From Okamejei kenojei (Eukaryota), in contig CM069149.1 of assembly GCA_035221665.1 (NCBI GenBank), positions 35,402,001-35,466,000 of the forward strand: a DNA stretch of 64,000 nucleotides. The letters run 5' to 3'. Below, piece by piece: positions 1-64,000 of the stretch (its first letter is position 1; each line of letters begins with the position of its first letter). The notes beneath the pieces are model-generated. The model was not told the DNA's origin. It worked only from the letters and a program-made list of their open reading frames with translations, and did no database searches. The position numbers and the translations under genes were made by a program.

Positions 1-137
1 CCGAAATGTGTTATAACCTGTCTGTACTACCAGAAGGTGTCATTTGTGCGTGGACTTGAGTTGTTAGAAATGGAAGTCAAATATGTTCTCAACCTTATTC
101 TGCCAAACTGAAATTTGATCCAATTTCTGAACTCTAG

Positions 138-219
138 GATTCATTATTGGATTCTGATGCCCCCTCACAAAGTGCTATTGGAACACAGAAGCGTGCCCTG
201 TTGTCACTCAACACTGCAG
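138..219 (+). CDS. CAPRIN2: Caprin-2 internal coding exon (DSLLDSDAPSQSAIGTQKRALLSLNTA)
   Basis: tag acceptor ending 137, gtaag donor at 220; 82 nt, phase 0 to 1; 'DSLLD' resembles the caprin NF(I/M)Q-(D/E)S(M/V)LDF segment; phase fits the next exon. Confidence 0.8.
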
Positions 220-1176
220 GTAAGACACTCATTACACCTCTCCCTGCCAAGACTCTAATACAGCATAGTTATACAGTATTGACTTGCAATGCATGTTAAA
301 ATGTACTGGTAGTTAACCAGCCGGTGCCCATTCTAATCTAATGCACAGTTAAACTGATCTTGTTAGTCGTACAGTTGCTGTAATTATGGGAAAGTTTTGA
401 GTTGACAATTTCTAGTGCTAGCTCTCCAGCAGATTTAATGTCAGGAGTAGAGGAACAGCATCAGTATATTGCATGTGACAACTACAGTAGTAATTCTATT
501 GCAATACCAATTATGGCGTTTTTTTTTGCTGTCATCTTGACCTGATTAGATTGCATTTTTCTCCCCCATTATATTTGGGAAAACTATTTAGTTGTAAACG
601 AGCCAAAAAATGTCTCCCGCACTTCTGTTCAAAGGTACATTGGAGAGTGAAATTAGCATTTTGTATGACCACCTATTGATTTTCCACATAAATTTATCGT
701 GCTGTCTAACACTGATTATTTCTTGAATATTTGGTGGCCAGAATGTAATATTTTGTCTCTTGCAGAGAGAGCTGATATTTTGAAGTATTGTCCTTTAAAT
801 ATAAGGCAAGCTTTGGGTTGAAAATCCATAAAGGCCTATATTGATTCCAAGCTTATCTTGTTTTTCTTTCCCTTTGAATTTTTCTCACACAATTCACCAG
901 TATCTTTGATTTGTTTCAAACAGCTGCATGACCAACCTCTCCACTGAACTCTCCATTCTCCTTAACATTTAGTGACTTTTTGTTTCTTGCACTGGTCTGA
1001 TCTCCTGTTGCCTAAATGCACCTTTTTGCACCCGATTGCTTTTTGAAACCTCCTTGGAATGCATTGTTTGACTTTGCTATTCCTGCCTGTCATACTACCC
1101 CTTTTTTTTAACTTGATGCATTGCTATCCCCCTCTCCTCAATACCCTGTAATTCTCAACTATCTTGTTATTTTTAA

Positions 1177-1333
1177 CATGGATAGGTGATGTTTTGGGTC
1201 GGGACTCTTCAGAACAAAGAAGTGTCCTGATCCAAAATGTCACCTATCCATGAACTCTGGCGATGCTGCCTGACACAGCGAGTCATCCCTGCATTTTGTC
1301 TTTCCTTGGTAAACTAGCATCTGCAGTTCCTTG
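1177..1333. repeat. Degenerate palindromic Penelope-derived repeat
   Basis: CATGGATAGGTGA...TCACCTATCCATG inverted pair plus GCATCTGCAGTTCC tail shared with other copies. Confidence 0.65.
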
Positions 1334-2111
1334 ATTTTACTTTTATTTTAACGCTAAAAAAAATAAATCCTTGTAGCTGGGCGTTCACAAGACGGTACTC
1401 AAATTGATTGATGTATAGTTCTTGTGCTGGTGTGAAGCAACTTTGGTATAGTTGTATATTTAACCTTTAGAATTGCATTATTTGTTAGTATAAAATTAAT
1501 CGAGCGATTGAGCTAAATGACTAGCCTGATCACTAGTAAATGAGTTGAGTAAACTTTTGTATATTGGATTCTGATACTATTTTAAATTGAACGTTGAAGT
1601 TCAATAGACTATCTGTCTCAATGATACTGGTGCAATGTGATGAACTTGGGTACATGCAGATGAGGCCAAATTTTCCTAAACTGTGGTGTTGGGTGTTGAT
1701 TGCATTTTGTGCAGTATATTTTAAACGTTCCCAAATATCACTCGAAGGAAGTGGAGAACCAATGTTTTCATTGCCATGTCCACAAATTTTGTCATGCTAT
1801 ATTGTCATGTCCAGATGTGTTATCCAACATGCAAATGCATTATTATGGAGGAGAAATATGGCACTTGTGTACTGTACCTTTTGTCCAATGTTTGAAGAAT
1901 ACCCTTGAACACAGGAAATGTTGGCCTGCTTGCTTGTAGCAATAAGTGGAAAAGGGGTAATGAACCAATTACTATTCAGTGGTTGAAGGGCTGATGTTTG
2001 GCAGGACGAGGTCTCTTGCTGCTGTTATACGTTTTTCTTCATGAGTAACAATGTTTAGAGAATTGTTTAAATTATCTGTTCTGTCAGTTTTAACATGTTT
2101 TCTTGGTTTAG

Positions 2112-2161
2112 CTCTAAAAGAACCAAAACAAAAGACAGAAATTGTTCCATCACCATCCAAG
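2112..2161 (+). CDS. CAPRIN2: Caprin-2 small internal exon (ALKEPKQKTEIVPSPSK)
   Basis: Pyrimidine tract plus tag acceptor, aag|gtaag donor; 50 nt, phase 1 to 0, bridges the flanking exons in frame. Confidence 0.72.
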
Positions 2162-2325
2162 GTAAGACTGGTTCTATCCTTAAACTAAAGTTGCTGGAAT
2201 TGGAGACAAGTTACGTGTGGGGGGGGGGTGGTGTTGGCATTTAACATCACACTGTACATGTGGCAAATATACATGTAGATTTGACTTGCAATTTAAAGAC
2301 CAACAAACGACTCCACTGGTAGTTA

Positions 2326-2765
2326 AGGGCCTGTCCCACTTGGGCGACCTAATCCGCGAGGTCTGCCGAGTTTGCCCTTGACTCGTACTCGCAGCATGGT
2401 CGACACGAGGTCATAGAAGGTCTTTGTAACTCTCCTTCATGCTCGAGAGTAGTCCTCAACATTTTTCAACATGTTGAAAAATGCCTGCGAGTAAAAAAAG
2501 GTCGCCATGGAAAAAATCGACACTTTGTTATTCGTGGATTTAGTTGTAGTAGGTCGCCATGTTAATCGAGGGTAGTCTAAGATGGTTGTAGATAGTCTTC
2601 ATCATAGTCGAAGGGAGATCGAAAGAGGTCGTCATCATTCCACTATTCGGTGTCCAATTTCCAGAAGTTAGTCGAAGCTAGTCTTCAACATGGTCGAAGG
2701 AGGTCTTTAACATGACATTTTTTTCAAACTCTCCTAAACTCGCCAATTAGGTCGCCCAAGTCCCT
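2326..2765. mobile_element. Non-autonomous DNA transposon (PIF/Harbinger-like MITE)
   Basis: Left TIR AGGGCCTGTCCCACTTGGGCGACCTAAT; right TIR ATTAGGTCGCCCAAGT..CCCT with a small deletion; TTA on both flanks. Confidence 0.75.
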
Positions 2766-3149
2766 TTAATGTATACCGGACACCCAAGCTGAGATTTTAC
2801 CTAGCCTGTAAAAGATGTTGGGTTTTAGATATTTCTGCAATTTTGCTTCTGACTATCAATGTAGCCCTGCAAGTGCAAAAGACCATGGAGTAAAAATCTG
2901 TTCCTTTCTCAGCCTGCAACAGAATTAAGTGTCCTTGCCAATACTGGAGGTAGTTCTGGTTCTGATGACCAGTCTTCATTATCTGATTTTGCATCGCCAC
3001 AGGTAAGCTAATTTTGATAATTAAACATGGAATATATTCAGTGCTTGGTTTGAACAGCATCTATTTAAGTACACTAGAAAGGAAGCGATGTCTGTGGGGT
3101 GGTGGGCAGAGGAGATTAAATGACAAATGTTGGATTACAGATGATGGAA

Positions 3150-3281
3150 ATAGAAACATAGAAAATAGGTGCATGAGTAGGCCATTCAGCCCTTTGAGCC
3201 AGCACAGCCATTCAATATGATCATGGCTGATCATCCAAAATCAGTATCCCATTCCGGCTTTTTTCCCCATATCCCTTGATT
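3150..3281 (-). mobile_element. CR1 LINE 3'UTR fragment
   Basis: ATAGAAACATAGAAAATAGGTGC...GGCCATTCAGCCC is the reverse complement of the CR1 tail. Confidence 0.8.
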
Positions 3282-4077
3282 GTATGTTTAAAAGATGGCT
3301 TTGGTGAGTGTAATGATGGGGAATAGTTATACAGCATGGGAATGGACACTTTGGTTCCATCTTACCCAGGCTGACCATGTTGCCTACCCATGTTAGACCC
3401 ACTTGCCTGCATTTGGACCCTATTCCTCTAAACCTATTCTATCCATGTACGTCCAAAACTTGTAATTGTACCTGCCTCAACTAGTTCCTCTGATAGCTCG
3501 TACCAAACACCCACATGACAATTTCTAATCTGATAAAATAGATTCTGCCCAACATTCCTATCAAACTTGGTAATCGTTCACATTCAGTCATTAGCAAACT
3601 GATCTAAAGTTCTGAAAAAGCTAGTTGCCCTTTGCTTGAATATAGTGTAGCATTTGATTCTACTTGCTATGTTGTTTAGAACGCAAGAGCTGATACATCA
3701 GGAGGCTTCGGGTTTAAATCATCCTAAATCAAAAATTCCAAAATGCCATGTGCTTCTGATATGTACCCTCTTTCCTCGCCCTAGTTATCTGCAGAGCTCG
3801 ACACCACTGCTTCAATCTTGACCTTTGGTCCCCTGTATTTGTTAACTGGATTGAAGTTCCTCACTGGTACTTGTTTTCTGAGTTTATACATTTGTCCACA
3901 CAAGTTGGCTCTTGTGGGGAAAAATAACTCTTTAGCCACTTCATGTTCTCAACTGTCTATTTTAAGATGAGAACTTCATGGAGGTGCATCGCCCCTAGGG
4001 TGAAGTTGAAGTCGCTAAACAAGTACACTTAAGATATCTTAAGTGGTCAATGTGTATAAACTACTTTTTTTTGCCAG

Positions 4078-4191
4078 GTTTCAAGTGCACAGAATTCAGA
4101 AAATGAAGTGTTCACTACTCCACCCCAAGTATACAAAACCAGTACACCCATTACTGAATCTTTAACACACTTGTCACTGGAATCAAATCAG
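4078..4191 (+). CDS. CAPRIN2: Caprin-2 internal exon (VSSAQNSENEVFTTPPQ...LESNQ)
   Basis: ttttttttgccag acceptor, cag|gtgag donor; 114 nt open, phase 0/0; S/T/P-rich like caprin low-complexity regions. Confidence 0.8.
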
Positions 4192-4992
4192 GTGAGGCTT
4201 TTGTTTTTTTTCCATCTGAAAATTGGAATTGTTGAATTTATTTAAACTACATTTGTACAACTGTATAGTTAAAGCTGTCAGAAACCTCATTTACTTAATT
4301 GTTCATAATGCAAAATGTTCGAGGAAATGTGTAGTTCTGAAATAATCATTGGGAAAATCTATTTTAATCATGATCAATACTGATATTAATGGAAAACTGT
4401 GCACAATTATGTTTTTTCCAGCTCCGATGGGATAAGATAACTTGAATGTGAAATGACCAAAATAACAAAATACGGATAATACAGGAGATAATATGCTTAA
4501 CTTGTACAGTGAGAAAATTGTTGGAAGAATTCAGCAGTCAAACTACATCCATGGAAGGAAACCAATATTTCAGTCAGTGACCTTTCATTATAGCCCCATT
4601 GAGCAAGGGTGGCTGTCTCAAAACATGAACTAATTTCTTTTTCCATGGATGGTGCTTCGCTGGCTGAGTTCTAGCATTGTTTTTATTGCAGTGCGTGGAA
4701 TTAAAGGGAGTATTTTGACTACAATCTGATCATGTTTTGTGTATTGATTGTGCAATTAATAAACATTGCCACTTCAACTGTCTATTTCAATCTGCTTATT
4801 GCAAATATCAGACTTATTGCAATCTGCTTTAAAAACCAGCCAGGCATTAAATTTGCTGGTTGTATGTTTATGGTCAGTATGGACTAACTTCCTGCATGTT
4901 GACAGTTAATTGCTATAATCATCTGGATTGGAAACTAATTTACTGCTGTCTATTGGATTCACTATTCCTTGTCTTATCAATTCCACCACCAG

Positions 4993-5124
4993 ACCTCTTT
5001 GACCAATGACCAGACTGCCTCAAGCACAGCAATAACGCCAGCATCCCAAGGACCGGTGCTTCAGACTCCAGTCAGCACTTCTCCAATTAGTACAAAGGCC
5101 ACACCTTTTCAGTCTATGCACACT
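4993..5124 (+). CDS. CAPRIN2: Caprin-2 internal exon (TSLTNDQ...KATPFQSMHT)
   Basis: cag acceptor, gtaagt donor; 132 nt; ends in PFQSMHT, matching the caprin HR2 PFQSMQT-VF motif. Confidence 0.88.
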
Positions 5125-5180
5125 GTAAGTGACTTGAGACTGATTTAATCTTTGACATGGTTGACCTCTTGTTGCCCATC

Positions 5181-5475
5181 TTTAGACTTTAGAGGTACAG
5201 CACGGAAACAGGCCTTCGACCCACTGAGTGTGCATCGGCCAGCAATCCCCGTACCCTAACACTATCCTATATACCAGGGACAATTTACAATTTTACCGAA
5301 ACCCATTAACCCACAAACCTGCACCTCTTTGGAGTGTGGGAGGAAACCGGAGCACCTGGAGAAAGCCCATCGCGGTCACAGGGAGAACATACAAACTCTG
5401 TACAGACAACACCCGTCATTAGAATCGAACCAGAGTCTAGCGCTGTAAGGCAGCAACTCTACCACTGCGCTGCCC
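5181..5475 (-). mobile_element. HE1-like tRNA-derived V-SINE
   Basis: Reverse complement of tRNA-like head (GGTTCGATTC B-box), V-domain GTTCTCCCTGTGACC...GGTTTCCTCCCACACTCCAAA and CR1-type tail. Confidence 0.82.
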
Positions 5476-5963
5476 GAGGCCATTTATGTATGGTGGATGG
5501 CATCTCCATATTTACATACTTCCTAGAGGGAGGAATTGGAAGAAGGGCATTGATTCAGGATCACCACGTAAAACGAGTTGAGTTGGCATTGGCACTCCCT
5601 ACTAGCTTGCCAGTACAGGAAGAGAAATTGTAAAATAACTTGATGCTGGTTTAAAAGGAAAGTTGTAGTCATTTTGCAAGTTACTTTTTTTATTAAGGTA
5701 AATTAGGCCCAGTTTTGCCAGGCTTTTTATCAGACTCCTGAATGATTGAGTTTGTTATTGTGCAATTTCACAGAGGATGCTGAGTGGAATGTAGAATTGT
5801 TAATGATATTTGGCATGATCCTTTAAAGGAAATTGGTGAACATCCAAAAATGGAATAAGGATGCATTGATTTGTCGATACATTTGCTTTAATGAAAATAT
5901 GGGCAAGATTTGAATATGAATTAGATGTCCATGTAATTTAAAAAGAGGTTGACATTTACTTGG

Positions 5964-6190
5964 TGTAAGAAGGAACTGCAGATGCTGGTTTAAACCAAAG
6001 AGACATAAAGCTGGAGTAACTCAGTGGGTCAGACAGCATCTTTGGAGAAAAGGAATAGATGACGTTTCTGGTTGAGACACTTTCAGATTGAGAGCCTGAA
6101 GAAGGGTTTTGACCCGAAACGTCACCTGTTACTTTTCTCCAAAGATGCAGTCTGACCCGCTGAGTTACTCCAGCTTTTTGTATCTCTTTG
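5964..6190. mobile_element. Palindromic (head-to-head) Penelope-derived repeat with hammerhead-like core
   Basis: Two inverted copies of the same unit; + strand CTGAAGA-A-GGGT(TTTG)ACCC-GAAA-CGTC at 6096-6123. Confidence 0.78.
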
Positions 6191-6746
6191 ACATTTGCTT
6201 GGTCAGGAGGCACTTCTGCAGCCTCAGCAGTAGAGGGAGCATGCTTTGTGATACTTAATGTATTTTTCCAGGCATTGGGCAGATTTTCCACAATGGCAAT
6301 CCAGACTACTGTTAAAGAGCAACTAATATTCTTTTCCATTGTGTCCGGATTAGGTGTTTTTAACAAGAAAACCACTTTGATTATTAGAATTGTACTGTAA
6401 GCCTTTTATAACCTGGAGCTTAATACAGTATTGCCAGTGTAGCTGTTTGCCTTTATTGCATGTTTCATGCTACAAATGCAAGTTGTTTTAATGAATGTAA
6501 ACCTCCAACCACTGTAACCAAAAGTAATGATATCCTTTCTACAGGTATTTAATGGTCCCGTGTGTTTCAAACCATTCTATTCTTATTGTAAACAAGACTT
6601 CTGTTTAATTTTATCTGGGTCCTTGATTCAAAACATCTAAAGATGTGTTGTCCAGAATAGAGCTGGTGTTTTGGCAATTGGATTTTTTTGTTTCATGCCA
6701 GTTATTTTATTTGAACTTTATTGCTAACATTTGCAATAATATGTTG

Positions 6747-7278
6747 GAATTTCCTTCCAACCTAAAATTCAAAATGTGATGGAATATTTGGATTCAGTTT
6801 GATTTCAGCTCATCTGTTAAGAACAATTCATGAGTTTATGCCTCGTTATAACCTTCCCCTCAGCCAACAATAAACCATTCTACATTTCCTTTGGACCTTT
6901 TCTAATGTTCTTTTTCTGAGATTGAATCTGAGCAATTAACAAATTGTACATCAACTGTCGTGTTTTGACAATTTTGAAGAGGGATTATAGGAAAGAGGTG
7001 GGCTTCAATCACTATTGTATCAGCGAGGTTTTGGAGAAGCTTCCAGTGTTTGAAGTGGTTTTCTAATGTGTCTGGTCAGAGGAGAGGGAAACTAGAGATA
7101 TGGAGGGGTAAGGTGTGAAAATGACATCAAAGCAGATTATGCTCAAGGAAATGTAGAATGGTTCATTGTTGGCTGAGGGGAAGGTTATAATGAGGCATAA
7201 ACTCTTAACAGATGAGCTGAAATCAAACTGAATCCAAATATTCCATCACATTTTGAATTTTAGGTTGGAAGGAAATTC
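6747..7278. repeat. Long inverted repeat (arms 6747-6891 and 7145-7278)
   Basis: Arms are complementary over about 134 bp, with about 2 mismatches and one 11-nt indel by manual alignment. Confidence 0.92.
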
Positions 7279-7406
7279 TGAGCATTAAAGGCATTGGGGA
7301 TCCTGCTTAAAATGTCCAGCGTTTTAGGTCTAACTTAAAGTTTTAAGTCTAACTTTAAAAAATGATTTGTGGTGAGGTGTAGTTAATTTAATGTGTTCTC
7401 TTGCAG

Positions 7407-7593
7407 GTGTTCAAGGTTAATGCGCCCTTGCCTCCACGTGTTGAGCAGCAGGAAGTGAAATCTGAACGCTCTTATTCTCCTGTCTACAACCAAAGTTTGA
7501 TAACTGCTAGTACTCAGACACCACCTCAGTCCACCTCTCTGCAGTCTTCACATCTAGTGGAGCAAAATGCACTGACACAAGATTCTTTAACAG
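7407..7593 (+). CDS. CAPRIN2: Caprin-2 exon, HR2 region (VFKVNAPLPPR...YNQSLITASTQTPPQ...)
   Basis: ttgcag acceptor, cag|gtaag donor; VFKVNAPLPPR and TASTQTPPQ are caprin-2 motifs; phase 0 to 1. Confidence 0.93.
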
Positions 7594-7658
7594 GTAAGAC
7601 AATTGCACAATTGAAGCTTGCTATTGGAAGTGTACCTGAACATCTTGACAATCTTTGT

Positions 7659-7923
7659 GTGGCACGGTGGCGCAACAGAGTTGCTGCTTTACAGTGCCAG
7701 AGACCCAGGTTTGATCTTGACTACAGTTGCTGTCTGTATGGATTTTGTATGTTCTCCCTGTGACCTGCGTGTGTTATCTCCAGTTTCCTTCCACATTCCA
7801 AAAACGTACAGGTTAATTGCCTTGGTATAATTGTAAATTGTCCCTAATATGTATAAGATACTGTTAGTGTGTGGGGATCACTGGTCGGTGGGCCTGTTTC
7901 TGCGCTGTACCTCTAAACTAAAC
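7659..7923 (+). mobile_element. HE1-like V-SINE
   Basis: GGCACGGTGGCGCA head, V-domain, tail GGGCCTGTTTCTGCGCTGTACCTCTAAACTAAAC. Confidence 0.82.
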
Positions 7924-8054
7924 ATTTTCTTGTGTCAAGGAATACCAATATTTCCAGGTTTAAAGTGGTTGATTGTATCGAGTTGATGCCTTGTGATCAT
8001 CTTTGTCCTTGTAAACTAAAGATGATGTAGTCATTTATTGTTTTTTCCAATCAG

Positions 8055-8240
8055 AAGAAACTACATCTGTTGCCAATGGAACTCCGATCTTTTTAACTCA
8101 CAATCAGCAAAATACTTTACCAAGACCAAATCAAGCCTACTTTGGGAGTAGAAATGCTGGACGGGGAACCGCACGAGGTGGAAGAGGAATTGGTAATGTT
8201 TACCGTGGCTCGAACAATGGATACAAAGGTGTACAAATAG
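8055..8240 (+). CDS. CAPRIN2: Caprin-2 exon with RG/RGG motifs (...PRPNQAYFGSRNAGRGTARGGRG...GYKG)
   Basis: tcag acceptor, tag|gtaagg donor; 186 nt, phase 1/1; RGG-rich caprin RNA-binding region. Confidence 0.88.
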
Positions 8241-8486
8241 GTAAGGTTAAAAATATAAATTGAGTTTGATAGGGGGAAAAAAGGCTTTTCTTGGGGAAAT
8301 TAGGCTAGAGCTAGTTGGGGTTTAAATGAACCACATCCTCTAGAATTCCTATACAGGTGACCTCAATATACCTGTTTTAGGTAAGTTTCTCCTTTACAGA
8401 ATTCACCAATCACTACCAAAAAAATTTGAGGTACAAAATACCATTTGTGCTCGGAACTACTTGGGAAACCTGTTTCTTAATGCGAG

Positions 8487-8617
8487 TCTGAAGAAGGGTT
8501 TCAGCCCGAAACATTGCCTATTTCCTTCGCTCCATAGATGCTGCTGCACCTGCTGAGTTTCTGCAGCAATTTTGTCTACCTTCGATTTTCCAGCATCTGC
8601 AGTTCTTTCTTGAACAC
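8487..8617 (+). mobile_element. 131-bp Penelope-derived insertion beginning at a hammerhead-like core
   Basis: CTGAAGA 8488-8494, stem GGGTT/AGCCC, GAAA; flanked by 12-bp direct repeat TCTTAATG(C/T)GAG at 8475-8486 and 8618-8629. Confidence 0.75.
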
Positions 8618-9286
8618 TCTTAATGTGAGGTGCTTGATGCAGGAAATCACAATATTAAAAACATTTTAAGGCACCCCTTCACCCCCAGCCACTGTAGCCC
8701 AGCGGTTGTTGTTATTTTTGGCTAAAAAAAAATATCACTTTCTACATCTGTCACTTGTCAATTTAACAAAATCAGATTGCCATGAACACTTGCATCTGCG
8801 TCATTAAGGCATAAATGCATAACAGAACGGTACCAATTAAAACAGTATTTTGGGAGGAAGTCTAACGACATGAGGTGGTTGAGTTGTTACTGATCTCAAT
8901 GGTATGGATAAATGTTTCAGCAGCAGATGAGGGGATTGTTCAGAGTTGAGGTTAATGTTGGTGGATAGTGGACAGTATTCAAATGCAGATTGGTTAGAAG
9001 CTAGCATTGAGCGAAACCAATATCATGAATAGTATGATTTGGCCTAGGATAGTTTACAAAGGAAAAGATAACTTTGGTGGCCTTGAGATGCTTGCAGATA
9101 ACTAGACCAGCTGCTGCTGCCTTCACTGCAGTCTTTGGAACTCTCCCCTTTTCTGAAGTTAGTATTTGCCTTGAGTTAATCTTGCTATACATTTTTTGGC
9201 TGTATTGCTGTTTTTGTGTTTGCTGTTCTTCCGTTTAAGGTGAAACAAATGGTGGAATCTGTTCATATCAGGAGTTGCCAATGCTT

Positions 9287-9400
9287 TCTGAAGAAAGGTC
9301 CTGACCCAAAACGGCATCTGTCAATTTTCTCAACAAATGTTGCCTTGCCTGAGTTCTGGCACTTTTGCTTAAGATTCCAATAGCTGCAGATTTTTTTTGC
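9287..9400 (+). repeat. Degenerate Penelope-derived repeat
   Basis: CTGAAGAAAGGTCCTGACCCAAAAC variant plus decayed tail. Confidence 0.55.
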
Positions 9401-9446
9401 TACATTTGTACCAATGACAGGAAATACTGAGCAGGACAAATTGGAG

Positions 9447-9700
9447 AATAATAATAAATGTATTTGTATAGCACATTTAAAAACAACTCTCATTTAACAA
9501 AGTGCTTCACGTCAGTGCAGGTACTAATTTGATACATACAACGGTAGACAGACCCAACAATACATACATAAACTGTTTACAGCTCTCCCTCGGAGGGGCT
9601 CAAAAACGCTCGGGAGTAGAAATGGGTTTTGAGTCGTGACTTAAAGGAGTCGATGGTGGGGGCAGTTCTGATGAGGAGTGGGATGCTATTCCACAGTCTA
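9447..9700 (-). mobile_element. L2 LINE 3' end
   Basis: Minus strand: W-N-S-(I)P...SFKSRLKTH, then AAGCACTTTG...AAATGTGCTATACAAATA tail with ATT repeats. Confidence 0.7.
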
Positions 9701-10303
9701 TGGTCCATATTGATATGTTTAGAAGTTGCGAATGGCTGATTTGGTCTTGGTCAGCTTGCAGAGAAGAGGGGTGAAGTTGGTGGCTGTGATGCCTGCAGCT
9801 AATTGTCCAGAAACAATTAACGTTTCAGTTTAACCTGTTGCCAGATCCAAGAATTTGGATGCCAGATTCTCGTCACTGAGCTACTTAATCAGCTGAGTAT
9901 TTCTTGCATTTTATTTTTACTTTATATTGCCCGACTTCTGTGATTTGAATTTAAATCAGTCCAAAACATCACTTTTAAAATCTTTGACACAAAATGAAAC
10001 AGACATTGCATAAATGTACAGTTTTTTTGAACCCATCAAGAATTCTAATAGACTAGCTTTTAAAGTAACATGAACAGTATTCCATAAATTTGCTGGTGAA
10101 TATATGTCGGCCATGATCAAAAGGCAGAACAGATTCTGGGCTGAATGGCCTAATTATGCTCCTACATCTTGTGATCTAATACTCGTATAATAAATGTGTT
10201 CACCATTATCTTTAAAGATGTGGATGCAAAAAAACATTTGACTGACTTGAGCCCTTCAGAAACATGTGAAAAAAAACTCCATCTTTTGCATCCTTGATGC
10301 TTA

Positions 10304-10611
10304 TGGGCATGTCCCACTTGCGCAACTTTTCCGATGACTGCTGCCCCTGTTATAGGTCGCCGAAAATCATGTTGAAAATCCAGCAGCGACCAGAACAAAG
10401 TATGACTCTTTGGGTGACTACTCACGATCATACAGGCTTCACCCTGCAACATGTTGCCGGGGTGTTGCCTGCATGGTCATGAGTAGTCTCCTCAGTCGCC
10501 CAAAGAGTCTTACCGTCTTTCTGGTCGCTGCTGGATTTTCAACATGTTGAAAGTTTTCGGCAACCTGCAGCAACCTATAGCTGAAAAAGTTGCGGAAGTG
10601 AGACGGGCCCA
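10304..10611. mobile_element. Palindromic Harbinger-like MITE
   Basis: TIRs TGGGCATGTCCCACTT / AAGTGAGACGGGCCCA, TTA TSD, interior largely self-complementary around TGCAACATGTTGC. Confidence 0.78.
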
Positions 10612-10657
10612 TTACTGTATTCTACTTGGAACTTGAATCCTTGTTTTCTTTCACTAG

Positions 10658-10752
10658 GATATGATGGATACAGAGGAATTCCAATTCCTGCCAATGGATC
10701 TTACGGACCATTCCCAAATAGAGAATATGCAGGGATGCCATACACACCAAGG
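10658..10752 (+). CDS. CAPRIN2: Caprin-2 exon (GYDGYRGIPIPANGSYGPFPNREYAGMPYTPR)
   Basis: ctag acceptor, agg|gtaag donor; 95 nt, phase 1 to 0; GYDGYR caprin motif. Confidence 0.92.
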
Positions 10753-11522
10753 GTAAGAAACGTCATGAAATTTGTACACTTTTACGATATCCCAACTGAT
10801 TTGACCAGCTTCATTCGATTTTACTTCAAGAGGAATTTCTGGCCCTTGAGATTTGGAATTGATGGTAACTTCAGTTAGAAAATTCTAAGGAACTTTCTTG
10901 AATTTGTTCTCGATGGAACTGCCAATCAAAATTTATTTTCTGGCATTTGTCATTTGAATAATTGTTACTAATTAAGGTGAAGTCCAAAGACTTGAGCTCT
11001 GCTCTACTGCTTTTTATAATCACTCCTAATATTGATCCAATCACCAATACTTGGACAACATCGGAATTTTGGAAGGCGAGGACATCTTTTTCAAGTGCTC
11101 ATCATCCTCTTAAAGTTGGAAGTCAGTGATACAATGTAATTCTAATCAATTTACAACCAGGGAATAGTTATGAAGGAAAATGATCTAATGGTAGATCCAG
11201 ACCTGATGTCAAGAAAGATCCTAGTGTTGGAGAACTTTAGGAAGATAGTTTTTAAAGTCAACCAATTCCTCCAGATGTGCATTTGAACTGGAATTACTTT
11301 AGTTTTTAAAGTATAAAGCACACAATTGGCATTCAGATAGGAATTTTAATACTCCCTTCCAGTAATCTCCATGTGTCCAGGCCACATGAGCAACTTGACT
11401 TTGACATTTTTTTTGCTCTATCCTGTACCCCATACCTCTATTTTAAATAAGTTCTGTGTTGTGAAACGTGAGTATGCTCTAAATTGCTTAGTATAGAATC
11501 TTTGACTGCATTATTGGAAGAT

Positions 11523-14139
11523 GCAATTAAGATGGAGATGAAGTCGAAACCTGGCTCGAGTCGAAACACCTGACCCTGATCCATGACGCCAAACTGCCAA
11601 AATCTTTCCACAGTGCCAGATGGAAACGAGGATATAACCCAGACCTTGTTTGTGTGAGCAGTGAACTATCATCCAGAGCTGTGAAAGAGGTCCAGGACCC
11701 TATCCCCCATACGCAACACCGGCCAATCGCCATAACCATCTGCTCCGCCCTCCAAGCAACAACCGTCCCCTTCCGCAGAAGGTTCAATCTGCGGAAGGCC
11801 GACTTGCTGTCATTCCAACAGGAGATCGAAGACTCCATCCCCAGCATTCCATCACACCCCAACAACTATACCATGTTCACAGAACTGCTGAAAAGGTCAG
11901 CCAGGCGACATATACCAAGAGGATGCCAGACCGAGTACATCCCCGGGCTGTCGGAAACATCCAGCGATCTACTGAAAGCCTACCACAGGGCATACCACGA
12001 GGACCCTTTCTCCTCCACCACCATGGAACTCGGAGAGATCCTGTTGAACACAGTCGGGGAGGACCGAAGGCAAGTCTGGAAGGAGTTGATAGAAAACACC
12101 AACATGACCAATAACAGCAGGAAGGCATGGGCCACAATCCGCCACCTCGGTGAAGACCGTACACACCGCCCACGCTCACAACAGTCACAGCAAACTCAGT
12201 TGCAGCACAGCTGGTGGCAAACGGTCGTAGCCAAAACCGGCGCAGACCCACAGGAGAATACCGCCGGACAGCGGTAACAGACCGCCTACAACCAGCCAGC
12301 GCTCTCACCAAGCCCTTCGACCTAGAAGAACTCGAAACTGCAATGAGCATGCTGAAACCTGGGAAAGCAGCAGGAATCGATGATGTACTGACGGAAATGA
12401 TACAGCACCTGGGACCTAAAGCAAAGGCCTGGCTCCTAGCAATGCCGAACTCATGCATGGCACAGAAAACAACCCCACCTGTATGGAGAAAGGCCAAGAC
12501 TGTCGCAATTCCCAAACCTGGAAAGGACCCATCATCCCCAAAGAGCTACAGACCCATTTCCCTCCTCTGCATCACCTACAAGCTCTATGAGAGGCTACTA
12601 CTCCAACGCCTTATGCCACTTATAGACTCCAAGCTTACTGAAGATCAAGCTGGCTTCCGCCCTGGCCGCTCCTGTGCCGGGCAGCTACTGAACCTCACCC
12701 AACATATTGAGGGCGGTTTTGAGTGCAAACTCATCACCGGAGCAGCTTTCATAGACCTCACCGCTGCCTACGACACTGCCCAGCACCGCACCTCACCATG
12801 ATCAGGAAACTTTTTGACATGACTGGTGACCTCGACCTGTGCCAAGTCATCAAAAGCCTTCTCAACAACAGGCGCTTCTTCGTCCAACTAAACGACAAGA
12901 AGAGCAAATGGAAAGCCCAAAAAATGGCCTACCACAAGGCAGCGTACTGGCCCCCCTCCTCTTCAACATCTACACCAACGACCAACCACTTCCCCCACAA
13001 TGCTGCCGCTTCATCTATGCTGCTGACCTCTGCATCACCACCCAACAGGAGAACTTCCAGAAGATCGAGTCTGTCCTGGAAAGCGCCCTCCAAGAGATGA
13101 CAACCTACTACAATAACAACCACCTGAAACCCAACCCATCAAAAACCCAACTATACAGCTTCCACCTTAAAAATCGAGATGCAGGAAAACAACTGAACAT
13201 CTCATGGGATGGCCACAAACTCTCCAACCACCTCCACCCCGTGTATCTTGGAGTCACACTCGACAGGACACTCTCTTTCAAAACCCACCTTCAGAACACC
13301 ACAGCCAAGGTCAACACTCGCAACAACATCCTGTGCAAACTGGTAAACTCAAAGTGGGGCGCTGATCCACCAACCATCCGTGCAACTGCCCTAGCCCTGT
13401 GCTTCTCCACAGCTGAATACGCGTGCTCAAGCTGGAGCCGCTCCCACCACACCAAACTGGTTGACACAGCCCTCAACGACACCTGCCGCATTATCACGGG
13501 ATGCATAAAGACAACGCCAGTCCCGTGCCTCTACGCCCTAGCTGGTATTGCCCCCCCCCCCCCCCCATATCAGACGATCCATCGTCGCACAGGAGATCGA
13601 TACCAGGCACCCCCTGCACGGACACACAGCACCTCCACCCCGACTGAAATCCAGAGCCAGTTTCTTGCAGACAGTCCCACCTCTCCAGACAACCAAAGAA
13701 ACATCAAGGACCAACATCTGGAAAGATGACTGGAACCGGCTCAACACACGAGCCCACGACTGGATGGAGAGAGGAATCACTTCGTCTGAATGCCTCGCCA
13801 GCGGGCACGACCTCCCATGGCCAACCTGGAAGACCCTCAACAGATTACGAGTGGAGCCGGGGAGGTGCAAAGCACTTATGAAAGCATGGAACTACCAGGC
13901 AGAAGACACATGCAGCTGTGGAGCGGTACAGACAATGTCCCATCTACTGGAGTGTGACGATGACCCCCCCCCCCCCCCAATATATTTACAGTGCATGCAA
14001 TTTCCCCCAGGACCTGGCTGAACCGACCCGACCAGCTGTGTGACCTGCACCAGATACTGGCAGAACGACTCACATCATTGTGTGAAAAGTCTTTTCTCAT
14101 CTTCTTAAAGGATTTCCCCCAACGGACTCGAAAAAGAAG
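11523..14139 (+). mobile_element. 5'-truncated, frameshifted Vingi/Ingi-like non-LTR retrotransposon
   Basis: APE remnant (SARWKRGYNPDL, TQHRP), RT motifs (SYRPISLL, QAGFRPG, GLPQGSVLAPLLFNIY, FIYAADL, YLGVTLD), WGA...ALAL...AEY block, C-x-C-x7-H-x3-C finger, no RNase H; 10-bp TSD ATTGGAAGAT at 11513-11522 and 14140-14149. Confidence 0.88.
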
Positions 14140-14393
14140 ATTGGAAGATCCCCTCTCTAATCTCATAGTATCGAGTTCTTATCTTCATAAAGACAAATAT
14201 CAGTCTGGTATCCCCTTATGGCTTGTAGCTACAACTTACGCATTCAGGTTGTCTATCTGAAGTAGAACATGTACTCAAATCCTTGTGACCTAGATCAGCA
14301 AACATGAGCTTCATCAAACCACATACTCTGCTGGTCACCTAAGCTTTTACAAGGGATGCTTGTTTATCCTGTTGGCTCTTGTTTTGTGTATAA

Positions 14394-14754
14394 AGGGCCT
14401 GTCCCTCTGTGCGAGGTAATTCAAGAGTTCTCCTGCGTTTTCCCCTGATTCGAACTCTGAGAATGTCCGTAGGAGTTTGTGGGTGTCTCGTAGCGGCTCG
14501 TACGAGTAAAAAATAAATAATTTTTATCATCACAAGTCGTATTAACTCGTGGACATTTTTCACAGGGTTGAAAAAACGTCACGAGTTTACTGGATTTCCC
14601 GAGTACCTACCATTACTCGTACGAGCCGCTACGGGACATTCACAAACTCCTACAGACCCGCTACGGACATTCTCTGAGTTCGAATCGGGGGGGGGGGGGG
14701 GGGGAAAATCCTCGGGAGAACTCTTGAATTACCTCGTACACTGGGACAGGCCCT
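14394..14754. mobile_element. Harbinger-like MITE with long (about 115 bp) TIRs
   Basis: AGGGCCTGTCCC... / ...GGGACAGGCCCT ends with extended complementary arms; TAA and TTA flanks. Confidence 0.78.
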
Positions 14755-15329
14755 TTAATTATTCTAACTGATCAAAGGCAACCAAACTGTTAATATTACT
14801 GAATATTAAAGACTGCCTGACTGATCAGTATTTAGGGATTTGGTATTTCTAAAAAACAGTTATGTAATATGAATACTGAAGTTTGTGGAAATGCGAAGCT
14901 ACTGATACTGGAATCTTAAGCTGAACCATGTTGGAATAACTCGCAGCATTATTGGAGGGAATGGACAGTCATTTTCAGTCTGGATCTGTCAGACTAATGG
15001 ACAGACAATTAGGATCTGGAACGCTTCAGACCGAAGAATTCTTCACCACAGATGCTGCCTGGCGCACTGAGTTCCTTGAGCTTTTTCTATATAGCATAAA
15101 CTTCCTTTTTTGTAAATCCAGTAGCTAATAATCTGAGCTTGATAGCATCCAAATGCTGTTGGTACTATACCAGACAATATAAATACAAATTAGCTGCTAA
15201 AGTTAAACTTGTCAAGGTGTAAAATTTGGATGAATGCAAATGGAAGATACTTCTACTGTGCTGTCTTGCTCAACCTGCATAATACATGGATGCACTTTAT
15301 TTAACAAGTGTCATGTCTATGCTTTGCAG

Positions 15330-15396
15330 GAATCTGGTTACCAGCAGAACTACAAACGTGGTGCAGGAGTTGGGCCTCGTGGGACAATGAGAGGAG
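15330..15396 (+). CDS. CAPRIN2: Caprin-2 penultimate coding exon (ESGYQQNYKRGAGVGPRGTMRG)
   Basis: ttgcag acceptor, gag|gtaatt donor; 67 nt, phase 0 to 1; YQQN(Y/F)KRG caprin motif. Confidence 0.92.
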
Positions 15397-15755
15397 GTAA
15401 TTATCTAATGACGGCTTTATCTGGGACCACTTAATTCAGAACCACATTTTTAGTACCTTATTGATGTCCGAGATTGACAAATTTGATGTTCCGTTCTTCC
15501 AAAAGGACTTGGAGTTATTGACTTATTCTGTTTTTGAATTTAACACATCCTCATCTCCTTCCTCCATTGTTTTTGTTGGTTAGATGTAGTGCAATTAATC
15601 GTAAGCAAGTGAATACAATATCAAGCATATTGTGAAATGCAAATTACTTGTGGTTCTATGATCTGCAGTGCATCAGAGTTGAGGTGCATTCTTTTAGAAC
15701 TGGCGGAGCAAGCTGTTTGGTCCAAAGATCAAATGGTCCCTCAACACCTCTTAAT

Positions 15756-16045
15756 CCAGAACCAGGGGTCACAGTTTAAGAATAAGTGATAGGCCATTTG
15801 GGACTGAGATGAGGAAAAACTTATTCACCCAGAGAGTTACGAATCTGTGGAAGTGCCTGCCACAGAAGGCAGTGGAGGCTAGTTCACTGGATGTCTTCAA
15901 GAGCGAGTTAGATCCAGCTCTCGGGGCTAAAGAAATCAATGGAAATGGCAGGAACCAGGTACAGAATTTAGATGATCATATTGAATGGTGGTGCTGGCTC
16001 GAAGGGCCGAATGGCCTACTCCTGTACCTATGTTTCAGTTTCTAA
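15756..16045 (+). mobile_element. CR1 LINE 3' fragment
   Basis: MRKNLFTQRVTNLW..LPQKAVEA motif and CR1 tail. Confidence 0.88.
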
Positions 16046-18272
16046 TGGATGTTAATCTTGTTTTTGGATCCTACTTGCACATCCAGCCTACTCTATCTAC
16101 CATAAGGTTGAATATTGTATGCAGAAAATATTATATTTTCATCCATAGTAAGGGATTTCACATGGAATAAATGTGCTTTAGTTTCCTGATATTAAAGTAG
16201 AAATGTTCAGTTTACAAGTTCGCATTATTAAATCATAATGTGGGTCACGCTAGTGAGGTTTTAGTTTAAATGGTAGGTTGATGTGAAATCAATAAGATTT
16301 TAATCTTAATGAGGTTGCATCTGCAGAAATATGATCCATGTGTATATTTTGGATTGGTGTGGAGATAAAATGTTCAAGGTTTGTTGCAAAATAAGTTGGA
16401 TTTCTAGGCATAGCATTGGCTTTTTACTGTTTAAAGTTTGACAATGAGGAGTGATCTTATTGAACTGCAATAACTAAGAGGGAATGATGGGGGTAGATGC
16501 AAGTGGGAGATTTGCAAGCATTGGGCCATACATGACTGGTCCCTTAATACCAAGGAATGTAGAAACTTGATGGGAATCTCTGGAATTCACTGGCAGAATA
16601 GTGTAAGGTAGCACCTTGCATATTTAAAGCAACAGTATATTTTGAGCGAGGGCCATGATGATCTGGCATGCATAAATTAAGGTTGGAGTACATAATCTGT
16701 GATGCTGATTGCCAGGGAGACCTGGGCCAGGCAGCCTACTCCTGCTCCTATTTGTATATTGGATTGATGTTGGCTTTATAATGAAGCAATATTGGAATGT
16801 TTTCAGTTTGGGGCATATCAACGTGCTGTGACTTGACCACCAATACACTGGGTTGGTAGTTTTTGAGTGGTGGAATAACAATGTTGTGTCTATCATCGGT
16901 TGGAGTACATTCTGCAACTTGAGGTCCTTCTCCCACTTTTTCAGTGACATTTATCTTCTCCCTCAAACACAACCCACAAGCACTAGATTAACTCGTTACT
17001 GAATTTGTTTACGTTGCTATAAATGTCAGCTGCTGGCTTTCATTCTGCATTACAAGATACTTTACCAGCAGATGCTAACCTCTATCATCCATCCACAATC
17101 CAATTTCAAATGCAGGTCTAATTGCATTACTAGCACCATGGGATGCGTTTCTCTTCAGGGCCATATCGCTGGAATTGAGCAAGTCAATGCTTGAATGGTT
17201 TCTGCCCCTGCTGCTGCTGCTTTGTAAATTAGTTAAGGTTGACTGCTCCAGTTTTGAGGGAAGATAGTAGTTCATTCAACATGGGGTGGGTGCTGCACAC
17301 CAGCTGACACATGGACTTGACGGGCTTTAGTCTAATGGCAACAGTACTTGGTCATGGTGGGGCACAATACAAAAACAGGCCCACAGAATCGCACTCACCA
17401 CCCAATTTGCATTAATCCTACATAAAATCCAAATTGTCTGCAGCTTGCTGTGGATTCTGCCACATGATCGCATGTCTTTGGGATGTGGGATGCAGTCACA
17501 ATGAGAATGTGTAGACTCCACACAGGCAGCACTTGAGTTTGGAATTGAATTTGAGTCTCTGGCATTGAAGCAATGGCATTACCAATTGTGCCTCTGGGCC
17601 TCTCTTCTAAAGTTCCTGTAGCTTCAAAGCTTGGCCATCTGAGGAATTATTCACTTTTCTCTTGTAAATTGCAGTGTTCATGAATGGCGGAATAGGGGAT
17701 AATACTGTACCTTTCTAGATTATTGCAAATATCCATCTTCCATTACAAAAAAATCCTCTTTAATTTTGCAAACCATGGGTCCATATGATAGTGTTGGGAT
17801 GTAAACTATACTTGCAAAATGTCATTAACTTCCTATCAATACTTGGTGCTGAAGTTTCTGCATCTCCACCTTTGGCTTCCCACCCTGATCCCCAGATCAA
17901 ACACAAAACATACCTTGTACTTGGGATTTGGCAATTCAATCACGTTTGAATCTACAGTTGAAGAATAATGCCTCTTCAGTAAACACTAGTAAGTGGTGGA
18001 TGGAATTTTGTTTGCAACAGTCTGGTGGCTAGAGTTTCTGCAAACATGAGTTGTGTTGAACACTTTAAACTCTTTTCCTTTCATTAGACTGCACCTTCCT
18101 TGAACTTAAAAGTTAAACAACATTTGCATTATAATACCAAAACATTAACGAGATTGTATTAAAGTGCTTGTTAGTTAGATATGAGCTTTCTTTGCAGGAT
18201 GGCAGTGTTCAGGATTTGGATGGAATACTCCTTGCAACACTGATCATAGTTCACGGTTTAAAATATTTTTAT

Positions 18273-18888
18273 TAGAAAATAGGTGCAGGAGGAGGCCATT
18301 CGGATTGAGCAACGGGCCATGCATTGTGATCATGGCTGATCGTCCCCTATCAATAACCCGTGCCTGCCTTTCCCCGTATCCCTTGACTCCATTAGCCCCT
18401 AGAGCTCTAACTCTCTCTTAAATCCATCCAGTGACTTGGCCTCCACTGCCCTCTGTGGCAGGGAATTCCATAAATTCACAACTCTCTGGGTGAAAAAGTT
18501 TTTTTTCTCACCTCAGTCTTAAATGACCCCTTTATTCTAAGACTCTGGCCCCTGGTTCTGGACTTGTCCCACATTGGGAACATTTTTCCTGCATCTAGCT
18601 TGTCCAGTCCTTTTATAATTTTATAAGTTCCTATAAGATCCCCCCCCATCCTTCTAAAATCCAGTGAATACAAGCCTAGTCTTTTCAATCTTTCCTCATA
18701 TGACAGTCCCGCCATCCCAGGGATCAATCTCGTGAACCTACGCTGCACTGCCTCAATCACAAGGATGTCCTTCCTCAAATTAGGAGACCAAAACTGTACA
18801 CAATACTCCAGATGTGGTCTCACCAGAGCCCTATACAACTGCAGAAGAACCTCTTTACTCCTGTACTGAAATCCTCTTGTTATGAACA
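18273..18888 (-). mobile_element. CR1 LINE 3' fragment
   Basis: ORF 18476-18913: LYRALVRPHLEYCVQFWSP...AVQRRFTRLIPGM..LSYEERL, diagnostic of the CR1 ORF2 C-terminus, plus 3'UTR. Confidence 0.93.
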
Positions 18889-20406
18889 CTCTTCTTATTC
18901 TTGAGCTCTCCATTCAACCAACTTCCCTTGCCATGTTTCCAAAACTTTGATTTGCCCTGTCAAGTTGAGTTTATAATGTATCATGAGAATCTTGCAGCAG
19001 CACCACAGGCACAGACTCTGACGACACAGAACATTAAATTATTTTGCATAAAAATCACCAAAGTATTAAAAAAAATATAAGGATGTAGGAAAAAAGACAA
19101 TTGGGGCAAAAGGAGAACTAGAAAGGTCCATGGCAATGCAAGAGATGGTTTGTAATGTTTTGTTGAGGTTGGATTGAGTCGATTTGGTAGTTTTAAGAAA
19201 GTAGCTGGTAATTCCTACCCGAGTATGAACAAGAGGGCGTAGCCTGGATGTTGGTGATAAATGCTGGCTTTTTGAGGCAATATCTCTCATAGATACCATG
19301 TTTTCTCAACAAAGGGATGGGTGCACAATTGTTAAAATCTCTTGGGGATGCACACCTTAATCCAATGTGCTCAGTTAATCGATGAAGATTGCTTCAGAGA
19401 ATTGCATTCTATGTATGAGTACTAGTGAGACGTACTCTATTGATTAAACTCCATGTTCAAAGGGACTGGATTGGAAGAAACTAATTTTGATTATCAAACA
19501 ATGGTTTATGATACTAGGGAGTGTCAACATTTTCCAGAAACACCACTATGAGCGGCTTGATCATAGTTTGTTAAAGTTCATACTTGAGCCTTCATGGTAC
19601 TCTTTCCTCTTTGGAAAGAAATTCGATCTCATTGTTCCAGATATTAAATTTCCTTGACTTGGAAGCAGTGTCCCTTTGCTAGCACTTCAATCAACAGTAC
19701 ATTATCTATGCTGAACATTTAACGGGAGGCTACATTATGTCAATCCGAATAATGCATATCTTTCAACTTTGTGGATACTACTATGAGACCATGGGAGAAT
19801 GTTTGCTGGTGTCTATAAACTGTGTGAAAGTCTTTTACTTTGGTTATAGTTGAAGTGCTTTTGTGCTTCAAGCACAGGTTATGGTTCTCTCAAACTGAAG
19901 GATGTACTGTGTTACAAGTTGCATTTTTTTTCAATCTGGGATGTTCACTTCATGGGCCCTTGGGGCACAGTATCGTCAAACAAAATCAAGTAATGGTTTG
20001 TAACGTCTGATTTCGATTCTAATGCCTACTTTAATTATCCAGATTGATCACGTTTCCATTTTGCTTGGCATCAGCACATCCTTTTTATCCCATGTAACAA
20101 ATCATAAATTTAAATTAAAGTGGTTGGTGCATTTTATGCAAACTGAGTGCTAATCCTCCACCCATAATGCAGATACTTTCTAATTGATGCAATTTTAAAC
20201 TGCGTTTGTAGAATTAAGTGATGAACAAGAATGAGCTATGAAGAACTAAAACTATGTACCGAGTTGTGTTAAATCATTTGTTTCTAAAGCCCACTTAATG
20301 TGTAGTTAAGAAATTCCTGTTAATTGTTTAGATCATGGTAAATGTGGTAACTCTATAAACATAGTGGAAGGTTTCTCAACCCACACAGGTCTTAATTACG
20401 TGACAG

Positions 20407-20975
20407 CTGGTTGGAGCGATTCATCTCAGCTGAGCAGTCCAGAGCGAGACAATGAACATTTCCACAGTGTGGATTCTGGCCTGGGAGACTCTCGAAGCCT
20501 TACTCCAGTGGATATGCCAGTGACCAGCCAAGCTACCACCCTCTTGCCAGTGCACATTTATCCTCTCCCTCAACAGATGAGAGTGGCCTTCTCTACAGCA
20601 AGGACCTCTAACTTTGCCCCTGGATCACTAGACCAGCCCATTATCTTTGATCTACTGCTCAATAACCTCGGAGAAACATTTGACTTCCAGTTGGGGCGAT
20701 TTACTTGTCCTGTGAATGGCACTTACGTCTTCATCTTTCACATGCTGAAGTTGGCTGTGAATGTGCCTCTCTATGTAAATTTGATGAAGAATGACGAAGT
20801 CCTATGCTCTGCTTATGCCAATGATGGTGCCCCCGATCATGAGACTGCCAGCAACCATGCTGTTCTGCAGCTTATCCATGGAGATCAAGTCTGGCTGCGA
20901 TTACATAGAGGTGCCATCTATGGAAGCAGCTGGAAATATTCTACCTTCTCTGGATACCTCTTGTATCAGGACTGA
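20407..20975 (+). CDS. CAPRIN2: Caprin-2 terminal coding exon, C1q globular domain (AGWSDSSQ...STFSGYLLYQD*)
   Basis: ORF 20364-20975 is closely similar to the vertebrate CAPRIN2 C-terminus (RVAFS, DQPIIFDLLLNNLG, GRFTCPVNGTYVF, YSTFSGYLLYQD); phase-1 acceptor ending 20406, with an alternative in-frame acceptor ending 20388. Confidence 0.97.
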
Positions 20976-21264
20976 CATGTGCTCCAATAGCTAAAATGCT
21001 TTGCACTTTGATCACTGTAATTTAAGGTCACAATTTGAAATGAGTTGCCAGGGATGACCTGTTAAAATGTCACGGTGGTTTTCTGGGATTTTGGTTTGCA
21101 CTGACTGGGCACTTTAACCTGTGATGCCTTGCTAGTAGAGCTGCAAATATATTTTGTTACAGAACGTGTCTTGCACTTGTTGGTCAATGACAACTTATGT
21201 GATGTCAAAATGATAAATTTACTTTGCAAGAGATCCTGCTATTTACAATGCCTCATGGTGCCTC

Positions 21265-21270
21265 AATAAA
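21265..21270 (+). terminator. Probable poly(A) signal for the C1q-containing CAPRIN2 mRNA
   Basis: AATAAA about 290 nt after the stop, followed by the GT/T-rich element gttggttggtgttttt at about 21286-21301. Confidence 0.55.
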
Positions 21271-23662
21271 GATATATTCTGCACTGTTGGTTGGTGTTTT
21301 TGAATGGACAGTATTGTTGCTGCACTTTAAGTATAAAGGATTACAAAGTTAAATTATGCACAACTTTCCAAAAACTAGAGCATCACTAAGGTCTGGAGAA
21401 ATATTTTGTTTCAAAGATGTGAACTGCCTTCACTATTTGCCCTTTAGCACATGTATTATTTTAACTTTGCCAATGATTAGCCCATAGAGACAATAGTAGC
21501 TCTTCCCCCTCACTAGTAAAAGGATTTATTTCCAAATACAGTGGGTTTGTTCGTCATTTAAAAAAACCCCTGCAAACTCCGATGCTGCAATTTATTTTAA
21601 ATTGACCAAAGTGCTTTATTTAAATGGACATTTTTTTTCCCTGTAAAATTAGTTTGACTGGCATAAATCCTGCTAGGAACATTTAGTTTCAGTAGTTGAG
21701 GTTTAAATTTGCATTTTAAACATCTCCCTCAGCTCCTACACCTATCTTGCCGACACAGTTATTAATTTTCTGCTAACATTACTGTGCGTCATACAACTAG
21801 AACACCCCAGACCGTGGGTGAGAAAGTGAAAATGCAAGTGACTAAATGCAAAATCCAACTGAATCTATATAATATATATAGAATAGAATCTATATAATAT
21901 ATATATTTTTTTTTAATAGAATAAACCAGTGAAATTTTAAATAAGATTATCAAACTAATTTCCTCTAACATGAGCAATAAGGATCATGGGCAAGTGTCAT
22001 TCAAAGCATACTAAATTTGAAACACTGATTTGCCTTGACATGCAGCTGACGTCATTTTAATGTGCTGCCCATGTTGATAATCCTAAACTTCTGACCAAGT
22101 AATCTTTTTTTTTTTTGAAGGAACAGATGTTTGTTTTAATCACTTGCTCATTGTCTTAGGAATTGGCCTGTGTAAAGCACCAATGGAAATGTCTAATACA
22201 TTTAAGGACATGGAATTCTTCTACAAAATGTCTGGGAATATTTTCCTTACTGACATTAAGGCACCTTCCCTTTTCAATGACCTCCCCACAGATATATAGC
22301 TCTCCTGTGGAGAGGTTCCCCACCCACCCTTATCCTGTCCTCCCTGGAGGTAATTTAATCTAAACAAAATTAAGCCTTGTGTGTGAGTCCTACAGTAGCA
22401 ATCAAATTCCACTTTTAAAATTGATCCCAGACTTGAACATATTTTCTTGCAACTGTTAAAATATACTGAATAAAAATAATCTGCTCTTGAATGCTGAAAT
22501 AAAGAACCTGGGTTGTCTTTTCTAGCAAGATGGTTCAGCTCTAACATACTGTTTAACACCCATTCCATCTGTAAATAACTTGGTGATACAGTCAACACTG
22601 CAAACTGAATTTGGAATTGGTCACTTTGTTTTCTATAAGTTTACTTGCATACATGGAAAGGGTTTGCACTTGCAGAGAAATAAACTCTTCCTGAGAATTA
22701 TTGTTAACGTTTCCCATGATATTTGACGTTAAGATTTTCATACCTTAAGAGGAAACTTATTCATTTTTGCCATCAAAGAAGCTTGGCTTTCATTTGCAGA
22801 AAATAGATTATGATGCCAAACCTGTCACATGTATAAACAGGAAAACACACAGTGCTGGAGTAACTCAGCAGATCAGGCAGCATTTCTGGGGAACATGGAT
22901 AGATCATGTTTCAGTTTGGGACTCGTCTTGTGTCATTTCATATTTTCTGAAGTAATTTTCCACCTACCCCAGTCCCCATTACATATACGGTTCCAAAAGT
23001 AACACTATGGTGCACAGGGTTAAAGATGGTATTGCATACTGATCAAGTATGTGAAAATATTCCAGATAATTTCAAGATACTCATCCAAAGAATTAATGCT
23101 TCAAAGACTGATTTCTGCAGATGACCTTTTTTACAAGTTTCAGATGGAGGAAATATGAATGAGCGCTACAATTAATGATGGTCTTTTCTCAATTTTTTAA
23201 TATCCTTGCCAATCGCATGTCCCAATGACGATCAGTATCTCGCACTTAAACTTCTCTTCCCCCATGGAACATGCATTCAGTGAGACCATTGCCCCATCTC
23301 TTCCAGTTCAGCTACATCCTTAGTTTGAGTTCCCATGATGATTTAATCATTACAAAATATGGCATGAAATGAGCAGCTTTAATTAACCAGCACTCTCGGA
23401 GCTGTTGTGGAAGAATGCCACTCTTTCATGAAGTAGCCTTGTACTGATCAGGTGGAGGCTGCTCTCTGGGATTCTCTTCAAGATATCAAATAATGTAGAG
23501 GATAAATCCAAAATTTGAACATTAATCTGATTTGCAAAGTTCATTTATATATTCTCATGTTATCAGTAGAATTAAAAATATTCCCACAATATATTTCAAA
23601 TATTTTAATGTAACATCAAGTGGGAATCCAAACTGACTCTAGTTATAGGGTGTATACTATTG

Positions 23663-23663
23663 T

Positions 23664-23707
<44 letters not shown>
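23663..23707. repeat. (CT)n(CA)n microsatellite
   Basis: Directly visible. Confidence 0.95.
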
Positions 23708-23710
<3 letters not shown>

Positions 23711-26081
23711 CTCTCCCCCCCTCCCCCTGAGGCCTAATGCAGCAGTTTTATTTTAATATGTCGTGTACTTAAGCTAAGTGTTTGGTGTTATTGGAGCAAA
23801 GTACTCATCACCTTGCCTATGGTTTAAAGCATGCAGAATTACTACCTATGTCCGAATAGTTGCCATTAACTGACTTATTTGTCCTTGTTTAACTACCACA
23901 AAGCTCCCTTTAAGCCTTGTTTCAGTCCCAATAATCTTCTCTATGGATTAACCTTGGTTAGATTTAGGTATAATTTGCTGTTGGTGGCTCTTTTGTACTG
24001 TTTTCGAGAAGAGGCCACGTGTCTCTGGGTTCATTTCTTCAATTTGAGCCTGTGAAATATTGCTGTAGATTTATGATATGATATGATTATTCTTAAAGGC
24101 TGAGTGCCTCTGCTGATTTGGTCTGCTGGAAATGATGGCTATTGCTGCTGCTGTATCAATGTTCAATAGCTTAACTTTTTGGCTATCTGCTCCATGCATT
24201 TTAGCCTTTGACAGAATGTGGATGTTGAACTTTCAATCCAATTTATCATCTCTGAGCACTAAATGTTACCAAATTTATATGCTTTCCTCCAAAGGATATA
24301 CAACTATATATAACTGGTTATAAATCACTGAACTTGCAATGTAGTTCTTGTATAATTTGATGTTTACACATTCAGTTGCTTGTTCCAATTCTCCGAATTC
24401 CCCCACCCCCATACTATTCTGCTCCTCCACTTCCTTTTAAGAAACTTTAGAAAACCTACCTCTTCGAAGCTTGTCTGATCCTAACGTTTGAAATGCCTTG
24501 GAAGATTTTACTTTGTTAAAAACGTTATATCAATTGTAGGTTTTTGGGAATCTTGCTGAAGCCATCCACTTTTAGTTTGGAAATTATTTCAAATTAATTT
24601 TTCTGATCTAAAAAACATTTGGGAATGAACGAAAACCATTCCAATCTATTTCAAACAATTCGAGTTTTTGCTGGTGGAAGACAATTACGCAGTTGAGTGT
24701 AAAATGGAAGTTTGCTTCTCAAGGCTCAGTCGTGTGGTTTGATCTGGTTGCCAACAAGATTAAGTTTCATATTGGCTCTCATTAACTTGAGATGAAGCCG
24801 TTGCCATCGTGAAGTGGGTTTGAAATGAATATTTACATTTGATAGCCAATGAGTTGGAGAAGGGGGTGAGTCATACTTTAGAGAGCAGATTCCGAATTAG
24901 TAAATATACACCAATGTTCTCCATGTAGACCAGGTTTATGTATCAAGTAACATGAAATCTAGTTGCATAAAACAAATGGGTAAATTGCCCACAACCAGTG
25001 GTCCAACAGTCCAGGAAATGTGTCCATATCCTCAGTTTAGTGACATTCAGATGTCTTGTCACACATTAGGGGATATTTGTTAAAATCCAGGTTTGCAGTT
25101 ATTTTAATATATGAACCTGGTGGTATTAACATTGAGCCCCTGAAAGGAATGTCTTGTGTTGGAACTAAAACACAGAAAATGCTGGAAACACAATGCAGAT
25201 TAGTCAATTTATGTTGAAAGTGAAATGATTAACTCTTTGGGTTGGAGACCATTCATCAGTTTTGACCTGAATAAACAACCCTTCTTTCGCTTTCCACAGA
25301 TGCTGCCAAATCTGCTGAGATTTCCAGCACCTGCATGTTTTTACATTTTAATTACAATTTCAATTATGCTGGGTCTATTTAACATATCCCAAGGTTTCAG
25401 ATTCAAACTAGCTGAAGAATAAAATAAGCAATATAAATTTTGTTTTAGCTTGGCATATGAGGTTGGATTGTTCAGTTGATATATTATTGAACAATGGGAG
25501 GTCTAAAAATGTTTAAATGGAAAGGAGTAAGATTAAACATCCCATCTCTCCTTGTGCAGTAATAAAGGCAGTCAATTATTTATCAGATAAGAGGAATAGA
25601 ACTTTAGTTGTGGCTTTGAGTGTTGGGCAAAGGTAAAGACTTTTTCCATTTACAAATTTGTGCCATTAATTCAATGTTTCTGCATCCACACTGGATCTCA
25701 GTTTCTGTTTTTTTTTTTAAATGCTAAATTTGAACCCCAAAATCACAACTGCTTTCTGAAAAACTAAAACAAACCACCACAGAAAACAGATACCACATTC
25801 AGAGAAATGGGTAGGGTGAACTGACCGATAAAAGAACACTGAAATAATAACTTTCTCCCTTTAGATGCTGCTAGACTTACTGACTTCAATACTATTTAAT
25901 ATATTATTCACAATATGCAATTGTGCTAATCTTTCATAAAGCTCTTTGGTTTTGGGGCATGGTGCTGCATTTCATTTTGTTATCCAGACTGAACTTCAGA
26001 TATTTAGTAGACAATTTTGTGTTGATATTTAATTGATGCAGTAGGCACAAGAGGCACTAACTGAGTTTTTGTAGTAAGAGA

Positions 26082-26404
26082 AATAATGGAAATTATATGT
26101 TTTACTAACTTTTTGTATCAATAATATCATAAAATTTGGCCTTATACCTAAAAAATTAGAGATAAAATGAAAATTACTAATAGTACGAGTATAATGCTAA
26201 TATTATAAATGTATTATTAGTATTATGTATCTCTAGTTATATAAAATATACAACTTTGAAATTTATAATTAAGGATAATACAGTATAAATAATATTATTA
26301 GTATGAATCAATTATTAAGACTATGTATTTTTACTATTGAAATATAATGTAACTGGTTGTTATTTTGTTTCTATAATAAATAAATTAAAAAAAAAAAAAA
26401 AAAA
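26082..26404 (+). mobile_element. Very AT-rich poly(A)-tailed retroposed fragment (LINE 3'UTR or retrocopy)
   Basis: AATAAA 26375-26380 then A18 (26387-26404); possible 6-bp TSD AAGAGA at 26076-26081 and 26403-26408. Confidence 0.55.
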
Positions 26405-27726
26405 GAGATCTTGCATTTAAAGTCACCACAAAAATCTGATTTCAATGAAAAATCATGTTCAACATTTGGGAATTGACGGCAGATCATGAACAGCAGGGCC
26501 AATTAGTTCATTAATATATTTCACAATTTCCACTGGAGTCTGAGAGTTACCAAAGTCTATAAATCGTTCTGATGATTTAAATCAGTTAACTAAATTGTAA
26601 TGCCGAGTGCTGCGAAACTAGGGTAAAAATTCGCAAAGTTGTGATTTATTTATGCAAACACATTTCCAATTTACTGTTTTTTGCAGGTCTGGCAATAGTG
26701 TTAAATCCACTGTTTTACTTCTAAAGCAAAATACTGCAGGTGTTAAGAATGAAGAAATAAAAACAGAAAATGATGAAGGTGCATGTTGAGTATTTCCACC
26801 GTTTCCTGTTTTTATTCCATGGTTTTACTTGACCTTTTTTCCTCTTCTCACCCTAGAAAAAAATACAGCTACAGATTTGCAGTGCTGATGGGAATAATTT
26901 GAATGTACTGTAGCTTCATCTCTACTGTAGCTCAGTATATAATATCAATACATAGTAATGGTTAAAGTTTAGATTTACCCACCTACTGAATTTTACATTT
27001 AAATTATTTTGTACAAATGGGCACAAGTATTTTCTGCACATTTTCCGCATGTGGTTATTCTTTCATTCCATTTATTCCATCTCATCCAATGACATATTCT
27101 ATTCCCCTTTTACATCTGTTGTATGTTGTTTGCCTCGACTACTGCCTGCATCTATTGAGCAAGCGATGCGTGTGCTACAACCAGGGCCTTGTGACATCAA
27201 CAAAATGCTGGAGTAACTCAGCGGGACATCCAGCGTCTCTGGAGACTCCAGCATCTTGTGTCTATCTCCGGTGTAAACCAACATCTGCAGTTCCTTCCCA
27301 GACTTGTGATAGACTGCTGTTTCCCCATGATTTCAGATGTGGAAGGTCTTTGGTAACCAACCCAAGGTTTCCTTTATACATATTAATTTTGCATTTACTT
27401 TCTATGTTAATCTATTGTACTGATTGCAATCAACACTTTTGAAACGGTTCATTTCTGTATCTATGCATAATATTGAGTCATATCTTCTGGTGACCAGCGA
27501 GCTCGTGGCCCTTATTATTGGGTCGAGCATGGTTCTGGGTCTGACAGAAGCCTGTCTCCGAATTGATCAGTGTGACCCTGGTCTACATGGGGTCTTCCTG
27601 ATGCTGTTGCTCCACCCTTAAATGGCCTTAACAGATGGGGGAGACTGCCTTGGGGATCGCTGACTGTTAGGTTCTTGAAAAATAATGCGGAAAATAAATT
27701 CTATGTTTGCACTCAGATATTACTAT

Positions 27727-28062
27727 TTTAATTTATTGTCACGTGTACCGAGGTAAAGTGAAAAGCTTTTATTGCGTGCTAACCTGTCTGTGGAAAGACA
27801 AAACATGATTACAATTGAGCCATCCGCAGTGTACAGATACATGATAGTCCCTTTAACATGTAGTGCAAGATAAAGTCCAGTAAAGTCCAATTAAAGATGG
27901 TCCGAGGGTCTCCTATTAGATGGATAGTAGCTCAGGACTGTTCTCCAGTTATTGGTAGGTGGTTCTGTTGCCTGATAACAGTTGGGAAGAAACTGTCCCT
28001 GAAACTGTCGGTGTGCGTTTTCACACTTCTATACCTCTTGCCTGATTGGAGAAGGGAGAAGA
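27727..28062 (-). mobile_element. Rex1/Babar LINE 3' fragment
   Basis: SGKRYRSVKTHTDSFRDSFFPTVIR C-terminal motif (ORF 27932-28120) followed by a 3'UTR ending ACAATAAA. Confidence 0.78.
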
Positions 28063-29553
28063 ATTTTATAAATCTTTTAAATTCTACTGTCTTTTGAAAA
28101 TTTTCCATAATTGACCACAAAGGATTAAATAGCTAAGACCCAAATTAAAAAACAGCACTGCAAAGTTTCTGAATTACTAGCTGAGGTGTAAGCAAATTAG
28201 TAAAATCGGTTAGATTAGACTAACTAGATATGTAATTGTGGCTCAAAGATTGGTGTGGGTTAAATGAGTTCCAATTTGTGAGGTTTTGGGCAGTAATACT
28301 AGGAAATAAGAAAGGTGTTCCTTTGTGATGGTTTGGGGATCTCGGGAGGAAACTCACACTTTGAATAGTAGTGTAGAATGAATACAGGTGAGGAGAATTC
28401 GAAAAGTTTAAAAAAGATATGGTGATAATAAAGGGGAGCATAAGAAAGGAAATGCCTCCCAATTATATTCAGAGTTGGGGAAACTGTTTAAAAACTTACA
28501 TGGATACACAAAGCATTAAATACAAGATGATTAAATGTAGCACATTTATGTCTCTGGATGATTCAATAGTCATTGTAGAAGATTGGGAATTAAATATTCT
28601 ATGATTTTCAGAAAGGCAAAATAGAAAGGGAGATGATTCTGGTGAAATTACTATTAGAGATGTGCCCACCTTCAATTGCAGTGGGATATATTCCAGTGCA
28701 ACGAGCTCCGTGTTGATGTATTTGTTTACTGGTTAGGCAGCACTGACGTGTTGATGTGTGTAACTGGTAAGACGGTCATGGAAAATCTGCCTTTGGTATG
28801 TCATTTTGATTTGACCTGGCTGTAAACCTGATTAATTGAATGGATTTGTGATCATTCTGAAATGCTGAATTTGATGTGCAGAAAGGGCTGTGTAGATTAA
28901 TCCAACTGATATTATTCCATGAAAAATATGATAGAGGGATTGAAGTGTGCATCTTTATGTTGGAGCTTTGATAGTGCAGAGACACTCTTCTGCCAACATA
29001 ACTGAATAATAGGGTGAAGCAGCATTGTCTCTTTTTGTAATCTTTGGTGCTCTTTACAGCTAACTAAACACCTTTAAGTATAGTTGCTGTAGTAATTTAG
29101 GAAACTTGGTACTCAATATGGGTACAACACAATCTCTTTACAATGAGATAACAACTCAAGTCATCCTTTGAGTATTACTTAAGGGGAGATTATCTGCCAC
29201 GACATTGGTGCAAACTATCTGTTCTTCCTTGGGGGGGAAAAAATGCCCTGGGATATTTTGCACATTCTTGGAATCTCACTTTGACCATCTCCATTTCAAT
29301 GCTCGTACCTCTGCCAGAGCAGCATTCTCTCACCGAGTGTCATCCTAAACCCTGGAGATCGACATGAACTCACGATATTCAGTTAGATTAATTTTCAGTG
29401 TATGCTCTGCTAACGTAGCAAAGCAAGTTCAGTCAGAAACTGGGCCATTGCACTGTTGCACACAATAACTGGAGCCTTCGATTTGATGCATTGTACAGGA
29501 TACTCTGAACAGAAAAGTCAAACTTGCTGACTTGGGCTCATTTCTTTTTGCAG

Positions 29554-29594
29554 GTCATGGCATCTCACCACAAATGAGGCTGACGCATGAATAA
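29554..29594 (+). CDS. CAPRIN2: Candidate alternative (C1q-less) terminal coding exon of Caprin-2 (GHGISPQMRLTHE*)
   Basis: Branch-point-like ctgac 29527-29531, tttctttttgcag acceptor, phase-1 fit to the donor at 15396, PQM motif like the CAPRIN1 tail, followed by 3'UTR-like sequence. Confidence 0.55.
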
Positions 29595-30210
29595 ATTACT
29601 ACCACAATCAAGTTTGCACAGTTTTAACAGTTTACAATACACACTTCTCACAGTCTGTTACAATAGACAAACAAAAATCATTTTGGCGGCATTAATCATG
29701 CCCTCTCCCGTTTCATCAAAGACTGTATACAGGCACGCTCTTATTCTGGTTCCCTTTGCGATTCAGACTAACGGGAAATTGAACTTTTAGCTAATTGAAC
29801 TGCTGAAACAGCTTTTAAATGATGAAAACATAGTGTGTTGAGGGTGCATAAAAGTTCATGCTAGTTGTATTAGATACAACCATTGCTCAAGTGCTCAAAA
29901 TGTATATTGTGGAAAATATTTTTTTTGTGTATGACTGCTACACTGTTGATGCCTTGCTTACATTTAAACATGTACAGTATTTTTATTCAAACTATAACAT
30001 GACAAAAGCAGCAATGTTATTTGTATTGTAACTCCTATTTCATTATTTCATCTGAGGAATGAAATCGCTGCCGTCATCTGTTAAACTGGATTTGAAATGC
30101 GGCATAAACTGTAAGGGTATAGTATTTCTCTGCTTTTAAGACGTTTCAAAATTTTAAAAGAAGTAGTCAATTTGCTGTTTCCTGGATATATATGTATATT
30201 GTTTACTGCC

Positions 30211-30266
30211 ATTAAATTGTATGTCAAAAAAGACAATAAAAGATTCTCTCTAAACGTGGGTGTTGT
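30211..30266 (+). terminator. Candidate distal poly(A) site
   Basis: ATTAAA 30211-30216, AATAAA 30235-30240, upstream TGTA motifs and downstream GT-rich gtgggtgttgt. Confidence 0.55.
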
Positions 30267-32956
30267 AGATAAATGAAGTAACCACCCTCTTTTTTGGCTC
30301 CATTTTCTGCTCTTGAAAGTAAATAGCCTTTTAAAAGTAAAAGGTTTATCACACTAAATGAGGAACAAAAAAGTCCTTCAACCAAATTTTGGAACGATGA
30401 AAGGCACTGCCCTTAGCTCCACACTCCCATCCCTATAACTGACCAACTTTCAGACTCAGATTAATTTAGCAATCTTTTTCTTGACCATAGGATGACACTA
30501 TCAAGAATGCCTCTTTCGAGTTTTATATTATCATACACCAAATCTCCCTCGTGGAATCTTTTTCTGCAACCCCTTGCCTATCCAATGCTATTCCTTCCAC
30601 ACCATACAATTTTTCGATCTTTGAAAACTCTGCTGCCTGTGATGTCCACTCCATTGTGGTCACACATCTCCCCTGTGATGGCTGATCTTCATGACTCCAC
30701 GTCTGACAACACCATTTAAAAATCCTTGTTTTCAAATCTCTTCACGGCCTCACCATATCTTTAGCTTTATAATGCAACGGGATCCCTACACTTCAAATCT
30801 GTTATCTTCAGTTTTACGTGCTCTCAACATTGGTACCCAATGCTGATCTACTTGCCTTGTTGATGTTTTGAAATTATTTCTCTAATCATTACTATTGTTT
30901 CACATTCTTCTAAGATGAATTTTCAAACCCAACTCTAGCCAAACTTTTGATACTCCTGTAGCTTGATGTCAAATTTTAGAGTAAATGGTTTTGTTATGTG
31001 CTAAAATGGATTTAATATTATTTTTACCCTTTTCCATCTATATTGTCAAAGGCAGATTATATTTTCCAGAAGCAGGGTCCCATCCTTTGAGCCATATGTA
31101 ACAATTTGAAGCATGTTGGATGGAAATAGTTTGTCTCTGTGTTAGCTTTGCAATACTGTCTGCACCAGATATTACACAAGATATCAACTTTATATGTGGT
31201 TAATTACTTCAATACTGTAGATGGGAAAATATGATTTCAGATTACATACTTACAGCTAAAACTACAAATAGTTTGTTTAGAAATTTAGTTATATAGACTG
31301 AAAATAAAATTTCATAAATATTGTATCAACAATATTGTATCAACTTCAATAATTTAAGTTGATTTACAGAACAGTATAATTACGTTGAGACGCAGTCCAA
31401 AACTGGAAAGTTGAGGCATGCTTTAGTGTGTGTAAAACAGATGGGACTTTTTCAAAATATATTCCAGGAAGAAGAACCTTCAAGGGAACTTGTTCTAAAT
31501 GATGACAGTGCCTAGCACTGGAATGTCCAAGAGCAGAAACATGTGCAACCATATTCAACTAGAGTGAAACCTGGCTGTTTTTGAGATATATGCCATCACA
31601 GAAACCAGCTGATTAAATTCACTCCAAGAAATGGCAGACAGTAAACAAATGAATGGGACGGTACACTCCCCATCCGAAGTATTAAAAGACTTGCTCCAAA
31701 ACAAGCAGAGTTCTAGCCAAAATTTTCCAGTGCAGTCACAACACTGGCAACCATCCAACAGTGGAAAGCTGCCAAGAAAGACCCTGTCCTCAAAAAAGCA
31801 GGACAAATGCAATTTAGCTAATTGCATGTGTCTGTTCTCACCAACACAATGATGGAAGATTCAAGCTATATTTATTCACTGTTAATCTGCTTTGTTATTT
31901 TTCAGCAGTCCCTTTCGCCTGACTATATTTCAGTCTTGATTCAGGATTAGGTGAATGAACTGAATTCCAGAGGCAAGTTATGAGTGATTTCCCTCAAAAT
32001 CAGAATGGGGAGGAAGGAATGTTTGTAAAGCTAAGCCAACAGTAATCCCCCAAATCCAGTATCTGGAGATGCACATCATTTGAAAGAGGATGGTTATGGT
32101 GATTCGGGTCATTTAGACCAAAAACACTGCTGCAGCCATTCCTCAGTCGTGCCTTAAGCCCAACCATTTTCAGCTGGTTCTCCTAGATCAAAAAATGAAG
32201 CAGCAACCAGCAAGATCTAGGTAACACATGGGTACCATCTGATAAGCAGAAAGGACCACCTAATCCCCTACTTGTGCGCAATGGCTATCTCTAACAGCAA
32301 CCCTTGGCATTACTATTGCCGAGTCCCCTACCATCAACAATCTGGGAAATCACCATTGACCAGAAATTAAATGGAACAGCCACATATGTCTGCTGGTTAC
32401 TAGAGCAGATCAAAAGCTGTTGTATGTTGAGAACTTCTCCTTCTGATGCCCCAAAGCTATTCCAACACCTCAGGTGTGGCAGGAGCAGGGTGGATATCCA
32501 ATGGGCTGGATGAGTGCAGCTCCAACCACGCTTAAGAAGCTCAGCACCATCAATGACGATGGCATCCCGTCTCCCATTATAAATATTAATTCTCAAGTGC
32601 AAAGATAAGCCCAGCATAGATGTTTTGAAAATCTTGCTACTGAAAATCTTGATCTTTATAAGATTTACATACAGTGTTGTGACCCATAACATTGTTGTAA
32701 CATTATTGGTATATAAAAAATATCTAAGCTAGTGTGTGGATTTGTTTATTCAACAGAATTAAACCAACTGCATGAGTTAAAACTTTTTCAGTTCAGAACA
32801 TGTTCACAGGACTTTGTAAATGAAAGCACATGGCTTGACAGTGATTTTAACATTCAGATAATTAAACATTTTTCTGCTTGGGTAGAATAATCTATTTACA
32901 TAATGTAGCATAGTTATTCTAATTATAATAGTTGTTTTAACAAAAGGGGAGACAGA

Positions 32957-33318
32957 CTGTGGCTCAGCGGTAGAGTTGGTGTCTCACAGCGCCAGGGACC
33001 CAGGTTCGATCCTGACTAAGGGTGCTGTCTACGGAGTTTTTTTACAATAAAGGGGAGGTCATTTAAGACTGAGGTGAGAAAAAACGTTTTCACCCAGAGA
33101 GTTGTCAATTTATGGAGGGCAGTGGAGGCCGAGTCACTGGATGGATTTAAGAGAGAGTTAGATAGAGCTCTAGGGGCTTGTGGAGTTAAGGGATAGGGGG
33201 AGAAGGCAGGCACGGGTTATTGATAGGGGATGATCAGCCATGATCACAATGAATGGCAGTGCTGGCTCGAAGGGCCGAATGGCCTCCTCCTGCACCTATT
33301 ATCTATGTTTATATGTTT
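32957..33318 (+). mobile_element. SINE head joined to a CR1 LINE 3' fragment
   Basis: tRNA-like head 32957-33040, then CR1 ORF2 end (FKTEVRKNVFTQRVVNLW) and tail GGCTCGAAGGGCCGAATGGCCTCCTCCTGCACCTA. Confidence 0.75.
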
Positions 33319-33714
33319 AAATTGGAATACTATGTCAGTTTACATTTCTGGCTGTCCAGTTAATTGCATGTTTACAGATAATAAATAAATGCATTGATTG
33401 TTGATATTCTACCATCTTCAGTAAAGGATTCAAATTGTCCCAGAGATGATAGAATTTTCATTTTTATAATAGGACTATATTGTGCAGAAGCATATATCTT
33501 GTATATATCTGATTTTACTAAATTAGAATTATTTTGGTGATTGAATCATATATGTTGAATCAGATCAACATATATGAAACTGATTCCCTGGGAAGGGGAG
33601 GAAGTTAAGTGTCTCCGTCAAATTCTTCCAAGTGATATTCAATAAGGAGTATTGCTTCATAAGGTGAGCAGGTAGTAAGTTGTGCAGAGTTGTGTGACCG
33701 TCAACTATGGTTGA

Positions 33715-33870
33715 GGGAAAGGTTTGTAGGTTAATTGCCCTCTGTAAAATTGCCACTAGTGTGTAGGGAGTGGTGAGAAAGTGGTATATCATAGAACTGG
33801 TGTGAATGGGTGATTGATGGTCAGTGTGGCCTCAGGAGGGCTGAAAGGCCTGCATGCTGTATCTGAAAAA
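33715..33870 (+). mobile_element. HE1-like SINE 3' half
   Basis: GGTTTGTAGGTTAATTG...AAATTGCC...GGGCTGAAAGGCCTG motifs shared with other copies. Confidence 0.6.
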
Positions 33871-34047
33871 ACGAAACAACATAATCATGGCAGATGTTTT
33901 CCTTTCTCTTTTACCTTCTTCGGAGAAGCTTGTTCGGGACTTTCCCTCTACCTTATTAACATTACAGTTTCCAGCAATTTAAAAAAATAAAATTTCAGAT
34001 TTGAATTGCACAGGTAGGATTTCCACTGTCACATCACCAAACAGGAC

Positions 34048-34497
34048 GTGTAAGAAGGAACTGCAGATGCTGGTTCAAACCAAAGACAGACACAAAAAAC
34101 TGGAGTAACTCAGCTGGTCAGGCAGCATCTCTGGAGAAAAGGAATAGGTGCCAGTTTAGGTCAAGACCCTTCTTCAGACTGAGAGTCAGGGGAGAGGGAA
34201 ACTAGAGATATAGATGGTGATATAGAACAAATTACTTATGTGCAAAAAGTAATTGATCAAGGAAAAGTGGGACCCACAATGGTCCATTGTTGGCTGTGGA
34301 CAAAGTGATTACGAATTATACAATGAAACTCACCAGGATGACAGTGAAACAAGTGCAAGAACTAGGATGAGGGAGAGATATATATAGAGAGAAGGGATGC
34401 AAGAAGGTAGAAAAATCAATCTTCATACTGTTGGGTTGCAAGCTGCCCAAGCATGATGAGGTGCTGCTTCTCCCACTTTACGTTTGGCCTCACTATG
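34048..34497 (-). mobile_element. Penelope-like element 3' fragment (GIY-YIG C-terminus plus terminal repeat with degenerate hammerhead)
   Basis: Minus strand reads, with frameshifts, EAKRK..EKQHLI..LGSLQPN at 34416-34497, resembling the PLE EEQHLIFRLGxLQP motif; then CTGAAGA-AGGGTC stem motif at 34150-34177 and the ...GCATCTGCAGTTCCTTCTTACAC tail. Confidence 0.78.
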
Positions 34498-34604
34498 ACC
34501 AAATAAATAGGGGACCATTTCCCCCCAAAATACAACTGGAAGTACCAACTATGGATGAGATGAGGGACTTTCCAACCCCTCATGTGGGTTATGTGCACTG
34601 GTGA

Positions 34605-35370
34605 GGAGGCTGCGCCATTTCCAACCCAACCTGCCCGTCGGTTCTTTTTTTTGTGCTGTTTTTTGCCTCGCAATGACGTAACCGCCCCGTCACTCCCCTC
34701 CGCCCCGCAATGACGTCACAACCCAACCCGCTTTCGCCCCGCAATTACGTCACTGCGGTCCACGCCGCATTCGCCCCGCAAACACGTCACATCAGCCCGA
34801 CGGAGGGGGGTGGGGGCAAGATGGCGGCGCGTTGCCGGGGCGACCGGAGCCGGAGCCGGAGCCCGCTGGAGGACGCGGTCCGATGGCGAGCTTGTGTTTC
34901 GCGCCACCTTTGAGTGACGCAGAGTGACGAGTGATTGCGGAGGGAGGAGAGAAAAAAGCGCAAAAAAAAAACCACAACACCGAGTGCCCGCGCGGGGCAC
35001 AGGCACAGGCACAGGGGGCGGGGGAGGAGGCCGCACAAAATGGATCCCAACCGGATCATACAGGCGCTGAAAGGCACCATCGACCCCAACCTCAGGATCG
35101 CGGCGGAGACCGAGCTCAATCAGGTGAGGGCTGCATCTCCTCTGCATTCCGGTTACCGGCCGGGGCTTGCGGGTTGGCTCGGCTCCGCTCCTCGCCCGTG
35201 GTCGAGGCCTGGTCTGAGCTCTGGCCGCGGGTTGTGGGGGAAGCGGGTCAGCGGGCCTCAGGAGGAGTGATCCTGAAATTTAGGTTGCTCCTGAAAACCA
35301 GCGACCTTGAAGGTTTCAAGCAAACGCGTTGCATGCCCACAAACCAGGGCGGACGTTCCGTGCACGGATA
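34605..35370 (+). promoter_or_regulatory. CpG-island promoter / 5'UTR of IPO8
   Basis: Abrupt GC- and CpG-rich stretch around exon 1; full CRE TGACGTCA 34711-34718, GC boxes, YY1 motif CAAGATGGCGGC 34817-34828, X-box-like GTTGCCGGGGCGAC 34831-34844. Confidence 0.88.
35040..35123 (+). CDS. IPO8: Importin-8 exon 1 ([28 protein letters not shown])
   Basis: Matches the importin-8 N-terminus; aaaATGg Kozak context; cag|gtgag donor; adjacency to CAPRIN2 favours IPO8 over IPO7. Confidence 0.95.
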
Positions 35371-35419
35371 TAACATTACACTGTAAAGGAGAGCAAAGAA
35401 AATAACCCCCATTTATCTA

Positions 35420-35600
35420 GGAAGGAACTACATACGCTGGTTATACATAGAAGATAGACACCAAAAAGCTGGAGTAACACAGCAGGACAGGCAGCGTCTC
35501 TGGAGAGAAGGAATCGGTGACGTTTCGGGTCGAGACCCTTCTCTCCAGAGATGCTGCCTATCCTGCGCAGTTATAAGTGAAGCATTTTGTGTCTTATCTA
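35420..35600. repeat. Palindromic Penelope-derived repeat in IPO8 intron 1
   Basis: GGTGACGTTTCGGGTCGAGACCCTTCT (reverse complement of hammerhead stem II plus GAAACGTC) joined to an inverted copy. Confidence 0.7.
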
Positions 35601-37489
35601 CATTTATATAGCCTCAGTGATTTTCCAGCCAATATAAAGTGCTGGCTCACCGATGTGAGTGACTGGTAGCCACCAGGTGTTTTTTATTCCCTATCCAGTC
35701 GCACTGATTTTATATTTGACAATTCAACGGTGAGCGTCCTGTTGCTTCGAGCCGCCGAGAAGGAAAGTGCATAACAGCCGAAGGTTTTCCTCTGTGATTT
35801 AATAATTGTAATAATGTAAAGACCCTTAATGTGTGCAAACAGCCAAGCGACCTGTTCTGTTATTTTCCCTTTCTAGGATGTTTATGTGGTTGTTAACATG
35901 AATTGTAAATAATTAAATGGCAAATAAATGACCCAGATTTTGTTATCAGTTAAATGTTGTTTCAACTATTAAAGTGCAAGTGTCCTGTAACGTTACTGTC
36001 ATTTAAAAAAGGAAAGTGTTAGAGATACTTGAGTCAGGCTGTTCTCTGGTGAAACACACACAGAGTTAACTCATCGCTGGAACTTTCTGGTTAGAAACGA
36101 ATCGTATTTTAAACTGCAGAGAAGGGGGAGGGATAGTGAAAACAAAGGGGACATATGTGATAGGATGGAGATCAAGAGAGACGAAATGATGCAAATAATG
36201 ACACTGAAGGATTGTTACCTTTGGCTGATTTGTTTGATGTCAATAGAAGCAGATGGTTGAGAGCGCGGATAAAAAAGTTATGCTGGTGCAGTGAGATACA
36301 AAATTCGAAGGGTGGTGAAAATCTAGAATAATGAAGGATGCTGAAAATCTGCAGAAAGTCAGGTAGCATCTACAAAGAGGAAAATAGTTCATTTTACAGG
36401 TTGATGCCATTTTGTTAGAGGAGCATTTCTGATATGAACTAGAACTGCTAGAAGTTAGTTAAACAACAGAAAATTGCTGATGCAGGAAATCTGAAATTAA
36501 AACATAGAAATACTCAGCAGATCAGATAACATGTGGAAGAGAAGTTTGTTTTGGATCAACGACCTTTCATTAGAACCTACATCTAGAGGTTAAAGTAAAT
36601 ATGATACCTCATGATACATCAATTATTTACGGTTAAAGCAAACAATTTGCTTTAAATTTCTCTTTCTACATCAACACTTCCCATTTAATACCATTTATAT
36701 AGTACACTGCCTTTTTGCATTTCCAGTTGAAACAAATAAGTTAGCATTTATCAATGCTATAACATGTATGTATTTTTTCTCCATCTGCTCAATCTGTCAG
36801 TCGCTTTGAAACCACTTTGCATCCTCTTCACAAGTTACAACCCGCCCTGCTAAGTATCATTGGCAGGTTTTAAACTATCACACTCTGCTTCCTCATCCAA
36901 ACCATCATGATACATGATGAATAGCTGAGTTTCAAGCTCTGATTCCTGTCAACCATGGCTGCATGATACTTTGCAAAAGACCCATTTATTCCTACCTGTC
37001 AACCAATTTTGACTCATGCCAATATCTCATCCCCAATAACGTGTGCCTTAATTTTACACCATAACATTTTATGTGCACTTTATCAAATTAAAGGATATAT
37101 CACATCCACTGCTATGTTCTTACCTCTTCCACCAATTACATCTCTAGGATCTCCATTCAAACATGATTTTCCTTCCAGAAATCCACTGATTTTGTCTAAC
37201 CTGTGTTTGTACTTTATAACTATGATTATCTCATCCTTTTTAAATAACCCCATCGCATTTTCCCAATTACTGATGTTAGACTAATCAGTCTGTAGTTTCC
37301 TTTTCTCACTCTTCTTTTAAACATTTGCCGCCTTCCAATCTGTGGAACTAATCCACAATCTATAGAATTCTGGAAAATGATAACTGGTGCACCTGTTATT
37401 TAAACAGCAACACCTTGTTACTGGGATGCAAATTATGAGGCTCCAGGGATTCATTGATTTATAATAATTTCTCCTGAACTATTTTGCCG

Positions 37490-39560
37490 GTACTAATTTC
37501 TTTTAGTAGGAAGATAAGCTGTTGTTACTTGAGCTAACTTTGCCTTCATTGTAACAGTGTAAAATGTCAGAGAAAGCATGGTCAGATTGGAAGTAGTGTG
37601 AATAATTAAAATAACATGCAACTGAAGCTCGGTTAACCTTGCAGGTTAAACAACGTTAGGCACAGGGAAGTGCAGATGCTGCTTTCAAAAAATGACATAA
37701 AGGCTGCAGTAATTCAGTGGGTATCAGTGGAGAACATGGACTGGACAAAGATGTTTTGTGAAGAGGTACTTTTGGTTTCATTAGTGTTCGGGAGACTGTG
37801 CCATGAGCACTGATTGCAATGGAAGAAGCGTAAGTGAACAATTGCTTTACTGGAAGGATCTTCTTGATGGTGATAAGGGAGGAGAAGACATTGTTTCCTG
37901 CAATTGATTGGAAGGTGAAATGGAGACAAGAAGTTGGAACTGATGGAAGAGTTAATGACAACGTTGCAGAGGGAACGATCACTTCTGAATGTCATAAGAG
38001 GAGAGAATGGGAAGATTGGTCTGGTGGTGGCATTGACATGAAGGTGGTGAAAATTATGAAGGATGATCTGTTGAATGAAGGCTGGTGAAACAATAATTAT
38101 CAACAGTAACCTCATCCTTATTCCGACTACTGGGAGAGAGGGTGAGAGTAGAAGTATGGAAAATGATACTGGTGCTGTTAAGAGCCTGTCGACTTTGATG
38201 GGAAATCTAGAATTAATGGAAACATCTCAGAATCATTTGTATGGAAAGTCATTATCAGTACTCATAGACAGTTCGATAGCAGAAGCATCCACATCGCGGG
38301 GCTGGAAACTGGATGTATCCTGGGCTAATTCTGCTACCACCATAATCTATTGCAACAAATGATGGCTTCCACTGATCGTCGCCGGAAGCTTGCATCGTTT
38401 TCAGGATGGACAATGACAGTGAGGCCAACATTTGTAACAAGATGGACACAAAAAGAAGAAGTACTCATAAACCAGCTGGAGAAACTGGGTAACTGGAATG
38501 TGGTCCTGTAGAAACCAGTCAAGATATTTGTAGGTGCCCATGGTCCAGCAATGGATGTTGGTCACTAACCTACTTGCTGAGATGATTCAAGGGAAGGGAA
38601 GAGTCATAGTTGCACCACATGGAAGTGAGAGCAAGTGGAAATCAGCAGCAATGGTGACAACATTTTTTACTTCTCCATGAGAGTTGGATGTAGGACCGAT
38701 ACAGTCATTAGATTACTGGAAAAAGGCTGAGGCACAGCCTGAATTGGTCTGATGCACATATTCACAAATAAACTGACATTGTTTGTCATATGATGGTTCT
38801 CATAGGAGAAGTGAGCATATATGTGAGGATATTCAGCCTGGCAAAAGAAGAATGCAGTAGAAATGGCTGAGCCTTCAAAGGAAGAACTGAAAGTTCCTCA
38901 GTAAGTTCCTGGTATGCGATGGAAGAGTTGAGGAATTGTATACCTAGTGTGAAACAAATACCAATCATGCTGGTTTGATGTCAACATTGAAGTTGATCTT
39001 TGCTGAACAGCGTTCTGTAAGTCCAGAGTGGTATAGGTTAGAATGAGAAATTGCAGTTGAAAAGTTGATGTAGAGTGTCAGAGGGATGGTGGATTGGGAA
39101 TTCGGCAGAAGGGGACAGGGCCCATAGTTTGGTTGAAGAAATAGGCATGGAGGTGAATGCAAGAGGAAAAAGAGTTCAACAGTATATCGGGGTCTGAATT
39201 CATTGAGATAGGTGTGGCAGGATATGACAGTAGGGAGAGATGGGGTTCGAGAATGGCGAGGGGGAAGGAAGATCCGGAGGAGTGTTAGAATGTAAGGTTG
39301 AAGTTTGCAATCTGCGATGCCTGAAAGATGGGGGGGGGGTTTGTAAAATTGCCAAATGTAGCAAGGGATGAAATGTATAGCAGAACTGGGCAGCTTTGCG
39401 AAAAAGCGGCAGTTCTAATGTGGACCAGGTCAGGAGCATACATGTTCCACTTAATGGCATTAAACATGAAGTGATGGATAGAAAGAGCATGGTGTACTGC
39501 AAAGCAATGAACATCTTGATCATACCTGTAACCGTGGTGGACCACAATGTGAAGGAATCC
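37490..39560 (-). mobile_element. Old, heavily decayed Penelope-like retroelement (RT-linker-GIY-YIG remnants); boundaries approximate
   Basis: ORF 37714-38115 contains IQQIILHNFHHL..ATTRPIFP..PL..FRSDRSL, typical of the PLE linker; further degraded PLE-like sequence on both sides. Confidence 0.68.
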
Positions 39561-41229
39561 ATGTGAAAATTAGTCAGTCAATCCTTCTTTTCCTTTACTC
39601 TTTATTTTGTTCCACGGCTTTTGTTCTCTTCAAATCCCAGTTGTTAGCAGAACCCATTGCTTCATTTTTTCACCAAGGTCACAGCTGTTTTGTTTCCTTT
39701 GCAGACTTCCAACAGGATATAGGGGGATAAATGTTTGATCAGAAGAGTGATTGGGGAAAAAACATCCAGCAGAACACACTTTAAATTGCCAACATTCCAA
39801 TAAATGTTGTATTATTATCACAGTCTGGTCCATTGAAATTGATATTGATCACTTTTTTATTGCATTTAAAACACTTCACTATATTGTATTGCCATAAGAA
39901 CTGAGAAATTGGAAGATAAATTTGCAAGTATCGGCTGGTAATAATTTTGCAAAAATCTTGGAAGTTTGTGACATTAGCAATTTCATAAATAACAATACTG
40001 TAAAATTATAGGATAACTTGAGGTGAAATAGAAAAATAACATCCTCGTAATAAACCTCTGCATTGGAATTACGGGATTTATACCACAAAACGGAATATAT
40101 TTGATTAATGCTATTTAAGGATGGCAATTAATGCCATAAATCACTGTTCCAACATAGAATGCAAATTGAACACCTAGTAAGAGAATAGAATAAGCCGTGG
40201 AATCACTTCCAAATTTCTTCAAAAAGTATTTTCTGAATATAGTATATGAATAAGATTTTTGTTTCAGTCAATAATGCATGAATGTAACCAGTGTAACCAA
40301 ATTGGCACTCATCCTTTTTTAAAACTCATTCACTTACAATATTTTCATATTTTCTTTGTCTCTTTTATTAATCCACTTTCTTTGTTGATTTTTTTCTAAA
40401 TGTATTTGTGTAATTATCTGACATATTGAAAAATCTCAGAAATAATATTGCAAGGATATTAACCAGGAAACAATGTTAGCACCAACATCTATACTAAATA
40501 CTAAAATAACATGAGTCTAAATGATTACGGTTTGGTTAAAGAGATAAGTTTACAGAGGGAACTCCAAAGCTTATACTTGGCTGCTGAAATCTGAGACGCG
40601 CAAGACTAATAATGGAGAACTATGGAGATCAAGAAGACTTGCAGGAAAAGGATGGCGAGGGTGCAGTACTTGTGTTTTTAAATATCGTGAATACCAATAG
40701 GTTTTTAAAATTGATACTGCTGTGGCATATGACCCAAGTAGGTCAACACACACAAGAATTGTGAGCAAGTTTAGATATGCTCAGCAGAGCTTTGGATGAA
40801 CATGCCATTGATGGGCAGAAGATGGCAGATTAATCAAATCATCATTAGAAAAGCCATCAGATATTCTAATAGATGAGAGCTTCAGAAACATGAGTTAAGG
40901 CAAGGCGGAATGTTTTTTTTTTACATAGGTGGAACATGCTTTCTGTGTGATAGAACGGATATGTCCTTCAGTCTGTATTAACGCACCACATTTTTGAATT
41001 CTGACTCGGTTTCAAGCAGTATCCAAGGAAAGAAATGTTACCTGCGGATCTCCGATGGGGACGAGATACAGTGGATTTGGTAATTCCAAAGGTTGTGGAA
41101 AAGACACACTCATTCATTATCAAATCTTAAGTAAATGTTTTGTGGTCCAGAAAGGTAAAGGTGAAATAGGACTGATAATCAGTTTAGGATTCTTTGGGAT
41201 ATGATTTACTTTCATTTGGAAGGAAATGG

Positions 41230-41900
41230 GCCAATTAATGACGGTCGGCATGGTTTTGTTGTACCAGGCCACGTCTCATGACGTGATTGTGATTTTTGAG
41301 GCGGTGACGATATGATCAATGAGGGCTAGGAAGTGGATGTTGTCTACATGGATTTTAGTAAAGCATTTGATAACTACTCTCATGGTAAGCTGATCCAGAA
41401 AATTAAAATGTATGGGATTCATGATGACATGATAATTTGGATTCAGAATTGTCTTAATCATAGAAAACAGAAGGAAGGATGCTACTCTGACTGGAGGTTT
41501 GTGGCGAAGGATCGTGGAGTCCACAGCTCATTGAAAGTAGCAACACAAGTAGAGTGGGAAATGGTATGCCTGAATTCATGGATGTGATATTGAGTGCAAG
41601 AGTCAGGATGCCATGTTGCAGTTTTATAGGGCTTTGGTGGGCTGCATTCGGAGTAGTGTATGGAGTTCTGGTTGCCCTATTACAGGAAGAATGTGGAAGT
41701 TTTGGAGAGGCCACAGAAGACGTTTGCCAGAATGGTGCCTGGATTATAAAGTATTAGGTATCCGGTTGGACAAATGGATTGTTTTTCTGGAGCCTCAGAG
41801 GGTAGAAGTATATAAAATTATGAGAGGCATAGATAGAAAATTTTTCCCAGCATGTAAAGGTCAAAAACTAGAGGGCATTGCTTTAATTTGAGAGGGGCAA
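41230..41900 (+). mobile_element. Decayed CR1 LINE RT fragment
   Basis: DVVYMDFSKAFD..HGKLIQKI (ORF 41333) and MLQFYRALV (ORF 41613). Confidence 0.85.
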
Positions 41901-44895
41901 AGTTTTTAAAGTTTAAAATGTGTGCATTGGAGATGCCTAAATTCATCAAAACTGCATTTCAGCATGGTATATATGCAAATAGTCATTATGTTGCCACTTT
42001 GTCTTACTTACCCCAGAGTCTGTTTCATTACTAAACTCAATGTGAATACTCTAAATAGCAAATTAACAAAAGCTGGAACAGGCTGGCGTCAGTGAGATTT
42101 GCATGGTCGATTGTGCGATTCATAGATAAGTTACAATCATTGGAAAATATCGGCCATGAGCGGCAAGGACTAGCAATTCCAAATCAAAGGTACTGCAAAC
42201 GCATCATGAAAAGATCAATGCTTTTGTGGATCCTTTCATCAAATCCATGACTTCATCGGAAAAACCTGTTAGTCTTCTGCCTTTATGTGATTTGGCATCT
42301 TTATTCCATTCATCACATGTTGCTTCTGTTCACTGGTGCATTTGCAGTGGAGACACAGACGGAGCCTACCCCCCTCTCTTCCAGCTGACACACACACTCA
42401 CACTCACACACTACCTATCCATGTTCTCCAATGATGCTGCCTGCTGAGTTACTCCAGCGTTTGTCTTTTATTATAAACCAGCATCCGCTGTTCTTTGTTT
42501 CTGCTTCTGTAGATACTTGTCTGGTACCTGTCTCCATCTCCGTTCCAGCAGTGCACGTTTTGTGCTAAATTTACTATGGTTTATGTTTTAACATTACGGT
42601 TTAGAAATTAAAATTAGATCTATCAAAAGCACAAACATTATTTCCACCTCATTGGTAATAACTTTGTAGATCCACTGTTAAAATCCTGTTTATTTTTGAC
42701 AGATGCTTTATTCCGACCTAACAGGATTTGATTGACTGGGTTGGATGTAATGTAATTGCTGCCAAGATACAAGAAGTTATCTTCAACTGTATATCATTTG
42801 AGTACCATAATTTATTTAATATTGTTGATGTCAGTTAATGACACATCTGGTGGCTTTTCAAGTACCAGTCATTTCAGTATTTTTTTAAATTGATTAGGAT
42901 AACTACAGTGTCACCGTGAATTCTTGATTGATATGGTTCAATGGCACTTAGTTCAATATCACATTATAATTAGAATTACAACAGTTGAAGAATCTGTATT
43001 CTCAGTGACCATTTTTTTTATTTCATAGTATTAATCATGTGCCAAAGATATTAAAGCTTTCACCTTTTTAAGGCAGTCAGTAAGGTCCTAAAGTTAGTTT
43101 GTTTATTTTAAGTTTGTTGATTTCAGAAGAGCTGCTGGCATCATTGGGTTAAAACCTATCGACTATGGAGAAGAAAAGTAGCCCTATTTCCTGCTCTTTA
43201 TTATTGTGCATGTATACCAGTAGAAGGTGCTCTATGTGTCAGTATTGGCTGCAAGCAGAACGAGACTCTTAGGGATTTCAGTGTGGCTGGTTACTGTTGA
43301 TACCATCAGAATCTGTACATGAAGCAAGTTTACCAGCGAGATGCCTGTGGAACTTGCCAGCAAGAGTCCGCTGCAAATCTGAAAATCCCAGTTTCCAGAG
43401 CATGTTTATCTCATTTTTCTCCAGTGTGTTTTACAACAGAAGAGGAGTTATTTCATACTCCTCTCTAACTTAGAGCTGAATGCACCAGTAAAATCATAGT
43501 CCTAACAGAATTTATTCTGACTGACCCAAGGATGTGCGTTACGTACAGTTAGACTTTATAACCTGAAAGTGCAGGAGTGATTTAAAAATAGTTTGCTTTA
43601 TAGTAACAGAATACATTATAGTTTACACAGTTGCACTGCATTTATAGAGTCATCCAGCATGGAACCGTGCTCTTTGGCCCAATTTTCCCATGCCGATCAA
43701 GATGCTCCATTAGTTCCACTTAACGTCATTTGGCCCATGTCCCTTTAACTCTTTCCTACCCTTGTACCTGTCCAAATGTTGTTATTGTATCTGCCTCAAC
43801 TACCTCCCGGCAGCTTGTCCCATCCACCCACCACCCACCTTTGTTTTTGCTGATGGTGAAATACTTTATAATATGTAATATTTTCATGCTAGGTTCTAAA
43901 CTTGTCTCCCTAGGGTATTTGCTTGCATGGAGGAAGTATAGTTGTGATTGCTGGTGTTTACAGTAGGAAAAAATGTTTTAACATAATGATTGAATTTTAT
44001 TTTTAAATTGCAGGTGTTGAAAATCTTTAATTAAAAACAGGAAATGCTAGAAACGCTGCACGAAAGGCGCATGTATGAAAATAAATAAATTGTTACTATG
44101 ATTCTTTGATCTCGCCTTTGTTTTTACACGTATTAGCTGGTAAAGAAAGTTTGTCATAATGGGTAGTTGTAGGAGAGTTATGCCAGTTGCTCGTGCTGTT
44201 CTACTTGAAGGTATATTGCACACATTTATCAAAAGTGTACTTATCCTAATAAGATAATATGACAAAGTACAGTACTGTGAGTTTAATGAAATCATAATAA
44301 TATATGTCTTATCCTGTCATAAATAGTATCAGTGCAAAATAGGTGAAATGTTTTGCACTAGTAGTCTGATGAATGCTTCTTTCCCAACGCAATATTGTCA
44401 AGTACTGTAACACTCTCTGAGAACAATCTCTTAGATTTTCCAATAACTTTAATTGTAAATTTATTATACTTGTGTTCGGAGAGATGAAATTCTCATGACA
44501 AAATTAAATTAATTGTTTATTTCGGGGGTTATGTCTAGTGGTTATTATAACTGGGAATATGAGGTGCTGCAGACGTATATGGTGGATTAGTAATCCCTAG
44601 AGTCTTGGACTCGTGATCTGAAGTGCCAAATTGAGTCAAAGAATTATACAGTGTGGAAACAGGCCCTTTGTCCCACTGAGTCCAGCAACCATTCCGTCAA
44701 TTATTCTAATCACATTTTATTCTTGCAACATTTCCATCAATTCCCTGAGGATACCATAGTACACCTGCACACTAGGACAGTCTACAATGCCCAATTAACT
44801 TTGAGATGTAGGGTGACAATTGAGCACCTGGGGGAAACCCCATGTGACCAAAGGGAGAATTTTATTAAACTTCTTAAAAGTGTCTCCACCCCTTA

Positions 44896-45311
44896 TCTTC
44901 CCCCCCATCTCTCTTCCCCCCCCTCTTCCCCCCCCCTCTCTCCCCCCCCCTTCTTCCCCCCCCTCTCTCCCCCCTTCTCTCTCCCCCCTTCTCTCTCCCC
45001 CTTCTCTCTCCCCCCTTCTCTCTCCCCCTTCTCTCTCCCCCCTTCGCTCTCCCCCCTTCGCTCTCCCCCCTTCGCTCTCTCCCCCCCTTCTCTCTCCCCC
45101 CTTCTCTCTCCCCCCCTTCTCTCTCCCCCCTTCTCTCTCCCCCCTTCTCTCTCCCCCCTTCTCTCCCCCCCCCTTCTCTCCCCCCCCCTTCTCTCCCCCC
45201 CCTTCTCTCCCCCCCCCTTCTCTCCCCCCCCTTCTCTCCCCCCCCTTCTCTCTCCCCCCCTTCTCTCTCCCCCCTTTTCTCTCTCCCCCCCCCCTCTCTC
45301 TCCCCCCTCTT
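44896..45311. repeat. Polypyrimidine/polypurine low-complexity tract (CCCCCTTCTCT-like units)
   Basis: About 415 nt almost entirely C/T on the + strand. Confidence 0.95.
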
Positions 45312-46698
45312 GCCCCTTTACCTGGACTGATCTGTATGTTTCTCTGTGCAGCAATATGGTTGACTCTTAAGTTGACCTAACGGGGTAATTCAGGTTAGAG
45401 AATAAATTCTGGGCCTGCCAACAATATGCGTTTCCAGTGAAAGAACAAATAAAAGAGATTGTCGGTACTATGTTGCTACTATTAGCACATTAGATTCCTC
45501 ATTCAACTTTCCTTCAATTTCTTACTTAATGTTTTCCAGCAGCAACAAAGGTGCCTTTTTTTTCTTTGAAGGATGAAACCCATGTAAAAGAGTTTTAATT
45601 TGTGTTTTCATAACTTTGAACAGCCTGAAGTGTTTTACTACCAACAATGTATTTTTGAGATGTAGTAATTGATCTAAAATTGAGGTGCTCTGTTCTATAT
45701 GCCACTTTCTGGTAGCAGGTACATTGAGTGGCAAATTTGCAGGGAAATTGTTGAGCTGCGCAAAAGCTATAGATTAACGATAATGAGAATCAATATTAAT
45801 GGCAGATAGTGGGAGAAACAACTTTTGTGATCAGTATGTTTCTCGCCCAACAAGGCTGTTGGTAGACTTAGTTCTTGGAAATTAGTAAGTAAGTGTTAGT
45901 GAGAGAATATCTTGGAAGCAGTGATCATAATAGTTAAAGGTTTACTATAGCTGTGGGCAAGAAAATATGCTATTCTAAGGTAAAAATAGTTGTGGGAAGA
46001 GGGTCAGTTTTACTGGGATGAGAACCGATCTGATGTGGGTAAATTGGAATCAAAGCTTGATAGTCAAAGCTATATTTGAACAATAGGAAGCTAGGCATGT
46101 TTCAGCTACAGTCTGAGCCAGGATGGGGAAATTAAAGCTGGAACACTCTGGGTAGCCAAAATAAACTGAAATGGAACAGGAGGAAAGAGAATGTGTGACA
46201 TATGCCAAGATGTTGTACACCTGGGAAATGGGCTAATTCTCCAAAGTTCAAAAAGGAAGTGAAAAATAAATAAGAAATGTAAGGAGCGAGAGTCTGATAG
46301 CAAACCTTAGCGAGTCCAGGCATGTAAACAGGAAAGTGGTCGTAAGAGAGCAGGTGAGGCTGATAGAGACAAAAAAGTAAATCTTGCCAAGCCAGGCATG
46401 GGAGAGGTACTAAATGAGTTATTTATTAGTCCCTGCCAAGGAAGAAGATGGTGATGGGTCTTAGCATTGTTCTTTGATAGGCCAAATTTTGATAGGCCTC
46501 TTTACATGCAATAACCTTTTGGTGAATCTGTAAATTAAGAGTCAGAGTTTGAATAGAATGGTGATGAATATTGTTTGCAAGTTTTTCCAGTGGTGTAAGA
46601 GACAAAGAGAATGCTGAGTTATTGGTCTGAGCCGCAGGTTTATAGACTTGAGTCCTGATGATGTACTGCATAGGCTGGCTGACTGTAACTGGAACTAG

Positions 46699-47368
46699 GT
46701 TATGGCCTGGACATGTATGGCTGCTGAAGGTACTGGCTTACTTATCTTCACTGATGATACAACTGCTGATGGTAGTAACACAATGAATTCTGAAGTGTAT
46801 AGAAACATCCTATCTGCTCAAGTTCAAACAATGCCTCAAAACTCATTGATCGGTGGTTCATTCTACAGCGAGACAATGATCTCAAATATACTGCTAAAGC
46901 AACAAAGGAGTTTTTCAAAGATAGAAAATGGTCAATTCTTGAGTGGCCAAGTCAATCACCCGATCTGAACCCAATTGAGCATGCCTTTTATATGCTGAAG
47001 AGAAACTGAAGGGGATTAGCCCCCAAAACAAGCATAAGGTAAAGATGATTGCAATACAGGCCTGGCAGAGCATCACCAGAGAAGACACCCAGCAACTGGT
47101 GATATCTATGAATTGCAGACTTCAAGCAGTCATTGCATGCAAAGGATATGCAACAAAATACTAAATTATGGTGCCCTGAAATGGGGGACTATGTATAAAC
47201 ACTGCTGAAATGTCTACATGGTGAAACCAAAATGTATAAAAATTGACTTTATTAAAATCTGACAATGTGCACTTTAACCACATGTGATTTATTTTTTTCT
47301 ATTACAAATCTCAAATTGTGGAGTACAGAGGCAAATAAATAAATGTGGTTCTTTGTCCCGAACATTAT
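46699..47368 (+). mobile_element. Tc1 (DD34E-type) transposon 3' fragment, frameshifted
   Basis: Conceptual translation across frameshifts: VMAWTCMAA-GTG...LQRDND.KYTAKATKEF...ILEWPSQSPDLNPIEH...RLQAVIACKGYATKY*, followed by a truncated right TIR-like region. Confidence 0.9.
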
Positions 47369-48619
47369 ATCTAGGTATCTGTATCTAGGTATGAGTCTAT
47401 ATCACTGGTTTAAAGTTATCTCTTAAGAACATCGCTGCTACTTTAACCACGAGTGCCTTTGAAATTGACAAGCAATCACTTCTATTTGAAACGTGCATCT
47501 CTATATTAGATTAAACAATGTAACATAGTCGTAATTTTAGTTTACAGTAACCCAAATAACAAAAATGTTGCTATTATAAAAGTCCTTTATTTTTGAAAGC
47601 CCTGCCTGAAAAAATAACTTTGTTATTGCGAGTCTGAAACGCTCTAGCCCCAATTCTCTTTCCTTCATTGACACAATGGTACTTTTAATGAGATATTCTT
47701 CGGAAAGCAACTATCACTTGTAGCAGAACTACCTCTACTGCAGTCAGTGTTCACAATGTGGTGTCCTGTATATTGGGGAAACCCAATGCAGATTGGGTAA
47801 TGGGGTGATTGCTTTGCCAAATTCCTCTGTTATGTTTGTCTGTTTAATTCTACATTCCATTCCTATTCAAGTATCTGTCTTTTGCGCTGTTCTGATTAAA
47901 CTTGACGAACAACATATAATCTTCCAACAAGACAATTTACTGTTCTCATGACTAAATACTAAATTTGGCAATTTTGGATTTGGATCAGAACTGGCCATTT
48001 CTGATGAGAGATCATTAATTTGTAATGCTAGCTTAATTTCTGAACCTTCTCAGATGTTGAATTACTTTCTACATAGATTTTTTTTAACTGCATTCTGTTT
48101 TATTTCCAGATTACCAGCACTGCAGTGTTACATATTTTGCATTCCAGCACTTTCTTCCCTTCCTCCACTTTTCTCTCCATCTTTTCAATTTGTGCTTCCT
48201 CCAGGCAGATCAGCGGTGATCAGCAAGCCTTCACCGCACTATCATCTGGCACCCGGGTGTAGCATATGCTACATTCAATCTCTCGTCCATCCTTTCATAG
48301 ATATACCCTTTGCTGTTTCCACCACCCCTCCCCCATTTTCTAATTAAAAATGTGCCATTTTGAAATCTCTCTGTTCTGAAGAAAAGTCAAGAACCAAAAA
48401 CATTCATTCTTTCCCTCTCCAGAAAAAGAGAAATTCCTGGTTTGTTGAACAAAATGCTCTGTTCTTTGATGGATTCCCACAGCATTTGACATTTATACTT
48501 GTCATTCACAACACTGCCACATTCCAGGGCTTCCTAGATATTAGGAACCTTTTTGGTTTAGGAAAGCAAAAATTACAAAATGAAATATTCACTCAAAATG
48601 AATTAAATCAAAGGACGTA

Positions 48620-48880
48620 GCTGCAGAGCCACTGTCTTACAGCGCCAGAGTCCCGGATTTGATCCTGACTATGGGTGCTGTCTCCCCGTGACCTGAGTGT
48701 TTTCTCTGAGATCTTCAGTTTCCTCCCACACTCCAAAGATGTACTGATTTGTAGGTTAATTGGCTTAGTGTAAATGTAAAATTGTCCCTTGTAGGGTAGT
48801 GTTAAATGTATAGAGATTGTTGTCGGCTAGGACTCGGTGGGCTGAAGGGTCTTTTTCTGTGCTGTATTTCTCAACTAAAT
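48620..48880 (+). mobile_element. HE1-like V-SINE, internally deleted
   Basis: Same head, V-domain and tail motifs as 7659-7923. Confidence 0.75.
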
Positions 48881-49613
48881 GAAAAATTAATGTCGAGTCC
48901 CATACAGCTAAGATTTTTTGGAAAGGGCACTTTAAATGAAACCAGTGCAGGATGAACAATCAGGAGATCATCATAAGATGATTTTTCCTTTTTCGCTTCA
49001 CGGGGAGCCATGAATGATGCTGGCTTCTGTTAACCCTGCCCTTGACAGGTGTCCTTGAACAGTTAAGTAATGATACCTTGGTGAGGCGCTTTCAGATATT
49101 ATTTGTACTGTTTGAATGGATTCTGTAGTTGATAGGGTATTTATATATTTCCTCATAGAAGGATTATTGCCCAATGGCAGTGATAATAAGCACATTATGT
49201 GAGGAACGGCACGGTAGTAGCTGCATTACCACAAGAAGTGCAGCCATGAGTTCATTTCATGAATTAATTTCAGCATTTGTTGAATTCCAGGGTGATGTGT
49301 CATACACTTAGAAAAATCCTTGATTATACTTAATAATAGTTCTGTTCAAAACAGCAGTTTCCTGATCAACATGCAGATGGAGCATATCAACATGGAATAA
49401 TGTTAGCAGTGAGTTTGCTAATTGCGTCTGTTTGAGTTACGCTGTCAAATGAAGAAGGGACTATTACCAGACTCCGCCTATTGATTTGACATTAGGAATA
49501 TTTATACTGAAGTTACTTTATCTCCTTTTAACTTTCACACGAGTAGTTTAGTTACCAAGAAAAGTCTAAAAGTATTTACTTTCAGTTAGAATACTGCTGC
49601 AGATGAAGCCTAA

Positions 49614-50279
49614 TGGGCCTGTCCCACTTGGGCGACTTTTCAGGCGACTGCCGGCGACTGTCAAGCGGGGGACAGGGCAAGCGGGGGGAGTGCTGTCTGA
49701 GTGAAATTCACACGGTGCAAAGCCAATGTGATACAGACACACACAGCAATGAACAAGAAGGTTGGCGCTGTAATTAAGACGGTGAAAGCACAGTGTACAG
49801 GAAGGGTCACGTAAGTCCTTTAAGAGAGGAGGGAGAAGGAGGAGACGGAGTGGGGAGAAGGAGTGGAGATAACTTTTAAGAAGCCAGAGCTACAAGGCTG
49901 TGAAGTTCGGCGAACATTAACATTACCGGTCGGTTATCTTTGGTTCTGAAGTTGTTTTTTTCTCCCAATGAGCCAATTAAATTCATCGGTCAGCACCGGC
50001 GAGAACCTACGACAACCTTCGACATCCTGGCAACCCACTACCACTGCACCTACGGCACGAGCATTCTCGCTACTCTCCATGGCGGCTTCTTTCTGGTCGC
50101 TGCTAATTTTTCAACATGTTGGAAAATGCGCGATGACCATAATGAGGCCGCGACTAGTTCCCAGAATGCGGGAAGTCCCCACGACCATGTAGGCGACTAC
50201 CTGACAACCACCGCGAACATGTGGCGACCGCATAGTCTCCTGCAGTTGCCTAAAAAGTCACCTTAGTGGGACAAGCCCA
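49614..50279. mobile_element. Harbinger-like non-autonomous element
   Basis: TIRs TGGGCCTGTCCCACT...GGCGACTG / CAGTTGCC...AGTGGGACAAGCCCA; TAA TSD at 49611-49613 and 50280-50282. Confidence 0.8.
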
Positions 50280-50830
50280 TAAGTCACTGAAATTAGTTGA
50301 AATCGGATGAATAAAATGCATAAAGCACAAGTTTAAAGCCTACAAATTACCATTTTTGTCTCTTTTGTATCTCTTGTGTCTTGGGTGATTTCTCTTCTGC
50401 ACTTAAAAATTGATCACCCTGCACAGTTTGTTTCCAAGTCTATGTAGTATTTCAGATTTTGCAAAATGTCATTCTATCGTGAATTGTTTATTGCACAGTG
50501 GGCAAGTCTATCTACCATTCTTGTCAGCTCCTTGAGCCTGTGTTGTCTTGTCAACCAATTTCATGGAATACAATCCTTGTTAGTGCAATCTAAGTTTGTA
50601 ATTTAATCCCTGGAATCCAGGTGTCATAAGGCAAACTCATGATGCTTTTGTGTCAAGGCCAGTGTGTCTGTTCTAAGGTGTGGTGCCCAGACCTGCTTGC
50701 GTGATTAAACCAGGGCTCTGTATAGCTGCGGCATACATTCTGCCTCTTTGCATTCTGGTCCTCCAGATGTATCAAACGGTCAGCATTGCATTCTGTTATC
50801 TAAGATTTTCTGAACATGTCTATGACATTT

Positions 50831-51069
50831 TTACCCAGAGAGTTGTGAATCTGTGAAATTCTCTGCCACAGACAGCAGTGGAGGCCTATTCACTAGATGT
50901 TTTCAAGAAAGACTTAGATATAGCTATTTGGGCTAACGGAATCAAGGGATATGGGAGAAAGCAGCAACGGGGTACTAATTTTGGAAGATCAGCCATGATC
51001 ATCTTGAATGGCAGTGCTGGCTCAAAGGGCTGAATGGCTTACTCCAGCACCTATTTTCTCTGTTTCTAT
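50831..51069 (+). mobile_element. CR1 LINE 3' fragment
   Basis: Same tail sequence as 15756-16045. Confidence 0.85.
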
Positions 51070-51934
51070 TTTAAAGATATACATATGAGTTCATCAGTCT
51101 TTTTTCAGAGCTCTGTATGACATTTCATCTGAAAATATTCTGCTCCTTTCTAGGTTCAATGTGAGGTACCCTCCCTATTGCTTCACTGAATTCCACTTGG
51201 CACAACGTTATCATATTGTTAATATCTTGTAATTTTATGCTTTCACTCCTTCTGATATCAGCGTTCCTTGTCTTTGTGTCCTTAGATCACTTTGGATGAT
51301 GGCCTTCTATCTCATTGTCCTAATTGTTAAAGTACAGGTGATTTATTTAGTGGCTATTATGGATCCATGCAGGACGTCAAAAGTCATTTCATACCCAATT
51401 GAAATACTTACAGACTCTCCCTCCTCTGTTTAGGACGTTCAGTCACTTGCTTGTCTCAACGATAATTTGCCTTGCATTGTATTAAATTCAATTTTGACTG
51501 ATTATCTGTTACAATGGACTTTAATTAGTTGTCATGTGAATTCAATTGCTCTTTGCCTCCATCTGAATCGAAACATTCTTAGTGACCAGGCATAGTTAAT
51601 GGAACTTGCTATTGAATGTAGTCAGTAGTCATTTGCCCTTCAATATTTACCATATTTGATCTGCATACAGCTGTAATTTGGTTTATTTAATATTTTGGCT
51701 ATTGTACTGGTGTTTCATGGCTGCACAGATTACTCCAATCTTAAATGGTAAAAAGCATGAATTATGACTGCCTTGGGAGTTAACTAACTGTCTGAATGCA
51801 TTTATTTTGTTTTGAAAAGCCTGTTTTTGATTCCAGTAATGTCTGATTTACAAAGTGCCTGTTTTTGGTGAAATGTGGTAAATTTGACTCTGCATTTTTA
51901 CTGTTTCACATAATTTCTGTGCTTTTTTTTGCAG

Positions 51935-52016
51935 TCGTACAAGATCATAAACTTTGCTCCCACGTTGCTTCAGATCATTGTGTCTGATCAGGTTGAATTT
52001 CCAGTTAGACAAGCCG
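51935..52016 (+). CDS. IPO8: Importin-8 exon 2 ([27 protein letters not shown])
   Basis: Poly-T gcag acceptor, gtaag donor; IBN_N domain sequence; phase 0 to 1. Confidence 0.96.
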
Positions 52017-53234
52017 GTAAGTTTAGGCTGCCTTTTGCAAAGATAACAGAAGAACCTAAGAACCTATTAATAAGTAAGCCATTTGGCCTTTCAAGTTTGC
52101 TCTGCTCTTCCATTCATGCAGATTATAGTTGACAATTCTATCTCAGTTCAATTTTCTTGCTCTGCATCCATATCCTTTGATTCCCTTATTGTCCAGAAAT
52201 CTATTGATCTTGATGTCAAAGCAACTCAGTGACAGAGCCCACATAGCCTACATAGCCCAACAGTGAATCCCAAAGATTTGCCACCCTGACAATGAAAACT
52301 ATTCTCCTCAACCCTAAAGGGGCATCTGTGCACTATGGTTCTAAAATTCATAGCCAGGGGAAGCACCCTGCTGGCAGATTAAGCTCTAAGAAATTTGTAA
52401 ATTGTACTGAGATCAACTCTTATTCTTCTAAATTCTGGTCTAGTCTACACAGATGCTTGTGGGGGGTTTGTGTGTTGCTATCATTTGGAGGGATGTGCAG
52501 TGCTGGTAATATGAAGAGTTTTCCCTTTGATCCTTTTTGATAAATGAGTCTTTGTGTAGGGATCTGTAGTAAAGGCAGACTTAGGATGAAACATACAATG
52601 CTCTTCCATTTGATAAGATTTAGATTAATGTAGACTTTTAATGGCATGAAAGGAAATCACTTGTCACATTAAGTCCTTGCTGGAACTCTTGTTATGAGTT
52701 ATGTAAGCAGCCCGACCACACCTGTTTCTGCAGACGCTGGCCTCCTGTATTCTCCAAGATGGATTCTGGTATATCTGTCCTGGTCAGATAGGATAGAAGA
52801 TCACCCTACTGACTTGGCATTCAATCAAAATAAGATATTTTTTGAGAGTGTATTAAGCCATCAGTAAATGCAAAGTCACATTACTGTAATAAAACTAGAA
52901 CTGATAGCCTGTCATAAGAAGTGCATCCAAAAATCATGTCAAACCCGAAAATAATTTTGTAAGAAAACAGGTACTCAGAGTTGCCTAGAAAACGCGTTGA
53001 AGGAGTTTGAGGATGCAATTGCAGATGTTGGTAAAAGGCTTAATGTCATTTTTATGTGAGAATTTGAGAAGTTTGAAAGAGATAAAATGTGGTTTTAGTT
53101 GCACTGCTAATCTCTACCCTGTTACAGAACTGATGGCAGGCATATGATAACATGATCTGGCCGATGGAGGTGACTGAGTGTATTTAGTGTCTCAGTGTTG
53201 GGCATGATGGCCTGGAAAAGATCTCTGGCAGATT

Positions 53235-53830
53235 CATATAGCAAAGAAACAAGCCCTTCGGCCCACCATGTCCATGTTGACTTTTCTGCCCATTGACTCC
53301 TATCCCATTAACCCACATTAAGACAATATCCTTTTATGCCCTGCCCATTTAATTGTCTGAATGAGTGCCTCTTAAAAGCAGCAATTGTGTCTGCGTCTGC
53401 CATCTCATCCAGCAGTGTGTTCCAGATAGCAATCACTCTGTGTGAAGGGGATAAAACTCACTCCTCAGATTCTCTTTAAAACTCCATTCTCACTTGAATG
53501 CCCTTTTGTTGTTGATACCCCTTCCTTGGGGTGTCAAAATACTTTTATGTGTACCCCATCATATTCTTATGTAAGTCTATCAGATCACCCATTGGGCTCT
53601 TTTGCTCCAGGGAAAACATGCCCAGCCTATGTAATCTCTCCTCATAACAAAATTCTTGCAGCCCAGGCAGCGTCCTGGTGAATCTCCATTGGAGGTACTC
53701 TCTCCATAAGAATTGCATCCTTACAACATACCAGAACTGCTCACAACACTCCCAAGTGTGGCCTGACCCGTATTTGTAAAGGTGCGACATAATGCCCCAA
53801 CTCTTATATTCTGTCCCCTGGCCCATGAAG
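53235..53830 (-). mobile_element. Old CR1 LINE 3' fragment
   Basis: QWRFTRTLPGL...YEERLHRLGMFSLE in ORF 53545-53886. Confidence 0.78.
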
Positions 53831-54628
53831 GCGTATATTCTATGATGCTGGCTTGCTCGCGTATTTGAACAATTTTGCAAAGGCACTATTGATGTTATCT
53901 CCCTGGTTTTTCGAGGTGTTTTCTGTCGGTAATCTAGATGGTAGGTGGGGTAATCACTAGAACCTAACGGACTATGAGTTTTATGTCAAATTCCTGTCAT
54001 CATTTTCAAGCGCCTATTAAAACGCCCTTAAAAGCTTTGCTTACTCACTGAACGAGAAGCATGGTTGATGTCCTCTTTGCCGAGAAGCAACCATTGATTC
54101 AGAAAGCACAATATTTTCAACTGGAGCTATCTTCTAAATGCCATTTCAGTATATCCCATAACTTATTTGCTTTTCAATTACTTTCAAATTACAATTTGTG
54201 TGGCAGTAGCTATGTATGTTATGAAAATGGTCAAGAGCAGACATCCTGACATTGCTCCATTCCCACCAACTTGGAGACAGTAATCTCAAAAGACCATCTG
54301 ACATTGGCTAACTTATTTCAGGCCATGCAAATAGATCGTTTTGGTCCACACTTTAGTATCAAACCATATGAATCGGATGCAAAGGTTATAGCTGGCACTA
54401 ACACATTGGTTAATCTCTGATGGAGAGATGGGAGAAATTGATCAATTAAAATATTTAATCATTCTGTGTTAGAATGTTGTAAAATACTTTGGAATTTGAA
54501 TTTTTATAATAACTTGAAGCAATTTTGATTTTAACTTGCGTTTGATTGCAATTGAATGCACTGAAAAATGTGGGGGTAGATTCATTCTTTAAATTGAATT
54601 TCTTATTTTCCTTTAAAATAATGTTTAG

Positions 54629-54785
54629 CTGCTATCTACATGAAGAATATGGTGACACAGTACTGGCCAGACCGTGAAGCTCCTCCTGGGGAAGCGATGT
54701 TACCTTTCAACATACATGAAAATGATCGGCAGAAAATTCGTGACAACATTGTGGAGGGGATCATTCATTCACCTGACCTAATCAG
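54629..54785 (+). CDS. IPO8: Importin-8 exon 3 ([17 protein letters not shown]...[16 protein letters not shown])
   Basis: ttag acceptor, cag|gtatg donor; phase 1 to 2; closely similar to vertebrate IPO8. Confidence 0.96.
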
Positions 54786-57700
54786 GTATGGGGCTCGAAG
54801 TAGAAATAGCAAACATTGAAATTCATTATTTATTAGTATGAAAGGCCAAGCTACATGTTAACAAATAAGAGAATACAATATCCATTATCAATGATTGGGC
54901 TACATATGAAGACTGGGGAGATGTGAGGTAAATGCAGTGGATGATATGAATATGAACATGCAGAGCACTGCAGTAGTCTCTCAGGCAACACACAATATGG
55001 ATTTTCGGCAAAGGGGGCAAAGCAGATTAAAAGGTTCTCGAGAAGAATTAGAGAGAAGGAGATAGAAGACATTTCATATACTAACTGCATATGGATAGTA
55101 ATGCTTATTAGATTTTTGTCCAGTTCTTTTGGATGTGCGCATTAATGAATTGGCTTATGAGCTGGAAGGAATGGCATTCAAATTTGCAGGAAATACTGAA
55201 ATAGAGGACACAATGTATAATTGAAGTGACACATTGCAGTTCTTAAAAGAAAGCCATTGTTCTTTAAAATGACGTTTGATGATAGAGAAGAGCCGGTTCA
55301 CAAGACATTGAAAGCAAATCCTCAAGCCTTTCAAATGCTAACAGAATACTATGCTTCATGGCATTTCATACTGAATTAAACTTGAGAAGTGTTGTTAAAT
55401 TTATATAAATCCTTGTTAAAACAACAATTGGTGTATACTGTTCTGCGTATTGGACGCCATACTAAATTACAAATATTTAGTCAGTATGAAAAAGTAGAAG
55501 GCCATTTGGTTCACCAAGTTTGTCCTGTATAATTGTGATAAATTTTGCATCACTACAGGAGTTCACGTTTCTTTCAATATCCTGGGAGAGACAAAATATC
55601 AATTAAATGCTGACTAATTAGGGAATCTTAAATTTGGAAATGAGCTGTCAATTTTATTACGGGGGTACTAATCTCTAAAAATAATAATCTAACGTTCAAC
55701 CTAATTCTGCCAATGTTATATGTATGTTTGACTCTTGGTTTTCCTAAGCTAATCCAATTGAAGTAATCCAATTTTTAGTAATCTAAATGTCCATTTAAGG
55801 CTGCAAAATCCAGTTCCTTCATAACATTTCTTCCTTGGTTAGTTCCTTCATTCCTTCCTCAGTTAGTTCATTCTGATTCACTAAGATTCTACCTAATATG
55901 GTGAAATAGGAAGAATAATTTTAAAAACCAGGACAAGGAAGAGTGGGGTGATTTGACAATTTAAAATTGTAAAGAAATGGGTCAGAAAAGAATGATGATT
56001 TCTAGTGAGTGAGGATTATGCAATGTGGTGACTTAATTGTAGATTGTATCTACAATATTTAGAACATAGAGTGAGATACCTAAAGAGTGAATTCTACACT
56101 CTTGCCACCCTCCCTCGGTTAGAATTAATGAATGTAATAGGTTTATTAAAGGTTATTAGACAAGAGGAATCACTCGAGAAAATCGGAATAAAGGAATACA
56201 TGGTTTTAAATCATGATTCATTGTCATGTGAAGGATTTTAAAAAAATGTCAGGTTGACCCAAATGGCTTGTTTTCATATTTCTTTGTGGAGAGATTATTT
56301 AGTCTTGAAAAAATGATGACACTTATTAGAGATCTGGTTCATGTTGACACTTTTTCCATATGCAAGTCATTATCATTTAGTTTTCTGCCCTCAACCTTTA
56401 CAATAGCAAGCAATAGTTATGGGCAATCAAAGTCATACAAAAAAAAAACAGCATTTGTTATCCAGGTGGACCATGGTAATTAAATTCATTTTTAGTTCTT
56501 ATTTGAGACATCTTTCTTTGTTGATGCTGCTTGAAATGGAAATAGCTATCAAAACAGCAATTACCTTGTTAAACTGTTCTGGTGTTCTATTGTGCACTGC
56601 ATTTTTTTTTTTCTATGAAGCTAGATCAAGAAAATTAACATGTCAAAAAACATTGGTAATATTGGTAATCAAAAGTAGAGTCACAGCAGGGAATTAAGTC
56701 ATTTGACTCATTGAGTTCATAACTGAAGCAATCCAGTTAGTCCAATTTTTCTCCTTCCAAAACCCTACACATTCCCTCCTTTTGGATATTTATCCAGCTC
56801 CCTTTTGAATACTAGTCATTGATATGCAGTTTTTGGCACCGTTTTTATTGCTCCAATTGCACAGCCTGGTGTGCAGTACTGCACATAAAGCAAACAAACA
56901 AGTATAATTTGCCTTTAACTGTCCCATTAATCCATTTGATCTGGTCTTGCCCCATCATAGACATTTCCTTCATCCTATCCAGTCCCTCATGACTACAACT
57001 TAAAATGACCTTATTTAATCTTTCTCCTAGTTCTGATCAGAAATTCAAACTAGGCTTCTCTTTTTATGATGTTGCCTAACCTGATGAGTGTCTCCAACAT
57101 TTTCTGCTGTAATTTATTTTGTAGCAGTCACCTTGTGTTGCTGTGCATCTTTTTATCTGACCTGGAATTGTAACGACCTACATACACGTTTTACTTTATT
57201 GTATGTTCATTTCTTCAAGTCTCAGGAGGCAGACAAAGCAATACAATGCGAGATGAGGCCAAATAGTTACGAAAACAGTGGTTACTCACTCAATTCAATT
57301 GATATAATCTACCTGTACATTGAAGCATAATTGAAGCCAAAATTGACTTATTTGATTATCATACTTTGTTTGATTTAAGTGGGGTCTAGATTTCTAGTAT
57401 TTCAGACTTCTTCAATTCCGTATTACATTTCTAATTTTGAATTTAAAATATTTGTCTGTCGTTCTTGTCCGTTTTAAAGAATCTTCTCCCTTTTTCTTTC
57501 ATCTCAGACTGATATGAATAATTTTTTCCCCCACCCAACCCCCTTCCCTGAATTAGTTTGAAGAATTTAGGTGAATTATTTGGACAAACTAAACTGCTAG
57601 AAAATGATACTCTCTAAAGTACTTTTTAGAGAAGTCTTCACTTGCACACTTAAGACATTTCACACCCCACTCCTACATTAATCTGAGTTGCAAAATGTCT

Positions 57701-58990
57701 CATATTTTGGTAAGGAAATAAACACCTACTTAATTATAGGTTTAAAGGAAGCCAATTTTACCAGACATTAAACAACAAATAAGTTGGCTTGAAAAAAAAT
57801 GTTTATTTTCAGCTCCAAAAAGCCATCTGTATTTATGAATCTGCTCCCCATTGACCTTATACCTCTCATCGAATTCCAATGAGTAACTCACAGCAAAGGT
57901 ATTTGGGTGCCCTCGTGCATATATCATTGAAAGATCGAAAGACCGATTAAATATTTCCCTGAAAATTATAAAATTAAAAATTGTCATGGGGGAATTTCTA
58001 GCAAATTCATAATAAAGGGACAGATAGCCTTAAGAATTTTGAATTTAAGAGGTTGAATAGTAATCAAAAAGTAAATAAGGCAGCTACATACAGATGCTCA
58101 TGTCTATAAATGTAATTAATAAATCAAATTGGAATGTAATAGAACAGATATGGTGAAAATGTTCTGCTGGAACAAATGAACAAAATTAGAGCAAACTATT
58201 TAGGAGTGGAATTCGGAAACATTCTTCACACAAATGGTTCTGTTAACCATGAACTCTGCCCCTGTGGCTGCTGGCCAAAATTGTTCAGAACTAAGGTAAA
58301 TAAGGATGTGGAATTGATGTTAAAATTAATAAAATAAAGTTTGATACTAAACTAGAGCAAATGAAATCTGTAAAATCTTGAGCCGAATCTCAACAATTAC
58401 AACAATAAATCACCACTTACATTAGATACCTAGCTAGTGGAGACAAAATCTTTCATTAATGAGGTTGTGAAATGTTTGAAGGAATGGAACTGTTGTTTTC
58501 TGAATTAATAAAGAGAATGACTGACCCTTTTTGTGTCTATGATCTTTAATGCTGCTTCTCTGAAAGTTGATGAATTAGTCCCATGTAACACAGCAACTAC
58601 AAACTTGCAGTTACCTGAACTTTCCATGGCTCCAATGTTAATATGAGTCAATGGTGAAAGAAAAAAAATCTCTTCTGATAATTTCAAATCTTTCTCTGGC
58701 CCCTGCCTTCACCACTTATCCCATGTCCTCCAACAGTACCTTGAGGATGCATTAAGAATAGAAAAAGGTTCAATACCCAGCACGAACATCTTGGCCCTCA
58801 CTGAACTGAGAATTAGAATGATCAGTGCATTCGAGCAGTGTGGAGATTTTTGTCCTTCATTCTGTTGCTGTCTAATTTTCACTTGGATGTGTGGTGCTTT
58901 TTTGAATACTTTAAAGTATTCAATGGTGCACAGTTATAAAATTTCTACGCAGATGATTGACTTACTTGCATGTAAATATCTTGTATGAAG

Positions 58991-59149
58991 GTCTCAGCTG
59001 GCTGTGTGTCTTCGTGCGATAATTAAATACGACTTCCCTGGACGTTGGACGGCAGTGGTAGACAAAATTGGCTTTTTCCTGCAATCTCCAAATAATGCAA
59101 GTTGGCTCGGCAGCCTGATGTGTCTATACCAGTTGGTCAGGACCTATGA
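58991..59149 (+). CDS. IPO8: Importin-8 exon 4 ([20 protein letters not shown]...LYQLVRTY)
   Basis: aag acceptor, gtgagt donor; 159 nt, phase 2/2; IPO8-like sequence. Confidence 0.95.
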
Positions 59150-61267
59150 GTGAGTATTCATGATGTGTGTGCTTTTGTCAGCATGCTGACTGAATCTTTG
59201 TAAAGGTAACTAAAAATAAAGGTGGGCCTGAATGTATGAGCAGGCATGGAGGCTGCTATGGTAGAATCTTTAATGCAAAATCACATTTTAAAAAAAAGCA
59301 AAGTCTAGAATATAGACAATCGAGCTATTTATTTTGTATGTAATAGTTCGATTTGGAAAACAATATTATTTGAAATTCAGCTTTTAATACCAAACAACCA
59401 TGTACAACTACAAATCCAAACATTTAAGCAATTGCCTTAATAACGTTTTTTTTTTCTCCCTGATGTAATGTCAGCTGCAAGTCTGTGCAGCAGGATCTTG
59501 CAACATTTTCCTCGAAACAAAGTGGACTTCCCGTGGAATTGCTGATGACAAACTATATATGACACAATAATTGAAAGACGTAATGCTCTGAGATTTGAAC
59601 AGAGGCAAAAGCAGGCTGTATAATAAATTCAACGTGAATTATGAGGGGTTTGGAGATGATTGATATTACCTAGCTGACGAAGGTTAAATTGAGCATTGGC
59701 TATGGTCAATGAGGCCAAGTGAAATGGTTTGTGGTTCCTAATTGCTAATTCGTATTTGGATTAACATTCTTTTGAATTGGCAGGGGCTGTTAATTAATAT
59801 TAATACACTGGCTGTTTATTAATAACTTTCAAATGTAAAACATCAAATAAAGCTGAAGTGTGTTACAGGTAATATGATGAGTATTTGTATGTTTGCCAGT
59901 GTGCTGCACTTTTGGAATTATAGATATTTACAACATGGAGGAGATGATTTATCCCATAGTTTCTGTGCTGGGTAAGGAAGAGCAATCCAAGCTAATCTCT
60001 CTTTTTAGTTCCTGGATTATGCATTTCAAATTGACAGCCAAGCATTTTTTTTTAAAAATAAAGAAAATTTCTACCACTTTTTCTGGCAGTGAGTTCCAGA
60101 TCCCCACTGCCCTCTGGGTGTACAACACTGGACCACAGTACTGCAGTACTTTTTTTTTCCCGTTAACCAGTATCTGTAGTTCTTTCTATATTTTGATCAC
60201 ATTGCCCCATTAATTCTTACTTGCTGCAGGAATCTGATCCAAAGCCCTTGCAATTTCATAGAACACAATAAATACCTTTCCCTTATTCTCCCCCCAAGGC
60301 AAAAATAAAAACCAGGTTCATCTAATTTTCTTTCATAGCTGATAATTTTCATTCTTGTAAAATCATTACAGATATCCTGTGTAACGTTCTAACAAAGACT
60401 ATTCATTATGTATTGGGATGCCGAGAACCTCTACATGTGGCCTAAGCAATGTTTAATAGTTCCAGCACAAGCTTCATGTTCTTATTTTCTGTGCCACGGC
60501 TTACTATTTCCCCATTTTTCTGCAAACTTGATTAATCGGCTAATTATTTTTGGCAGTGCCGTTCTTTCCCCCTCTACCGAGCATGGACTCATAGAAACTT
60601 ACAATACAGAAACGGCCCTTTTTAGCCCATCTAATCATGTGGACTCTGCAACTCCCATTTTCTAACATTAAACATGTAAAGCTCAACTCGCTACCCAAAT
60701 ATCTACCGAAATAGTTTTTAAACATGGTACAGGTCCACCACCGATTTTCAGCACCCTTGGTTCCAGAGCCTTTCTGGATTATCAGTTTTGCCAGATCAAC
60801 ATAGGTCAGGGCCTCCAAATGGAGTCAAACGTGCCATCTAAGCTGCCGAGGGGTCAAGGTAGCAGCCTACAAAATCACCCTTGGAAGTCGGCTATGGGAA
60901 TGGATCTGCTGGCTCCGGTTGGGCCATAATTCTAGCCCCCGGCCGCAGGGGGCAAATTCGACCTGCCCCTTGGCCGCTGAAGATGGTTATGGGAATGGAT
61001 CTGCTGGCTCCAAAACGAGCAAACTCCTCACATCAATTATTGCATTATTTCTGGTTCGTACAAAACTTCCCTTCCCTGGTCGTGGTTCTCCACTCCCTTC
61101 TGCACATCATTCACTATTTTCACATTACTCGCCCTACTGACAATGAATTGTATTTTTTCTTGCTGTATCTTGCATATTTGAGAATAGGCTTAGTAAGTTC
61201 TATCTTCTTTTAATTCTACTGTCTGTGTACTTGATGCTAAATCACAAATTTCAATGTCATTTTTCAG

Positions 61268-61424
61268 GTTCAAGAAGGCAGAGGAGCGAGATCCTCTGAT
61301 AGCAGCGATGCAAATATTTTTACCACGAATTCAGCAGAAAATTTTTCAACTTTTGCCTGACTCAAGCCAACTTTCAGTGCTGATACAGAAACAGATCCTA
61401 AAAATCTTCTATGCACTTGTTCAG
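61268..61424 (+). CDS. IPO8: Importin-8 exon 5 ([24 protein letters not shown]...[11 protein letters not shown])
   Basis: ttttcag acceptor, cag|gtatga donor; phase 2 to 0. Confidence 0.96.
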
Positions 61425-63510
61425 GTATGAACACATCCAGGATAGTCATTTAGTAACATTATTGCTCAACTAGAAGGTCAGGAAGCAAACCCTATCATGA
61501 CAGTTTCCAAACCTGAATTTCTCTGAAAGTAAACTACTAACATTAGTAGAAGTAACCCCAACTTATGATTACCTTAAAAAGAAAATGATCCGGGAAGAAA
61601 AATAGACTAGACTAAGACACCGATCTGCAACTCTCTAAATGCCCTTCAAACTGATCTGGTAAACTACTTAATCGCATTGAAATGAAAAGAATCAGTCTGT
61701 GAATTCAACAAATTTTGTCAATTGGGATAACATACCAGCAAAAGGGAAAAATATAAATTATGTTTCAAATGAATTGGCATTTCATGGAAGAACATTGACT
61801 TTCAACTTTGCCGATAATCTCCACATCTTCAAGTTAATTTTTAACTTCATTAATGCCAGATTTTAATAATGAATTAAAATATTCTGATGTGGACCTCTGT
61901 GTGGCATAATTTGCAGCTTCCGCATCAATATCTGAATCATTTCAAACCATTGTTATTCTGTGTCTACAGCCACATACCCTTATCCATTCATTTTATTCTT
62001 TGCGGGTCTTTGTGTTGAAATAGGCTGTCATGTTTCCTACAACATTATACTGATAATATTTCAAAGGAATGTGTCTGAGAAGCACTTTTTTGTCATCTTT
62101 TCGCTATGAGCAACAATTCTGCTGCAATTCTTTTAAAGGCTCTGATTCTTTTTGATGTTTTGGTACTTGACCCAGTTTATCATCTTGCAGTTGATAGGTT
62201 ATTTGAGTGGAAGTGCATGCTTGTCCACAGGAATGTGAATGTAATTCTCTACGCTTATTTTATTTATATACCGATACGATATTATTATGAAGCTTGATAG
62301 AATTCAACTTTATCTGTGGAGCTGGGATAGGGTATAGCATTTCAAGCATGTTATGATGTAGCAATGTTACTGCAGTTCGTGCTGCTGCCTCCACATCTCC
62401 AGGCACTTGCATGTTTGGAGTTTGCATGTTCTTCATATGACCGCATGGCTTCTCCCTTTCACCCACCCAGACGCTCATGTCCTAAAGATATGCAGTTTGT
62501 ATAATTGACCATTGAAAATTGCCCTAGTTAGGTGGGTGCTGGAAAGGTTGAAACAATGTGAAAATGCGAGAAAATGCAACAGAGATAAAGGGGGTAAGGG
62601 GACTGAAATTAATGCTTATTTTTAATTAAAATATGATATTGGGACCAACTGTACTATTGAAGTCAGTGTTTAAAGAAGGACCAGCTATTTGTTGAGACTT
62701 TGAAAAAGTACTGCTGTAACAGGGCATCTTTTATGTGCAATATAATGTTTTTCTGTACATATGTGCAAGTCAAACACACAAAACCTGGTCCCACAAAAAT
62801 ATTTTAGTTCCTAGTCCCAGTGAAGAAGCTATGGTATGGAAATAATTTTCAATCTGTGTACAAAATTCAGTTTTAGCAGAATTTACTCCCATTTCCTTGC
62901 CATCTCTTTTTTTTCTCCGCAGAAGGAATTTGAAAAGTAGTTGCCCTTAAATCTTGGCAGGTTTAAAATTGGATGAGTTCAAGCAGGCTGAAAATGGTGA
63001 AACTGCTAATTATGTAGAGCTGCACAGAGTTGTGCTATTTCTGTATTGCTAGCTTTATTCTACCAAGGCAGTGTTAGTCTCATGTAACTACCTGCATCCC
63101 CTCTTTCTTTTTCCCTCGCACAGCTATCTAACCTGTTATTAAAAGATGACATTTCTGTATACATTACTGCATCCTGCAGCTTCCTGTTCGCTGTTCAATT
63201 TCTTGCAAATAATCTAATATATCTTCCTGTGGGAAGAGATGTGGAAAATAAACCTCATCAAACAATTTTTCCAAGGGTGTTTTCCCTTCCCATTAATAAG
63301 TTACACTATTTTTAGATCGTTCATTTTGGCTCTAAATAGTGGAAAATTATTATTGAATCTTTATAATTTTGAGTGAAACTTAATGAACCTCTTATTAAAC
63401 ATAAACTAAATTAATGGAAAAGACTGCATTTGTAACTGACAATTTCTGACATTTCTCTTTTCTTTGGAGATCTTTTCTCCTAGGTTATCTCTCTTGCTTC
63501 TCCTTTCTAG

Positions 63511-63600
63511 TATGCACTGCCACTACAACTGGTAAATAAACAAACCATGACTCAATGGATGGAGATATTTAGAACAATCATTGACCGAGATGTACCTCCT
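63511..63600 (+). CDS. IPO8: Importin-8 exon 6 ([30 protein letters not shown])
   Basis: Pyrimidine tract plus ctag acceptor, gtaagt donor; 90 nt; gene continues beyond the window. Confidence 0.96.
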
Positions 63601-64000
63601 GTAAGTGTTCATTTTGTATGTTTATTTGGTTGGATTGAATTTATTTTCAGTTCATTAGATAGATCGTCAAAAAAAAAAAATATTCTTTCAGCCTCTCTTT
63701 TCCACAGTTACAGTTATGTATCTGTTGCTTCTGCAGTTGAATGTGTTCATGTGTGCGTTTATGCATCTTTCATATATCCTATTCATCTTTTCGTCTCCTG
63801 GCATAATCCTGGTTATTAAAGGTATTTTGGTCTATTTAATTTTCCATGAGAAATATGAGCTCAGTATGGTTACAAAATCCCAGACATTTTCATCATACAG
63901 GAACTTCCTGTACCCATTAAATTAGCTGAGATAGCTTTGAACTTTGGACGCATAAGTGACGATATCAGTCGATCGTCAAAAAATGACTTTTATTCATTGC

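Follow-up and report, generated by a model that had tools for sequence, protein, structure and literature searches.

The window, that is, the whole 64-kb stretch of DNA that was analysed, carries the 3' part of CAPRIN2 and the start of its downstream neighbour, which is presumably IPO8. A tblastn search of the window plus 30 kb upstream placed five or more additional CAPRIN2 exons 5' of the window. The gene has two terminal exons that share the phase-1 donor at 15397, each with its own poly(A) signals, as follows.

138..10752, + strand: eight upstream CAPRIN2 coding exons with approximate limits, located by tblastn with Amblyraja caprin-2
15330..15396, + strand: penultimate exon, ESGYQQNYKRG...MRG, followed by the phase-1 donor GTAATT at 15397; read from the sequence, and RefSeq models end alike
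20389..20975, + strand: proximal last exon, encoding a Ser-rich linker of ~60 aa and the entire C1q domain, 98% to Amblyraja caprin-2
20976..22500, + strand: putative 3' UTR of the C1q form, with candidate AATAAA signals at 21265, 21920, 22469 and 22498, from the sequence only
29527..29553, + strand: branch motif CTGAC (29527-29531), pyrimidine tract (15/20) and AG (29552-29553) of the distal acceptor, from the sequence and contig starts
29554..29594, + strand: coding stretch of the distal last exon, which encodes GHGISPQMRLTHE and closes with the stop TAA (29592-29594), with orthologous RefSeq tails
29595..30270, + strand: putative distal-exon 3' UTR, containing ATTAAA at 30211, AATAAA at 30235 and a GT-rich stretch from about 30255
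35040..35123, + strand: first coding exon of the next gene, 3' of a GC-rich promoter, which bounds the locus

The gene is a caprin-2, with a Caprin dimerisation domain (HR1), Caprin-1_C (HR2), a C-terminal C1q domain and a position in the caprin-2 clade, according to a Pfam scan and a tree run on near-identical Amblyraja models. The 28-residue first-exon piece of the next gene has no Pfam match. At the C1q exon, three acceptors, all in frame, follow one another at 18-nt intervals (20371, 20389 and 20407); the main one is 20389, with 10 pyrimidines out of 20 compared to 15 at the distal acceptor. The distal exon lies 8.6 kb downstream of the C1q stop (20973-20975), and its initial G at 29554 is part of a split codon; an extra AATAAA at 29590 overlaps its stop codon. 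The C1q form has ~990 residues, and the distal-exon form, of ~810 residues, still has the dimerisation domain, Caprin-1_C and the RGG region, but no C1q.

The distal exon had been proposed in a sequence-only reading, and a check of the 64-kb window found its acceptor, branch motif, stop, poly(A) signals and GT-rich element all at the positions claimed. The phase of the 29554 acceptor relative to the 15396 donor was also read correctly, as the phase-1 junction is in frame, in RefSeq models too. Likewise, the ~650-nt UTR-like stretch, in which no transposable element had been recognised, belongs to a region that matches only itself across the 2.76-Gb genome and has no repeat match against the rest of the window and 11 other loci. 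An Rfam scan of 20900-35000 gave 0 matches, the distal 3' UTR included. A transposon-exonised or cryptic last exon is ruled against by the single copy, the lack of repeat matches and conservation in 7 species. To judge from the sequence, the distal-exon transcript would be cleaved near 30255.

Assembled contigs begin exactly at 29552 in 4/4 runs and at 20387, for the C1q exon, in 3/4; the runs come from a related organism, one study with no tissues recorded and at most 3 samples, and their RNA status is guessed, two being flagged 'probably DNA'. Among the runs listed as containing the sequence, none is registered as RNA, which counts neither for nor against transcription. The X1 contig pieces span 29552-29896 and 29901-30188 of the distal exon, and the X2 contig at 29552 has 1,869 extra letters on its upstream side. 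In addition, four contigs have an unaligned overhang of exactly 25 letters, located at 20387 or 29552. This length is expected if the C1q and distal exons, which have GTC in common, branch off the 15396 donor in an assembly with k = 31, which we take to be the value used for the contigs. The overhangs thus fit a splice fork between the two exons. Together with the in-frame RefSeq models, the contig starts and overhangs show that the distal acceptor is functional and fed by the common donor. The 15396-29554 junction is not among the 15 of 241 joints listed. Contig depth is about zero past 30486, and depths and gaps neither place the 3' end nor rank the isoforms. The introns also hold low-depth contigs.

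The same penultimate exon leads into a 13-residue tail in eight RefSeq models of seven elasmobranch species, including sharks, skates and rays: Amblyraja X4 (XP_032893601.1), Rhinoraja X5 (XP_078273102.1), Pristis X21 and X22, Hypanus X9, Heptranchias X2 (XP_067856211.1), Scyliorhinus torazame X8 and Mustelus X2. They represent 3 of the 183 proteins in one set and 5 of the 49 in a second. The tail is constant in length and invariant at 8 of its 13 residues; that of the window agrees with Mustelus at 11/13, compared to 76% for the preceding region between Amblyraja and Mustelus, and that of Rhinoraja has GRG, like lamprey. These short isoforms share the exon, junction and tail with the window, but they are automatic models only, with names that, as seen, come without interpretation. 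Since the models of seven species contain it, the exon is already annotated; listings and abstract openings, covering few subscription papers, yielded no literature on it, nor any on how the C1q exon of Caprin-2 arose. The tail occurs in 0/5 Callorhinchus and 0/3 Narcine models, and in none of the bony-vertebrate proteins retrieved, mostly cluster representatives, which hide short isoforms. Tetrapod C1q-less models have a different tail, common to axolotl and Lacerta (E 1.6e-7), and comparison of these and other odd C1q-less tails with the window gave nothing convincing (best E 0.025, with a stop inside, on the opposite strand).

Altogether, the distal exon is a real, conserved alternative last exon of elasmobranch CAPRIN2. 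The C1q-less product foreseen by the sequence-only reading is borne out by contigs in 4/4 runs and by models of 7 species. Its attribution to a single lineage was too narrow, as the exon occurs in both sharks and batoids and C1q was gained before jawless and jawed vertebrates separated; the conservation expected across chondrichthyans holds for sharks, skates and rays (7 species), and the tail was not seen in the five Callorhinchus models. The description as Caprin-1-like suits the domain content, but not the first ~800 residues, which remain Caprin-2.

When the alignment is anchored at the exon start, the tail resembles the caprin-1 last exons of lamprey (GRGTSPLMK) and hagfish (GHGGSPPIK) and that of acorn-worm caprin, gap-free from the first codon, with scores of 18, 18 and 14 over 12 positions. 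Against five caprin-1/outgroup tails over 12 positions, with the human tail left out, its mean score was reached by 0/2,685 genomic AG/G peptides and by 17/3,193 G-started peptides of caprin low-complexity regions, and its best-of-five score by 4/2,685 and 33/3,193, respectively; the fair comparison is the one over 12 positions, as an 8-position window was picked post hoc. The above-chance similarity is owed to the cyclostomes and acorn worm, and does not extend to CAPRIN1 of bichir (anchored score -13) or skate (-1). The tail coding DNA is weakly similar to the skate CAPRIN1 distal exon (43/2,000 shuffles and 65/2,000 genomic controls), and the distal UTR has no significant similarity to the CAPRIN1 UTR (best E 0.044). 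A protein search with the lamprey tail yielded 697 candidates and returned only 5 lamprey proteins.

The last intron has the same position and phase as in caprin-1, a comparison that the earlier reading had singled out. In skate genomic DNA, a GTAAT donor follows the matching PRG of CAPRIN1, with a phase-1 distal exon 18 kb downstream, and in lamprey, hagfish and acorn worm, for which paired protein isoforms and not genomic DNA were compared, the two isoforms split at the same residue. The skate CAPRIN1 distal exon was located by an acceptor scan and has TQM; PQM is absent from the 27 kb 3' of skate CAPRIN1 in all three frames. This TQM argues against the GISPQM/GMPQM register proposed earlier, which is probably wrong; the exon-start register against lamprey and hagfish fits better. 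The human CAPRIN1 GMPQM is internal, nine residues into the last exon, and seems by eye to align with the TQM/GSM motif that comes further on in caprin-1 of skate and lamprey.

The caprin-1 last exon (lamprey XP_032815922.1, hagfish, skate and human Q14444 607-709, the last as given in the available part of PMC11524581) and the CAPRIN2 tail are both C1q-less, follow a phase-1 donor after RGG and begin G-[RH]-G, and the lamprey and hagfish sequences also share SP-x-[MI]-[KR] with the CAPRIN2 tail. However, caprin-1 tails have 21-31 residues, whereas the CAPRIN2 tail ends at 13, and the other ending of caprin-1 comes from reading through the donor (GNAQVMRS in skate) and not from a C1q exon. These comparisons support the earlier idea of an ancestral caprin last exon behind a captured C1q exon, with a putative tail homology that still rests on about 12 residues.

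Lamprey and hagfish both possess a C1q-less caprin-1 and a C1q-bearing caprin-2, and the caprins of acorn worm and crinoid are without C1q. In a tree built after removal of C1q, the caprin-2 proteins of lamprey, hagfish and gnathostomes group together (100/99), which places the C1q gain before the jawless/jawed split, in the vertebrate stem. Such a gain would be more than 500 million years old. We consider it probable that the last intron captured C1q and that the former last exon has persisted as a second, alternative ending. After gene duplication and before the jawless/jawed split, a single-exon C1q module would have inserted into the final intron of the copy that became caprin-2. The weak C1q acceptor (10/20 pyrimidines versus 15/20) would let some transcripts reach the old exon, which may later have been shortened to 13 residues, possibly via a small frameshift. 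When the family that donated the C1q exon was sought in Atlas, nothing more specific than generic C1q clusters came up (0.91-0.92).

The distal exon might instead be younger, recruited from intergenic sequence in the ancestor of elasmobranchs to yield a C1q-less form, its cyclostome likeness being chance in G/P/S-rich sequence. The missing anchored similarity to bichir and skate CAPRIN1 tails and the 0/5 chimaera models would agree with this origin, as would the separate axolotl/Lacerta tail, since the differing tetrapod tail implies that C1q-less endings can arise more than once. We regard it as unlikely, however, given a match that begins at the first codon in lamprey, hagfish and acorn worm, a mean score reached by none of the genomic peptides, and a non-repeat-derived exon whose location and phase are as expected of a displaced ancestral one. 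It is quite improbable that the two-ending arrangement predates the duplication, with an ancestral distal exon and caprin-1 genes that lost the C1q exon, as one or two losses would be needed against one gain. Caprin-1 is indeed a single clade in only 11% of bootstrap trees, and with an invertebrate root, cyclostome caprin-1 falls closer to caprin-2 (83/89, not starred), in agreement with the tail similarity. Nevertheless, 16 of the 150 representatives have C1q, the 4 named ones all being vertebrate caprin-2-type, and C1q is absent at E<0.5 from the gene strand of 80 kb across skate CAPRIN1, where an old remnant would probably be unrecognisable. It is hardly credible that the exon reflects noise in splicing or belongs to the downstream gene or to an unrelated non-coding RNA: despite the intronic contigs and the unlisted junction, seven independent annotations join it to CAPRIN2, in frame and with a conserved peptide, and the overhangs of the contigs are those expected from the CAPRIN2 donor.

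Under the capture of C1q into the last intron, the locus appears to hold the states before and after the gain in one gene. A natural human C1q-less isoform, EEG-1S, was reportedly described by Aerbajinai in 2004. The C1q domain distinguishes Caprin-2 from Caprin-1 and is required for the Wnt role of Caprin-2. In the part of Ding et al. 2008 (PMC2528581) available, human Caprin-2 residues 1-935, without C1q, did not rescue the Wnt knock-down, and LRP5 was bound by both the middle and the C1q fragments. Moreover, C1q trimer mutants lose LRP5/6 phosphorylation but keep binding, according to the accessible text of PMC11480233; that of PMC4641828 states only that several human Caprin-2 isoforms exist. 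The short protein is predicted to dimerise, bind RNA and bind LRP5/6 via the middle region, without trimerisation. As it could not trimerise, exon choice would set the LRP5/6 clustering capacity of Caprin-2, and the predicted short form is likely unable to cluster LRP5/6. More speculatively, and with some doubt on our part, elasmobranch CAPRIN2 may still make the pre-C1q ancestor as a regulated isoform. The choice of last exon would then decide between a Wnt/LRP5/6 scaffold that trimerises and an RNA-granule protein that only dimerises and poisons the scaffold via shared HR1 dimers. On this reading, the separate tail conserved between axolotl and lizard would suggest that vertebrates have repeatedly kept a C1q-less off-form.

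The predicted natural, Wnt-inactive Caprin-2 is directly assayable. Its domain content is nearly equivalent to that of the engineered human Caprin-2 1-935, as far as that construct is described in the available part of PMC2528581 (Ding et al. 2008), whereas the latter is artificial and the elasmobranch isoform natural. The reach of these findings is confined to one gene family and to an exon already present in automatic annotations; within it, CAPRIN2 would be a clean case of domain entry via an alternative last exon, with the old ending long retained. Similar to CAPRIN2, the LAP2alpha isoforms of TMPO and ZNF451, as presented in the available portion of Abascal et al. 2015 (PMC4495291), gained a new domain via an alternatively spliced exon and the original isoform persists. 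However, the LAP2alpha exon is described there as retrotransposon-derived and mammalian, whereas that of CAPRIN2 encodes a C1q module of cellular origin that predates the split of jawless and jawed vertebrates, and it became the defining form of its gene.

The distal exon of CAPRIN2, which opens at 29554 and gives a 13-residue ending without C1q, is a real, conserved alternative last exon, and it is already present in automatic annotation. Sequence check found every feature that the sequence-only reading had assigned to it, each at the position given.

15397, forward strand: shared CAPRIN2 donor
29527-29531, forward strand: CTGAC branch motif
29552-29553, forward strand: acceptor AG of the distal exon
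29592-29594, forward strand: stop of the distal-exon frame GHGISPQMRLTHE (13 residues)
30211 (ATTAAA) and 30235 (AATAAA), forward strand: poly(A) signals of the distal exon
35040, forward strand: start of the neighbouring downstream gene, which has the same orientation as CAPRIN2 and bounds the locus

The window contains the 3' half of a CAPRIN2 gene of a skate-like batoid: its C1q exon shares 98% identity with Amblyraja radiata caprin-2. The other exons of the gene lie within the window or in the 22 kb before it. The gene at 35040, presumably IPO8, has a GC-rich promoter in which a 37-bp unit with TGACGTCA/CACGTCA-like motifs is repeated in tandem ~2.6 times (34701-34791). At ~11500-14000, a GC-rich, strand-skewed segment of a CAPRIN2 intron looks, from composition and partial reading, like a retrotransposon insertion. 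The distal-exon stretch is single-copy in the genome, with no repeat origin found as far as tested. Its acceptor tract has 15 pyrimidines out of 20, compared to 10 out of 20 at the main C1q acceptor (20389). The C1q exon starts with three in-frame acceptors 18 nt apart (20371, 20389 and 20407), matching the linker variants GFSTQTGLNY, GLNY and AG of chondrichthyan models.

The tail ends 3 of 183 proteins (predicted isoforms Heptranchias X2, Scyliorhinus torazame X8 and Mustelus X2) and five of 49 cluster members (Amblyraja X4, Rhinoraja X5, Pristis X21 and X22, Hypanus X9), 41 others having the C1q ending; the members listed covered 15 of 17 and 15 of 22 in two clusters. Across these seven shark and batoid species it always has 13 residues, eight positions being invariant with the window's sequence included. 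The models of Narcine (3), Leucoraja (1) and Hemitrygon (1), and those of Mobula among the ones listed, did not yield it. Conservation of the tail is seen in both sharks and batoids; none of the five Callorhinchus models showed it. An AATAAA at 29590-29595 overlaps the last codon and stop; the terminal His-Glu, invariant in the seven species, could stem from this motif rather than from the peptide. Two tetrapod C1q-less caprin-2 models, axolotl X12 (protein P0185) and Lacerta agilis X8 (protein P0168), have another, arginine-rich tail in common (QEE...RARGR...YFRRRE.RK; 57% over 28 aa, E 1.6e-7). This tail, which has no match in the window, is a further alternative ending that is conserved.

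Contigs were examined from four runs guessed to be RNA, out of ten containing the stretch; the four represent one study and at most three samples of a related organism, and two are flagged as probably DNA. A contig starts at 29552 in all four runs and at 20387 in three, in each case at the acceptor AG, a dinucleotide with which the upstream exon also ends. A 2,054-letter contig (run X2) has 1,869 letters unaligned ahead of 29552, and four contigs carry exactly 25 unaligned letters at an acceptor (20387 in runs X1, X3 and X4; 29552 in X3). Since both terminal exons open with GTC and diverge afterwards, their forking from the 15396 donor would leave a 25-letter overhang (30 - 3 - 2) at a word length of 31, which we take to be that of the assembly. 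Such a pattern at both acceptors would not come from genomic DNA. The contig starts and overhangs fit the 15396-to-29554 junction, but the junction itself was absent among the 15 of 241 joints (mostly repeats) and 32 of 67,224 pieces listed. Contigs and in-frame annotated models together show one donor serving two competing terminal exons.

A transcript in which the weaker C1q acceptor and the poly(A) sites of that exon go unused would be spliced to 29554 instead. A stop codon within the last exon is not expected to trigger nonsense-mediated decay, and therefore decay of the distal-exon transcript is not expected. Consistent with the C1q-less form proposed earlier, the predicted product of ~810 aa keeps the dimerisation and Caprin-1_C domains without C1q (domain scan of P0358, a near-identical Amblyraja model), and would stay an RNA-granule protein. 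In human Caprin-2, residues 1-935 do not rescue Wnt knock-down, and LRP5 is bound by both middle and C1q fragments (PMC2528581). C1q trimer mutants lose LRP5/6 phosphorylation while keeping binding (PMC11480233). Because of this failed rescue and lost phosphorylation, the short isoform is by analogy predicted to have no Wnt activity and may be inhibitory; that both hold has slightly less than even probability.

In skate, the last introns of CAPRIN1 and CAPRIN2 agree in position and phase. In skate CAPRIN1 (G000:C18, skate genome), a GTAAT donor directly follows the matching PRG; its read-through leads to a short ending that carries an AATAAA, and acceptor scan located a phase-1 distal exon 18 kb downstream that ends TQMTAQEVI. 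This resembles lamprey GSMTAQSVE and human PQMNTQQVN (PMC11524581). Bichir, hagfish and acorn-worm proteins display the same kinds of ending as the two predicted in skate (loci L004, G000:C18:21939494, minus strand, and L002, ~5630-5030). Read-through of the CAPRIN2 donor (15397-15434) gives a short open ending GNYLMTALSGTT and then a stop, corresponding to the form that caprin-1 makes by read-through; none of the models seen ends in this way. Lamprey, hagfish and acorn-worm isoform pairs part at the same residue as skate, and therefore the last-intron position, judged from proteins, is probably deuterostome-wide.

Read from the exon start, the tail is GHGISPQMR in the window and GRGISPQMR in Rhinoraja, beside GRGTSPLMK in lamprey, GHGGSPPIK in hagfish and GRGSLPH in acorn worm. 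Scored by BLOSUM62 over 12 positions after the split codon against five tails, the window's mean was attained by 0 of 2,685 genomic and 17 of 3,193 caprin low-complexity peptides, and its best-of-five score by 4 of 2,685 and 33 of 3,193, respectively. Scores of -13 against bichir CAPRIN1 and -1 against skate CAPRIN1 count against homology. The two skate distal exons have ATGAGG and ATGAATAA in common, two bases out of step, in a weak DNA alignment matched by 43 of 2,000 shuffles and 65 of 2,000 genomic controls; their UTRs show no significant similarity. The offset in this weak alignment would explain the early stop of the CAPRIN2 tail as a frameshift. The proposal of an ancestral last exon gains from the shared intron position and the start-anchored similarity to lamprey, hagfish and acorn worm, and we consider homology with the ancestral caprin ending quite likely; the register first suggested, GISPQM against human GMPQM, is probably not the right one.

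C1q is carried by 16 of 150 representatives. Both lamprey and hagfish possess a caprin-2 with this domain, which is absent from acorn-worm and crinoid caprins. In a tree of 17 proteins, built after cutting the last 190 residues from every row with C1q, the nine caprin-2 rows all group together (100/99). The six caprin-1 rows do not unite, and the root position is weak (83/89). Rooting on invertebrates places cyclostome "caprin-1" nearer to caprin-2 than the caprin-1 of jawed vertebrates, with weak support (83/89) and in agreement with the tail similarity; cyclostome names may not mean one-to-one orthology. The simplest reading is a single C1q gain on the caprin-2 stem, ahead of the jawless/jawed split. 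Linker and C1q domain lie within one phase-1 exon in the window, as would fit a captured module; a search for its donor gene yielded no identification.

Literature search, with subscription papers mostly outside its scope, found nothing on the distal exon or on how Caprin-2 came by its C1q exon. The evolutionary reading is fairly well supported and new. TMPO/LAP2alpha (PMC4495291) and CAPRIN2 are alike in that a new domain came on an alternative exon while the old isoform was kept, whereas the module captured by CAPRIN2 is cellular and far older.
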